This document shows, piece after piece, positions 1-64,000 of a stretch of DNA of 64,000 bases. Where the stretch lies: NCBI GenBank assembly GCA_950097015.1, contig CATNEN010000038.1, positions 6,014,001 through 6,078,000 on the forward strand, given 5' to 3'. Under the pieces are notes generated by a model. It saw only the letters and a program-made list of their open reading frames with translations. It searched no databases and was not told the origin of the DNA. Source of the DNA: Macrostomum hystrix (Eukaryota; Animalia; Platyhelminthes). A program made the translations under genes and the position numbers. Positions within the stretch are counted from its first letter, which is position 1. Each line of letters starts with the position of its first letter.

Positions 1-1579
1 GGAAGAAAATCTGAAATTTCGGCAAAGAAGTCTGGGCCATCATCATCATGTCCCCCAGGGGGGGGGACATCAGCAAAGTCACCCGCCCAAGCGCAATTCA
101 ACACGATAAGGCACTCAGGCAAATTATCCACCCCCATAGACAAGACCTCCCCCGGGTTGCTTGAACAAAAACAGTCAGATAAGAAAACTATTTTTTCAGA
201 CTTATCGGGCTGTTTGGGTCACTTGGGTTCTGTCAGTGTCGCGATGTCGCGGTGCCATCGAGGAGGCCACTTCTATTCATCGCTGACCCCTGAGCACACA
301 TTTGATGACATTCTCATCGCAAATCAGAGCACATTCTCCCTCTGTGACTGGTCTCACTAGCATGAATCGAACAGAACGACTCCAAGCCACTGTCCTTTAC
401 CCAAGCCTCAGTCGACTAGTGAATCCGACAGTCATCTTTTGAAGGAAAAGCAACTATGTATAATCCTAGAAGTCTTTGCCTCAGAGGATAAACATAGAGT
501 AACAATAGTGCTCCAAGGCCCTGCCAAATTTGGAAGCATCCAAAGGCACCAACTGCAGGCACAACATCCCCCCCAACTGCTCAAGTTCTTAAGTTCTTAG
601 GCCTCCGGCCTGCAGCGGAAAGCGTGGCAGCCTCTTTGAAGAGAGCAAAAACGGATTAGCATATTTTTATTAGGACTGTTGGAAGAAAAACGCTTGCGAA
701 ATCCCAATCTCCGCCCGCTCAGAATTCCCTTAGCTATTGCCGAGATCGGCCATCCTGTGAGAAATTCTCCAAGGCCTTAATTGGCTCCGATTTTGGGAGA
801 AGCTCGAGCACTTTTCTATTGGGAAATCTCTGCAAATTTTTGTACGCAAAGGTGGCACATGTGGCCAAGATTTTTATCGTCAGAGTTCCGTGGACGTTCG
901 AGTTTATTTCGATACTACGAGGAAAGGGAGAAAGGGAGAAAGCGATGGCACTTTCTGATATTCTGCAACGAATTATACACCTGACCACTTCATCCGCATT
1001 AGCTCATCCGATACTTTAGCCACAGCCTCAGCCATTCCAGTCGCTAAGCCGATTTCAGATTTCAAACTCCGGTGCAGTTCGCTGAACAGGCCACTCGCTG
1101 TCGACAAAAATCTGCGGAGACACTTTCAACTTTTTTACTTCTGTTCCAAGGAAAATTCCGACCAGATTTTTTTCTCTCTCCGCCTCATCCCCGCCCACCC
1201 TCCCCACCCCAACGAAGGGTTTGGAGGAAAACGCAATTTCCGCGCGGAGACAGCGTCAATCAGCGACATCCACCATCGAAGCGACGAGAAAATTTCCAGC
1301 GGACCAACTCGGCAGCCTCCGGGGGCTAACTGGGGGTACGTGGGGGCGACCGAGTGTTGACGGACCGCTGCCAACCGCGACCTCCCCAGTCGAATCATCC
1401 CTGATGCTGTCAGCTAGCTGACTGACCTCGATAATGAGGCCGTCGAGCAGTCCGAATGGAGTCGTCAGTTTGCCGCCAATCACTGCCTGGAATCAGGGAG
1501 CAGGGAGCAGAGGCGATGGAGCAGGGAAGAGAGGCTGGAAAACAGGACAAACTGAATTAGGTCTGCGCTGGGAAACAAC

Positions 1580-1782
<203 letters not shown>

Positions 1783-3037
1783 GTTAGTGTATGAGTGTTT
1801 AGATAGACCTTTCGTCCGTTTGAAAGCCTCCTTACGTGGACCCTCCGTTTTACGTGGACCCCTTAAGTGGACCACCATATAATTTTTTTCTGACAAGTTT
1901 TGTGTGGGTCTAGACCGACCCACAGTGTAGCTTAGAGCTCTGTGATACTGTGTTTGAAAGTATACTACTTAAAGTATTGCCGTTTGGAAGTTATTAGAAT
2001 TTAAGTTTAGATGGACCTTTTACGATGTCCACGTAAGCCACATTGCCCAGGTCCAGTTAAACCGAAAACATACGAAAAGAAACACACAAAGTGTATGTCG
2101 AATCTGTTTATAAGAAAATATTATCGCATGATAAATCCGATTAAAAAGTGCAGAAAAGTAAAGTCAGACATTTTTAACTTGTGAACATTTTAAAGTCGAG
2201 TTCGTTAGTGTTCAATAATTATGATGTGGGTCGTTGTCAGTGGTAAACTATAAATAGCATGCGTCTATTCGGCCCTTAATGGGAAACAAAAGCATCAAAA
2301 GGTACAGATATGTTAGCTTCATATAAATCAATCTGCATAATTTAACTACTGAAAGCGCAGATACCGACTTCTTGTTAAAGATTCTTGGTTAGATGTCTTG
2401 GTTAGAAATGATGTTTTATGAAATTATTCTGTCTTTAATACGTTGTTATCACTGCCACATAAACAAACAGACGCGAAATGTGCTCGAATTTTGACAACTT
2501 CACTCCAAAATTCTTTCGATTAGTTAAGAACCGAGGAACCAGCTATCCCAGACTATGCATTCAAGGAGCTGTACAGAAACGAAATGAAGGCATCTTCCTC
2601 AAACCTTTCTTTTTATTTACTACTGTACAGGGCCTCGAAACGCCACCCTAATGAAAAAAATTCAATTGGTTCGCAAGATTTCTAAGGAAATCTTTTTGGG
2701 GTCTAGCTAAACCACACACAGTTGACTTATCCACATGTGTTTTCATGGATGGCCCAAGACCTTGTTTTGCAACCCCTTTCTTTCCATCACCCTGTACATG
2801 CCTTCAACTTCCCACCCCAAACCACGCGATATGATTGGTCGAACGATATTCCGGGAAGAAAATTTTAGTAGGGGCAGGAGGTCCAGCTAAACCTTAGCTT
2901 ATTTGAAAAACCACAAAGAACAACCTCGGTAGTAAAGACTTTCACTCTTTCTATCGCATCAACTCGATACACATGATTAGCGTATTGACTACCTTCTGTG
3001 CGTAGGTTCCTGTACCTCGTACGATCATTCGTTTTCA

Positions 3038-3451
3038 ATGCGAAACCGTCGCTTGAAACAAAATTCTGGTACGTCAGACACGTGCCTTGTAGAAAAGATC
3101 ATAAAGTGCTCCAGGAAAAAGGTATTCGAAATATGGAAGAACTATTCAAGGTAAGTCTTCACTACCAAACTTTCAACTTTTACCGTAACTTTTGACCATT
3201 TGAAGAGTGCATGCGCATGCAAAATAAAATCGTATATACCCTAATACATTTTTAGCAAGTATAATACTTGGGAGCCAAAGACAAACATTTCTCAAGAAAT
3301 ACTGCAGTCGATGCATTCACAATGTGGTGAGTGCAGAAAATGTTACGGATATCTAAATTCGAACACTTGACTATTCTAACAAAAAGGCCCCAACTTTTTC
3401 ATTCTTGCAGAAACGTGCTTTCCACGTAAAAAACGAGAAACGCCCAAAAAT
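3038..3451 (+). CDS. Spliced chromodomain-encoding gene (possibly decaying) inside the TIR element
   Basis: Exons 3006-3150 (ATG 3038), 3256-3326 and 3411-3451, with GTAAGT/TTTTAG (branch CCCTAAT) and GTGAGT/TTGCAG sites. They join in frame to MRNRRLKQNSGTSDTCLVEKIIKCSRKKVFEIWKNYSSKYNTWEPKTNISQEILQSMHSQCETCFPRKKRETPKN, which carries the chromodomain signature VEKI...WKxY...NTWEP..NI. Confidence 0.7.
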
Positions 3452-3514
3452 GTAAGAATACGAGTCTATTGAATTTTAACCCCCTCTTTCACGCTAGTTA
3501 GAGATAGCTAAAAG

Positions 3515-4104
3515 TTTAGCTGGGGTCCAGCTAAACCCTCCCTACACAACTCGATATCAATGATGTATGTTAAAACTAGGCTCTTGCTAACAGCTAGTCC
3601 TGGGGTCCAGCTAAACCCTCCCTACACAACTCGATATCAATGATGTATGTTAAAACTAGGCTCTTGCTAACAGCTAGTCCTGGGGTCCAGCTAAACCCTC
3701 CCTACACAATTCGCTATCAATGGTGTATGTTAAAACTAGGCTCTTACTAACAACTGCTAGTCCTGGGGTCCAGCTAAACCCTCCCTACACAACTCGATAT
3801 CAATGATGTATGTTAAAACTAGGCTCTTGCTAACAGCTAGTCCTGGGGTCCAGCTAAACCCTCCCTACACAATTCGCTATCAATGGTGTATGTTAAAACT
3901 AGGTTCTTACTAACAACTGCTAGTCCTGGGGTCCAGCTAAACCCTCCCTACACAATTCGCTATCAATGGTGTATGTTAAAACTAGGTTCTTACTAACAAC
4001 TGCTAGTCCTGGGGTCCAGCTAAACCCTCCCTACACAATTCGCTATCAATGGTGTATGTTAAAACTAGGCTCTTACTAACAACTGCTAGTCCTGGGGTCC
4101 AGCT
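3515..4104. repeat. 80-83-bp tandem array 1 (~7 units) inside the TIR element
   Basis: TGGGGTCCAGCTAAACCCTCCCTACACAA.. recurs at 3521, 3601, 3681, 3764, 3844, 3927 and 4010; the copy at 4093 is partial. Confidence 0.95.
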
Positions 4105-6078
4105 TTATCCACTCTCACAACGGTGGTGCTTTCGCTTTTGTCCCGTTCTGTCAGCCTCACAAATACGCTTGTTTCACAGATGGCCAGCTGCCAGCAACGT
4201 CACTGTCCCCATGGCGGAGACCTCATCGCGAGAGTCCACTGGCTCACCGAATGTCGTTTGTGATGTTGAGCCGAGGGCTACGACTTCAACCCCGGCCAGT
4301 AACAATCGTCGAGCAAGTAAGGACGAAGCTTTAATGTCGATTCTTCCTTCGCCAGTCGAGCAAGCAAACCAGAGTTCAAACGTCAAGAAAAAGTGTTTTA
4401 ATCGTCCGACTCTAAATCCGACACCAGCTATGGAGCAGCGTAGTGATGCTGACCAAAGAGCAACAGTTGCCAGACGGGATAAACAGAGCTCGGATCAGAG
4501 TCCCGAAATAAGTGAATCTCTCGAATCCGAAGTCAAAAAGTTGCCGGCGGCTACAAAAATCCCTTCTGAATCTGATGCGGCCTAAAAATCGAATTCAGTT
4601 CGAGGTGCAGATACAGGCCCGGCATTTTCATCAGTAAGCTTTGCATCATGTACAAGTTTTTAAAACTCGGTGCAGTTGGTACACATAACAGAATCGGAAA
4701 GTAGCTCTTCACGGCCATACTAACAACTGCTAGTCCTGGGGTCCAGCTAAACCCTCCCTACACAATTCGCTATCAATGGTGTATTTTGGCAGTAGGCTCT
4801 TTCTATCAACTGCTAGTCCTGGGGTCCAGCTAAACCCTCCCTACACAACTCGCTATCAATGATGTATGTTAAAACTAGGCTATTGCTAACTGCTAGTCCT
4901 GGGGTCCAGCTAAACCCTCCCTACACAACTCGATATCAATCGTGTATTTTGGCAGTAGGCTCTTTCTATCAACTGCTAGTCCTGGGGTCCAGCTAAACCC
5001 TCCCTACACAACTCGATATCAATCGTGTATGTTAAAACTAGGCTCTTGCTAACTGCTAGACCTGGGGTCCAGCTAAACCCTCCCTACAAAACTCGATATC
5101 AATCGTGTATTTTGGCAGTAGGCTCTTTCTATCAACTGCTAGTCCTGGGATCCAGCTAAACCCTCCCTACACAACTCGATATCAATCGTGTATGTTAAAA
5201 CTAGGCTCTTGCTAACTGCTAGACCTGGGGTCCAGCTAAACCCTCCCTACACAACTCGATATCAATCGTGTATTTTGGCAGTAGGCTCTTTCTATCAACT
5301 GCTAGTCCTGGGGTCCAGATAAACCCTCCCTACACAATTCGCTATCAATGGTGTATGTTAAAACTAGGCTCTTGCTAACTGCTAGTCCTTGGGTCCAGCT
5401 AAACCCTCCCTACACAACTCGATATCAATCGTGTATTTTCGCATGTTATGGTGTATGTTAAAACTAGGCTCTTGCTAACAGCTAGTCCTGGGGTCCAGCT
5501 AAACCCTCCCTACACAATTCGCTATCAATGGTGTATGTTAAAACTAGGCTCTTACTAACAACTGCTAGTCCTGGGGTCCAGCTAAACCCTCCCTACACAA
5601 TTCGCTATCAATGGTGTATGTTAAAACTAGGCTCTTACTAACAACTGCTAGTCCTGGGGTCCAGCTTTATCCACTCTCACAACGGTGGTGCTTTCGCTTT
5701 TGTCCCGTTCTGTCAGCCTCACAAATACGCTTGTTTCACAGATGGCCAGCTGCCAGCAACGTCACTGTCCCCATGGCGGAGACCTCATCGCGAGAGTCCA
5801 CTGGCTCACCGAATGTCGTTTGTGATGTTGAGCCGAGGGCTACGACTTCAACCCCGGCCAGTAACAATCGTCGAGCAAGTAAGGACGAAGCTTTAATGTC
5901 GATTCTTCCTTCGCCAGTCGAGCAAGCAAACCAGAGTTCAAACGTCAAGAAAAAGTGTTTTAATCGTCCGACTCTAAATCCGACACCAGCTATGGAGCAG
6001 CGTAGTGATGCTGACCAAAGAGCAACAGTTGCCAGACGGGATAAACAGAGCTCGGATCAGAGTCCCGAAATAAGTGAA
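4049..6078. repeat. Internal direct duplication (offset 1562 bp) of array end plus a Ser/Thr/Pro-rich ORF segment
   Basis: ORFs 4049 and 5611 are identical up to ...QSPEISE. Confidence 0.93.
4717..5666. repeat. 80-83-bp tandem array 2 (~11 units, partly alternating two variants)
   Basis: Same unit as array 1. The TTTTGGCAGTAGG and GTTAAAACTAGG variants alternate, giving a 163-bp period. Confidence 0.95.
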
Positions 6079-6488
6079 GCTGAAGTGGGCTGAACAACTT
6101 AAAATTCGCCAAAATTTTATTGAAGCAAAAGCCTAGTCTTGTCAATGAAGCCGGCTTTGTAACCTTGCTATCATATCCTCATCGAATGCTTTGATTAATG
6201 AATAAATTGAGTGATCGTTCGGAATTATGTAAGAGTAATTGAGATCATTAACTTTGTCAGAACGTTAAACCATATTTTTTGGGTCCACCTAAACCGGTCT
6301 ACGTAAACACACGAGGCATTAACTCAATTTTCTTCTAATCAGCGCCTCCTCCAGTTTAAAAAGTAAACAATTCTAGTTCTTTAAATCGCATTTGACTTAA
6401 GATTTCATGTTTGGATTGAAAATTCGGAGGTCCAGGTAAGGCATTATCAAATGAACAGTCTACATAAACACACATACACTGGTAATAG

Positions 6489-6660
<172 letters not shown>

Positions 6661-7276
6661 CTTAATTCGGCCTGCAAACTACACAAACTAATAATTTTCG
6701 ATTCCCGGGTGAGTTTTCTGAAATCAGAGGCTGGTCTTCAATTACAGATGAGGCGGTATGCAGCTGAGGGTTAATCCTAACTCAGGGAAATGATGTCTTA
6801 TTCTGCCAGCATCGCCAGAGCACCGATTGGTAGGTGACGGAACGGAAGGACCGTCCCACAGAAACTTCACATCCGTCAGAAAAAACGTTGTCGCACGTTC
6901 GATCAACATCTCTGTCAGAGAGTACGAGTTAGCTCCTTCGTCAGTTAGGTTTACGAGCTAGCTATAGTTACTAGAGATTATCAACGTAGATTTCAATTTT
7001 TGCATTCAAAATTGAATTTTCCATGCGTGCTTGACTTGCGCATGACTCAAATCGTAAATCGAATGTTGTGTTGAACTGTCAAGTGCTTTAGAGTCTCTTT
7101 TTAATTTTTTTCTCAACTTTTTCATACCTGTCCTGAGTTTTCAGTTTGCTGAACATCGACGATAAGTGCTAGATTTGTTTCTCTAAGTAAGACAACTTGT
7201 TACCAGCTGAAGTATCAGCTAAGGCTGAAATTTTGGTAGGTGCTTTACCACTCCACGGACTAAGTAGCTGTACACA

Positions 7277-7599
7277 GGGGCTGAGTGGCAGAGCGGTTAA
7301 CGCGTTTGCCTCTCGCATCAAGGTCCCTGAGCTCGATTCCGCGGCGAGGCCACATTAAATTAGGGTGCAGCTGCGGAGAGAAGGCTTGCGGGCTTGTCGT
7401 TCAATTTACGCCCTTGAGGGCCAACCTCCAAGGCACAGTGAGAGTGTACACACTGCCTGACTGCCTGCCATGGCAGGTGTACACACCTGTGAGCTTGTGC
7501 CTGCACAAATGGGCAGAATTGCCTCTTCGCTGGCTCCGGGTCCAGTGTCACCAAATAATATGCCATCGCCCGCAGCCCTCAAGCAATTCTTATTATTAG
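7277..7599 (+). mobile_element. tRNA-derived SINE, full length
   Basis: Pol III A box TGGCAGAGCGG, B-box-like GCTCGATTCC, (TTA)n tail, candidate TSD AGCTGTACA (7266-7274 / 7608-7616). Homologous copies occur elsewhere in the window. Confidence 0.85.
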
Positions 7600-7839
7600 C
7601 ATTAAACAGCTGTACAATTAAAAAGCTTTTGAAAAGGTTGCAGAATTATCTATTGCATGCATTGTGTGCCATGCCAGATTCTTAGTACACAACGCATAGG
7701 ATTTTTTAAATTGATTTTTAAGGAGTTTTAATAGAATGTAACTAGCAACCAAGACCTGCTTTGGGGGAGGAATAACAAGCTTTAAAGCCCTGAGAAGAAA
7801 AATAATTAAGAAGATTCAACTAAAATGCCGTATTTATAT

Positions 7840-8350
7840 TCTCTTGATATCTCCTCGATATTGCTATCCTTCGACAATCATACTACCCCTCGACATGTTA
7901 CCCCAACAATTAATCATGCTACTCTCAACATTTAATGAAGTTCCCGGAATAATACACGCTGTTCCCTGGAAAATTTATGCCATCCGGTCAATAATTTAGG
8001 CAACACCCTAAACTAAATAGACAACCCAATTAAAACAATACACCACCCCCTCGATAAGTTATGCTTGCCCCTCGATAATTCCTTCTATCCTCTCGATAAT
8101 TCATGCTTCTCATCGATAACTCATGTTATTTCGTCGACAATTCATGCTTCCCTCTCGTTATGTCATGCTTCCCCACAATAAGTCATGCTTCTTCCCTAAG
8201 ATAATTAATGCTTCCCCATTTATAAATCACTTCTCTTGAAAAATGTGCGATACCCTCGAAGTATTATGTTATCCCCTGAAATCTCATTCTTTCTCCGAGA
8301 AAAATCATGCTATCTTAAAGCAATCATCATACTCCTTAGATATTCCTACT
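7840..8350 (-). repeat. Degenerate ~21-bp repeat, inverted relative to the 10-19 kb satellites
   Basis: CTCGATAATTCATGCTTC-like units are the reverse complement of GAAGCATGAATTATCGAG. Confidence 0.7.
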
Positions 8351-8834
8351 ATACTAAATATCTTGAGTTTGTCTTGTGGCACTCTACCTTTTGAACCATT
8401 TGACCAATTTTTATCGTGTTTTCACCAAAAAGTGCCAGTTAATACAAGGATTAGACGGATCAAATTTCATCATTCTGTCTCAATGCTAAGGGTATTAAGT
8501 ATTCGGAAAAAAAGTTTTCATTTTGCTTTCAATAGGAGCCCAAACAAGGTTAAATTAGAATAAGGGCTGGACACTGTCAGTTTTATGATGCTCAATGCCA
8601 GCGAGACCTCTCCGATCCTCATTTCTATCCATAAAACTGCAGCCTTTATATTGTCTAATCTTGTCTCGACTTCGATCATTGTGCCGCTTTCTTTCCATCT
8701 GGCTCCAAAGTAAAGTACTTTTATTATTTTGCAGAATGCAGATCCAATTTCAGCATCAGTTTTGTTACTGCTTATTTTTCTTCAAATCTTCTATAATCAA
8801 CCGGTAAAAATGTAGATTCCAGTTTATTAGTATA

Positions 8835-9769
8835 GCTTTTGCCATTCAATCTCAGTGTTTTGTCATTCATACTCAGCCCCCATAGAATTAATCCAGCCAG
8901 TTGGCGCGGTTTGGCCCATAGACTATCGCTCTGTGCCATTCAATCTCGGGTTTTGTCATTCAAACTCAGGCTTTATAAGCTCGGTCTCTCAAACGCAGTC
9001 CTCCCAAAGACAGCTAAATTACAAATTTATTCTATAGCATTGACATATAACCAAGTGTGCGTAAACGTCTCAAGCTCGTGTATAGTTTATGGCCCAAAGG
9101 CCATCAAAGAAATACGAGATTGACGAGAAACTCGTAGATTGAAGTGTGCAGTAAATTCCGCAACTGTGCGGTAAATCCGTGCCATCCCTCTTCTGAGCTA
9201 CTATGCAGTAAATCCCAGACGGGTATTGTCTATGGGCCGAAGGAGCTGGTCTTGCGCACACACACTTGGTCATAAATCAATGCACTTATGCTAGGCTTCC
9301 TAGTGCGTAAATAGTCTATGGCACGAGTGCGCTGCGCGCACTAGTGCGCTGCGAAGCCTAGCATAAATCTACCATTTGCTTACATGGCCCAACTTACATG
9401 GGCCACATGCTTACATGGAGCGCCTGGGCCACGTTACACTGGACACTCTGACGCCTCTGAACTGACGCCTGCAGCCGACTGTATCCACGGTGCATTATGC
9501 AAATTCCTTTTCTCTGAGTCACTATTCTGATCCAAGACATTAACAATTCCGCTCAAATCCATATGTTCCTCACCATGATGCTAGAGGTGTTTGACTTGTA
9601 ATGTGAATGGACTGCATTATGTTTAACAAGTTTAACAAGTCTGTTTTTCGGTCCTGTGTTACATGAGCCTAGCTGAGGAATAATAACCTGTTCATTCCTT
9701 ATCCACATTCCTTCTCCACATTAAAGCCTGAGTATGAATGACAAAACACTGAGATTGAATGGCAAAAGC
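8835..9769. mobile_element. MITE with perfect 42-bp TIRs, flanked by TATA
   Basis: GCTTTTGCCATTCAATCTCAGTGTTTTGTCATTCATACTCAG (8835-8876) and its exact reverse complement (9728-9769); TATA on both sides; a partial extra TIR copy at ~8934-8977. Confidence 0.85.
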
Positions 9770-10256
9770 TATATTTTTTATTGGCCATTTTTGGGTTCGA
9801 GTATAAATAGTAAGCGCTTTTGGTTAGCTACTGTCAAAGCAGATATTTGTTAGCTATATTATTACTGTATTCGCTTTCAAAGAAGAATATAAGTATTTTC
9901 GAGTGAAGCAGCAAGTTTTATTCGCTACTGAAACTAAGGAGAGAATTTTAGCACAGCTGCAAGCATTTCAGATTCAGAACTAGAACATCGCGGCGCGGCA
10001 ATCGTTATTAAATTCGAAGCTAGGAGAAAATATGTTATGATATACTTGTATAAAATGAGATATGAGATATGAAATTTTGAGACGGAAGCATTTTTTCAAT
10101 GCAGCTGCATGATTTTACAAGTGGTAGCATGATTAATAAAGGGTGTAGCATAAATTATTTACGGGCAGCATAAGTTATCGAGGAAACAGCAATTGTTAGT
10201 AAGGGAATTGTATCTATCGAGGGTAAAGCATCATTATTAGTAAGAAACTGTTCATT

Positions 10257-10840
10257 AGCATGAATAATGAAGGGGTAGCACAAATTATCGAAGGGGAAGC
10301 ATGAATAATGAAGGGGTAGCACAAATTATCGATGAGGAAGCATGAATAATGAAGGGGTAGCACAAATTATCGATGGGGAAGCATGAATAATGAAGGGGTA
10401 GCACAAATTATCGATGGGGAAGCATGAATAATGAAGGGGTAGCACAAATTATCGATGGGGAAGCATGAATAATGAAGGGGTAGCACAAATTATCGAAGGG
10501 GAAGCATGAATAATGAAGGGGTAGCACAAATTATCGAAGGGGAAGCATGAATAATGAAGGGGTAGCATAAATTATCGATGAGGAAGCATGAATAATGAAG
10601 GGGTAGCACAAATTATCGATGAGGAAGCATGAATAATGAAGGGGTAGCACAAATTATCGATGGGGAAGCATGAATAATGAAGGGGTAGCACAAATTATCG
10701 ATGGGGAAGCATGAATAATGAAGGGGTAGCACAAATTATCGATGGGGAAGCATGAATAATGAAGGGGTAGCACAAATTATCGATTGGGTAGCATGAATAA
10801 TGAAGGGGTAGCACAAATTATCGATGGGGTAGCATGAATA
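10257..10840. repeat. 41-bp (20+21) dimeric minisatellite
   Basis: GCATGAATAATGAAGGGGTA-GCACAAATTATCGATGGGGAA, about 14 copies. Confidence 0.95.
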
Positions 10841-11202
10841 ATTATAGGGGTTGTATAATTTTTCAAGCGAAAAGTTCGCATTTTCATGGGGAAGCATCAA
10901 TTAACGAGGCAGTAATATAAATTATTTAGGGGTATAATAAATAATTGAGAATAAGTATAATTTATCGAGATGGAAGCATGAATTAATGGAGGTAAACTTT
11001 CAGTTATTTAGGCGAACCATGATGTAGCATGGGAAAAGCATGAATTATCAAGGTCGAAGCATAAATTATCGATTGTAAAACATGACTTATCGATAGGGTA
11101 GCATGAATCGTCAAGGGCGGAGCATGAGTTATCGATGGCAAGCATGAATTATTGACAAAATTGCATGATTTGTCGAGACGGCTGAATAAATTATAGAGGG
11201 GG

Positions 11203-14200
11203 TAGCATGAATTAACGAGGGGAAGCATGAATTAACGAGGGGAAGCATGAATTAACGAGGGGAAGCATGAATTAACGAGGGGAAGCATGAATTAACGAGG
11301 GGTAGCATGAATTACCGAGGGAAAGCATGAATTAACGAGGGGTAGCATGAATTAACGAGGGGAAGCATGAATTAACGAGGAGAAGCATGAATTAACGAGG
11401 GGTAGCATGAATTACCGAGGGAAAGCATGAATTAACGAGGGAAAGCATGAATTAACGAGGGAAAGCATGAATTAACGAGGGAAAGCATGAATTAACGAGG
11501 GGTAGCATGAATTACCGAGAGAAAGCATGAATTAACGAGGGGAAGCATGAATTAACGAGGGGAAGCATGAATTACCGAGGGAAAGCATGAATTAACGAGG
11601 GAAGCATGAATTAACGAGGAGAAGCATGAATTAACGAGGGGAAGCATGAATTAACGAGGAGAAGCATGAATTAACGAGGGGAAGCATGAATTAACGAGGA
11701 GAAGCATGAATTAACGAGAAGAAGCATGAATTAACGAGGGAAAGCATGAATTACCGAGGGAAAGCATGAGTTAACGAAGGAAAGCATGAATTAACGAGGA
11801 GAAGCATGAATTAACGAGAAGAAGCATGAATTAACGAGGGAAAGCATGAATTACCGAGGGAAAGCATGAATTAACGAGGGAAAGCATGAATTACCGAGGG
11901 AAAGCATGAATTAACGAGGGGTAGCATGAATTACCGAGGGAAAGCATGAATTACCGAGGGAAAGCATGAATTAACGAGGGGAAGCATGAATTAACGAGGG
12001 GAAGCATGAATTACCGAGGGAAAGCATGAATTAACGAGGGGAAGCATGAATTAACGAGGAGAAGCATGAATTAACGAGGGGAAGCATGAATTAACGAGGA
12101 GAAGCATGAATTAACGAGGGGAAGCATGAATTAACGAGGAGAAGCATGAATTAACGAGAAGAAGCATGAATTAACGAGGGAAAGCATGAGTTAACGAGGG
12201 AAAGCATGAATTAACGAGGGAAAGCATGAATTAACGAGGGGTAGCATGAATTACCGAGGGAAAGCATGAATTATCGAAGGGAAGCATGAATTAACGCGGG
12301 AAAGCATGAGTTAACGAGGGGAAGCATGAATTACCGAGGAGAAGCATGAGTTAACGAGGGAAAGCATGAGTTAACGAGGGAAAGCATGAATTATCGAAGG
12401 GAAGCATGAATTAACGCGGGAAAGCATGAGTTAACGAGGGGAAGCATGAATTACCGAGGAGAAGCATGAGTTAACGAGGGAAAGCATGAATTAACGAGGG
12501 GAAGCATGAATTAACGAGGGGTAGCATGAATTACCGAGGGAAAGCATGAATTAACGAGGGGAAGCATGAATTAACGAGGGAAAGCATGAATTACCGAGGG
12601 GAAGCATGAATTAACGAGGGGAAGCATGAATTACCGAGGAGAAGCATGAGTTAACGAGGGAAAGCATGAATTACCGAGGGAAAGCATGAGTTAACGAGGG
12701 GAAGCATGAATTACCGAGGAGAAGCATGAGTTAACGAGGGAAAGCATGAGTTAACGAGGGGAAGCATGAATTAACGAGGGGAAGCATGAATTAACGAGGG
12801 GTAGCATGAATTACCGAGGGAAAGCATGAATTAACGAGGAGAAGCATGAATTAACGAGGAGAAGCATGAATTAACGAGGGGAAGCATGAATTAACGAGGA
12901 GAAGCATGAATTAACGAGAAGAAGCATGAATTAACGAGGGAAAGCATGAGTTAACGAGGGAAAGCATGAATTAACGAGGGGAAGCATGAATTAACGAGGG
13001 GAAGCATGAATTACCGAGGAGAAGCATGAATTACCGAGGAGAAGCATGAGTTAACGAGGGAAAGCATGAGTTAACGAGGGAAAGCATGAATTAACGAGGG
13101 GAAGCATGAATTAACGAGGGGAAGCATGAATTACCGAGGAGAAGCATGAGTTAACGAGGGAAAGCATGAATTAACGAGGGGAAGCATGAATTACCGAGGA
13201 GAAGCATGAATTACCGAGGAGAAGCATGAGTTAACGAGGGAAAGCATGAGTTAACGAGGGAAAGCATGAATTACCGAGGAGAAGCATGAGTTAACGAGGG
13301 GAAGCATGAATTACCGAGGAGAAGCATGAGTTAACGAGGGGAAGCATGAATTACCGAGGAGAAGCATGAGTTAACGAGGGGAAGCATGAATTACCGAGGA
13401 GAAGCATGAGTTAACGAGGGGAAGCATGAGTTAACGAGGGAAAGCATGAATTAACGAGGGGAAGCATGAATTACCGAGGGAAAGCATGAATTAACGAGGA
13501 GAAGCATGAGTTAACGAGGGAAAGCATGAATTACCGAGGAGAAGCATGAGTTAACGAGGGGAAGCATGAATTACCGAGGAGAAGCATGAGTTAACGAGGG
13601 GAAGCATGAATTACCGAGGAGAAGCATGAGTTAACGAGGGGAAGCATGAATTACCGAGGAGAAGCATGAGTTAACGAGGGGAAGCATGAGTTAACGAGGG
13701 AAAGCATGAATTAACGAGGGGAAGCATGAATTACCGAGGGAAAGCATGAGTTAACGAGGGGAAGCATGAATTACCGAGGAGAAGCATGAGTTAACGAGGG
13801 GAAGCATGAATTACCGAGGAGAAGCATGAGTTAACGAGGGAAAGCATGAATTAACGAGGGGAAGCATGAATTACCGAGGGAAAGCATGAGTTAACGAGGG
13901 AAAGCATGAGTTAACGAGGGAAAGCATGAATTACCGAGGAGAAGCATGAGTTAACGAGGGGAAGCATGAATTACCGAGGAGAAGCATGAGTTAACGAGGG
14001 GAAGCATGAATTACCGAGGAGAAGCATGAGTTAACGAGGGGAAGCATGAATTACCGAGGAGAAGCATGAGTTAACGAGGGAAAGCATGAATTAACGAGGG
14101 GAAGCATGAATTACCGAGGGAAAGCATGAGTTAACGAGGGAAAGCATGAGTTAACGAGGGGAAGCATGAATTAACGAGGGGAAGCATGAATTACCGAGGG

Positions 14201-17200
14201 AAAGCATGAGTTAACGAGGGGAAGCATGAATTACCGAGGAGAAGCATGAGTTAACGAGGGGAAGCATGAATTACCGAGGGAAAGCATGAATTAACGAGGG
14301 GAAGCATGAATTACCGAGGGAAAGCATGAATTACCGAGGAGAAGCATGAATTACCGAGGGAAAGCATGAGTTAACGAGGGAAAGCATGAATTACCGAGGA
14401 GAAGCATGAATTACCGAGGGAAAGCATGAATTAACGAGGGGAAGCATGAATTAACGAGGGGAAGCATGAATTACCGAGGGAAAGCATGAATTACCGAGGA
14501 GAAGCATGAGTTAACGAGGGGAAGCATGAATTACCGAGGAGAAGCATGAGTTAACGAGGGAAAGCATGAATTACCGAGGAGAAGCATGAATTAACGAGGG
14601 AAAGCATGAATTAACGAGGAGAAGCATGAGTTAACGAGGGGAAGCATGAATTACCGAGGAGAAGCATGAATTAACGAGGGGAAGCATGAATTAACGAGGG
14701 GAAGCATGAATTACCGAGGGAAAGCATGAATTAACGAGGGGAAGCATGAGTTAACGAGGGGAAGCATGAATTACCGAGGAGAAGCATGAGTTAACGAGGG
14801 AAAGCATGAGTTAACGAGGGGAAGCATGAATTAACGAGGGGAAGCATGAATTAACGAGGGGTAGCATGAATTACCGAGGGAAAGCATGAATTAACGAGGA
14901 GAAGCATGAATTAACGAGGAGAAGCATGAATTAACGAGGGGAAGCATGAATTAACGAGGAGAAGCATGAATTAACGAGAAGAAGCATGAATTAACGAGGG
15001 AAAGCATGAGTTAACGAGGGAAAGCATGAATTAACAAGGGGAAGCATGAATTAACGAGGGGAAGCATGAATTACCGAGGAGAAGCATGAATTACCGAGGA
15101 GAAGCATGAGTTAACGAGGGAAAGCATGAGTTAACGAGGGAAAGCATGAATTAACGAGGGGAAGCATGAATTAACGAGGGGAAGCATGAATTACCGAGGA
15201 GAAGCATGAGTTAACGAGGGAAAGCATGAATTAACGAGGGGAAGCATGAATTACCGAGGAGAAGCATGAATTACCGAGGAGAAGCATGAGTTAACGAGGG
15301 AAAGCATGAGTTAACGAGGGAAAGCATGAATTGCCGAGGGAAAGCATGAATTAACGAGGAGAAGCATGAGTTAACGAGGGAAAGCATGAATTACCGAGGA
15401 GAAGCATGAGTTAACGAGGGGAAGCATGAATTACCGAGGAGAAGCATGAGTTAACGAGGGGAAGCATGAATTACCGAGGAGAAGCATGAGTTAACGAGGG
15501 GAAGCATGAATTACCGAGGAGAAGCATGAGTTAACGAGGGGAAGCATGAGTTAACGAGGGAAAGCATGAATTAACGAGGGGAAGCATGAATTACCGAGGG
15601 AAAGCATGAGTTAACGAGGGGAAGCATGAATTACCGAGGAGAAGCATGAGTTAACGAGGGGAAGCATGAATTACCGAGGAGAAGCATGAGTTAACGAGGG
15701 AAAGCATGAATTAACGAGGGGAAGCATGAATTACCGAGGGAAAGCATGAGTTAACGAGGGAAAGCATGAATTACCGAGGAGAAGCATGAGTTAACGAGGG
15801 GAAGCATGAATTACCGAGGAGAAGCATGAGTTAACGAGGGGAAGCATGAGTTAACGAGGGAAAGCATGAATTAACGAGGGGAAGCATGAATTACCGAGGG
15901 AAAGCATGAGTTAACGAGGGGAAGCATGAATTACCGAGGAGAAGCATGAGTTAACGAGGGGAAGCATGAATTACCGAGGAGAAGCATGAGTTAACGAGGG
16001 AAAGCATGAATTAACGAGGGGAAGCATGAATTACCGAGGGAAAGCATGAGTTAACGAGGGAAAGCATGAGTTAACGAGGGGAAGCATGAATTAACGAGGG
16101 GAAGCATGAATTACCGAGGGAAAGCATGAGTTAACGAGGGGAAGCATGAATTACCGAGGAGAAGCATGAGTTAACGAGGGGAAGCATGAATTACCGAGGG
16201 AAAGCATGAATTAACGAGGGGAAGCATGAATTACCGAGGGAAAGCATGAATTACCGAGGAGAAGCATGAATTACCGAGGGAAAGCATGAGTTAACGAGGG
16301 AAAGCATGAATTACCGAGGAGAAGCATGAATTACCGAGGGAAAGCATGAATTAACGAGGGGAAGCATGAATTAACGAGGGGAAGCATGAATTACCGAGGG
16401 AAAGCATGAATTACCGAGGAGAAGCATGAGTTAACGAGGGGAAGCATGAATTACCGAGGAGAAGCATGAGTTAACGAGGGAAAGCATGAATTACCGAGGA
16501 GAAGCATGAATTAACGAGGGAAAGCATGAATTAACGAGGAGAAGCATGAGTTAACGAGGGGAAGCATGAATTACCGAGGAGAAGCATGAATTAACGAGGG
16601 GAAGCATGAATTAACGAGGGGAAGCATGAATTACCGAGGGAAAGCATGAATTAACGAGGGGAAGCATGAGTTAACGAGGGGAAGCATGAATTACCGAGGA
16701 GAAGCATGAGTTAACGAGGGAAAGCATGAATTAACGAGGGGAAGCATGAATTAACGAGGGGAAGCATGAATTACCGAGGGAAAGCATGAGTTAACGAGGG
16801 GAAGCATGAATTACCGAGGAGAAGCATGAGTTAACGAGGGAAAGCATGAATTACCGAGGGAAAGCATGAATTACCGAGGGAAAGCATGAGTTAACGAGGG
16901 AAAGCATGAATTAACGAGGGGAAGCATGAATTAACGAGGGGAAGCATGAATTACCGAGGGGAAGCATGAATTAACGAGGGGAAGCATGAATTAACGAGGA
17001 GAAGCATGAATTAACGAGGGGAAGCATGAATTAACGAGGAGAAGCATGAATTAACGAGAAGAAGCATGAATTAACGAGGGGAAGCATGAATTAACGAGGA
17101 GAAGCATGAATTAACGAGAAGAAGCATGAATTAACGAGGGGAAGCATGAATTACCGAGGGAAAGCATGAGTTAACGAGGGAAAGCATGAATTATCGAAGG

Positions 17201-17860
17201 GAAAGCATGAATTAACGGGGGAAAGCATGAATTAACGGGGGAAAGCATGAATTAACGGGGGAAAGCATGAATTAACGAGGGAAAGCATGAATTAACGGGG
17301 GAAAGCATGAATTAACGAGGGAAAGCATGAATTAACGAGGGAAAGCATGAGTTAACGAGGGAAAGCATGAATTAACGGGGGAAAGCATGAATTAACGAGG
17401 GGAAGCATGAATTAACGAGGGGAAGCATGAATTAACGAGGAGAAGCATGAATTAACGAGGGAAAGCATGAGTTAACGAGGGAAAGCATGAATTAACGGGG
17501 GAAAGCATGAATTAACGAGGGGAAGCATGAATTAACGAAGGGAAGCATGAATTAACGAGGAGAAGCATGAATTAACGGGGGAAAGCATGAATTAACGAGG
17601 GGTAGCATGAATTAACGGGGAGAAGCATGAATTAACGAGGAGAAGCATGAATTACCGAAGGGAAGCATGAATTAACGAGGGGAAGCATGAATTAACGGGG
17701 GAAAGCATGAATTATCGAGGGGGAGTCATGCATTATTTAGGGGAAAGATGAATTATTAATGAAAAAGCATGAATTAACGAGAAGAAGCATGAATTAACGA
17801 GGGGAAGCATGAATTAACGAGGAGAAGCATGAATTAACGAGGGAAAGCATGAATTATCGA
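11203..17860. repeat. 20-bp satellite GAAGCATGAATTAACGAGGG (~330 units) with higher-order duplication
   Basis: Directly visible; variant order in ~12.8-14.8 kb is repeated at ~14.8-16.7 kb. Confidence 0.98.
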
Positions 17861-18582
17861 GGGGCAGTCATGCATTTTTTAGGGGAAAGATGAATTATTA
17901 ATGAAAAGGCATGAATTATCGAGGTGGAAGCAAAATTTATTAAGGGGGTACAATGATTTATCAACCGGATTGCATAAATTATTAAGGGGTTTGCATTATT
18001 TATCGAAAGGGTCAGGGTGTATTATCGAGGGGTTGCATGATATATTGAGTAATTTTCTATCATCAACAGTTAAAAACGTAAGAACGGTTCGTAAAAGTTT
18101 TTTATTTTTATTTTTTAGGTTTCTGTTAATAGTAAGAGCTATTAATTATCTACTGCCAAAGCAAATATTTTTTGCTTAATTGCCCTTCTCGCTCTTAGAA
18201 AATAAAAAAAATATTTTTTGAGCGCTGCAGCAAGTTTTTTTCGATACAAAACTGAGTAAAGAATTTTCCGCCAGCGTTTTTAGATTCAAAAATATGAGAA
18301 AAGACTTTGAGCAAAGCTAATAGCCTATAGTTCATTTTTAATTGTAACGTTTTTTTCAAGCATTCTTGCAGGCGATGTTCCATAGGATTTAAAAATGTTA
18401 TATTCCAAACTAACAACTATTTTTCAGCATAGCTGCAAGCATAATCAGATTCAGAACTAGAAAAAAAATTATTGAAAGGATTGCATGAGATTTCCAGGAG
18501 AAAGAATGAGATTTTTTAGGTAATCGCATAGATGCTTTCAGGGGATTTTTTAAGACGATAGAATGATTTCTTAAAGAGAGTA

Positions 18583-19262
18583 GCATGACTTATCGAGGGG
18601 GAGCATGAACTATCAAGGGGAAAGCATGACTTATCGAGGGGGAGCATGAACTATCAAGGGGAAAGCATGACTTATCGAGGGGAAGCATGAACTATCAAGG
18701 GGAAAGCATGACTTATCGAGGGGGAGCATGAACTATCAAGGGGAAAGCATGACTTATCGAGGGGAAGCATGAACTATCAAGGGGAAAGCATGACTTATCG
18801 AGGGGGAGCATGAACTATCAAGGGGAAAGCATGACTTATCGAGGGGAAGCATGAACTATCAAGGGGAAAGCATGACTTATCGAGGGGAAGCATGAACTAT
18901 CAAGGGGAAAGCATGACTTATCGAGGGGAAGCATGAACTATCAAGGGGAAAGCATGACTTATCGAGGGGAAGCATGAACTATCAAGGGGAAAGCATGACT
19001 TATCGAGGGGGAGCATGAACTATCAAGGGGAAAGCATGACTTATCGAGGGGAAGCATGAACTATCAAGGGGAAAGCATGACTTATCGAGGGGAAGCATGA
19101 ACTATCAAGGGGAAAGCATGACTTATCGAGGGGAAGCATGAACTATCAAGGGGAAAGCATGACTTATCGAGGGGAAGCATGAACTATCAAGGGGAAAGCA
19201 TGACTTATCGAGGGGAAGCATGAACTATCAAGGGGAAAGCATGACTTATCGAGGGGGAGCAT
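18583..19262. repeat. 41-bp dimeric minisatellite, second type
   Basis: AGCATGACTTATCGAGGGG(G/A)-AGCATGAACTATCAAGGGGAA, about 16 copies. Confidence 0.95.
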
Positions 19263-19974
19263 GAGGGGGAGCAAAAATATTTGCTTCCCTGTTCGATATG
19301 ATGTTTCGTTTTCAAAATAACAATGCTTTTAGCTAGGATTATAATATCTTTTCCTAATTTTTTCATATAATATCGATTGCAGCATCGCTCGAAACACCTT
19401 TCTTTTGTTTTGAAAAGGGGACTTAGGGGACTTAGTTTTAGGAAAAGGGGACTTAGTTTTTAGCTGTGCTCAACATTATTTCTTCTCCTCGAAGTTCTGA
19501 ATCTGATAACGCTTGCAGCTATGCTCAGAAATGTTTTCATTTTGCTTAGTCCTGGTGTCGAAAAACACTAGCTGCTACACTGTTGATGATAGAAGATTAG
19601 AAGAAAAAGAAGCAGTTGAAGCTGATGCTGAAATTGGAGCTGCGTTCGGCGAAATAATAAAAGAACTTTACTTCGGAGCTAAATGAAAAGAAAGCGGCAC
19701 AATGATCGACGTCGAGACAAGGTTTGACAATATAAAGGCTGCAGTTTTCAGCAACAGAAAGGAGTAGGAGAGGTCTCGCTAGCATTGAGCATCATAAAAG
19801 CCCAATCTACTATGTTCGTTTTACTCATTCAAATCAAATCACCCAATCAAAATTGCTAAACTTCGGTCTCTGATGTACTGATCGTACCCGAGAAACGTTT
19901 CTAGTAGTTTATCGTTCAACTCTATCATTGGGGTCATTGCACTTCCACTAGTCGAGTTCTCGCTCTCGCACAAA

Positions 19975-20011
19975 CCAATGCCCCACCCGATTGGCTCAGC
20001 CGGCAGCCAAT
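19975..20011 (+). promoter_or_regulatory. Cluster of three CCAAT boxes, probable promoter of the neuropeptide gene
   Basis: CCAAT 19975, ATTGG 19990, CCAAT 20007 (32 bp between the same-strand boxes). They lie upstream of a probable non-coding exon ending at donor CAG|GTGAG (intron 20196-20658). Confidence 0.5.
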
Positions 20012-20672
20012 CGCGTTTCGTCTCTCTCTAAGTTAAAGAAATTCTCTAGAAAATGGCTTGACAACTGCTCCTGCCCCGATCGCTTCGGACGACTATCAGA
20101 CGGGTGGACGTTTAAAGAAAAATCTCATTGAGTCGCAATTCACACACGATTTTCAGAAGAACTGAAGTTCGACGAAATTTTCCCATAGCAACCAGGTGAG
20201 CTCTGAAAAAAACTGTGTGCTACGAATGCTCGACAATGGCAAAATGTGGCTGGATAAAATAGCTCGTAAAACGGCTACCTTTTTGTCCAATCCATAGCGG
20301 GGGTTAATTTTCAGAAAGCTTACTATACTAGAAGCTAAGCCAAGTAGAATAAAGTATTGACGAGACTGTCTGTGTCTAAATCGCTATCGAGGCTGGAAAT
20401 ACGCTCGTAGTTAGAATAAATAATTTTGGGCTGCAAATCTTGCACCAAAAGCTTGATGGATTTTAGTCTTACAAAAGCAGATCAGAGCTGGGCTTATCCA
20501 GCAGCAGTTCTAGTCAATATCTTCAATTGTAAATCGCTTCCAGGGGCCATGTCAGAATCAGTTTCTTCCTTTATTTTTGCTCATTTTGCAGAGTACTATG
20601 CATCGATCGTTATCTGCAAATAGTTTTGCTAATGGAGCTCTCTATTGGCTTCTTTCAGAACATTCGAACGTC

Positions 20673-21203
20673 ATGCGACTGCTTCTGCTTTCCTGGGCTG
20701 TGCTCTCCTGCGCCTTGATCGTCTCCAGCGAGATGCCAGCGGGACCTCAAGGCGCGTCAGATTCCAATGTAGATATCGAGTTCTCCGGTGCTCATGATGC
20801 AGAGAAGCGACCGAGCTCTGTCCGTCTGGGAAAGCGACCGAGCTTTGTCCGTCTGGGAAAGCGACCGAGCTTTGTCCGTCTGGGAAAGCGACCGAGCTTT
20901 GTCCGTCTGGGAAAGCGACCGAGCTTTGTCCGTCTGGGAAAGCGACCAAGCTTTGTCCGTCTGGGAAAGCGACCGAGCTTTGTCCGTCTGGGAAAGCGAC
21001 CGAGCTTTGTCCGTCTGGGAAAGCGACCGAGCTTTGTCCGTCTGGGAAAGCGACCGAGCTTTGTCCGTCTGGGAAAGCGACCGAGCTTTGTCCGTCTGGG
21101 AAAGCGACCGAGCTTTGTCCGTCTGGGAAAGCGACCGAGCTTTGTTCGTCTGGGAAAGCGACCGAGCTACCGCGAAGTATCAGAGGAGGAATCCGACTAC
21201 TAA
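20673..21203 (+). CDS. npp-1: Neuropeptide precursor (176 aa): signal peptide, 12x PSFVRLamide, 1x PSSVRLamide; flatworm npp-1/FxRIamide-like
   Basis: ATG 20673 follows acceptor TCTTTCAG (20658). Hydrophobic signal MRLLLLSWAVLSCALIVSS, acidic spacer, 13 KR-flanked peptides ending in Gly (amidation), acidic tail; AATAAA at 21253 and 21301. Confidence 0.93.
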   Translation: MRLLLLSWAVLSCALIVSSEMPAGPQGASDSNVDIEFSGAHDAEKRPSSVRLGKRPSFVRLGKRPSFVRLGKRPSFVRLGKRPSFVRLGKRPSFVRLGKRPSFVRLGKRPSFVRLGKRPSFVRLGKRPSFVRLGKRPSFVRLGKRPSFVRLGKRPSFVRLGKRPSYREVSEEESDY

Positions 21204-21456
21204 GAGTCATGCAGTGCACACAAGTGGCCATTGACAAAGCTCAGCTGTGCGGAATAAAACAAATAATCCTACCCGAATGTGTCCTATTTTCTGTTGAAAA
21301 AATAAACTTGCGACAAATTCGCCTGCATACCAGAGTCTGTGTGCGGTATTAATCATAAAACTACCGCACACTTGAATTTACCGCACGGCAATACGGGCTC
21401 GTATCTGATCTAGAATATTTAATTTCTAAATAGTATTGAACTTTGGTGGGAAATCT

Positions 21457-21625
21457 GGGGTTGAGTGACAGAGCCTGGCTAACGCGTTTGCCTCCTGAGG
21501 TAAAGGTAAACGCAGCTCAAGCATCAAGGTTCCTGAGCTGCGTTTGCCTGGTCAGAACTGCCTCCTCACTGGCTGCGTGACTTTTGTCACCAAAGATGTA
21601 CCAGTGCCCCTCAGCCCTCCTAAAA
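21457..21625 (+). mobile_element. Degenerate internally deleted SINE copy
   Basis: Head GGGGTTGAGTGACAGAGC..TAACGCGTTTGCCTC and 3' part TGTCACCAAAGATG..CAGCCCTC match the family. Confidence 0.6.
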
Positions 21626-22124
21626 ATAGTTGCATGTACCACGTCACCATTTTACAAGTAAATCTGATGCACAATTAAGTTCATTGCTTTGTGCCCACAA
21701 GAAGGTCAAAGTCAAACAAAGCCTCTGAAAATAGCGCCTAGGGCGAATCAATCCTAAATAGCCAACGAGTACAGTAGACGGCGAACTTGCTGTGCTCGTC
21801 TTAGAAATAATAGTCTTTTATGCTGCTCAAAGTCCCAGCGTTTATAACTTTGTTATTCTGGATCCGCTCGTAGTGATTTGGTTATCCCAAGCAAGCCCCG
21901 AGGTTCCCCCAAGAGTTATTCGACTATTTCTTCCCGACTTTGTCCTGAACACTGATGAAGAGATTTCTTAATCTGCTGGTCTATTATTTGGAAAGCGCCT
22001 AATAAAGCAATTAAATAAAAGAATCCATGCAGCCAGCCCCAAGCCTCTAAACATAAAGCTACAAGAAAGTACACCACCTCAACTTGCTGTTCCAGCGAAT
22101 CAGTCTGCCCGAAGTTCGTCGCAA

Positions 22125-22496
22125 GGGGGGTCAGTGGCAGAGCGGTTAACGCGTCAGGGACAGAAGTCCCTGGGCTCGATTCCGCGGCGAGGCCACACCT
22201 ATTTGGGGCGCAGCCGCGGAGAGAAGGTTTTTGCAATTAACGCACTTGAGGACCAACCTCCAAGGCACAGTTAGAGTTACGCTGCTTGACGATGAGAAAG
22301 TCAGGGCAGATGTACACACCTGTGTGAGTGTATACCTGCGCACGGTATCAGCGTGCGAGTGTGCTTAAGAATCAGCGGAATGGGCAGAATCACATCCTGG
22401 CTGGCTGCGGGCCTAGTGTCAACAAATGACAAGTTGGCGTTGCCCGCAGCCCTCTTGCAATTATTATTATTTTGTCTTTTTATTCTTTTTATTATT
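22125..22496 (+). mobile_element. tRNA-derived SINE, full length
   Basis: A/B boxes, (TTA)n tail, TSD AAGTTCGTC(G/T)CAA at 22112-22124 and 22497-22509. Confidence 0.88.
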
Positions 22497-22614
22497 AAGT
22501 TCGTCTCAATATTAAAAAGCACCAAAACATCGTTAAGGGTTGGTCGACTCCGCGTCTGCACTGCTCTGCGCTTAAATAACGATTTTCCTACGGTTGTTGG
22601 TGCCTGAGCGACAA

Positions 22615-22930
22615 GATGGGTGAAAGGCCTCTCGCACCAAGGTCCCTGAGCTCGATTCCGCGACGAGGCCATATTAATTAATGAAATTTGCTACCGCGCA
22701 GAAAAGGCTTGGTGGCTTTTTGTGCAATTCGCGCCTAATTTAGGGCCTAATTTAGGGCGTACGCCAAAGCTACGAGAGTCAGATTTGCAGATTTGCATGC
22801 TCTGAAGTGTGTTTTCTCAGGTGTCAGCCGAATTGGCGGAATCGCATCCACGCTGGCTGCAGGTCGACTGTCACCAAATGACGCAGCCGTTTTCACAGCA
22901 AATATCCTGTAAATATTATCTATTAATATC
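22615..22930 (+). mobile_element. Degraded SINE copy
   Basis: GCCTCTCGCACCAAGGTCCCTGAGCTCGATTCCGCG head and TGTCACCAAATGA 3' motif. Confidence 0.7.
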
Positions 22931-23799
22931 TGTCTTTTATATCAAGCAGGGTGAATAACGGAACAGCTGCATTTATCTGAGTTTTTTGCTCTGGTTTCTG
23001 AGTGACAAGGCTATTCAAGAGCTTGCTCGAACTTTTGGAATGTTTTAATAAAAAAACTAAACTGTCCAGCCACAATTAATGCTGATTTTACGCGGAAAAC
23101 TGCAAAGTTATCAGGGCACTCAAAATTAGCCGGCATTGTTTCTGTTGGATGCTAGAACATTCAGTTTAGGAATTGTGGAACAAAGACTAAGACACGAAAA
23201 TGCTCAGCGCATGACATAAACAAACAAGTGTTGAGTGACAAGCTACAAGCTGATAAACTGGGGGTCGGACTGTGGTCACGTCAGAAGAGAATGTCTGGTA
23301 GTCAGCTAGGACTACAGAATTGCTTGTAGGGGGTCCAAAAGCCAGCAAAAAATACTACACAGAAGCTTGCAAAGCGAGAGCCGAGAAAATTCTCAAAATT
23401 ATCGAAGCCGAAAATGAGCTATAAAAAAGTTCAGCAACGCGTCCATAAAACAGTCCTCCCGCTTAGGCGTTCCCTAGCAACAAGATTGCGATAGCGAGAG
23501 TAAAAAACGAAACAAAAAATGGAAAACAGTTTACACATCCCCATGGAATGCTGGAGTTTCATCGACATCATTCAGCAGCAGCTCCTACCTAGCGCCGGAT
23601 TTAGCGACAACCAAAAAGCGTTGAGAAGCTACGGGGCGAGACTTTCTACTCACAAGTAATCAATGCAGAAATTGCAATCGCGTAAAATTGTTTAAAAAGA
23701 CAAATTACCTACGCAGGATATGAGTAGTACGAGAAGGAAAACTTTGTCCTCTCTAGGTCCCGAAATTCAGCAGTATTGAAGCAACTGCTCAGGTTGGAA

Positions 23800-26700
23800 T
23801 TATTCCTCTTTGCTGGGAACGGCTTTCTTGCCATTCGCCATCGGGCGAATCCGCAGAGCCATGTCCTTGCGCACCTCCTGGTACAGGTCCGGGTTGCTCT
23901 TGTTCTCATTGGTGATACCTCTGGCGTGCGGCCCGAGCTGGTCCTTGGTGACAAAGTCCCACAACACGCGCAGTAGGCTGGTGTGGTGCGGCAGGGGGTC
24001 GTAGTACTCGGCAGCGATGCGGCGAACCTCCGGGAGACGGCTGAGGGGCGGAGAAGTCGACATGAGCCGGGAGCTCAGAAAGTGATCGAATGAGCGCTTC
24101 CTGTCTGACAAGTTTTGCTAACAGAGGGATCAAGAGAGTGCTCGAAGATTGATTATTTGAGACCGAGTAGTAATGACCAAGGCGATCAGAGACTGACGAA
24201 CCGAACGCTCAGAGACTGAAGAACCGAACGCTCAAAGACTGAAAAACTGAGTTCTCAGAGAGTGATTAACAGAGTGCTCTTTGAGTGAGCGCTAGATTGT
24301 CAGTTGCCTTCTGAAACTGTCAACAGTAAAAAAACAATTCACCTGTACGGAATGTAAGGAAAGTCGTGATGCTCAATGTGGTAGCCAACATTGAACAGCA
24401 GAGCATTCATCGGCCCGTAGTAGCTGTGCGTGGCCTGGCCGCCGGAGAACAGGTAGTGCTCAGAGATGAAGTGGCCGGCCATTGGATGAATGCCGAAGCC
24501 GAACAGGGACCCGATGACCAAGTAGCAAAGCGGCTTCACTCCAAACGCCCTGTAGACAGCCAGGTCGAAGGCCAGGCAGCAGGCGAAGTTAAATAGCTCC
24601 CAGGGCGTTGTGGGCTTCGGAGATTTTATAAACGGCCGCAGGGCGTGGATGATCGGATGCGCGCACAGCCACAGAAGTTTCGTGGCCGGCCGGCGGAACA
24701 GGCGAGCCTCCACACTAGTCGGAATGTCGACATCGTTCTGGTCGTGGCCCAGCCAGCGGTGATGGTCCGTGTGGTACTTCTTGTAGCTGATGGCCAGCGG
24801 AATGGCGATGGGCAAGTTGCACAGAATTGACAGCAGCCGATTGGCCCAAGGACGCTTGTGACCGAAGGCTAGGTTGTGGCCTGTAGGTGGGTGGGGTTGG
24901 GTTACGTGTCAGAAGTGGCGATTTTTGGTTATCCATGGTGACCTTAGTTTCTGCGACATTAATTAATGTCTTGACAGCAAAGTTATTTAATGTCATTCAT
25001 GTCATAATGTCAATGTTGGCCTAGGTTCCACTATTATTTGTCGCTAGTTCGCGCGCACCAATGTCTCAAGCACGACTATTCCATTGTTAGAGTCTCACAC
25101 CTGCCTTGCCAATGAGGTGGTCGGTATGTCTGGCCCCAGGGTCCACCAAAGGTTCAGCAAACTCAACTAGCTCTCTACGATTCTAAAGTGAATTAAATTT
25201 GTACGAGAGTACCACCTCTTATCTACAGTTAGGTCGTTAGGACAAGTTTAAATGGGCGGTTTTCAAATGACTTACGGCGTTAGTTCATTCTTTTAACTCC
25301 TTTAGTCACGAGGATCAGCTGATGCTGTCAATGAGAACTGATGCTGTCAATGAGGTCTGATGCTGTCACTGAGATCTGATGCTGTCAATTAGATCAGATT
25401 GTTTTCAAAGCGTGTTGTTTTTTTCTTGCCTAAACCAATTCATCTCGCACAGTGAAACCGGTGAAGAGATATTCTCTCTAACCCAGCCCATCAATTCAAT
25501 TTTGTTTATCTTTGCTCATTCTTCAAAACAGCCACCCAGGTGTCTGTTATACTCAACTCGCTGCTATTGTGCCACAAGTAATTAATTACAAAAGCCTTAC
25601 AAATGAAGGTTGAATTAGAAAAACTGCACCCGCTGAATCACGTGAGCCAGATTGTGAATGACTGAGCAAGGTCTTTTGTTGTCTTGCATTCTGTTCGCAA
25701 GTCCAACCCGCCCTTCTAAACAGCGAAGTCAAAACTGGATTTAGTCGGACCCAACTCACAAATGTCTTTACCTAGTTCTGGTAGCTCATAGAAGCTCGGA
25801 ATGTGAAAATTTCGAGCTTATGACTGGAAAATTACATGTTAAGTCATTTTCTTACTTTTTCTTTTAGCAAAACACTCAAAAGCTTCACCTAAAATACACA
25901 GAATTTCTTCAGCTTTCTAATAAAGTAAATAAGTTTGAAATTGGATAGACGAAACGACATTTATCTACGTGCTTAAAATATTAACTAGGGCACCTTAGTA
26001 TAAACTATAAACTTGCGTACTTACGCTAGCGGACTAAAATACTCGTACTAAAGTGCTAGAGTACTAGCGTGAGTACTAGAGTACTAGCGTACAAGAGTAC
26101 TAGCGTACTATAGTACTAGCGTACTAGAGTACTAGCGTACTAGAGTACTAGCGTACTAGCGTACTAGAGTACTAGCGTACAAGAGTACTAGCGTACTAGA
26201 GTAATAGCGTACTGGAGTACTAGCGTGAGAACTATAGAGTACTAGCTTACTAGAGTACTAGCGTAATAAAGTAATAACGTACTAAAGTACTAGCGTACTA
26301 AAGTACTAGCGTACTAAAGTACTAGCGTACTAAAGTACTAGCGTACTAAAGTACTAGCGTACTAAAGTACTAGCGTACTAAAGTACTAGCGTACTAAAGT
26401 ACTAGCGTACTAAAGTACTAGCGTACTAAAGTACTAGCGTACTAAAGTACTAGCGTACTAAAGTACTAGAGTACTATAGTACTAGCGTACTAAAGTACTA
26501 GCGTACTAAAGTACTAGCGTACTAAAGTACTAGCGTACTAAAGTACTAGCGTACTAAAGTACTAGCGTACTAAAGTACTAGCGTACTAAAGTACTAGCGT
26601 ACTATAGTACTAGCGTACTAAAGTACTAGCGTACTAAAGTACTAGCGTACTAAAGTACTAGCGTACTAAAGTACTAGCGTACTAAAGTACAAGCGTACTA

Positions 26701-27146
26701 AAGTACTTGCGACTAGCTTGTAGTTGCAAACTAGCTTGTAAATTACTCATTCATTTTAACGCGTCCGTAGCAGCCTCAGTGGCAGCCTCACCAATTTCGT
26801 GAATCGCCGAGGCCAGGCTGTGATTGAGGGTGGCTCCGACCACGTAGGCTAGGAACACCAGCCAGCCCCAGGACAGGTCCGTGGCGGCGATTACCTGGCA
26901 CATTGCCAGCTGTAGCAGAACCTCCGCGCTGACCACCAGGGCAATGCGAGGATCATAGCCCATCAGCTTCTTGATCTGGGGATATTTGGCTAGGATCTCC
27001 TTGCGCCGCGTGACATGCGGCTCCTCGTTGTATTCCCACATGTCAGAGTCCAGCTCGAGCTTCATGCTCAACTTCAGCGCGTTGAAAAAGGACCAACTTA
27101 AACTGCCGCCACTGCCGCCGCCGCCGCTGCTGCTGCTGCTGCTCAT
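23800..27146 (-). CDS. DEGS1: Sphingolipid delta-4 desaturase (DES1/DEGS family), 3 exons, 377 aa
   Basis: Exons 27146-26792, 24880-24343 and 24040-23800 join in frame via GT-AG introns. N-terminal EPHVTRRKEILAKYPQIKKLMG, His boxes HEIGH, HTDHH and HIEHH, and HPMAGHFISEHY, SYYGPMN, DFPYIP, RLPEVRRIAAEYYD motifs. Confidence 0.93.
25318..25398. repeat. Short 4-unit copy of the 19-bp satellite in DEGS intron 1
   Basis: CTGATGCTGTCAATGAGAA-type units, the same as in the 28.7-38.5 kb array. Confidence 0.85.
26040..26708. repeat. 16-bp minisatellite ACTAAAGTACTAGCGT in DEGS intron 1
   Basis: Directly visible. Confidence 0.96.
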
Positions 27147-28658
27147 GATCGCGCCGTCAAGATTTTTTAGGCCTTTTAAAAAGTTTTTTGTCGAAATTAA
27201 CAGAGCGTTAATAAAATCAAATTTATCGAACAGGATTTAGCAAGTCAAACCGATCGCAAATAGTTGAAAAAGTTCTAATTCGTCTAACAGCTTGTAATGT
27301 CTAACAGCTTGTAATATGTCTAACAGTTAAAATATGTGGCCAATAGTACGTAGCGTGTCTAACAGCCTGTAACAAGTCTAAAATTATATTTAGAAAATGG
27401 AAATGGCTAGTGGGGGGTCTTGCATTTGCTTAACAAAAATGACTAACGAAGGCCGTTAGAAATCAAACTGCTTTCATCCAGTTGCGTACCGGTTTAGGCT
27501 TGAGTCTAGCTGAGTTCAGAAAGCCAGTTTGAGCTGGACTGCGCGGCCAGGTACCGATTCTAGACAAAAACTGAGTCTGGGCCATTGCCACCCACCCCAC
27601 GATCCGTACCGTTCTCTCCCCCATCCCCATTGTTCCAGCATTCCCAGATCCCACAGTTCTGAGACTCGCAACAAATGCGAAGTTTTCTGATTAAAATAGG
27701 GGCAAATGAACGTTCGTCAGAAAACGCCTTTGTTCGCTCACCTTCAGTCTCTTTTTAGTCGCCCAAGTGTGCCGACCGCGAGTGAAAGAATCAAAAAATT
27801 CAAACAAAAACAATGGACCGATTGCGCTTTTATTCAGCACTCAGGTAGAAGCCAACTGGAATGGTCAGGTCTTAGCTGCGCGGCATGCTTTTATCGTGAT
27901 GCATCTAACTGTGCTGCAATTGTGGGAAAATGAGATGCAGAGAGCGGGACCAGACTGACCAACACAGCCCTCTCACTCCCCATCCCTTCACGGGCAGACG
28001 GGCAGGTGAAGGTGTACACGAGAGTATAGCGGAGGTCGACAGGTAGAGCTTGGGAGCAAGGAGTCTGTGTGGCTGAATGCCGAGGCTGCCCACCTCCCTC
28101 CGCGCCGTACAGCCGGCTGGACAGGCGCTCATTGGCCAGAGTCTCATGGGAGTTTCTCTATAGCTGAGAGATGCAATTCCCGACTGAGTCAATGGGGGGG
28201 AGTGGAGCTTGTGAGTTCAATTCTGTTGCCTTGTTGGTCGTCAAGCGCTTTTCATTTCACGTCCATTTTTTTCTATTAGCGAATGAAACCGAAGCGAGTT
28301 TATTTTGCCTGAACCGGCCAAGAATACCTGGAACTAGTTCCGACTTTCATAACTATGCAGGCATCCATTGTGCAGCTCGCACACCCACGCACACACTGCG
28401 CACACAATAGGGTCGCCTTAGCAACAAGCTGCGACACACCTGAATTTAGCATGCGCGCGCGTGCCTCGAGGCTCTCTTGCTAGATGCCTCCTATCGCCAC
28501 AAAGAAAATAAAATGTCAATACGCGACTGAGTCACCCGTGTCAACAATGGCCCATAAATGAAGTCCAGTTGTGCTCACAACATGTTTACTGAAGTTTACC
28601 GAGACACTTGAAATACGTAGAACTTAAGCATGTCTGTGCTTTGAGCTAATTGGGGCTA

Positions 28659-31600
28659 ATGAGAACTGATGCTGTCAATGAGATCTGATGCTGTCAATGA
28701 GAACTGATGCTTTCACTGAGAACTGATGCTGTCAGTGAGATCTGTTGCTGTCATTGAGAACTGTTGCTGTCACTGAGATCTGATGCTGTCACTGAGATCT
28801 GATGCTGTCAATGAGAACTGATGCTGTCACTGAGAACAGATGCTGTCAGTGAGATCTGTTGCTGTCATTGAGAACTGATGCTGTCACTGAGAACTGATGC
28901 TGTCACTGAGAACAGATGCTGTCAGTGAGATCTGTTGCTGTCATTGAGAACTGATGCTGTCACTGAGAACTGATGCTGTCAGTGAGATCTGTTGCTGTCA
29001 ATGAGATCTGTTGCTGTCATTGAGAACTGATGCTGTCACTGAGATCTGTTGCTGTCAGTGAGATCTGTTGCTGTCAGTGAGATCTGTTGCTGTCATTGAG
29101 AACTGATGCTGTCACTGAGAACTGATGCTGTCACTGAGAACTGATGCTGTCAATGAGAACTGATGCTGTCACTGAGATCTGATGCTGTCACTGAGATCTG
29201 ATGCTGTCACTGAGAACTGATGCTGTCAATGAGATCTGATGCTGTCAATGAGAACTGATGCTGTCACTGAGAACAGATGCTGTCAGTGAGATCTGTTGCT
29301 GTCATTGAGAACTGATGCTGTCACTGAGAACTGATGCTGTCAGTGAGATCTGTTGCTGTCAGTGAGATCTGTTGCTGTCAGTGAGATCTGTTGCTGTCAG
29401 TGAGATCTGTTGCTGTCACTGAGATCTGATGCTGTCACTGAGATCTGATGCTGTCAATGAGAACTGATGCTGTCACTGAGAACAGATGCTGTCAGTGAGA
29501 TCTGTTGCTGTCATTGAGAACTGATGCTGTCACTGAGAACTGATGCTGTCAGTGAGATCTGATGCTGTCAGTGAGATCTGTTGCTGTCAGTGAGATCTGT
29601 TGCTGTCACTGAGAACTGATGCTGTCAGTGAGATCTGTTGCTGTCAGTGAGATCTGTTGCTGTCAGTGAGATCTGTTGCTGTCAGTGAGATCTGATGCTG
29701 TCACTGAGATCTGATGCTGTCACTGAGAACTGATGCTGTCAGTGAGATCTGTTGCTGTCAGTGAGATCTGTTGCTGTCAGTGAGATCTGTTGCTGTCAGT
29801 GAGATCTGATGCTGTCACTGAGATCTGATGCTGTCAATGAGAACTGATGCTGTCAATGAGATCTGATGCTGTCAATGAGAACTGATGCTGTCACTGAGAA
29901 CAGATGCTGTCAGTGAGATCTGTTGCTGTCATTGAGAACTGATGCTGTCACTGAGAACTGATGCTGTCAGTGAGATCTGATGCTGTCACTGAGATCTGAT
30001 GCTGTCAGTGAGATCTGTTGCTGTCAGTGAGATCTGTTGCTGTCATTGAGAACTGATGCTGTCACTGAGAACTGATGCTGTCAGTGAGATCTGTTGCTGT
30101 CAGTGAGATCTGTTGCTGTCACTGAGATCTGTTGCTGTCAGTGAGATCTGTTGCTGTCAGTGAGATCTGATGCTGTCACTGAGATCTGTTGCTGTCAGTG
30201 AGATCTGTTGCTGTCAGTGAAATCTGTTGCTGTCAGTGAGATCTGTTGCTGTCAGTGAGAACTGATGCTGTCACTGAGAACTGATGCTGTCAGTGAGATC
30301 TGTTGCTGTCAGTGAGATCTGTTGCTGTCAGTGAGATCTGTTGCTGTCAGTGAGATCTGATGCTGTCACTGAGATCTGTTGCTGTCACTGAGATCTGATG
30401 CTGTCACTGAGATCTGATGCTGTCACTGAGATCTGTTGCTGTCACTGAGAACTGATGCTGTCAGTGAGATCTGTTGCTGTCAATGAGAACTGATGCTGTC
30501 AATGAGAACTGATGCTGTCACTGAGATCTGATGCTGTCACTGAGAACTGATGCTGTCAATGAGATCTGATGCTGTCACTGAGAACAGATGCTGTCAGTGA
30601 GATCTGTTGCTGTCATTGAGAACTGATGCTGTCACTGAGAACTGATGCTGTCAGTGAGATCTGTTGCTGTCATTGAGAACTGATGCTGTCACTGAGAACT
30701 GATGCTGTCAGTGAGATCTGTTGCTGTCAGTGAGATCTGTTGCTGTCAGTGAGATCTGTTGCTGTCAGTGAGATCTGTTGCTGTCACTGAGATCTGATGC
30801 TGTCACTGAGATCTGATGCTGTCAATGAGAACTGATGCTGTCAATGAGATCTGATGCTGTCAATGAGAACTGATGCTGTCACTGAGAACAGATGCTGTCA
30901 GTGAGATCTGTTGCTGTCATTGAGAACTGATGCTGTCACTGAGAACTGATGCTGTCAGTGAGATCTGTTGCTGTCAGTGAGATCTGTTGCTGTCAGTGAG
31001 ATCTGTTGCTGTCAGTGAGATCTGTTGCTGTCACTGAGATCTGATGCTGTCACTGAGATCTGATGCTGTCAATGAGAACTGATGCTGTCAATGAGATCTG
31101 ATGCTGTCAATGAGAACTGATGCTGTCACTGAGAACAGATGCTGTCAGTGAGATCTGTTGCTGTCATTGAGAACTGATGCTGTCACTGAGAACTGATGCT
31201 GTCAGTGAGAACTGATGCTGTCAGTGAGATCTGTTGCTGTCAGTGAGATCTGTTGCTGTCAGTGAGATCTGTTGCTGTCAGTGAAATCTGTTGCTGTCAG
31301 TGAGATCTGTTGCTGTCAGTGAGAACTGATGCTGTCACTGAGAACTGATGCTGTCAATGAGATCTGATGCTGTCAGTGAGATCTGTTGCTGTCAGTGAGA
31401 TCTGTTGCTGTCACTGAGATCTGATGCTGTCACTGAGATCTGTTGCTGTCACTGAGATCTGATGCTGTCACTGAGATCTGATGCTGTCACTGAGATCTGT
31501 TGCTGTCACTGAGAACTGATGCTGTCACTGAGAACTGATGCTGTCAATGAGATCTGATGCTGTCACTGAGAACAGATGCTGTCAGTGAGATCTGTTGCTG

Positions 31601-34600
31601 TCATTGAGAACTGATGCTGTCAGTGAGAACTGATGCTGTCACTGAGAACTGATGCTGTCACTGAGAACTGATGCTGTCACTGAAAACTGATGCTGTCAAT
31701 GAGATCTGTTGCTGTCACTGAGATCTGATGCTGTCACTGAGATCTGATGCTGTCAATGAGATCTGATGCTGTCACTGAGAACTGATGCTGTCAATGAGAA
31801 CTGATGCTGTCAATGAGAACTGATGCTGTCAATGAGAACTGATGCTGTCACTGAGATCTGATGCTGTCAATGAGAACTGATGCTGTCACTGAGATCTGAT
31901 GCTGTCAATGAGAACTGATGCTGTCACTGAGATCTGTTGCTGTCACTGAGATCTGTTGCTGTCACTGAGATCTGATGCTGTCACTGAGAACTGATGCTGT
32001 CACTGAGAACAGATGCTGTCAGTGAGATCTGTGGCTGTCACTGAGAACTGATGCTGTCAGTGAGAACTGATGCTGTCAATGAGATCTGATGCTGTCAATG
32101 AGAACTGATGCTGTCACTGAGAACTGATGCTGTCACTGAGAACAGATGCTGTCAGTGAGATCTGTTGCTGTCACTGAGAACTGATGCTGTCACTGAGAAC
32201 TGATGCTGTCACTGAAAACTGATGCTGTCAGTGAGATCTGTTGCTGTCACTGAGATCTGATGCTGTCACTGAGATCTGATGCTGTCAATGAGATCTGATG
32301 CTGTCACTGAGAACTGATGCTGTAAATGAGAACTGATGCTGTCAATGAGAACTGATGCTGTCAATGAGAACTGATGCTGTCACTGAGATCTGATGCTGTC
32401 AATGAGAACTGATGCTGTCACTGAGATCTGATGCTGTCAATGAGAACTGATGCTGTCACTGAGATCTGTTGCTGTCAATGAGATCTGTTGCTGTCACTGA
32501 GATCTGATGCTGTCACTGAGATCTGATGCTGTCAATGAGATCTGTTGCTGTCACTGAGATCTGATGCTGTCACTGAGAACTGATGCTGTCAGTGAGATCT
32601 GTTGCTGTCAATGAGAACTGATGCTGTCAATGAGAACTGATGCTGTCACTGAGATCTGATGCTGTCACTGAGAACTGATGCTGTCAATGAGAACTGATGC
32701 TGTCAGTGAGAACTGATGCTGTCAGTGAGATCTGTTGCTGTCAGTGAGATCTGTTGCTGTCAGTGAGATCTGTTGCTGTCAGTGAAATCTGTTGCTGTCA
32801 GTGAGATCTGTTGCTGTCAGTGAGAACTGATGCTGTCACTGAGAACTGATGCTGTCAATGAGATCTGATGCTGTCAGTGAGATCTGTTGCTGTCAGTGAG
32901 ATCTGTTGCTGTCACTGAGATCTGATGCTGTCACTGAGATCTGTTGCTGTCACTGAGATCTGATGCTGTCACTGAGATCTGATGCTGTCACTGAGATCTG
33001 ATGCTGTCACTGAGAACTGATGCTGTAAATGAGAACTGATGCTGTCAATGAGAACTGATGCTGTCAATGAGAACTGATGCTGTCACTGAGATCTGATGCT
33101 GTCAATGAGAACTGATGCTGTCACTGAGATCTGATGCTGTCAATGAGAACTGATGCTGTCACTGAGATCTGTTGCTGTCAATGAGATCTGTTGCTGTCAC
33201 TGAGATCTGATGCTGTCACTGAGATCTGATGCTGTCAATGAGATCTGTTGCTGTCACTGAGATCTGATGCTGTCACTGAGAACTGATGCTGTCAGTGAGA
33301 TCTGTTGCTGTCAATGAGAACTGATGCTGTCAATGAGAACTGATGCTGTCACTGAGATCTGTTGCTGTCATTGAGAACTGATGCTGTCACTGAGAACTGA
33401 TGCTGTCAGTGAGAACTGATGCTGTCAGTGAGATCTGTTGCTGTCAGTGAGATCTGTTGCTGTCAGTGAGATCTGTTGCTGTCAGTGAAATCTGTTGCTG
33501 TCAGTGAGATCTGTTGCTGTCAGTGAGAACTGATGCTGTCACTGAGAACTGATGCTGTCAATGAGATCTGATGCTGTCAGTGAGATCTGTTGCTGTCAGT
33601 GAGATCTGTTGCTGTCACTGAGATCTGATGCTGTCACTGAGATCTGTTGCTGTCACTGAGATCTGATGCTGTCACTGAGATCTGATGCTGTCACTGAGAT
33701 CTGTTGCTGTCACTGAGAACTGATGCTGTCACTGAGAACTGATGCTGTCAATGAGATCTGATGCTGTCACTGAGAACAGATGCTGTCAGTGAGATCTGTT
33801 GCTGTCATTGAGAACTGATGCTGTCAGTGAGAACTGATGCTGTCACTGAGAACTGATGCTGTCACTGAGAACTGATGCTGTCACTGAAAACTGATGCTGT
33901 CAATGAGATCTGTTGCTGTCACTGAGATCTGATGCTGTCACTGAGATCTGATGCTGTCAATGAGATCTGATGCTGTCACTGAGAACTGATGCTGTCAATG
34001 AGAACTGATGCTGTCAATGAGAACTGATGCTGTCAATGAGAACTGATGCTGTCACTGAGATCTGATGCTGTCAATGAGAACTGATGCTGTCACTGAGATC
34101 TGATGCTGTCAATGAGAACTGATGCTGTCACTGAGATCTGTTGCTGTCACTGAGATCTGTTGCTGTCACTGAGATCTGATGCTGTCACTGAGAACTGATG
34201 CTGTCACTGAGAACAGATGCTGTCAGTGAGATCTGTGGCTGTCACTGAGAACTGATGCTGTCAGTGAGAACTGATGCTGTCAATGAGATCTGATGCTGTC
34301 AATGAGAACTGATGCTGTCACTGAGAACTGATGCTGTCACTGAGAACAGATGCTGTCAGTGAGATCTGTTGCTGTCACTGAGAACTGATGCTGTCACTGA
34401 GAACTGATGCTGTCACTGAAAACTGATGCTGTCAGTGAGATCTGTTGCTGTCACTGAGATCTGATGCTGTCACTGAGATCTGATGCTGTCAATGAGATCT
34501 GATGCTGTCACTGAGAACTGATGCTGTAAATGAGAACTGATGCTGTCAATGAGAACTGATGCTGTCAATGAGAACTGATGCTGTCACTGAGATCTGATGC

Positions 34601-37600
34601 TGTCAATGAGAACTGATGCTGTCACTGAGATCTGATGCTGTCAATGAGAACTGATGCTGTCACTGAGATCTGTTGCTGTCAATGAGATCTGTTGCTGTCA
34701 CTGAGATCTGATGCTGTCACTGAGATCTGATGCTGTCAATGAGATCTGTTGCTGTCACTGAGATCTGATGCTGTCACTGAGAACTGATGCTGTCAGTGAG
34801 ATCTGTTGCTGTCAATGAGAACTGATGCTGTCAATGAGAACTGATGCTGTCACTGAGATCTGATGCTGTCACTGAGAACTGATGCTGTCAATGAGATCTG
34901 ATGCTGTCACTGAGAACTGATGCTGTCAGTGAGATCTGTTGCTGTCATTGAGAACTGATGCTGTCACTGAGAACTGATGCTGTCACTGAGAACTGATGCT
35001 GTCACTGAGAACTGATGCTGTCACTGAAAACTGATGCTGTCAGTGAGATCTGTTGCTGTCACTGAGATCTGTTGCTGTCACTGAGTTCTGATGCTGTCAC
35101 TGAGATCTGTTGCTGTCAATGAGATCTGATGCTGTCACTGAGATCTGATGCTGTCACTGAGATCTGATGCTGTCAATGAGATCTGATGCTGTCACTGAGA
35201 TCTGATGCTGTCAATGAGATCTGATGCTGTTACTGAGATCTGATGCTGTCATTGAGATCTGTTGCTGTCAGTGAAATCTGTTGCTGTCAGTGAGATCTGA
35301 TGCTGTCACTGAGATCTGTTGCTGTCACTGAGATCTGATGCTGTCACTGAGATCTGATGCTGTCACTGAGATCTGTTGCTGTCACTGAGAACTGATGCTG
35401 TCAGTGAGATCTGTTGCTGTCAATGAGAACTGATGCTGTCAATGAGAACTGATGCTGTCACTGAGATCTGATGCTGTCACTGAGAACTGATGCTGTCAAT
35501 GAGATCTGATGCTGTCACTGAGAACAGATGCTGTCAGTGAGATCTGTTGCTGTCATTGAGAACTGATGCTGTCACTGAGAACTGATGCTGTCAGTGAGAT
35601 CTGTTGCTGTCATTGAGAACTGATGCTGTCACTGAGAACTGATGCTGTCAGTGAGATCTGTTGCTGTCAGTGAGATCTGTTGCTGTCAGTGAGATCTGTT
35701 GCTGTCAGTGAGATCTGTTGCTGTCACTGAGATCTGATGCTGTCACTGAGATCTGATGCTGTCAATGAGAACTGATGCTGTCAATGAGATCTGATGCTGT
35801 CAATGAGAACTGATGCTGTCACTGAGAACAGATGCTGTCAGTGAGATCTGTTGCTGTCATTGAGAACTGATGCTGTCACTGAGAACTGATGCTGTCAGTG
35901 AGATCTGTTGCTGTCAGTGAGATCTGTTGCTGTCAGTGAGATCTGTTGCTGTCAGTGAGATCTGTTGCTGTCACTGAGATCTGATGCTGTCACTGAGATC
36001 TGATGCTGTCAATGAGAACTGATGCTGTCAATGAGATCTGATGCTGTCAATGAGAACTGATGCTGTCACTGAGAACAGATGCTGTCAGTGAGATCTGTTG
36101 CTGTCATTGAGAACTGATGCTGTCACTGAGAACTGATGCTGTCAGTGAGAACTGATGCTGTCAGTGAGATCTGTTGCTGTCAGTGAGATCTGTTGCTGTC
36201 AGTGAGATCTGTTGCTGTCAGTGAAATCTGTTGCTGTCAGTGAGATCTGTTGCTGTCAGTGAGAACTGATGCTGTCACTGAGAACTGATGCTGTCAATGA
36301 GATCTGATGCTGTCAGTGAGATCTGTTGCTGTCAGTGAGATCTGTTGCTGTCACTGAGATCTGATGCTGTCACTGAGATCTGTTGCTGTCACTGAGATCT
36401 GATGCTGTCACTGAGATCTGATGCTGTCACTGAGATCTGTTGCTGTCACTGAGAACTGATGCTGTCACTGAGAACTGATGCTGTCAATGAGATCTGATGC
36501 TGTCACTGAGAACAGATGCTGTCAGTGAGATCTGTTGCTGTCATTGAGTACTGATGCTGTCACTGAGAACTGATGCTGTCACTGAGAACTGATGCTGTCA
36601 CTGAGAACTGATGCTGTCACTGAAAACTGATGCTGTCAATGAGATCTGTTGCTGTCACTGAGATCTGATGCTGTCACTGAGATCTGATGCTGTCAATGAG
36701 ATCTGATGCTGTCACTGAGAACTGATGCTGTCAATGAGAACTGATGCTGTCAATGAGAACTGATGCTGTCAATGAGAACTGATGCTGTCACTGAGATCTG
36801 ATGCTGTCAATGAGAACTGATGCTGTCACTGAGATCTGATGCTGTCAATGAGAACTGATGCTGTCACTGAGATCTGTTGCTGTCACTGAGATCTGTTGCT
36901 GTCACTGAGATCTGATGCTGTCACTGAGAACTGATGCTGTCACTGAGAACAGATGCTGTCAGTGAGATCTGTGGCTGTCACTGAGAACTGATGCTGTCAG
37001 TGAGAACTGATGCTGTCAATGAGATCTGATGCTGTCAATGAGAACTGATGCTGTCACTGAGAACTGATGCTGTCACTGAGAACAGATGCTGTCAGTGAGA
37101 TCTGTTGCTGTCACTGAGAACTGATGCTGTCACTGAGAACTGATGCTGTCACTGAAAACTGATGCTGTCAGTGAGATCTGTTGCTGTCACTGAGATCTGA
37201 TGCTGTCACTGAGATCTGATGCTGTCAATGAGATCTGATGCTGTCACTGAGAACTGATGCTGTAAATGAGAACTGATGCTGTCAATGAGAACTGATGCTG
37301 TCAATGAGAACTGATGCTGTCACTGAGATCTGATGCTGTCAATGAGAACTGATGCTGTCACTGAGATCTGATGCTGTCAATGAGAACTGATGCTGTCACT
37401 GAGATCTGTTGCTGTCAATGAGATCTGTTGCTGTCACTGAGATCTGATGCTGTCACTGAGATCTGATGCTGTCAATGAGATCTGTTGCTGTCACTGAGAT
37501 CTGATGCTGTCACTGAGAACTGATGCTGTCAGTGAGATCTGTTGCTGTCAATGAGAACTGATGCTGTCAATGAGAACTGATGCTGTCACTGAGATCTGAT

Positions 37601-38470
37601 GCTGTCACTGAGAACTGATGCTGTCAATGAGATCTGATGCTGTCACTGAGAACTGATGCTGTCAGTGAGATCTGTTGCTGTCATTGAGAACTGATGCTGT
37701 CACTGAGAACTGATGCTGTCACTGAGAACTGATGCTGTCACTGAGAACTGATGCTGTCACTGAAAACTGATGCTGTCAGTGAGATCTGTTGCTGTCACTG
37801 AGATCTGTTGCTGTCACTGAGTTCTGATGCTGTCACTGAGATCTGTTGCTGTCAATGAGATCTGATGCTGTCACTGAGATCTGATGCTGTCACTGAGATC
37901 TGATGCTGTCAATGAGATCTGATGCTGTCACTGAGATCTGATGCTGTCAATGAGATCTGATGCTGTTACTGAGATCTGATGCTGTCATTGAGATCTGATG
38001 CTGTCACTGAGATCTGATGCTGTCACTGAGATCTGATGCTGTTACTGAGATCTGATGCTGTCAATGAGATCTGATGCTGTTACTGAGATCTGATGCTGTC
38101 AATGAGATCTGATGCTGTTACTGAGATCTGATGCTGTCAATGAGATCTGTTGCTGTCAATGAGATCTGATGCTGTCACTGAGATCTGTTGCTGTCAATGA
38201 GATCTGATGCTGTCACTGAGATCTGATGCTGTCACTGAGATCTGATGCTGTCAATGAGATCTGATGCTGTCACTGAGATCTGATGCTGTCAATGAGATCT
38301 GATGCTGTTACTGAGATCTGATGCTGTCAATGAGATCTGATGCTGTTACTGAGATCTGATGCTGTCAATGAGATCTGATGCTGTTACTGAGATCTGATGC
38401 TGTCAATGAGATCTGATGCTGTTACTGAGATCTGATGCTGTCAATGAGAACTGATGCTTTCAGTGAGATC
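28659..38470. repeat. 19-bp satellite TGAGA(A/T)CTG(A/T)TGCTGTCAN, ~9.8 kb (~515 units), with higher-order repeats
   Basis: Directly visible; rare variant GTGGCT at 32031, 34235 and 36971 (offsets 116 and 144 units). Confidence 0.98.
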
Positions 38471-38797
38471 AGACAAAAATTATTTAAAACCAAAGGCACA
38501 GTTGTGTTTTTTGGAGCGAAAATTTTATTCACAAAAAATCTCACCTTCGTTATTAAACTTTTATAAGCATGTCTCCTATGACAATTGATTTTTATGCATT
38601 TAGAAAAAATACCTTGAGTACCACAAACACGAGAAGAATAGTATACGCTCTTACTACTATCTACGCTCGTACATTAAGTAGCATACACGCTAGATAAGCT
38701 AACTTTACGAATGCGCAATTGACAGTTGAAGTCCTGTACAGTATAAAATTGATCACGCGCGTTCATCTGGTAAAAACAAAATCTGTCCGGGCTTCAG

Positions 38798-41700
38798 CTA
38801 TTGAAGCCTGCAGAAGTGCTTGCGCCTGTGCTTCTTGTTCATCTGCTTCTGGTGGGGCGCACTCAGCACACACCGAATTCCCAAGGTAAAAACCTGCGCA
38901 ATAAGTCAGGTGATGATGCTTCACACCATGTAACTCATACTCTCAATCCTACTCCCACCTCATCTTAATCCCACTCCCACCTCATCTTAATCCCACTCCC
39001 ACCTCATCTTAATCCCACTCCCACCTCATCTTAATCCCACTCCCACCTCATCTTAATCCCACTCCCACCTCATCTTAATCCCACTCCTACCTCATCTTAA
39101 TCCCACTCCCAGCTCATCTTAATCCCACTCCCAGCTCATCTTAATCCCACTCCCACCTCATCTTAATCCCACTCCCACCTCATCTTAATCCCACTCCCAG
39201 CTCATCTTAATCCCACTCCCACCTCATCTTAATCCCACTCCCACCTCATCTTAATCCCACTCCCACCTCATCTTAATCCCACTCCCAGCTCATCTTAATC
39301 CCACTCCCACCTCATCTTAATCCCACTCCCACCTCATCTTAATCCCACTCCCACCTCATCTTAATCCCACTCCCAGCTCATCTTAATCCCACTCCCACCT
39401 CATCTTAATCCCACTCCCACATCATCTTAATCCTACTCCCACCTCATCTTAATCCAACTCCCACCTCATCTTAATCCCACTCCCACCTCATCTTAATCCC
39501 ACTCCCAGCTCATCTTAATCCCACTCCCACCTCATCTTAATCCCACTCCCACATCATCTTAATCCTACTCCCACCTCATCTTAATCCTACTCCCACCTCA
39601 TCTTAATCCCACTCCCACCTCATCTTAATCCCACTCCCACCTCATCTTAGTCCTACTAACACCTCATCTTAGTCCTACTCCCACCTCATCTCAATCCTAC
39701 TCCCACCTCATCTTAATCCCACTCCCCCCTCATCTCAATCCTACTCCCACCTCATCTTAGTCCTACTAACACCTCATCTTAGTCCTACTAACACCTCATC
39801 TTAGTCCTACTAACACCTCATCTTAGTCCTACTAACACCTCATCTTAGTCCTACTCCCACCTCATCTCAATCCTACTCCCACCTCATCTTAATCCCACTC
39901 CCCCCTCATCTCAATCCTACTCCCACCTCATCTTAATCCCACTCCCACCTCATCTCAATCCTACTCCCACCTCATCTTAGTCCTACTAACACCTCATCTT
40001 AGTCCTACTAACACCTCATCTTAGTCCTACTAACACCTCATCTTAGTCCTACTCCCACCTCATCTTAGTCCTACTCCCACCTCATCTTAATCCCACTCCC
40101 ACCTCATCTTAATCCCACTCCCACCTCATCTTAATCCTACTCCCACATCATCTTAATCCTACTCCCACCTCATCTTAGTCCTACTCCCACCTCATCTTAA
40201 TCCCACTCCCACATCATCTTAGTCCTACTAACACCTCATCTTAGTCCTACTCCCACCTCATCTCAATCCTACTCCCACCTCATCTTAATCCCACTCCCCC
40301 CTCATCTCAATCCTACTCCCACCTCATCTTAATCCCACTCCCACCTCATCTCAATCCTACTCCCACCTCATCTTAATCCCACTCCCACATCATCTTAGTC
40401 CTACTAACACCTCATCTTAGTCCTACTCCCACCTCATCTCAATCCTACTCCCACCTCATCTTAATCCCACTCCCCCCTCATCTCAATCCTACTCCCACCT
40501 CATCTTAATCCCACTCCCACCTCATCTCAATCCTACTCCCACCTCATCTTAGTCCTACTAACACCTCATCTTAGTCCTACTAACACCTCATCTTAGTCCT
40601 ACTAACACATCATCTTAATCCCACTCCCACCTCATCTTAGTCCTACTCCCACCTCATCGTAGTCCTACTCCCACCTCATCTCAATCCTACTCGCACCTCA
40701 TCTTAATACTACTCCCACCTCATCTCAATCCTACTCCCACCTCATTTTAATCCTACTCCCACCTCATCTTAGTCCTACTCCCACCTCATCTTAGTCCTAC
40801 TAACACCTCAGCTTAGTCCTACTAACACCTCATCTTAATCCCACTCCCACCTCATCTCAATCCTATTCCCCCCTCATCATAATCCCACTCCCACCCCATA
40901 TTAATCCTACTCCCACCTTATCTCAATCCCACTCCCACCTCATCTCAATCCTACTTCCACCTCATCTCAATCCCACTTCCACCTCATCTCAATCCTACTT
41001 CCACCTCATCTCAATCCCACTTCCACCTCATCTTAATCCGACTCCCACCTCAATTAATCCCACTCCCACCTCATCTCAATCCTACTCCCACCTCATCTCA
41101 ATCCTACTTCCACCTCATCTCAATCCTACTCCCACCTCATCTCAATCCTACTTCCACCTCATCTTAATCCTACTCCCACCTCATCTCAATCCTACTTCCA
41201 CCTCATCTCAATCCTACTTCCACCTCATCTCAATCCCACTCCCACCTCATCTCAATCCTACTTCCACCTCATCTCAATCCCACTTCCACCTCATCTCAAT
41301 CCTACTTCCACCTTATCTCAATCCCACTTCCACCTCATCTCAATCCCACTTCCACCTCATCTCAATCCTACTTCCACCTCATCTCAATCCCACTTCCACC
41401 TCATCTCAATCCTACTTCCACCTCATCTTAATCCGACTCCCACCTCAATTAATCCCACTCCCACCTCATCTCAATCCTACTCCCACCTCATCTCAATCCT
41501 ACTTCCACCTCATCTCAATCCTACTTCCACCTCATCTCAATCCTACTTCCACCTCATCTCAATCCTACTTCCACCTCATCTCAATCCCACTTCCACCTCA
41601 TCTCAATCCTACTTCCACCTCATCTTAATCCGACTCCCACCTCAATTAATCCCACTCCCACCTCATCTCAATCCTACTCCCACCTCATCTCAATCCTACT

Positions 41701-43287
41701 TCCACCTCATCTCAATCCTACTTCCACCTCATCTCAATCCTACTCCCACCTCAATTAATCCCACTTCCACCTCATCTTAATCCTACTCCCACCTCATCTC
41801 AATCCTACTTCCACCTCATCTCAATCCTACTCCCACCTCATCTTAATCCAACTCCCACCTCATCTCAATCCTACTCGCACCTCATCTTAATCCTACTCCC
41901 ACCTCAATTAATCCCACTCCCACCTCATCTTAATCCCACTCCCACCTCAATTAATCCCACTCCCACCTCATCTTAATCCTACTCCCACCTCAATTAATCC
42001 CACTCCCACTCATCTCAATCCTACTCCCACTCATCTCAATCCTACTCCCACTCATCTCAATCCTACTCCCACTCATATTAATCCTACTCCCTATTAATCC
42101 TAAGTGTGTTGAACAGTTTTATAAATGTGTCTAAAAGTTTTCTAAGTGTGTTTAACAATTTTTGAAAAGTGTGCAATGCAAAAGTTTTCTAAATGTCCAT
42201 TATTTACCACTTTTTTAATGCGCTTAAAAGTTTTTAAATATGTTGAACGGTTAATAATGGTTCTATGCTGCTGGAGGGGGGAATTAGTTCTCTGCTGCTG
42301 GGGGGGGAATTAGTTCTCTGCTGCTGGGGGGGAATTAGTTCTCTGCTGCTGGGGGGGAATTAGTTCTCTGCTCCTGGGGGGAATTCGTTCTTTGCTGCTG
42401 GGGGGGAATTAGTTCTCTGCTCCTGGGGGGAATTCGTTCTTTGCTGCTGGGGGGGAATTAGTTCTCTGCTCCTGGGGGGAATTCGTTCTCTGTAGCTCGG
42501 TAGACACTGGTTTTTTACTGCTGATGGCATAGTATTCACATGTACCTCAGTAGCATTAAGCTGGGTTGTATCAAATGTAAGTTACTTGTGTAATTTTGCC
42601 CCTTGGGGGCTTAGTGTGGTAGTCCTACTCTAATCTCGACTCAATCCTACCCCAAGTCTCATCTCATACCTACTAAAATCTAATCTCCAACCTTCTTAAA
42701 TCCCATCTCACTCCGACTTACACTCATCTCAATACATTCCAAATCCCAAATCCACCCCACTCACTCACGTCTTCCACCATGGAGTTCGTCAGTGCCGAGC
42801 ACTCGATGTAGCCGTCGGCTTCGATTCGCTGCGCCAAGGCTTCTGCCTCGTGCCTCGCCACCAGGCTGCAGCCGTGAAGTCTGGCGTGCTCCTGGAACAC
42901 TCGGTCGTACCGCAGATCCGATTTCGTGCCCACCAGCAGCAGGCGCGCCTCCTTCACGTGAGTCCGCACCTCCGGTGCCCATTTGGCCAGCACATTGTTG
43001 AAGGTCGGCCTGTGCCCGACGCTGAAGCAGATCAGGAAAACGTCGGTCTCCGGATAGGACAGCGGCCGCAGCCTGTCGTAGTCCTCCTGACCGGCGCTGT
43101 CCCACAAGCTGAGCTGGACAGGCCGGCCGTCCATAATGACGCTGCAGTCAAGGTTGTCAAAGACGGTTGGCACGTAGCTGGCAGGGAAGATGCCGGTGGT
43201 GTAGGTTGACAGCAAGCAGGTCTTTCCCGCGCCACCGTCTCCAACAATGACGCACTTCACTTTGATGCGGGGATAGCCGCTCTGCAT
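38798..43287 (-). CDS. Rho-family small GTPase (Rac/Cdc42-like, divergent), 2 coding exons, 204 aa
   Basis: Exon 43287-42769 has GDGGAGKT, YVPTVFDN, LWDSAGQEDYDRLRPLSYP, GTKSDLR and ECSA, and ends at a GTGAGT donor. It joins exon 38893-38798 (acceptor TTGCGCAG), encoding VFTLGIRCVLSAPHQKQMNKKHRRKHFCRLQ* (polybasic region plus CaaX). Confidence 0.9.
38935..42100. repeat. 22-bp C-rich minisatellite CTCCCACCTCATCTTAATCCCA filling the Rho intron
   Basis: Directly visible. Confidence 0.96.
42268..42493. repeat. ~26-bp minisatellite CTGCTGGGGGGGAATTAGTTCTCTG
   Basis: About 9 units; related units on the opposite strand at ~63695-63780. Confidence 0.9.
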
Positions 43288-43404
43288 GCTGCGGTTTGGT
43301 CAGGTGAATTCCGATCGATTCAGGACTCAGGTGAGACGAAAAAAACCTTCAGGATTCAGGGGAGGGGAGAATTTCGTGACTCAGGGGAGAGGGGCAACCT
43401 ACGG

Positions 43405-44747
43405 GACTCAGGGTTCAGGGGAAAGCAAGAAGCTTCAGGACTCAGGGTTCAGGGGAAAGCAAGAGGCTTCAGGACTCAGGGTTCAGGGGAAAGCAAGAAG
43501 CTTCAGGACTCAGGGGAGAGGGGGTGAGAAGCTTCAGGGCTCAGGGGAGAGTGAGCGAGAAGCTTCAGGACTCAAGGGAGAGTGGGCGAGAAGCTTCAGG
43601 GCTCAGGGGAGAGGGGGCGAGAATTCAGGGCTCAGGGGAGAGGGGGCAAAAAGCTTCAGGGCTCAGGGGAGAGGTGGCGAGAAGCTTCAGGGCTCAGGGG
43701 AGAGGTGGCGAGAAGCTTCAGGGCTCAGGGGAGAGGGGGCGAGAATTCAGGGCTCAGGGGAGAGGGGGCGAGAAGCTTCTGGGCTCAGGGGAGAGGGGGC
43801 GAGAAGCTTCAGGGCTCAGGGGAGAGGGGGTGAGAAGCTTCAGGGCTCAGGGGAGAGGGCAAGAAGCTTCAGGGCTCAGGGGAGAGGGGGCGAGAAGCTT
43901 CAGGACTCAGGGGAGATGTGGCGAGAAGCTTCAGGGCTCAGGGGAGAGGGGGCGAGAAGCTTCAGGGCTCAGGGGAGAGTGAGCGAGAAGCTTCAGGACT
44001 CAAGGGAGAGTGGGCGAGAAGCTTCAGGGCTCAGGGGAGAGGGGGCGAGAAGCTTCAGGGCTCAGGGGAGAGTGAGCGAGAAGCTTCAGGACTCAAGGGA
44101 GAGTGGGCGAGAAGCTTCAAGGCTCAGGGGAGAGGTGGCGAGAAGCTTCAGGGCTCAGGGGAGAGGGGGCGAGAAGCTTCAGGGCTCAGGGGAGAGGGGG
44201 CGAGAAGCTTCAGGGCTCAGGGGAGAGGTGGCGAGAAGCTTCAGGGCTCAGGGGAGATGTGGCGAGAAGCTTCAGGGCTCAGGGGAGAGGGGGCGAGAAG
44301 CTTCAGGACTCAAGGGAGAGTGGGCGAGAAGCTTCAGGGCTCAGGGGAGAGGTGGCGAGAAGCTTCAGGGCTCAGGGGAGAGTGGGCGAGAAGCTTCAGG
44401 GCTCAGGGGAGAGGGGGCGAGAAGCTTCAGGGCTCAGGGGAGAGGGGGCGAGAAGCTTCAGGGCTCAGGGGAGAGGTGGCGAGAAGCTTCAGGGCTCAGG
44501 GGAGATGTGGCGAGAAGCTTCAGGGCTCAGGGGAGAGGGGGCGAGAAGCTTCAGGACTCAAGGGAGAGTGGGCGAGAAGCTTCAGGGCTCAGGGGAGAGG
44601 TGGCGAGAAGCTTCAGGGCTCAGGGGAGAGTGGGCGAGAAGCTTCAGGGCTCAGGGGAGAGGGGGCGAGAAGCTTCAGGGCTCAGGGGAGAGGGGGCGAG
44701 AAGCTTCAGGGCTCAGAGGAGAGGGGGCGAGAAGCTTCAGGGCTCAG
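43405..44747. repeat. 31-bp G-rich minisatellite GAGAAGCTTCAGGGCTCAGGGGAGAGGGGGC
   Basis: Directly visible upstream of the Rho start codon; explains the overlapping ORFs in all three + frames. Confidence 0.95.
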
Positions 44748-45297
44748 TGGTAGGCAGAATCAGGCAGAATATAATAGGAAGCTTCTGTAAAAAGAGTCTT
44801 ACGTTAAAGAGCAGATGACAAAAGATTTGGCTGCAAACTTAGTCAGCAATTCCAGATTTAGTCACTAGTGAAGCGCAGACTAACTAAATGTAAAACTTAC
44901 CATTTATAAGCAATCCGTTCAGTGTGTTCAAATATTCCGAATACAGCCACTAAACGTAAATCATGAAGAAGAGCTTTGATAGCTCTGTACTGCTTAAATG
45001 TTAACATATACAAACAAATTGTACCCACAATGTGCCTGTACTATGAAAGTGATGCTTGTTCGAGTTTCGCTGAAAAACCCTCACTGCCGGACATGTGTCA
45101 TAATTGGCCAGTGTTTGCACCGCGACAGGGTGCTGTCTGTCATCACGCTGATGTGCGTGACAACAAAGTAGAGTTGCAGTTGCAACATAAACAGGTTAAT
45201 ATTCAGAGCACCTGGTTGTCTAACTCACACAGGCTAACTTGAACCTGTCTTAAATACACTTCAGGTAAACTAGACCTTGTCACAGATTTACTGCAGG

Positions 45298-45625
45298 CTA
45301 ATACTAATACTAATAATAATAATAATAATTGCAGGAGGGCTGCTGGCAGTGGCACATCATTTGGTGACACCAGACCCGCAGCCAGCGAGGAGGCAATTCT
45401 GCCCATTTCGCTGACTCCTGAGCACACACGCACAGATACTGTACGCAGGCACACGCTCACACAGGTGTGTACATCTGCCCTGACTTTCTCATTGCCAGGC
45501 AGTGTGCACTTCACTGTGCCTTGGAGGTTGGCTCTCAAGGACGTAAATTGTACGACAAGCCCCAAAGCCTTCTCTCCGCGGCTGCGCCCCAAATGAAGCA
45601 GCCTCGCAACGAAATCGAGCTCAGA
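45298..45625 (-). mobile_element. tRNA-derived SINE, 5'-truncated, minus strand
   Basis: Reverse complement of the family body with an (AAT)n tail at the left. Confidence 0.85.
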
Positions 45626-46169
45626 GAAATTGGTCACTGATTTACCACAGGTTAAATATTAGACTCGTTAGTGATTTACTGCAGATCGATTATACCCAGT
45701 GTAGTCTATTGTTATTAAATTTCGAAATCAATATTAGCTACACCTATAGAAATTAATAGACTCCAATCAGATAACATTAATAATTATAGGTTTCTAATCT
45801 TGCAAGTGAAGTAAAATTTTCCACAATTTTAAATGTTCCAAACTAACCATATTAAGCTGCTTAGTTTCAAGTTTTATAGTGTACCAAAAGCTTACTGGCT
45901 GTGTCCAGCGAACCAGGTAAGCACTCATAGTGAAACCTAATACATTATAGTCAAGAAGGCCATAAAAAGAAAAGCCGACAATAAAAATCTCAGGTTAAAA
46001 CTGTCTGCCAGCAGCTTTTCTTTTGCAGAGAAGACAAAAATTAAAGTGTATTGTTAGGAACAATGTCGTAAAAATCAGAGAAATTTAATTTGAAATTTGA
46101 TTTATAATTAAGAAAAACAGAATAAATCGCATTCAAATCAAATTCACATCCCTTATCTATCCCTCAAAT

Positions 46170-46892
46170 ATCAACTCAATCTCAAATCTAATCTCAATCT
46201 CAAATTTTAATCTCAATTCTCATCTCAATCTCAAATCTCTTCTCAATCCTACTCAAATTATATCTCAATCCTACTCACATCCTATTTCAATCCTACCCAC
46301 ATCCTATCTCAATCCTACTCACATCCCATCTCAATCCTACTCACATCCCATCTCAATCCTACTCACATCCCATCTCAATCCTACTCACATCCCATCTCAA
46401 TCCTACTCACATCCCATCTCAATCCTACTCACATCCTATCAAAATCTTACCCACATCCTATCTCAATTCTACTCACATCCCATCTCAATTCTACTCACAT
46501 CCTACCTCAATCCTACTCACATCCCAACTTAATCCTACTCACATTCCAACTTAATCCTACTCACACCCCATCTCAATCCTACTCACATCCCATCTCAATC
46601 CTACTCACATCCCATCTCAATCCTACTCACATCCCATCTTAATCCTACTCACATCCCATCTAAATCCTACTCACATCCCATCTTAATCCTACTCACATCC
46701 TACCTCAATCCTACTCACATCCCATCTCAATCCTACTCACATCCCATCTAAATCCTACTCACATCCCATCTTAATCCTACTCACATCCTACCTCAATCCT
46801 ACTCACATCCCAACTTAATCCTACTCACATTCCAACTTAATCCTACTCACACCCCATCTCAATCCTACTCACATCCCATCTTAATTCTACTC
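46170..46892. repeat. 22-bp minisatellite CTCACATCCCATCTCAATCCTA
   Basis: Directly visible; related to the 38935-42100 unit. Confidence 0.93.
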
Positions 46893-47800
46893 TCCGGCGC
46901 ATACAGATTTTGAAGCTTACCACAATGAGTATGAGATTTTTAAGGTACAAAGTCGAATCACAGCTGTTCAGTGCTTATACTAATCGATGCACATCTGTTT
47001 GAATATGCTAATCATAATAAACTACTAACAGTAATCAGCAAAGAAAGACTCGAACGAATATAAAGTTTGTCTTTTCAAGAAAAAAATTCGAATCCCTGAA
47101 AGCTGCACTGTGTGTGAGCAGACAAGGGTATGCTGGGTAAGTTGAATGAGATCCAAAAAGCATGTGTGTACATTTTTCTGGCTAGCCAATCACAATAAAA
47201 ATGTGTCTAGCAGAAGCAAAGCGTAAGAGATTCTCTACCTGAAAATGGCAGTTCGTTGTTCAAATGCTCTTTTAAAAACAAATCATCCGAACTCCAGTAC
47301 TCGCCCCATTTTCGCTAGTAAAACGCAAAAAATTTACGAAATAAAAGTAGGCAAAAAATACGTAATAGATTCATCTGTAGTGCAAAAATACAAAGACTAG
47401 TTGTAAGCAAGCAAAACTGATTGTCTATTGTAGACCGCTTAAAATTTTAGCTCACACTAAAATGAAACTTCGATTTGAGATTAAAATTAGAGAGCTGAAC
47501 TAGCTGGCGACTGCTGTTGTTGATAAGGCTGCGGATGATGAAACTGCTACTGATGCTGTCGTTGTTGTTGTTGCAGCAGCAGCTTCTGTGGCTGATGATG
47601 AAACTGCTACTAATGCTGTCGTTGTTGCAGCAGCTTCTGCGGACGATGATGCAGCAGCTTAATGCTGTCGTTGTTTTTTCTTGCTGCTGATGCTGCTAGT
47701 GCTTATTGAACCTTAATGTTGTTGTTTCTACTGCTTCCGCTGCAGCTTCTGATACTACTTCTGTTGTTTATGGATTCACTTCGCAATGACGGGCGAACAG

Positions 47801-50800
47801 TCAGCGCTCCTCGAACTTGCTGTTGAGTTTGGCAGATTGCAGGCAGCCAATCAGGGCGCCCAGAATGATCAGAACTCCAGTTAGCTGGAAGGCCAGATTA
47901 AAGTCCAACGGATAGTCCAGCCCGGAGTCGATGCTGGCAGCGAATATGCTGCCCGAGATGAGGGGGCCGAGTAGGCGGCCAAGGGAGCTCCAGGCCATGG
48001 AGATGCCGTTCATGGAGCCCACCAGGTCAGCTGGGACCGCGTTGTTCACCAACAGGGCGGTGCAGGAAAACGACGTCAAGAAGGACTGGTTGAGCAGGCA
48101 GAGCAGAACTATGCTCAGACTCCATACGAGGGCCGGCCTGTGTGAGAAGCAGCAGGACACTGATCAAAGGAATTTTGTACTTTATGATATGAGATTGTAC
48201 TTTAGAGCATGAGATTGTAGGCCAGGGTATGAGATTGTAGGTCAGGGTACGAGATTGTAGGTCAGGGTACGAGATTGTGGGTCAGGGTACGAGATTGTAG
48301 GTCAGGGTACGAGATTGTAGGTCAGGGTACGAGATTGTAGGTCAGAGTACGAGATTGTGGGTCAGGGTACGAGATTGTAGGTCAGGGTACGAGATTGTGG
48401 GTCAGGGTACGAGATTGTAGGTCAGGGTACGAGATTGTGGGTCAGGGTATGAGATTGTAGATTAGGGCATGAGATCGTACTTTAAGGTATGATATTGTAG
48501 GCTATAGAATGAGATTTGACTTTAGGGTATGAGATAATTGTGAGTTATGGGTATGAAATTTGACTTGAGGGTACGGTACTAAAAAGACGAAAATTAAGGC
48601 TCGAAAAGCGGTAAATTAGATTGTACTTTTAGTTACTAAAGAAAGGAAATCACAGAGATGATATATTGAGCTACGGAGGATTAGATCTTTAAGCAGAGCA
48701 TGTGACTGTACAAAAGCTAGACTCACGTATGCAGAGCGTAATGCACCAGAGGCAGGATCACTGAGCACACCAGAGTTAGTGTCAGAGTGTGCATGAAGAG
48801 CTGCGGAGATTTCATCGTGAAGTTGTCATTAAATCAGTGATTTTACATTTCACACTACTGATAAGGAATGTCAGTAGTGCAATCAGCACATTACAATTTA
48901 AAAAATCACTTAAAGAAACACGGCATAAACTGCGAGCGTATTTACCCGAGTAGCGCCAAGCCTCCGTTCAAGCAGCGGGAAGGATATCGGCTGCAGGACC
49001 ATCAGCGAGACCGCGGACAGGCTGAGCAGGGTGGCCAAACTCTGGGCTGAGAAGCCAAGCCCGCCGTAGAAGGTGCTAGTTGGGATCCATACAATCAACA
49101 GGGTGTTGATGTACACTGTGTTGAGCGACTGCAGAAAATACTGAGCTGCCGGAGTGAAAGAAAGCAAATAAGACTGCACCTAGCCTTGTAGCACTGGCAT
49201 GAGTCAGTTTCATCAGGTGTCAAACTAATATTGCTCAACCTTCAGGATGCTACCACTGAACCTTCAGGATGCTACCACTGAACCTTCAGGAAGCTACCAC
49301 TGAACCTTCGGGAAGCTACCACTGAACCTTCAGGAAGCTACCACTGAACCTTCAGGAAGCTACCGCTAAACTTCCTGGATGTTACCATGAACCTTCATTT
49401 TCATGATATTACCACTGAAAATTCAAGATGCTACCACTGAACCTTCAGGACGACTAAAGCTACCAATGATTCCTCTGTGACACTTTAAAATCTAAAAGTA
49501 CACAAGAAGTTGAGTTAAAAAACCTTGCGAAATCTGGCAGCCTCACCAATGACCTGGATGCACTCGCAGTTGAGCATGATCCTGCCCAGGTTGCTGGCTC
49601 TAAATCTGTCAACCAATGACCGCTTGGCTCGCGCCTCCTCCACAGCTGGCTTTGTTAAATCCTCCGCCGTCGCAGTCAGCTCAGTTCGGGTAGCGTAGGC
49701 ATTGGAGGTGAAATCCGCGGTGGCGGTGGCCGGTGACAGACAGTTCTCGGCTGACACGGCCGCGAGCATGGCGATGGAACGGCTTCGGCTGCTGACGGTC
49801 GGGCGCTGTCGGCCAACTGGTTCACTGACGTTCGGCATCGATCGGAAATCCTGAAAATTTCAGTGGGCTACATTTTTTAGTATCCTTAGCTTTGAAAAAA
49901 TACGAGAAATCTCGTTGTCCTTGCGTGGTTGTCCCTCATGGGTGAAAATTTCACGACAATTCCACCAAGCCTTCTCTCTGCGGCTGCGCCCCAAATTAAT
50001 GTCAACTAACTACGAGCAGAATAAGCGTCAAGCGTCTTGCCTAAGGACAATACATTTTCTCCCTGGTTGAATTGTCACTGGTTAACAAAGGACAGTTTGT
50101 TAACCCGGTTCTAGTCCCTGTCTTACCTCAGACGCAAGGGGGCGGGTGAGTGGTACAGCGGTTAACGCGTTTGCCTCTCGCACCAAGGTCCCTGAGCTCG
50201 ATTTCGCGGCGAGGACACATTTATTTGGGGCGCAGCCGCGGAGAGAAGGCTCGTGGGGTTGTCGTGCAATTTACGCCGTTGAGGGCCAACCTCCAAAGGC
50301 CCAGTAAAGTGTACACTGCCTGACGATGAGAAAGTCAGGGCGGATGTACACACCCGCGTGAGCGTGTGTACCTCTGTACGGTATCTATGAGCGAGTGTGC
50401 TCAGAATTGCCTACTCGCTGGCTCGCTGGCACACCATTGAGTCTAGTGTCACCAAATGGTGTGCCATTGCATGCAGCCCTCCCACAATTATTATTATTAC
50501 CTCAGCCGCAGTCGCCTCGTCTCCATTGGCCCGACCTCCCTTCCTCGACTTGCCCGCCTGACCGCTGCTGGTGGAGGCCCAACGCCGCCTCTGCCGCCGC
50601 TCTCCGTCCTTCAGTTGGTCACTGTCAGTTACATCCGCGGCTTCCTCTATGAGGATCAAAGGCACAGACGCCGCCGTGGCAGCCGCGGTGGCGGTCAGAT
50701 TATCGTCTTCGACGTCAATGGCGATGCCACCGCGATGAGGCTCACGAAGCAGAAAAAACGACACCAACAGAACGGAGGCAGTGAATGCGGACAGTGCTAT

Positions 50801-53800
50801 GGAGGGAACCAGGTAGGGGAATGTCGGCACGACTTTGAACTTAGACAGGAAACCGCCCAGCATCGGGCCGACCAGGGAGCCCAGCCCCCAGCTGAGCGAG
50901 AGAGTGGCTATGCCGTAGCTCTGGTTGCTGCTGTCGCTAATCTCATAGATTTGCGCCTTGCCAACGATGACAACACCGTTGACTAGGCCGGATAGCAGGC
51001 CGATCGCCGACGCATAGCCAAACGAGCGAGAGAAGCCGAAAGATAAAGTGCTGACAGCCACCAACAGCAGGGAGGTGAGCAGGGTCGGACGACGCCCGAA
51101 CCGGTCGGAAATATAGCCCCAGAAGTAGCTGAAGGGTTTGAACGATGGGATATTAGATATAGTGATAGGATGGTGCGACACAAGACTCGCGAGTTTTAGA
51201 TTCGATAGATAAAATGGCATTTTTTGCTTGTGTCTGAACTCAAAGGGGCATCGTGGGGGTGAGTGGCAGAGCGGCTAACTCTAGCTCTCGCCCTGAGCAC
51301 GACTCCGAAGGCTTGGGGGCTTGTCGTACAATTTACGCCTTTGAGGGCCAACCTTAAAAGCACAGTGAAAGTGCGCACTACCTGACGATGAGAAAGTCAT
51401 GGCAAATGTACACAACCTGTGTGAGCTTATGCCTGCGTACAGTATCTGTGTGCGTGTGTGCTCAGGAGTCAGCTGAATGGGCAGAATTGCCTCCTCGCCG
51501 GCTGTAGGTTTAGTGTCGCCAAATGATGTGCCATTGTCCACGGCCCTCCTGAAAATATCCAACTATACTAAATCTCTAAAGTCTTTATTATTACTAATAT
51601 TAAACTCTAAATTGAATATTTTGTGAGCATAAGAACTCTAAATGACGTTTTTGTCATCAGTATCTGAACTCAAAACGGCATATTTTGTTAGTATGTAAAC
51701 TCAAATTGGCATTGTTTGTGAATGAGAACTATAAAAGGCATGATTGCAAGTGCATGTGCTTCATACGCTCGTAACTGGATGGCAACTATAGTGAGAACGA
51801 GCTAAACTCCTCCTCCGGAGGAGGTTGAGGGGAGAGAACTCCCATCGCCTGATCTCCCATCGCCTCATCTCCCATCGCCTCATCTCCCATCGCCTCATCT
51901 CCCATCGCCTCATCTCCCATCGCCTCATCTCCCATCGCCTGATCTCCCATCGCCTAATCTCCCGTCGCCTGATCTCCCATTGCCTGATCTCCCATCGCCT
52001 CATCTCCCATCGCCTCATCTCCCATCGCCTAATCTCCCATCGCCTAATCTCCCATCGCCTAATCTCCCATCGCCTCATCATCCGTCGCCTGATCTCCCAT
52101 CGCCTCATCTCCCATCGCCGCATCTCCTATCTCCTGTACTCCCATCGCCTAATCTCCCATCACCTCATCTCCCATCGCCTAATCTCCCATTGCCTCATCT
52201 CCCGTCGCCACATCTCCCATCGCCTGATCTCCCATCGCCTCATCTCCTATCGCCTGATCTCCCATCGCCTCATCTCCCATCGCCTCATCTCCCATCGCCT
52301 CATCTCCTATCGCCTGATCTCCCATCGCCTCATCATCCGTCGCCTGATCTCCCATCGCCTCATCTCCCATCGCCTCATCTCCTATCTCCTGTTCTCTCAT
52401 CGCCTAATCTCCCATCGCCTCATCTCCCATCGCCTGATCTCCCATCGCCTCATCTCCCATCGCCTCATCTCCTATCGCCTGATCTCCCATCGCCTAATCT
52501 CCCATCGCCTCATCTCCCATCGTCTGATCTCCCATCGCCTAATCTCCCATCGCCTGATCTCCCATTGCCTGATCTCCCATCGCCTCATCACCCAGTGCGA
52601 TCTTGCGTGAATGTACAGTCATTTTATATTTAATTCAGAGAGTTCAGACCTCAGTGTCTAAACTGACTAACCAAAAACTCCTCACCTAATGATGTCTGAA
52701 AGTAGCAATGTGCGTAAACCACCTTTTGTCCGACTAAACTGTTGAAAACAATTCAAAAGAAAACATTTCTTTAGCTACCATGCCCAGAATCTTCAGAATT
52801 AAAATAGACGACAACTTTCGAATAAGATTGAGGGGCTAGAAATCATATCGCGCGAACTCCATCAACTTTAAATTAAACCCCACCCGTTAAAACAGGTGAA
52901 GTCCGAGCCATTAATATTGACGACAGCCAGTTCTCCGGGCCCCGCTCAGTCAGAGGTGCGAATTTCAATAAATAAAATTCAACAGCCCGCCTTCGAGAAT
53001 AGGAATGTGTGAAACTGTATTGTGGCGAATTCTCTCTCCTTAGCAATCTCGCCGAGACACTGTACACACAGCTGAAAGCATTGCAAAAGTATAAAAACTT
53101 TATTTGCCCTTGGCATCCCCAATTTTCGGAATTCAGCAATGAAATTTATATCTCTGGATTTAGAACTTCAAGTTCTCTCCAGCAGTACAAATTTTATCCA
53201 CAAATCTTAAAAAAGCAAAATAATAATTCTCAGTTGAAATTTCTGCAAAAGGCAGCCAGTTTAGTAAGCACATTCTTCTCCGCCTACACTGAGAGGCCCG
53301 CAAATTTTATAAATTGAATTTTAACCCAGCCAACTCTGCCCTGCCCATTGTACGCACTTCAATATTGAACAAATCAGACCCCTCAATAGAACTGACTAAC
53401 GGCACCCTCTCTCCGCCAATACACAGGGACAGTTAGAATGTGCGTACGGCCTCCTCTCCGCCCCATTTTCAAACCGACTGCCAACCCTCCACTGGAGAGA
53501 AAATACACTGAACAGATAGGCAGAAAATGTTGACGCAACTCATTTAACCAAAGCCAATTTCGTCTAAGCGGGAAGGACATTTGCCTACTATATACTACTT
53601 AATAGCCTTTCTGCTTTTTTGAGGATCATAGAATTTGAAATTTCAGAATTAAAATAGCCTATAGCCTTCCTCGGAAAATTTCCCATTTTCCCATATAAGT
53701 TTCAACGCTGAGTTGCCAGTATTCTAGGAGGAGATGTCGAACTGACAGACACACACACACACAGACAAACAACACGTGAAAATTAGTATATTTAGATTAT

Positions 53801-54871
53801 ACCACTATAGATTGCTATGCAGGTGACTGTGCAGCCAGCCAAACTAGTTTATAAGTCGCATGAAGATCAAAGTGTCGCAATCCTTTTCATTCAGTGTGTA
53901 ATATTCTCTTCGATACAAAACAGTTATCTTGGCTAAACCATCGACTGTTTTGTTTATGTTAGCAACTGAACACACAGCTACCATTGTAGCAGGCAGATAA
54001 CTAGATATGTACAAAACTATGTTCTAGATTATGATACAAAAAACAGGCAGTAATTATTTCTACCTGGAGATCATCCGACCGAGATGAAAGGACGAGGCCA
54101 CAAAGCCAACATAGAAGCCAGCGTCTGTTTCCTTGTAGCCGAAGCTCTGGAAATAAAAAACCGATTTGCATGTGCCGTGACCGTGGAAATAAACGCTGCG
54201 TCTGTTAGCATGCCAAAGCCAGCTTACCATGACCATCTCTTTCAGAAAAGGCAGGTGAAATGTCACGCATGACGCTGCACCAGTCTGGAAAAAAACAATC
54301 AGCACATTCTTCACATGGCTGTTCAGTCCATGGACCTGGTGGGCGCCATACCCATTAAATCAAGAGTTAAATGTCTTGCTAAAGGATAAAAGTTGTTCCA
54401 ATGGAGTCGGGAATCGAACCTCTGACCTTCAAGTCGTGAGTCAAACGGCCCAACTTCTTGCATAGTTACAACCGCTTAGTCTATTGCCGCCATCAAATGC
54501 GCCACGCAATAGCAGGCCATTGTCAGCTGCTGCTGTGCTGTCAGCTGCACATTTGGTCCCATTGGGGCACTTGTAATCAATCATTATTACATTATTAATA
54601 TTACTATTGGTATTAATTTTTATATGTCTACTCATGCAATTTCAAACTTAAATGGCATATAAAATAATAATTATACAAGTAATTCAAGCCCGACAATACA
54701 CATTGACATTGTTAAATTGTCATTTTAAACTCAAATTACCATCAGTGTAAACAGGATGGTCAGCTGACCCCACTGAGGTGGAGTGACTCCGGCTTGGACT
54801 ATTGAAAATTTTCCCTCTGCATTGATGCAGGGGCATTTGCGCCTGCCAGCTGTGCCATTGGGCTGGGTCAT
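47801..54871 (-). CDS. MFS transporter (ZIFL1/tetracycline-efflux-like), 8 coding exons, ~604 aa
   Basis: Exons 54871-54740, 54284-54228, 54146-54064, 51128-50501, 49850-49547, 49145-48946, 48800-48727 and 48137-47801, all GT-AG and phase-consistent. N-terminal TPPQWGQLTILF, MFS motif A WGYISDRFGRRP, GSLVGPMLGGFL, GGLGFS, GSMNGI..SLGRLLGP. Confidence 0.88.
48190..48480. repeat. 20-bp minisatellite GAGATTGTAGGTCAGGGTAC in an MFS intron
   Basis: Directly visible. Confidence 0.93.
49237..49450. repeat. 22-bp minisatellite AACCTTCAGGA(T/A)GCTACCACTG in an MFS intron
   Basis: Directly visible. Confidence 0.9.
50138..50496 (+). mobile_element. tRNA-derived SINE inserted at an MFS exon/intron junction
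   Basis: Full family structure; TSD TTACCTCAG(A/C)CGCA at 50123-50136 and 50497-50510. Confidence 0.9.
51255..51560 (+). mobile_element. tRNA-derived SINE with internal deletion
   Basis: GGGGGTGAGTGGCAGAGCGG head; family body through GTGTCGCCAAATGATG. Confidence 0.8.
51838..52590. repeat. 15-bp minisatellite CTCCCATCGCCT(C/G/A)AT in an MFS intron
   Basis: Directly visible; source of the SHRLI/PSPHL ORFs. Confidence 0.95.
52873..53796 (-). mobile_element. Probable non-autonomous Helitron
   Basis: Minus strand begins A|TCTAAATATACTAATTTTCACGTGTTGTTTGTCTGTGTGTG.., a typical Helitron 5' TC end with a microsatellite. Imperfect hairpin CACCCGTTAAAACAGGTG lies near the putative 3' end, but the canonical CTAG is not preserved. 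Confidence 0.45.
54330..54460 (-). mobile_element. Fragment of a second tRNA-related SINE family
   Basis: GGGAATCGAACC is a reverse B box (GGTTCGATTCCC). GTCTTGCTAAAGGA resembles GTCTTGCCTAAGGA at ~50034. Confidence 0.45.
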
Positions 54872-55714
54872 CGATTTGCCAAATTATTAGCACTTGACTT
54901 AGCTGCAAGCTGAAAAAAAAATTATCGAATAACATGTACAAAATAGATCGCCTTAGAGCTGCTTATAAAAATAGTCTTATGAAAAAGTTATTTTTAAACT
55001 GTACATACTAAAATAAATTTTTGACTATAGATTCATCCCAGCCAATCATTTAAAAAACAATGTAACTCTATATCTAGGAAAATAGCTCTTTATTATTAAT
55101 AAGGTATAAAATGAACAAAAACAAAAATTGTTGTTTATAAATCAATCAAAATTCTACTTAATGTGATGTGAGCAGCAAGTATATTAATCATATGACATTT
55201 TGTGACTCTTATGAGCTTAAAATTTTGCAAGCAAAGGTAATTTTTGGTAATTTAAAGTATTTCCGATAATATTTAAGTCATATGTCAATAGTCTTATTAC
55301 TATATTTATACACTTCTGATCAGAATTTGACATTCTGTCAAAAGTAATTCAGGAACAAAATCTTTAAATGCTTTGAAAATATTTCGAAATCTTAAATTTT
55401 TCTTGCGAAACTTTCCCTATGCTTAAATTACCGCGTCCTTATGTGTACATAGATACTCGTACTTTAAAAAACAAAACACGACATATATTTTACGACAGCA
55501 AATTTTTCAATTTCGTGGAATTGCTTGAGTTCGTAAATCTATTATGTAAAAATTTCAATGATCAATCATCTATTGTGTCATATTTTGTTGTATTTATCGA
55601 ACCTGTCAATCAACTTAGAAGTCGATTTAGTTACTGTACTTTTCTTGGCCTATTTAAGAATTATGGAATTTCGATTTTCGATAAATGATCTCTCTGTTAT
55701 GAGCATTCTGCTGG

Positions 55715-57289
55715 CAGCTCTGATGAGCCCCAGGTCGATGGCCAGCTCGCCTCCGATGCTGAGGCAGAATTCCGCAGCCTGGCATCAGTTCGCCCTGTTG
55801 CTGGACCTGCACCTCGTCAGCTGCATCCAGTGTCGCCTTGCAAAAGGTTCACCACACCAGCTGCCAGCACACGGCCCACTACCCAAAGAGCGCCTCGACA
55901 TCGAAGCCGGCCCTTTCGCTTCTGTGCTCGTCGACCAACTTGGTCCCGTCTTCACCTATGACCACAGGTCTAGAGTCACGACTACTCCGCTGACGCCGTC
56001 ATTCACGCATTCGAGCGCTTCTGGAGCCGTCGCGGCCTCACAAAGTGTACTGTCTATCTGTACCGGGCCACTGCTTTTCAAGCAGCTAGCGAGTTTCTGA
56101 CGAACCACATTGCTACCGCGTTCCAGAGGAAGCTGCACGCCGACCTCCAACCGCTGGCCGCACAACGGCCCCTTGAATTCAAACTCGCTCCAGTCCGAGC
56201 CCCGTGGCATCAAGGAGCAGTCGAACGCCTCGTCGCACTGACCAAGTCCAGCCTACGTCCAGCCCTTTGGCGCAAGCGAATCTCAGACGAGGAGCTCCAC
56301 ACTCTTCTCGTCAAGATCGAAGCCATCCTCAATTGCCGGCCACTGACTACCGTCTTCAGCGACCCAGCAGACCCGTCACCACTGACTCCAGCTGACCTCC
56401 TCTGTGTCGGTCCTCATCTCATGCTTCCGGCCCTCGACGACAAGCTCCTCCATGCTGGCTCCCCAACCGCTGACCGTCTTCGAGCCCTCCACCGCAACAA
56501 AACACGATCGCCCACCCACAATCTTCAGCCCGGCCAGGCTTGCCTCCTCGCCGAGCCGACACCTGGATCAGGTTGTGTCGGATCGTCCAGCTCTACCCAG
56601 ATCCCACTGGCGTCATCCGATACATCACCCTCCGCACCGCTTCCGGTCACACGGTCCGCGGGTCTATCAGTCATCTAGTTCCACTGGAGTCCGATGTCGA
56701 CGCTTGCCAACTCAACGAATCGTCCTCCAACCCAGCCGCTGGTTCCCCCACCGGCTCAGCTGCCTGCCCGCCCAGGAGCCCGGCCGCTGACCCAGTTGCC
56801 GACCAGCCTGTCCACTCGTCCGCCGGATCGAACGGCAACCTGCTTTACAACCCATCTGCTGACTCGTCGATTTCACAGACCGACCGCGACTGCCGGGCCC
56901 TCCGTCGTCAAAAAATCCGTGATGGAATCTTTGATTACTAACGTGATGTTCTCCAGACCTTCAACAAAATTTACAAAAATCCACTAAATGCTTCGACTGT
57001 TGCACCTTTATCTGTTTTGACGCCCCCCGAGCCTGTCGGATTTCATCCTCCATATATTGCACTTGTTTTCCGGTCTTTTAATTTCTCAGTTCAACCAGCT
57101 CTTTAATCCATCTGTGCCGTTTTCTTCTTTAGTTATTTACTCTGCTATTTGTTTGGTCTACGGCCCTCGCTGCAGTCCGCTCAAACAGGTCCCACGCAGC
57201 CAAGAGCGGATCTCTCGCTCTTTTCTATGCAAAGTCAAATACATAACTTACTTATTCTCGTTTAACTTAGTCTATTGTCTAAATCGACA
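55715..57289 (+). mobile_element. BEL/Pao LTR-retrotransposon 3' remnant (deleted integrase, C-terminal DUF5641-type region, LTR)
   Basis: CIQCR..GPLPKERL..GPFASVLVDQLGP; APWHQGAVERLVALTK..EELHTLLVKIEAILNCRPLT..PLTPADLL; LYPDPTGVIRYITLRT..RGSISHLVPLE; several frameshifts or deletions. Confidence 0.88.
57034..57289 (+). repeat. 3' LTR (256 bp) of the BEL/Pao element
   Basis: TG...CA ends with inverted termini TGTCGGATTT / AAATCGACA, right after CGCCCCCCGAGCC. Confidence 0.7.
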
Positions 57290-57306
57290 GTAGCACTATG
57301 TATAGA

Positions 57307-57655
57307 ATAATACCCCCCCTGATTTCGTTTCTTTGGCCTAGGAAAGGCTGAGGACGCGTTTCTTGGCCGAAGCGAAGCCGAGGCCCAGAAGCGCAGTCCG
57401 AAGCCGTTCCAAGGCCATAGACAACGTTTTCAGGGGGGTATTATAGTATTTAATCCTAAAGCTTGGCCCGGCTCACGACAAACCTAAAACAGTTTACAGT
57501 GACCATAGACTATTATGCAATTATGAATAATAATTGCACAGAATTAAGTGTATTATAATACCCGCCAAATTTCGGTTCTGTGGAAAAGAAAGTCCGAGAC
57601 TGCATATAACTGGCCGAGGCGAAGCCGAGTAGGCCGGGCCAAGCTGGGGATTAAA
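57307..57655. mobile_element. Palindromic hairpin element with two inverted-repeat modules
   Basis: ATAATACCCCCCCTGA..TCAGGGGGGTATTAT (57307-57444) and TTTAATCC..AGCTTGGCCCGGC..GCCGGGCCAAGCT..GGATTAAA (57449-57655); GGCCGA(A/G)GCGAAGCCGAG occurs twice. Confidence 0.6.
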
Positions 57656-58170
57656 TTGGAGTACTATAAAGTATTATAAAGTAGACTAATAAAGCTGAAA
57701 GTATCACATTAAAGTAAGACTACTAAAGGGGGGTCAAAGTAGAACAGCTTAAGCTATCTATGGATTAGTCCCTAGGGACTAAAAACTAAAACCCGACAAT
57801 TGGTTACAAGAGCGCTGATTCAAACACTGAAACTACACAGTATGTTCAAATGAATACTAACGAGTAAAATAGATAAATTAATTTAATCGATATTATGCAC
57901 TTATATTGTTTATGCTATCTAGCTAAGTCTAGCTCTGCATGCATACATTTTATATTTTGCGCAGTTGTTTCAAACGCAGATAGAACGGAAAGATGAAGCA
58001 TAATATACTATAATATACTCTACTGAGTGCAGTAGAGTGTAGAGTGATTATATACTATATAATATACTATCTGCCGAGCTCGAGCTAGATGCGCTGACGC
58101 TGCGGCGCGGTACAGCTCAATGTCTGTCGTCTCAAACGTTCACGGATTTTTCTTTCGCCACTGGTTTCAG

Positions 58171-61100
58171 GGTGGGAGCGACATCATTAAGCCGGGCACT
58201 CCAGCGACACTGTGCATCGACTCAAAAAACATCCCAGTCCTGGAGATGGTACAATTTTCCATCTCAGTTGGAAGACAGCAGATTATGGCTACTGATCGCA
58301 TTAACGTGTCTGTCGTCAGGCGCGATAGAAACGAAAGCCTGAACTGCGGATTCAAAATGATGAACAGCAGGTATAAAGAGAAGAGAATTTGTCAAGACAT
58401 GGTGCTGTACAATCACGACCCGGACAATAATATCCCATTGGGTTTGGCTGAAGGGGACCAGAACAGTGTTGTCAAAATAAACATATCATTTTTTTCGAAT
58501 TCTGATGGACTCTTCACTAGGCTGAGTAACGGATCTATGTTTACTCAAAAAATTCAAAGCATTGATATGAAAGTTGATTTATCAAGACTGCAATCCAATG
58601 TGACCACTTTTCTGCACTTGTACACAGATCCATTCGTTAAGCCGGCAACATCAGCGTACACGAGTGAGGCTACGTTCAAAATTTTTGACGGATATTACAC
58701 TCTTTTGTCGCACAAGTACCTTCCCTACGAGATTCAAGTAAAAGTTGACGGCTTTTATGTATCAGAAATAGCAATCCGCTACTTTTATTATGTTATTAGA
58801 ATCCACGGGAGCAGTGTTCATGGAAATATTTTAGCACCGACAGTGACTCACCATCCACCTGCAAGTAGAGTGCTTGATGCCGCAAAACTAACGCTACCGA
58901 TTCAGGCAGACGGTCTGCCGTTCGGTGTGACTGTGGAAAACGTTGGATATGCAATGAAAGTGCGGTTCGACCTGTATGGCACCATTATATATATCTGGGG
59001 CTTTGAAACCGGCGGATGCGTCAGAGGCTTTGTGATGAGAAATGCAAATCTTAGGGAGGGGTTATCCTGCAAAGTAACTTTTCAAAACGTCAGTAATGGT
59101 CGAATTGCATTGGACGTAATGGTCGTTCCGGGATTTTACGACACACCAAACTTGGTAGAAGGCCTGCTGTATGGACTGAACCGAAGTGCAATCTCCCAAC
59201 CGGCCAAAAATTTATTCCTTCCTCAGTATGAGATGCCCGCCATTCGTAGCTATCGCAACAGAATGCAGCCGACTGAAGTTCTCAGCATTTGCTCTTGCGA
59301 CGAAACTAAAGTCACAACTAGCAATTGCTTTGTTGACATTGGAAAGGTTAAGAGAGGAAAGCGTCAAGCAAAAGCCATCCCAGAATTAACTGAAGCAGCT
59401 CCGGTGCGGAAAATACAGGCTAGAAAAATTTCAGAACAGGAAGCCGATGAATTCTGCAATACATTCGTGCAGCTGCAGCTCAGCAAGTCCGTCAGCACAG
59501 AGATTTGCTCACAAACCAAAGATCCAACAGGCCAAGCGGATTACATCAGCCAGTTCAAAGTTATCTGTGCTCAATATGCCTTTCGGCTGGGCACATTCGA
59601 CTCTACACAGCCTCTGTTTAACTCCATGCTGGGCCTGTGCTACACGGAGATGACTTACAATGCCACCGTAGTGCTTGGGAACTCGAGCAAAATCGAAGCG
59701 CTTGTAGAAGACCTGTGCCCAGGAAACTGTTCCAGCAGAGGCGAGTGCCTCAGCGGCGAGTGCAAGTGCGCTGAGGGCTTCTGGGGCACCAGCTGCGAAT
59801 TCGACATCGCCAGGCGAGACGAAATGCCGATAGAGATCCAGCTGCTCCAGAGGAACATCTTCTGCTCCTCTGACAACTGCCCAGCAGCTTACCTGAGTGT
59901 GAAGCCCCTTTTGCGGTCAGTAGACTCAGTGTGCAACATGAAGGTGAACTCCAGCTTTAACTACACAGCACCCTCTGTCTACATCAGCGGAGACATTGTG
60001 AAGTGCGACCTGAACGCGCAACATCTGTGGCTAGTCCAGGAGGTCAGGATGTTCGCCCTGCTGCAGGTGAGCATAAAAATAATAAGTGCTATGTATTCGT
60101 AGGCAGCGTCTGTATTTGCGTCATTGGCTGCAAAACAAACAATTCATACGATTGACTTATTTTGACTATCGTGTCAGGTCCATGCGTGGCGTTGATAATC
60201 AAACTGCTGAATGGATAACAGTCAAATTGAGAGGAAGATCTATTTAGACTAACTACGAAATTTTAGCATTGCAGTAACGTAAGGCTTGTAAAAGCTTCGT
60301 CTAGTTACTTTTTCCTCAATCATTATCAATAGAACTATCAAGGGGGTAATTCGCTCTGACAATTATATTCAATGCATTCGAACAGAGCAACGCAAGCTCA
60401 CGAAACTCGAACACGGGCCAAGTCGCCAGCCCTTTAGACCGTCGAGATATTCGACTGTTGCGGCCTTGCCAGGACTTCAAACTTAATCAGCACGTCACCC
60501 GAATGTGCCTGCATCATGTGCCTGGACTCCCCTAGTCCTGTCAACCAAACAGGCACCACCCAGAGGCCGTCAGCACCGTCACCATGGTGCCTCCAGCTGG
60601 CAATGGAGTCCCTAAAGCGAATTTTCCTACTTTCGCTGATGAAGCCTCGAAATTGGCTTAAACTCAACTATTACTTGTTGAAGGTCCAGCAGCTCCGATA
60701 AGGATCGGTGACCACCGAAGTCGGAGATTATTCAGGCACATTCGGGTGGCATGCTGATAAAGTCTGAAGGCCTCGCAAGGCCGCACTGAGGCGCAATGCG
60801 AATTCGTGTAATGGGAATGAAATACACAAGCTCGAATGGGAAAAATCTGACCTTTGGCGGGAACCGTTGAATATCTCGACGGTCTGAAGAGCTGGCGACT
60901 TGATTCTTGTTTCAGATGATCTCAAGAAAATGTTGGCCCGCGTTCTTGAGTTTCGTGTACCTGCGTTGCTCCGTTAGGGTGCAGCACAAATAATTGTCAG
61001 GGCCTTGGTATTGCTCTACGGTTGAGAAATTCTACGAGCATTAGATTTCATGAATTTTAACTTTCATCCAGATCTCAGTGACGGCCTCTGACTGGGAGTC

Positions 61101-61329
61101 AAACAACGCTGTCGATCTTCTACTGCACCAGGCCCATTGCGATGGCAAGCCGGTGACCTGCAGCGCCGACTCCTTGACCTGCAAGATTGTCGGGGTGCTG
61201 CCAGTCGTCGGCGATGAGGGCAACGTGTGTCTGCCGACTGTGCCGAAGCATGCCACACGACTGAAAACTGCGTGGCAGCTGACACTGATGACTTTGGCTC
61301 TGTTGGTTCTTGAGCTGAGCTTGAAATGA
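58171..61329 (+). CDS. VWDE: VWDE-like protein (degenerate VWD domain, EGF domain, C-terminal hydrophobic/GPI-type tail); 5' exons not found
   Basis: Exon 58171-60066 (TTTCAG acceptor, CAG|GTGAG donor) joins exon 61072-61329 in phase 0. YTDP..GYYTLL..YEIQV VWD start, EQEADEFC, EGF CPGNCSSRGECLSGECKCAEGFWGTSCE; ends WQLTLMTLALLVLELSLK*. Confidence 0.72.
60390..60990 (+). mobile_element. Highly degraded BEL/Pao remnant in the VWDE-like intron
   Basis: AGDLILVSDDLKKMLARVLEF resembles the Pao integrase C-terminal GDxVLx.D..RV.E motif; stops and deletions throughout. Confidence 0.45.
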
Positions 61330-62349
61330 GCTTGAAATGAGCTTGTTCTGTGAAAGCGTTGAAGGAACTGATCGAATTGATGTTGGACGGAATTTTAAGA
61401 CGAAAAAACAATGATGCACTGTAATACACTGTACCAGTCAATGCTTATAAACTGTACCCTTTAGCATGCAATGGAAATCCTGGCTATGCCCCTGATGCTT
61501 CATGCTATTGATGAGAAATGCGTTAATTTTTGAACTAAATATTTACAGTTAAACTGTAAATATAAATCGATAAATTGTTATTTATTAAAGGTTCAGCATT
61601 AATCGCGTACAATGAGCAATTATTTTGCTTTGACTTATCCCTTCAATTACTTCTTATTTATGGCCTCAATTTTCACACCAAACATTCAATTAAGAAAAGT
61701 TTTTCACATAAGTTTCGTTTTAATGCTGTTTTTATACCGATTTGTTTGATATTAACGCAATGAAAATGATTTTGTTCTGATATTTTAGATTATATTAGTT
61801 CTTCGATTCGCTTGCCAATATTATATACGGCTTACGTTTTCCTGCGTATTTATCCAATTCTATTTAACTCCTTGGTAAATTTCAAGCAAATTTTATTGAG
61901 CATGTGTATGCACATTAACAAATGTACATGGGTGGACATTATAAACGAAAATATTATGAAAATATCTTCTTCATCTTTTTAGTTTTTGCTAACCTAAACT
62001 TCTTTAATCAGTGATTACAAAAGGTATGCATTGTCTGTCTATTTTTTTGCTTCACAGAATTATGATCCTCTCTCGCACAAAGAAATAGAAATGCAAAATA
62101 TCTCATAGATGTTATAGATCTTATGGATGCCATGATCAACACGCGCTACGCACGTACCCGCTCGGTCTTGCGAGAAGTATGCTTATTTAATAAGAAGGGA
62201 GTCATTTTGTGTAACTCAGAAACTTTGCTATGGCCGCAGCATCAGCCGCAGCCGCTTTTCTGCCGGCTCACCTACCTCAGCAGCTGCTGCAGTGAAAGAG
62301 CAAAAACGAGACTGATGTCGCTGACGTCCGACCCGCTCCGGTAGGTTAG

Positions 62350-63000
62350 TTGCCTAGAGTTGAGCATCTTGGTGCGGCCGGGTTGCCCCGACCATCCGGG
62401 TCACCACGAACAAGCGATGCTCGTGAACGCGGTCCCCGTCAGAGGGCCGCGCAACCCTGTTGGGGTTCTACTCCACTCAGAGCGCCTTTTTCTCCTCGGA
62501 CACGCACGAGGCTACCTGGCAGCCCTCTATTACCCTGAACGCGGAGGTCATGCCTTTCAATGACAGCCCGCGGTTCCTTGGAGTTTACCTCGACCGTTCT
62601 CTGGCCTTCCAGAAGCAGGTTAACGAGGTCCGCCGTGCGGTCGGCAAATGGCGCCGCATGCTGGTGTGTCTGTCTGCGAGGGTGTGGGGCTGGCCTAAAG
62701 AGGCTCTCCACTCCCGATGAGTGTCCTCCACTACGCTGCTCCGGCCTAGCAAACCTGGCTGGCCGACTGCGCAGTTGCTCGGCTGCAACGTGCGCAGAAC
62801 AACGCGCTCCGCATTGTCATTGGACAGCTGCGTACCACGCCGACTCAGGCCCTTCATCGCGAGGCAGGAATTCGCACCGTCGCCACCACCAGGGACCAGC
62901 TTTGCCTTGCCGTATACGAGAAAGCTTTGCGACTTTGCGACTTCCAGCTGATCACCCGCGGCGTATGACTGCCGTGCCTCTCGTCGTGCACCGCACTGAG
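62350..63000 (+). mobile_element. Non-LTR retrotransposon remnant (Ingi/I-group, RT C-terminal part), pseudogenised
   Basis: FLGVYLDRSLAF..VWGW, SVLHYAAPA*, RLQRAQNNALRIVIG..TPTQALHREAG, LPADHP; contains a stop and frameshifts. Confidence 0.82.
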
Positions 63001-63043
63001 AGGGGAAGTATTGGCTGCTCAAAATGCTCAGCGTATAGTTACA

Positions 63044-63305
63044 ATGCAGCAGCAACCGCCACAGTTACTGTATCATCATCAGCAACAACAACAACAACAG
63101 CAGCAGCAACAACAGCAGCAACAACAGCAGCAATCGGATCCGTGCGTGGGCAATTCTCCATTCGCTTCTTTTCGTCGCTGGCCTTTCGAATATGACAATT
63201 TCATGACCCGGCGCGACAAAGACTCCATCATTGGCATCCAATGCCGGGTGCTAGAGAGAGAGATGGAACATCCGGTTACCTCCGATTATCTGGCGACTAG
63301 AGCAG
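63044..63305 (+). CDS. Probable exon of a Pat1/PATL-like mRNA-decay factor (polyQ plus mid-domain motif)
   Basis: polyQ then YDNFMTRRDKDSIIGIQCRVL..HPVTSDY, resembling the Pat1 motif Y.xLMT.RDKD.I..xQ...P..dDFY; ends at donor CAG|GTGAAT. Other exons not identified. Confidence 0.5.
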
Positions 63306-64000
63306 GTGAATTCTCTTAACAGTAGGACTACCAAGCCATTTTGCCGCCCGCTTTTATGCCAAGAGGGAATTTCTCCCCCCCCCCCTGCATTTTTTTCAAG
63401 CACGCTGCACAAGACAGGAACGGAGAGATATTATCGGTTGGGCTCTGGGGAGCAGGACCGGCGCTACTGTAGAAGCGAAGGCAGGAAATGATCTGCTTAA
63501 AACAATCACGCGAGAGTGAGTGCAGCTGAGCCAAAAAGGGCAGTGAACCACGGGATCTTTTGTCCAGTAGGAACTAATCTCAGGCTTGCCATCAGCGCCC
63601 CCAGCGTGCCAGCAGCTTCCTCACCTCATCCAAACAACAAACTTTCCATCTACACACCACCTTTGGCAGCTCATCGACGGACCTCGCAGGTCCCAGCAAC
63701 AGAGAACAAATGCCCCCCAGCAACAGAGAATTAATGCCCCAGCAATGGTGAACTAATGCCCCCCCAGCAACAGACAATTATAGGTAATAAGCTATAGTAG
63801 TAAACTTAGACCTTTGCTCTGAGGTAAACGCGAAGCTCGTCAAACTCAAGTTGCAAAGAGAAAAAAAAAACTTTTTCTTAACACGCTCGTAGTGTATTTT
63901 TCTGGTAGTCAAAGCTTTTTTGTCTATGGCTTTTTGGGTTGACTGCGCAGCTCGATACTCGAGTGCTATTTATAGTCAATGCATTAAATGCTATCAAAGT

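Follow-up and report, generated by a model that had tools for sequence, protein, structure and literature searches.

The window analysed here, a 64,000-nucleotide stretch of the Macrostomum hystrix genome, contains at positions 1783-6488 a 4.7-kb defective transposon copy splitting one (GTCT)n array, as determined from the sequence and by TRF. Taken as a whole, our results make it very probable that this copy, internally deleted and non-autonomous, belongs to a low-copy, Crypton-type family of tyrosine-recombinase (YR) transposons, site-specific for GTCT-type microsatellites. Since a tyrosine recombinase and a chromodomain are joined in one protein in its full-length relatives, the element is assigned to the Crypton type and not to the cut-and-paste transposons. 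Five copies of the family were identified in the genome, namely the window copy and those designated C12, C38:32.2 Mb, C7 and C15.

Termini, target array and internal anatomy

The features of the element and its target, all on the forward strand, are the following:

1579..1782, +, left half of the target microsatellite, (GTCT)51 by TRF
1783..1847, +, left terminus, GT then TAGTGTATG..., left arm of an imperfect terminal inverted repeat (TIR) of ~63 nt
1848..2893, +, left subterminal region, with dispersed GGTCCA(G/C)CTAAACC-like motifs at 2004, 2050, 2700 and 2880
3038..3150, +, predicted chromodomain exon 1, ATG at 3038, ...LVEKIIKCSRKKVFEIWKNYS, ending 2 nt into a split codon, GT donor
3256..3326, +, predicted chromodomain exon 2, SKYNTWEPKTNISQEILQSMHSQC
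3411..3451, +, predicted exon 3, (E)TCFPRKKRETPKN, then a GTAAGA donor; homologous to EKCFPPNEQ of protein P0001
3520..4104, +, 83-bp tandem array 1, 7.2 units, each with the motif GGTCCAGCTAAACC
4105..4585, +, linker module copy 1, open frame 4049-4585, Ser/Thr-rich
4720..5666, +, 83/163-bp tandem array 2, about 11 units, again with the 14-bp motif of array 1
5667..6093, +, linker module copy 2, open frame 5611-6093, duplicating 4105-4560
6282..6295, +, copy of the 14-bp motif in the right subterminal region, GGTCCACCTAAACC
6419..6488, +, right terminus, TIR arm ending ...CATACACTG (6481), then GTAATAG (6482-6488)
6489..6660, +, right half of the target microsatellite, (GTCT)43 by TRF

A preliminary description of this DNA had reported imperfect TIRs of ~60 bp, a (GTCT)n tract on either side and GTGT at both junctions, and each of these observations was confirmed. 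The ungapped core of the TIR comprises 28 nt (1786-1813 / 6453-6480) with 82% complementarity, and in a gapped alignment of the first against the last 75 nt it extends to about 63 nt with a score of 50, as compared with 10.3 +/- 4.0 (maximum 27) in 500 shuffles; the tracts were delimited by TRF, and GTGT was read directly in the sequence at 1781-1784 and 6488-6491. The last TGT of the left array (1780-1782) and the first TGT of the right array (6489-6491) constitute the two copies of a junction direct repeat, and a perfect (GTCT)n returns once the element and one TGT are deleted. The terminal GTAATAG was counted as element sequence because it recurs at three short-type right ends, with one A/T difference in C12.

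Internally, the first ~330 bp of the left subterminal region are 71% alignable with the long C15 copy and, besides the right tip, are the only DNA of the window element for which such an alignment was obtained; further, 4105-4383 is 89% identical to a segment that, in the C38:32.2 Mb relative, lies upstream of the sequence coding for the recombinase. In the window, 23 occurrences of the 14-bp motif were counted against 0.29 expected, none of them outside the element, and C15, whose DNA is otherwise unalignable with the window copy, has 13 against 0.03 expected. Both ends, the motifs and the chromodomain exons are retained in the window copy, which lacks zinc fingers and YR; it is therefore non-autonomous and must be moved in trans.

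The chromodomain exons and the recombinase of the long relatives

Three small exons with consensus splice sites, joined at 3150/3256 and 3326/3411 and resembling a chromodomain, had been noticed from the sequence alone. All three display GT-AG borders, both junctions are exact, and the translations match the peptide originally given. Homology to a chromodomain is supported by BLASTP against P0001, a Macrostomum lignano protein, with exon 1 matching residues 3-33 (45% identity, E 1e-6) and exon 2 residues 37-57 (52% identity, E 6e-8). In searches with Pfam Chromo (PF00385, gathering cutoff 25.1 bits), exon 2 alone scored 17.8 bits (E 0.0031) and exon 1 alone gave no match, while P0001 was matched over residues 14-47 with 29.2 bits, above the cutoff. 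The spliced structure of the window exons is a homology-only prediction, and the C15 and C7 copies contain the same chromodomain exons and intron positions. The chromodomain is native to the family, because these exons and intron positions form the N-terminus of the element protein in the long copies and in M. lignano. Thus, from the earlier proposal of a captured or native chromatin-reader gene, the native option stands, and capture from a host CBX gene by the window copy was rejected, because in the long copies the recombinase gene begins with the same exons. The "hidden" chromodomain gene is thereby explained as transposon-derived, and for annotation purposes should be masked instead of being recorded as a CBX-like host gene.

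Alignment to HP1 through P0001 also corroborated the Cys at the first aromatic-cage position and the loop shorter by about 4 aa, the latter being a trait shared family-wide. At the positions of HP1 Y24, W45 and Y48, the window and C12 copies display Cys, Trp and Tyr, leaving the three-residue aromatic cage incomplete, and the long copies and P0001 display Phe, Trp and Tyr, a complete cage; the Cys is therefore specific to the two short copies. Truncated transposases act as regulators or competitors in other systems, and the chromodomain-only product of the short element could be expressed as a trans-acting regulator or competitor of the family, or be en route to domestication. Both short copies retain an intact ATG, the three exons and every splice site, and exon 2 scores at least as well with Pfam (17.8 bits) as its counterpart in the functional-looking long copy (15.2 bits). 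However, the exons of the window and C12 copies have diverged at the same rate as the remaining sequence (3/225 versus 18/1510 sites), two of these three substitutions alter the protein, one of them replacing Pro by Leu in the NTWEP core, and the first aromatic residue of the cage is replaced by Cys. Moreover, the downstream frame is not continuous: spliced to the obvious acceptor at 4179/4180, exon 3 would be out of frame with the long frame that follows. We thus regard a functional chromodomain-only product as unlikely, and favor an internally deleted copy of a longer, recombinase-encoding element.

Such an element is represented in the same genome by the 7.8-kb C15 relative, which encodes one long protein whose 711-aa frame is intact and 93% identical to the M. 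lignano orthologue P0001 (1184 aa). In P0001, a Pfam Chromo domain at the N-terminus is combined with two zinc fingers and a YR core. Among 38 and 45 homologues, the motifs NRRRxGE, GK, LRK, LGH and Y are invariant or near-invariant; the R-K-R-H-Y residues are conserved, and Thr takes the place of the first His in the canonical HxxR box. The catalytic set R...K...(H)xxR...H/W...Y that characterizes Cryptons was accordingly found in the long copies, the gene having been lost from the window copy. PF00589 was matched by 3 of the 38 aligned homologues and by 1 of the 45 further homologues. The best Foldseek match of the recombinase model was XerH (probability 0.99), and the best 21 VIA-align matches were all YRs, including XerH (Z 10.6, 264 aligned residues), Cre (9.7) and lambda Int (7.9), and no unrelated fold exceeded Z 6.5; the AF2 model has pLDDT under 50 over residues 441-487, which include R442, H468 and Y477. 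A Pfam scan of the 711-aa recombinase returned nothing at E up to 1, and phmmer and a 38-sequence profile retrieved no recombinase from PDB sequences, only weak, non-significant zinc-finger-like or low-complexity matches. With these direct searches empty, the prediction that the long-copy protein is a tyrosine recombinase rests on the motifs, the few homologues matching PF00589, and the fold.

Neither an RT nor a DDE domain was found in the long C15 copy by ORF list and Pfam scan, the recombinase gene being its only gene, and repeat scans revealed internal tandem arrays and no terminal direct repeats in the window and C15 copies. The absence of RT and of long direct or split repeats is as in Cryptons and sets the family apart from DIRS/Ngaro elements. 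The question raised earlier, whether a longer copy encodes a transposase, is answered by the long copies, which encode a tyrosine recombinase and not a DDE transposase. No Pfam match to DUF3504 (CryptonA) or DUF3435 (Starship captains) was obtained in the 84 family proteins scanned.

Independent insertions and microsatellite targeting

Genome-wide pattern searches revealed the ends on the five copies and nowhere else, and all of these harbor the YR gene or pieces of it. Relative to the GTCT strand, the five copies are oriented alike. Three (window, C12 and C38:32.2 Mb) are inserted in GTCT-type arrays with unrelated outer flanks, for which reason segmental duplication was rejected, and the other two are placed at short GTCT-like sites, C7 adjoining (GTCT)3 and C15 lying between CTGTATGTGT and GTATGTCTG. 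As background, in 118,002 bp of unrelated loci just 52 bp fall within (GTCT) runs of at least 4 units. Two copies are truncated or rearranged: searches for a left end of the C38:32.2 Mb copy and for a right end of the C7 copy came up empty. The presence of the same ends on independently inserted copies agrees with the original identification of a TIR-bearing transposon, and the orientation and sites with its suggested microsatellite targeting; of the four further copies, two lie in GTCT-type arrays and two at short GTCT-like sites.

The left-flank 8-mers of four insertions are almost constant (GTCTGTGT, TTCTGTGT, GTATGTGT and GTCTGTGT), and a direct repeat is present on both sides, TGT in the window and C12 copies and GTATGT in C15. 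Deletion of the element and one TGT in C12 recovers a (GTCT)3GTTCT period. It could be argued that the flanking arrays were not the target but grew from GT-rich element termini after insertion; the ends are indeed GT-rich (GTGTTAGTGTATG...), and C7 and C15 have just 1.5 to 3.5 adjoining GTCT-like units. Against this, the repeat variant is copy-specific and nevertheless common to both sides, pure GTCT in the window and (GTCT)3GTTCT in C12, and removal of the element recovers the phase and higher-order period of the array, which indicates that one pre-existing array was split by the insertion. Such copy-specific variants were also observed in a sister family (29% identical) with three 13-kb copies, each located between (GT)n-type arrays whose variant, GT, GTGTGA or GTGTGTGA, is shared by both sides. 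Growth of the arrays after insertion is hence highly improbable, and the microsatellites are taken as the target.

The preliminary description had favored a cut-and-paste, Academ-like element. Ac-type hAT ends start with TAG/CAG, as do the TIRs of this family, and the 8 bp flanking C15 match at 7 of 8 positions (GTATGTGT / GTATGTCT), 8 bp being the length of hAT duplications; a hAT-like or Academ-like DDE element with its transposase elsewhere, carrying the recombinase-chromodomain gene as cargo, would be compatible with both traits. However, the flanking 8-mers match at only 4 of 8 positions in the window and 3 of 8 in C12, and the left 8-mers are near-identical in four independent insertions, while GTAAT(A/T)G is found again at three right ends; these bases therefore do not represent random duplications. 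The ends occur only on copies bearing the YR gene or its pieces, no DDE or hAT domain was found in any long copy, and the sister family combines unrelated ends with the same microsatellite bracketing. Neither the DDE transposase nor the fixed-length, sequence-variable target-site duplications of hAT and Academ elements were thus observed, and near-constant flanks across copies are expected from site-specific recombination and not from target-site duplication. The cut-and-paste mechanism was consequently discarded in favor of the Crypton-type assignment, a DDE element with a recombinase cargo being a very remote prospect.

Proposed mechanism and relation to known elements

In the mechanism we propose, autonomous members would produce one spliced protein, with an HP1-like chromodomain at its N-terminus followed by repeated Ser/Thr-rich linker exons, two zinc fingers, the YR core-binding and catalytic domain, and a C-terminal helical domain. 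This recombinase would bind the inverted ends, and excision would yield a circle in which the TIRs flank a short GT-rich spacer in opposite orientations, an arrangement like that of lox or FRT sites; the predicted circle junction is ...CATACACTG-GTA(ATAG)TGT-GTTAGTGTATG.... Strand exchange with a genomic GT(C/A)TGT core would leave the same short repeat on both sides (TGT, up to GTATGT). The GGTCCA(G/C)CTAAACC motifs probably serve as accessory sites for binding, a probable role of the chromodomain is to anchor the recombinase on chromatin with methylated histones, and the window copy would be moved in trans by the recombinase of other copies. The spacer between the CACTG and TAGTG tips measures 8 bp in the C15 type and 12 bp in the short type, a poor fit to a single fixed lox-like geometry.

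Classical Cryptons (CryptonF/S/A/I) are likewise YR-only DNA transposons (Goodwin, 2003; Kojima and Jurka, 2011, PMC3212892), with CryptonF-1_cRei as an active member (PMC9977147). Unlike the GTCT family, they have been described without TIRs (PMC3212892, PMC13465315), their targets are short unique motifs (e.g., CAYCG) instead of microsatellites, and CryptonA carries DUF3504. We treat the imperfect ~63-nt TIR as a variant Crypton feature, because it would form the inverted binding sites of the recombination site; the short terminal direct repeats (TGT or GTATGT) mirror the target as in other Cryptons. The closest described kind is CryptonV, compared here through the description given for it, i.e., YR-encoding DNA transposons with microsatellite-specific insertion (Repbase Report cited in PMC8869645), an insertion preference also displayed by the present family. 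Next to that description, the GTCT family is distinguished by its flatworm host, TIRs of ~60 nt, GTCT target and N-terminal chromodomain.

Fungal Starships provide a precedent for a YR transposase with a chromodomain: the captain Kirc of Enterprise also combines a zinc finger and a chromodomain in one transposon YR, but Starship captains are fungal, carry DUF3435 and a C-terminal chromodomain, and belong to giant cargo-carrying elements (PMC8092012). In crustacean endogenous nimaviruses, a YR with a C2H2 zinc finger similarly directs integration into short tandem repeats, with different integrase lineages in different repeat niches; these are, however, viral genomes of ~200-300 kb whose YR family is reported as unrelated to Cryptons (PMC10871703). 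Chromoviruses (Ty3/Gypsy) also fuse a chromodomain to their own integration enzyme, presumably for chromatin targeting, but they are LTR retrotransposons whose integrase is of the DDE type and whose chromodomain is C-terminal, whereas the GTCT family has no RT, its enzyme is a YR, and its HP1-like chromodomain is N-terminal. The initial remark that no described family shows this combination of features therefore needs qualification, as CryptonV and the chromodomain YR of Starships are on record; the searchable literature yielded no chromodomain-bearing, microsatellite-targeting YR transposon from an animal. The GTCT specificity, the TIRs and the chromodomain fusion appear to be new.

Few DNA transposons of eukaryotes are target-specific, and the mechanism of Cryptons has barely been studied. 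The GTCT family offers a tractable case in a laboratory-model genus, with defined inverted ends, a four-base-repeat target and an apparently intact recombinase gene, and, since the same genome harbors a sister family with a different repeat target, the determinants of specificity could be mapped by comparison and swapping. Chromatin-reader or -writer domains have been repeatedly fused to recombinases of this kind, paralleling chromoviruses and fungal Starships. More tentatively, and less likely than not, these families may belong to a very large, essentially uncharacterized superfamily of site-specific integrases in animals, each lineage with a short microsatellite-matched crossover core and an exchangeable N-terminal chromatin module (a chromodomain in the GTCT family; SET, FHA or BRCT elsewhere); the families of one genome would divide the microsatellite niches among themselves, and the 14-bp motif arrays would serve as arm-type sites for assembly of the recombination complex. 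If so, target choice would be read from both DNA sequence and chromatin state, with lineage-specific cores such as GTCT here and GT in the sister family. Homologues of the recombinase were also found in the cnidarians Acropora and Paramuricea.

Element structure and target sites

Across positions 1500-6800, a perfect (GTCT)n array is split by ~4.7 kb of complex DNA, with the following components:

1579-1782: (GTCT)51, left of the insert (TRF)
1848-3519: unique left part of the insert
3038-3150: chromodomain exon E1, with ATG at its start
3256-3326: chromodomain exon E2
3411-3451: chromodomain exon E3
3520-4104 and 4720-5666: two arrays of an 83-bp unit
4049-4585 and 5611-6093: a duplicated ~450-bp segment, each copy with an open frame
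6489-6660: (GTCT)43, right of the insert (TRF)

The insert starts with GT-TAGTGTATGAGTGTTTAGATAGAC and ends with GTCTACATAAACACACATACACTG-GTAATAG. Its ungapped inverted repeat spans 28 nt (82%; 1786-1813 / 6453-6480), and the gapped terminal inverted repeat (TIR) spans ~63 nt, with a score of 50 against 10.3 ± 4.0 (maximum 27) in 500 shuffles. The preliminary description was therefore correct in reporting imperfect ~60-bp TIRs, (GTCT)n on both sides, and GTGT at both junctions (1781-1784 and 6488-6491).

Genome searches recovered only five copies of these ends in the 220-Mb assembly, window copy included; their junctions were compared in element orientation.

Copies of the element ends and their junctions
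Window: left ...(GTCT)n GTC-TGT-GTTAGTG; right ...CACTG-GTAATAG-TGT-CTGTCTG...
C12:598758-602648, 3.9 kb, 98-99% identical to the window over the unique part: left ...GTCTGTCTGTTC-TGT-GTTAGTG; right as in the window apart from one A/T difference, GTAAT(A/T)G
C38:32.197 Mb, right end ~85-90% identical, left end sought but not found: right as in the window
C15:152324-160141, 7.8 kb: left ...TTTACCTGTA-TGT-GTTAGTG; right ...CACTG-GTA-TGT-CTGCGC
C7 ~5.016-5.0226 Mb, broken: left ...GGCC(GTCT)3G-TGT-TAGTG

The window, C12 and C38 copies are independent insertions, since their outer flanks are unrelated, and each is hosted by a GTCT-type array; in 118,002 bp of unrelated loci sampled for comparison, just 52 bp belong to (GTCT) runs of at least 4 units. 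Orientation relative to the GTCT strand is identical in all five copies. When the element and one TGT are taken out, the array in the window reads as a perfect (GTCT)n, and C12 regains the exact (GTCT)3GTTCT higher-order period of its right flank. The proposal that the element targets microsatellite DNA, with further TIR copies near (GTCT)n, is supported by three independent insertions inside GTCT-type arrays. The bases adjacent to the ends are near-constant across copies, a pattern that a staggered-cut duplication does not produce.

Two further repeats were noted around these copies. A ~100-200-bp repeat at 7298-7504 (817-1023 bp past the right tip of the element, 6481) is 75-79% shared with the C7 and C12 flanks (L050:478-685, L047:720-822), and is probably an unrelated dispersed repeat. 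In the long copies (C15 and C7), a TIR-like TAGGATGATGTTTATGTAGACCC, preceded by GGTGTCTGTTGTTGTGGT, lies in reversed orientation ~1.07 kb inside the left end (L011:7572-7600 (+); C7 equivalent L012:9064, L004:551), and could represent a pseudo-end or a nested-insertion remnant.

The chromodomain and the recombinase

All three small exons display canonical GT-AG borders, confirming the consensus splice sites originally noted, and homology constitutes the decisive support for them. Pfam Chromo matched E2 alone at 17.8 bits (E 0.0031), under the 25.1-bit cutoff, and searches with E1 alone gave no match. The M. lignano orthologue of the C15 protein (P0001; N-terminus MQKKKPQASRRFYVERIIKCTKKKLYIKWKGYSSNQNSWEPRSNIP...) scores above that cutoff (29.2 bits, E 8.6e-7). 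E1 aligns with P0001 residues 3-33 (45% identity, E 1e-6) and E2 with residues 37-57 (52%, E 6e-8). A tblastn search with P0001 located three matching small exons in both C15 and C7, whose introns fall at codon positions identical to those in the window. Given these matching exons and introns, and the Pfam result for P0001, the "hidden" chromodomain is judged to be real, and to belong natively to the protein that the element encodes, as its N-terminus. Of the two origins initially offered, captured or native, the native one is hence retained, and a captured host exon was rejected.

Among solved structures, the chromo stretch of P0001 is nearest to the HP1 chromodomain (6asz, E 1.6e-4), followed by CBX2, CBX1/3/5 and SUV39H1. 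Two features had been read as possible signs of decay: the Cys that replaces HP1 Y24 at the first cage position is confined to the two short copies (window and C12), with Phe in the long copies, and the loop shortened by ~4 residues is common to the whole family.

The C15 copy holds an intact 711-aa frame whose best database match is Macrostomum lignano BOX15_Mlig016835g4 (P0001, 1184 aa), with 93% identity across the full 711 residues, a match that places the window in a Macrostomum-like flatworm. Alignments of 38 (A1) and 45 further (A3) homologues revealed two conserved zinc fingers (C2H2 and C2HC), together with NRRRxGE, a GK(R) hairpin, T-x-LRK, LGH and, nine residues past the LGH His, a Tyr; at the sequence level, these residues make up the tyrosine recombinase signature R-K-(H to T)-R-H-Y. 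Direct Pfam Phage_integrase matches were obtained for 3 of 38 homologues in A1 and 1 of 45 in A3. The AF2 model (pLDDT 71.9), in which the segment carrying R442, H468 and Y477 is modelled at low confidence, gave XerH (probability 0.99), Cre, XerA and lambda Int as best Foldseek matches. With VIA-align, the top 21 matches were all tyrosine recombinases, led by XerH (Z 10.6 over 264 residues), with Cre at 9.7-8.6, integron integrase at 8.4 and lambda Int at 7.9; topoisomerase IB (7.2) and unrelated helical proteins (≤6.5) came next. No RT, DDE or other enzyme was found among the ORFs and Pfam matches of the C15 copy. Judging from the conserved residues and the model, the enzyme encoded by C15-type copies is a tyrosine recombinase, and the cut-and-paste transposase anticipated in a longer copy is replaced by this enzyme.

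Internal motifs, geometry and status of the window copy

A scan of the 64-kb window for the 14-bp motif GGTCCAGCTAAACC (≤2 mismatches) gave 23 matches (0.29 expected), always inside 2004-6295, with 22 of them on the sense strand of the element; each 83-bp unit contains the motif once, and both subterminal regions carry it as well. Alignment of C15 with the window DNA is confined to the first ~330 bp (71%) and last ~56 bp (82%), and C15 nevertheless contains 13 matches (0.03 expected), located subterminally and in the introns preceding repeated linker exons. Conservation of the motif through ~30% DNA divergence suggests putative protein-binding (arm-type) sites.

In the C15 copy, the repeat shared by the two sides is GTATGT. 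If this copy were joined as a circle, its tips CACTG and TAGTG would lie 8 bp apart (GTATGTGT), a lox/FRT geometry in which the TIRs would act as inverted recombinase-binding arms; in the short subfamily the tip spacing would be 12 bp, at odds with a single fixed spacing of this type.

The window copy retains both ends, the motifs, the chromodomain exons and two linker-exon copies, the linker exon being 89% identical to a segment upstream of the recombinase-coding region in the C38 relative. No zinc-finger or recombinase sequence was found in it, and it is therefore non-autonomous: a defective derivative of this transposon family. The end of E3 is in phase 0; joined to the obvious acceptor (4179/4180), it does not read on into the long downstream frame. 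Window and C12 differ at 21 of 1735 positions, including 3 of 225 exon bases, a rate equal to that elsewhere; two of these three are non-synonymous, one being a Pro to Leu change in NTWEP in the C12 copy. Accordingly, this tiny sample gives no apparent sign of purifying selection on the short-copy exons.

Related families and known systems

A sister family, with a recombinase 29% identical to that of C15 (E 5e-51), is represented by three ~13-kb copies that are 98-99% mutually identical (L035-L040):

C7:~3622127-3635244
C33:~3354925-3365546
C13:~896978-909159

This transposon contains internal tandem repeats of ~850 bp and an intact 916-aa recombinase frame, in which a Pfam scan found no chromodomain. 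At ~90-110 bp from both ends sits TGCGTCCAACACTG, an exact inverted repeat of 14 bp. Every copy is flanked on both sides by (GT)n-type arrays (pure GT, GTGTGA or GTGTGTGA) that differ between copies and match on the two sides of each, a pattern which fits insertion into a pre-existing array, not array growth from the element ends. The sister family thus supports the microsatellite-targeting principle.

More divergent recombinase-homologous pieces, with 30-53% identity to the C15 protein and stop codons in several, were found at C24:1278860-1288774, C39:13664270-13670324 and C25:3383313-3383936; short (GTCT)5 and (AGAC)8 runs lie close to the C25 fragment (L043). The recombinase superfamily is very large, with 5,289 cluster representatives at E ≤1e-3 and 807 at ≤1e-30, and its N-terminal extensions are variable: among 83 homologues scanned, SET was detected in 14, FHA in 3, and single cases of BRCT, OTU and kinase were seen, with Chromo limited to the Macrostomum protein. 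Many homologues of other animals (P0010, P0019, P0023 and others; fish, sea cucumber, oyster) carry an N-terminal SET, sometimes with FHA. Annotated as ordinary "uncharacterized protein" genes, these could be either misannotated transposon genes or domesticated copies.

Classical Cryptons are DNA transposons encoding only a tyrosine recombinase, described without TIRs and with short terminal direct repeats reflecting target homology (PMC3212892, PMC13465315); in the active CryptonF-1_cRei the terminal sequence is CACCG and the target CAYCG (PMC9977147). As far as its description allows comparison, the described kind nearest to this element is CryptonV (microsatellite-specific Cryptons; Repbase Report, cited in PMC8869645). 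The fungal Starship captain Kirc, a DUF3435 recombinase (PMC8092012), shares a chromodomain on a transposon tyrosine recombinase, C-terminal in Kirc and N-terminal in the Macrostomum family, and endogenous nimaviruses display repeat-specific integration by tyrosine recombinases (PMC10871703). Our literature search found no animal tyrosine recombinase transposon described with a chromodomain, or with TIRs and a GTCT target. The element is best read as a microsatellite-specific Crypton-type transposon, a known but thinly documented kind, from which the TIRs, the (GTCT)n specificity and the native HP1-like chromodomain set it apart. Overall, what the preliminary description observed holds, and its interpretation does so in part: targeting and a native chromodomain are upheld, and DDE cut-and-paste transposition gives way to a tyrosine recombinase.

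Beyond the element, long minisatellite arrays (unit length 15-41 bp) make up ~40% of the window; a 20/40-bp unit accounts for 7.7 kb of this and a 19-bp unit for 9.8 kb. The arrays are strongly strand-skewed, with a GC skew of +0.47 to +0.49 over 10-18 kb and of -0.95 over 40-42 kb, and are located at:

10257-17932
18582-19264
26026-26715
28660-38470
38941-42091
43496-44747
46230-46892
51839-52594
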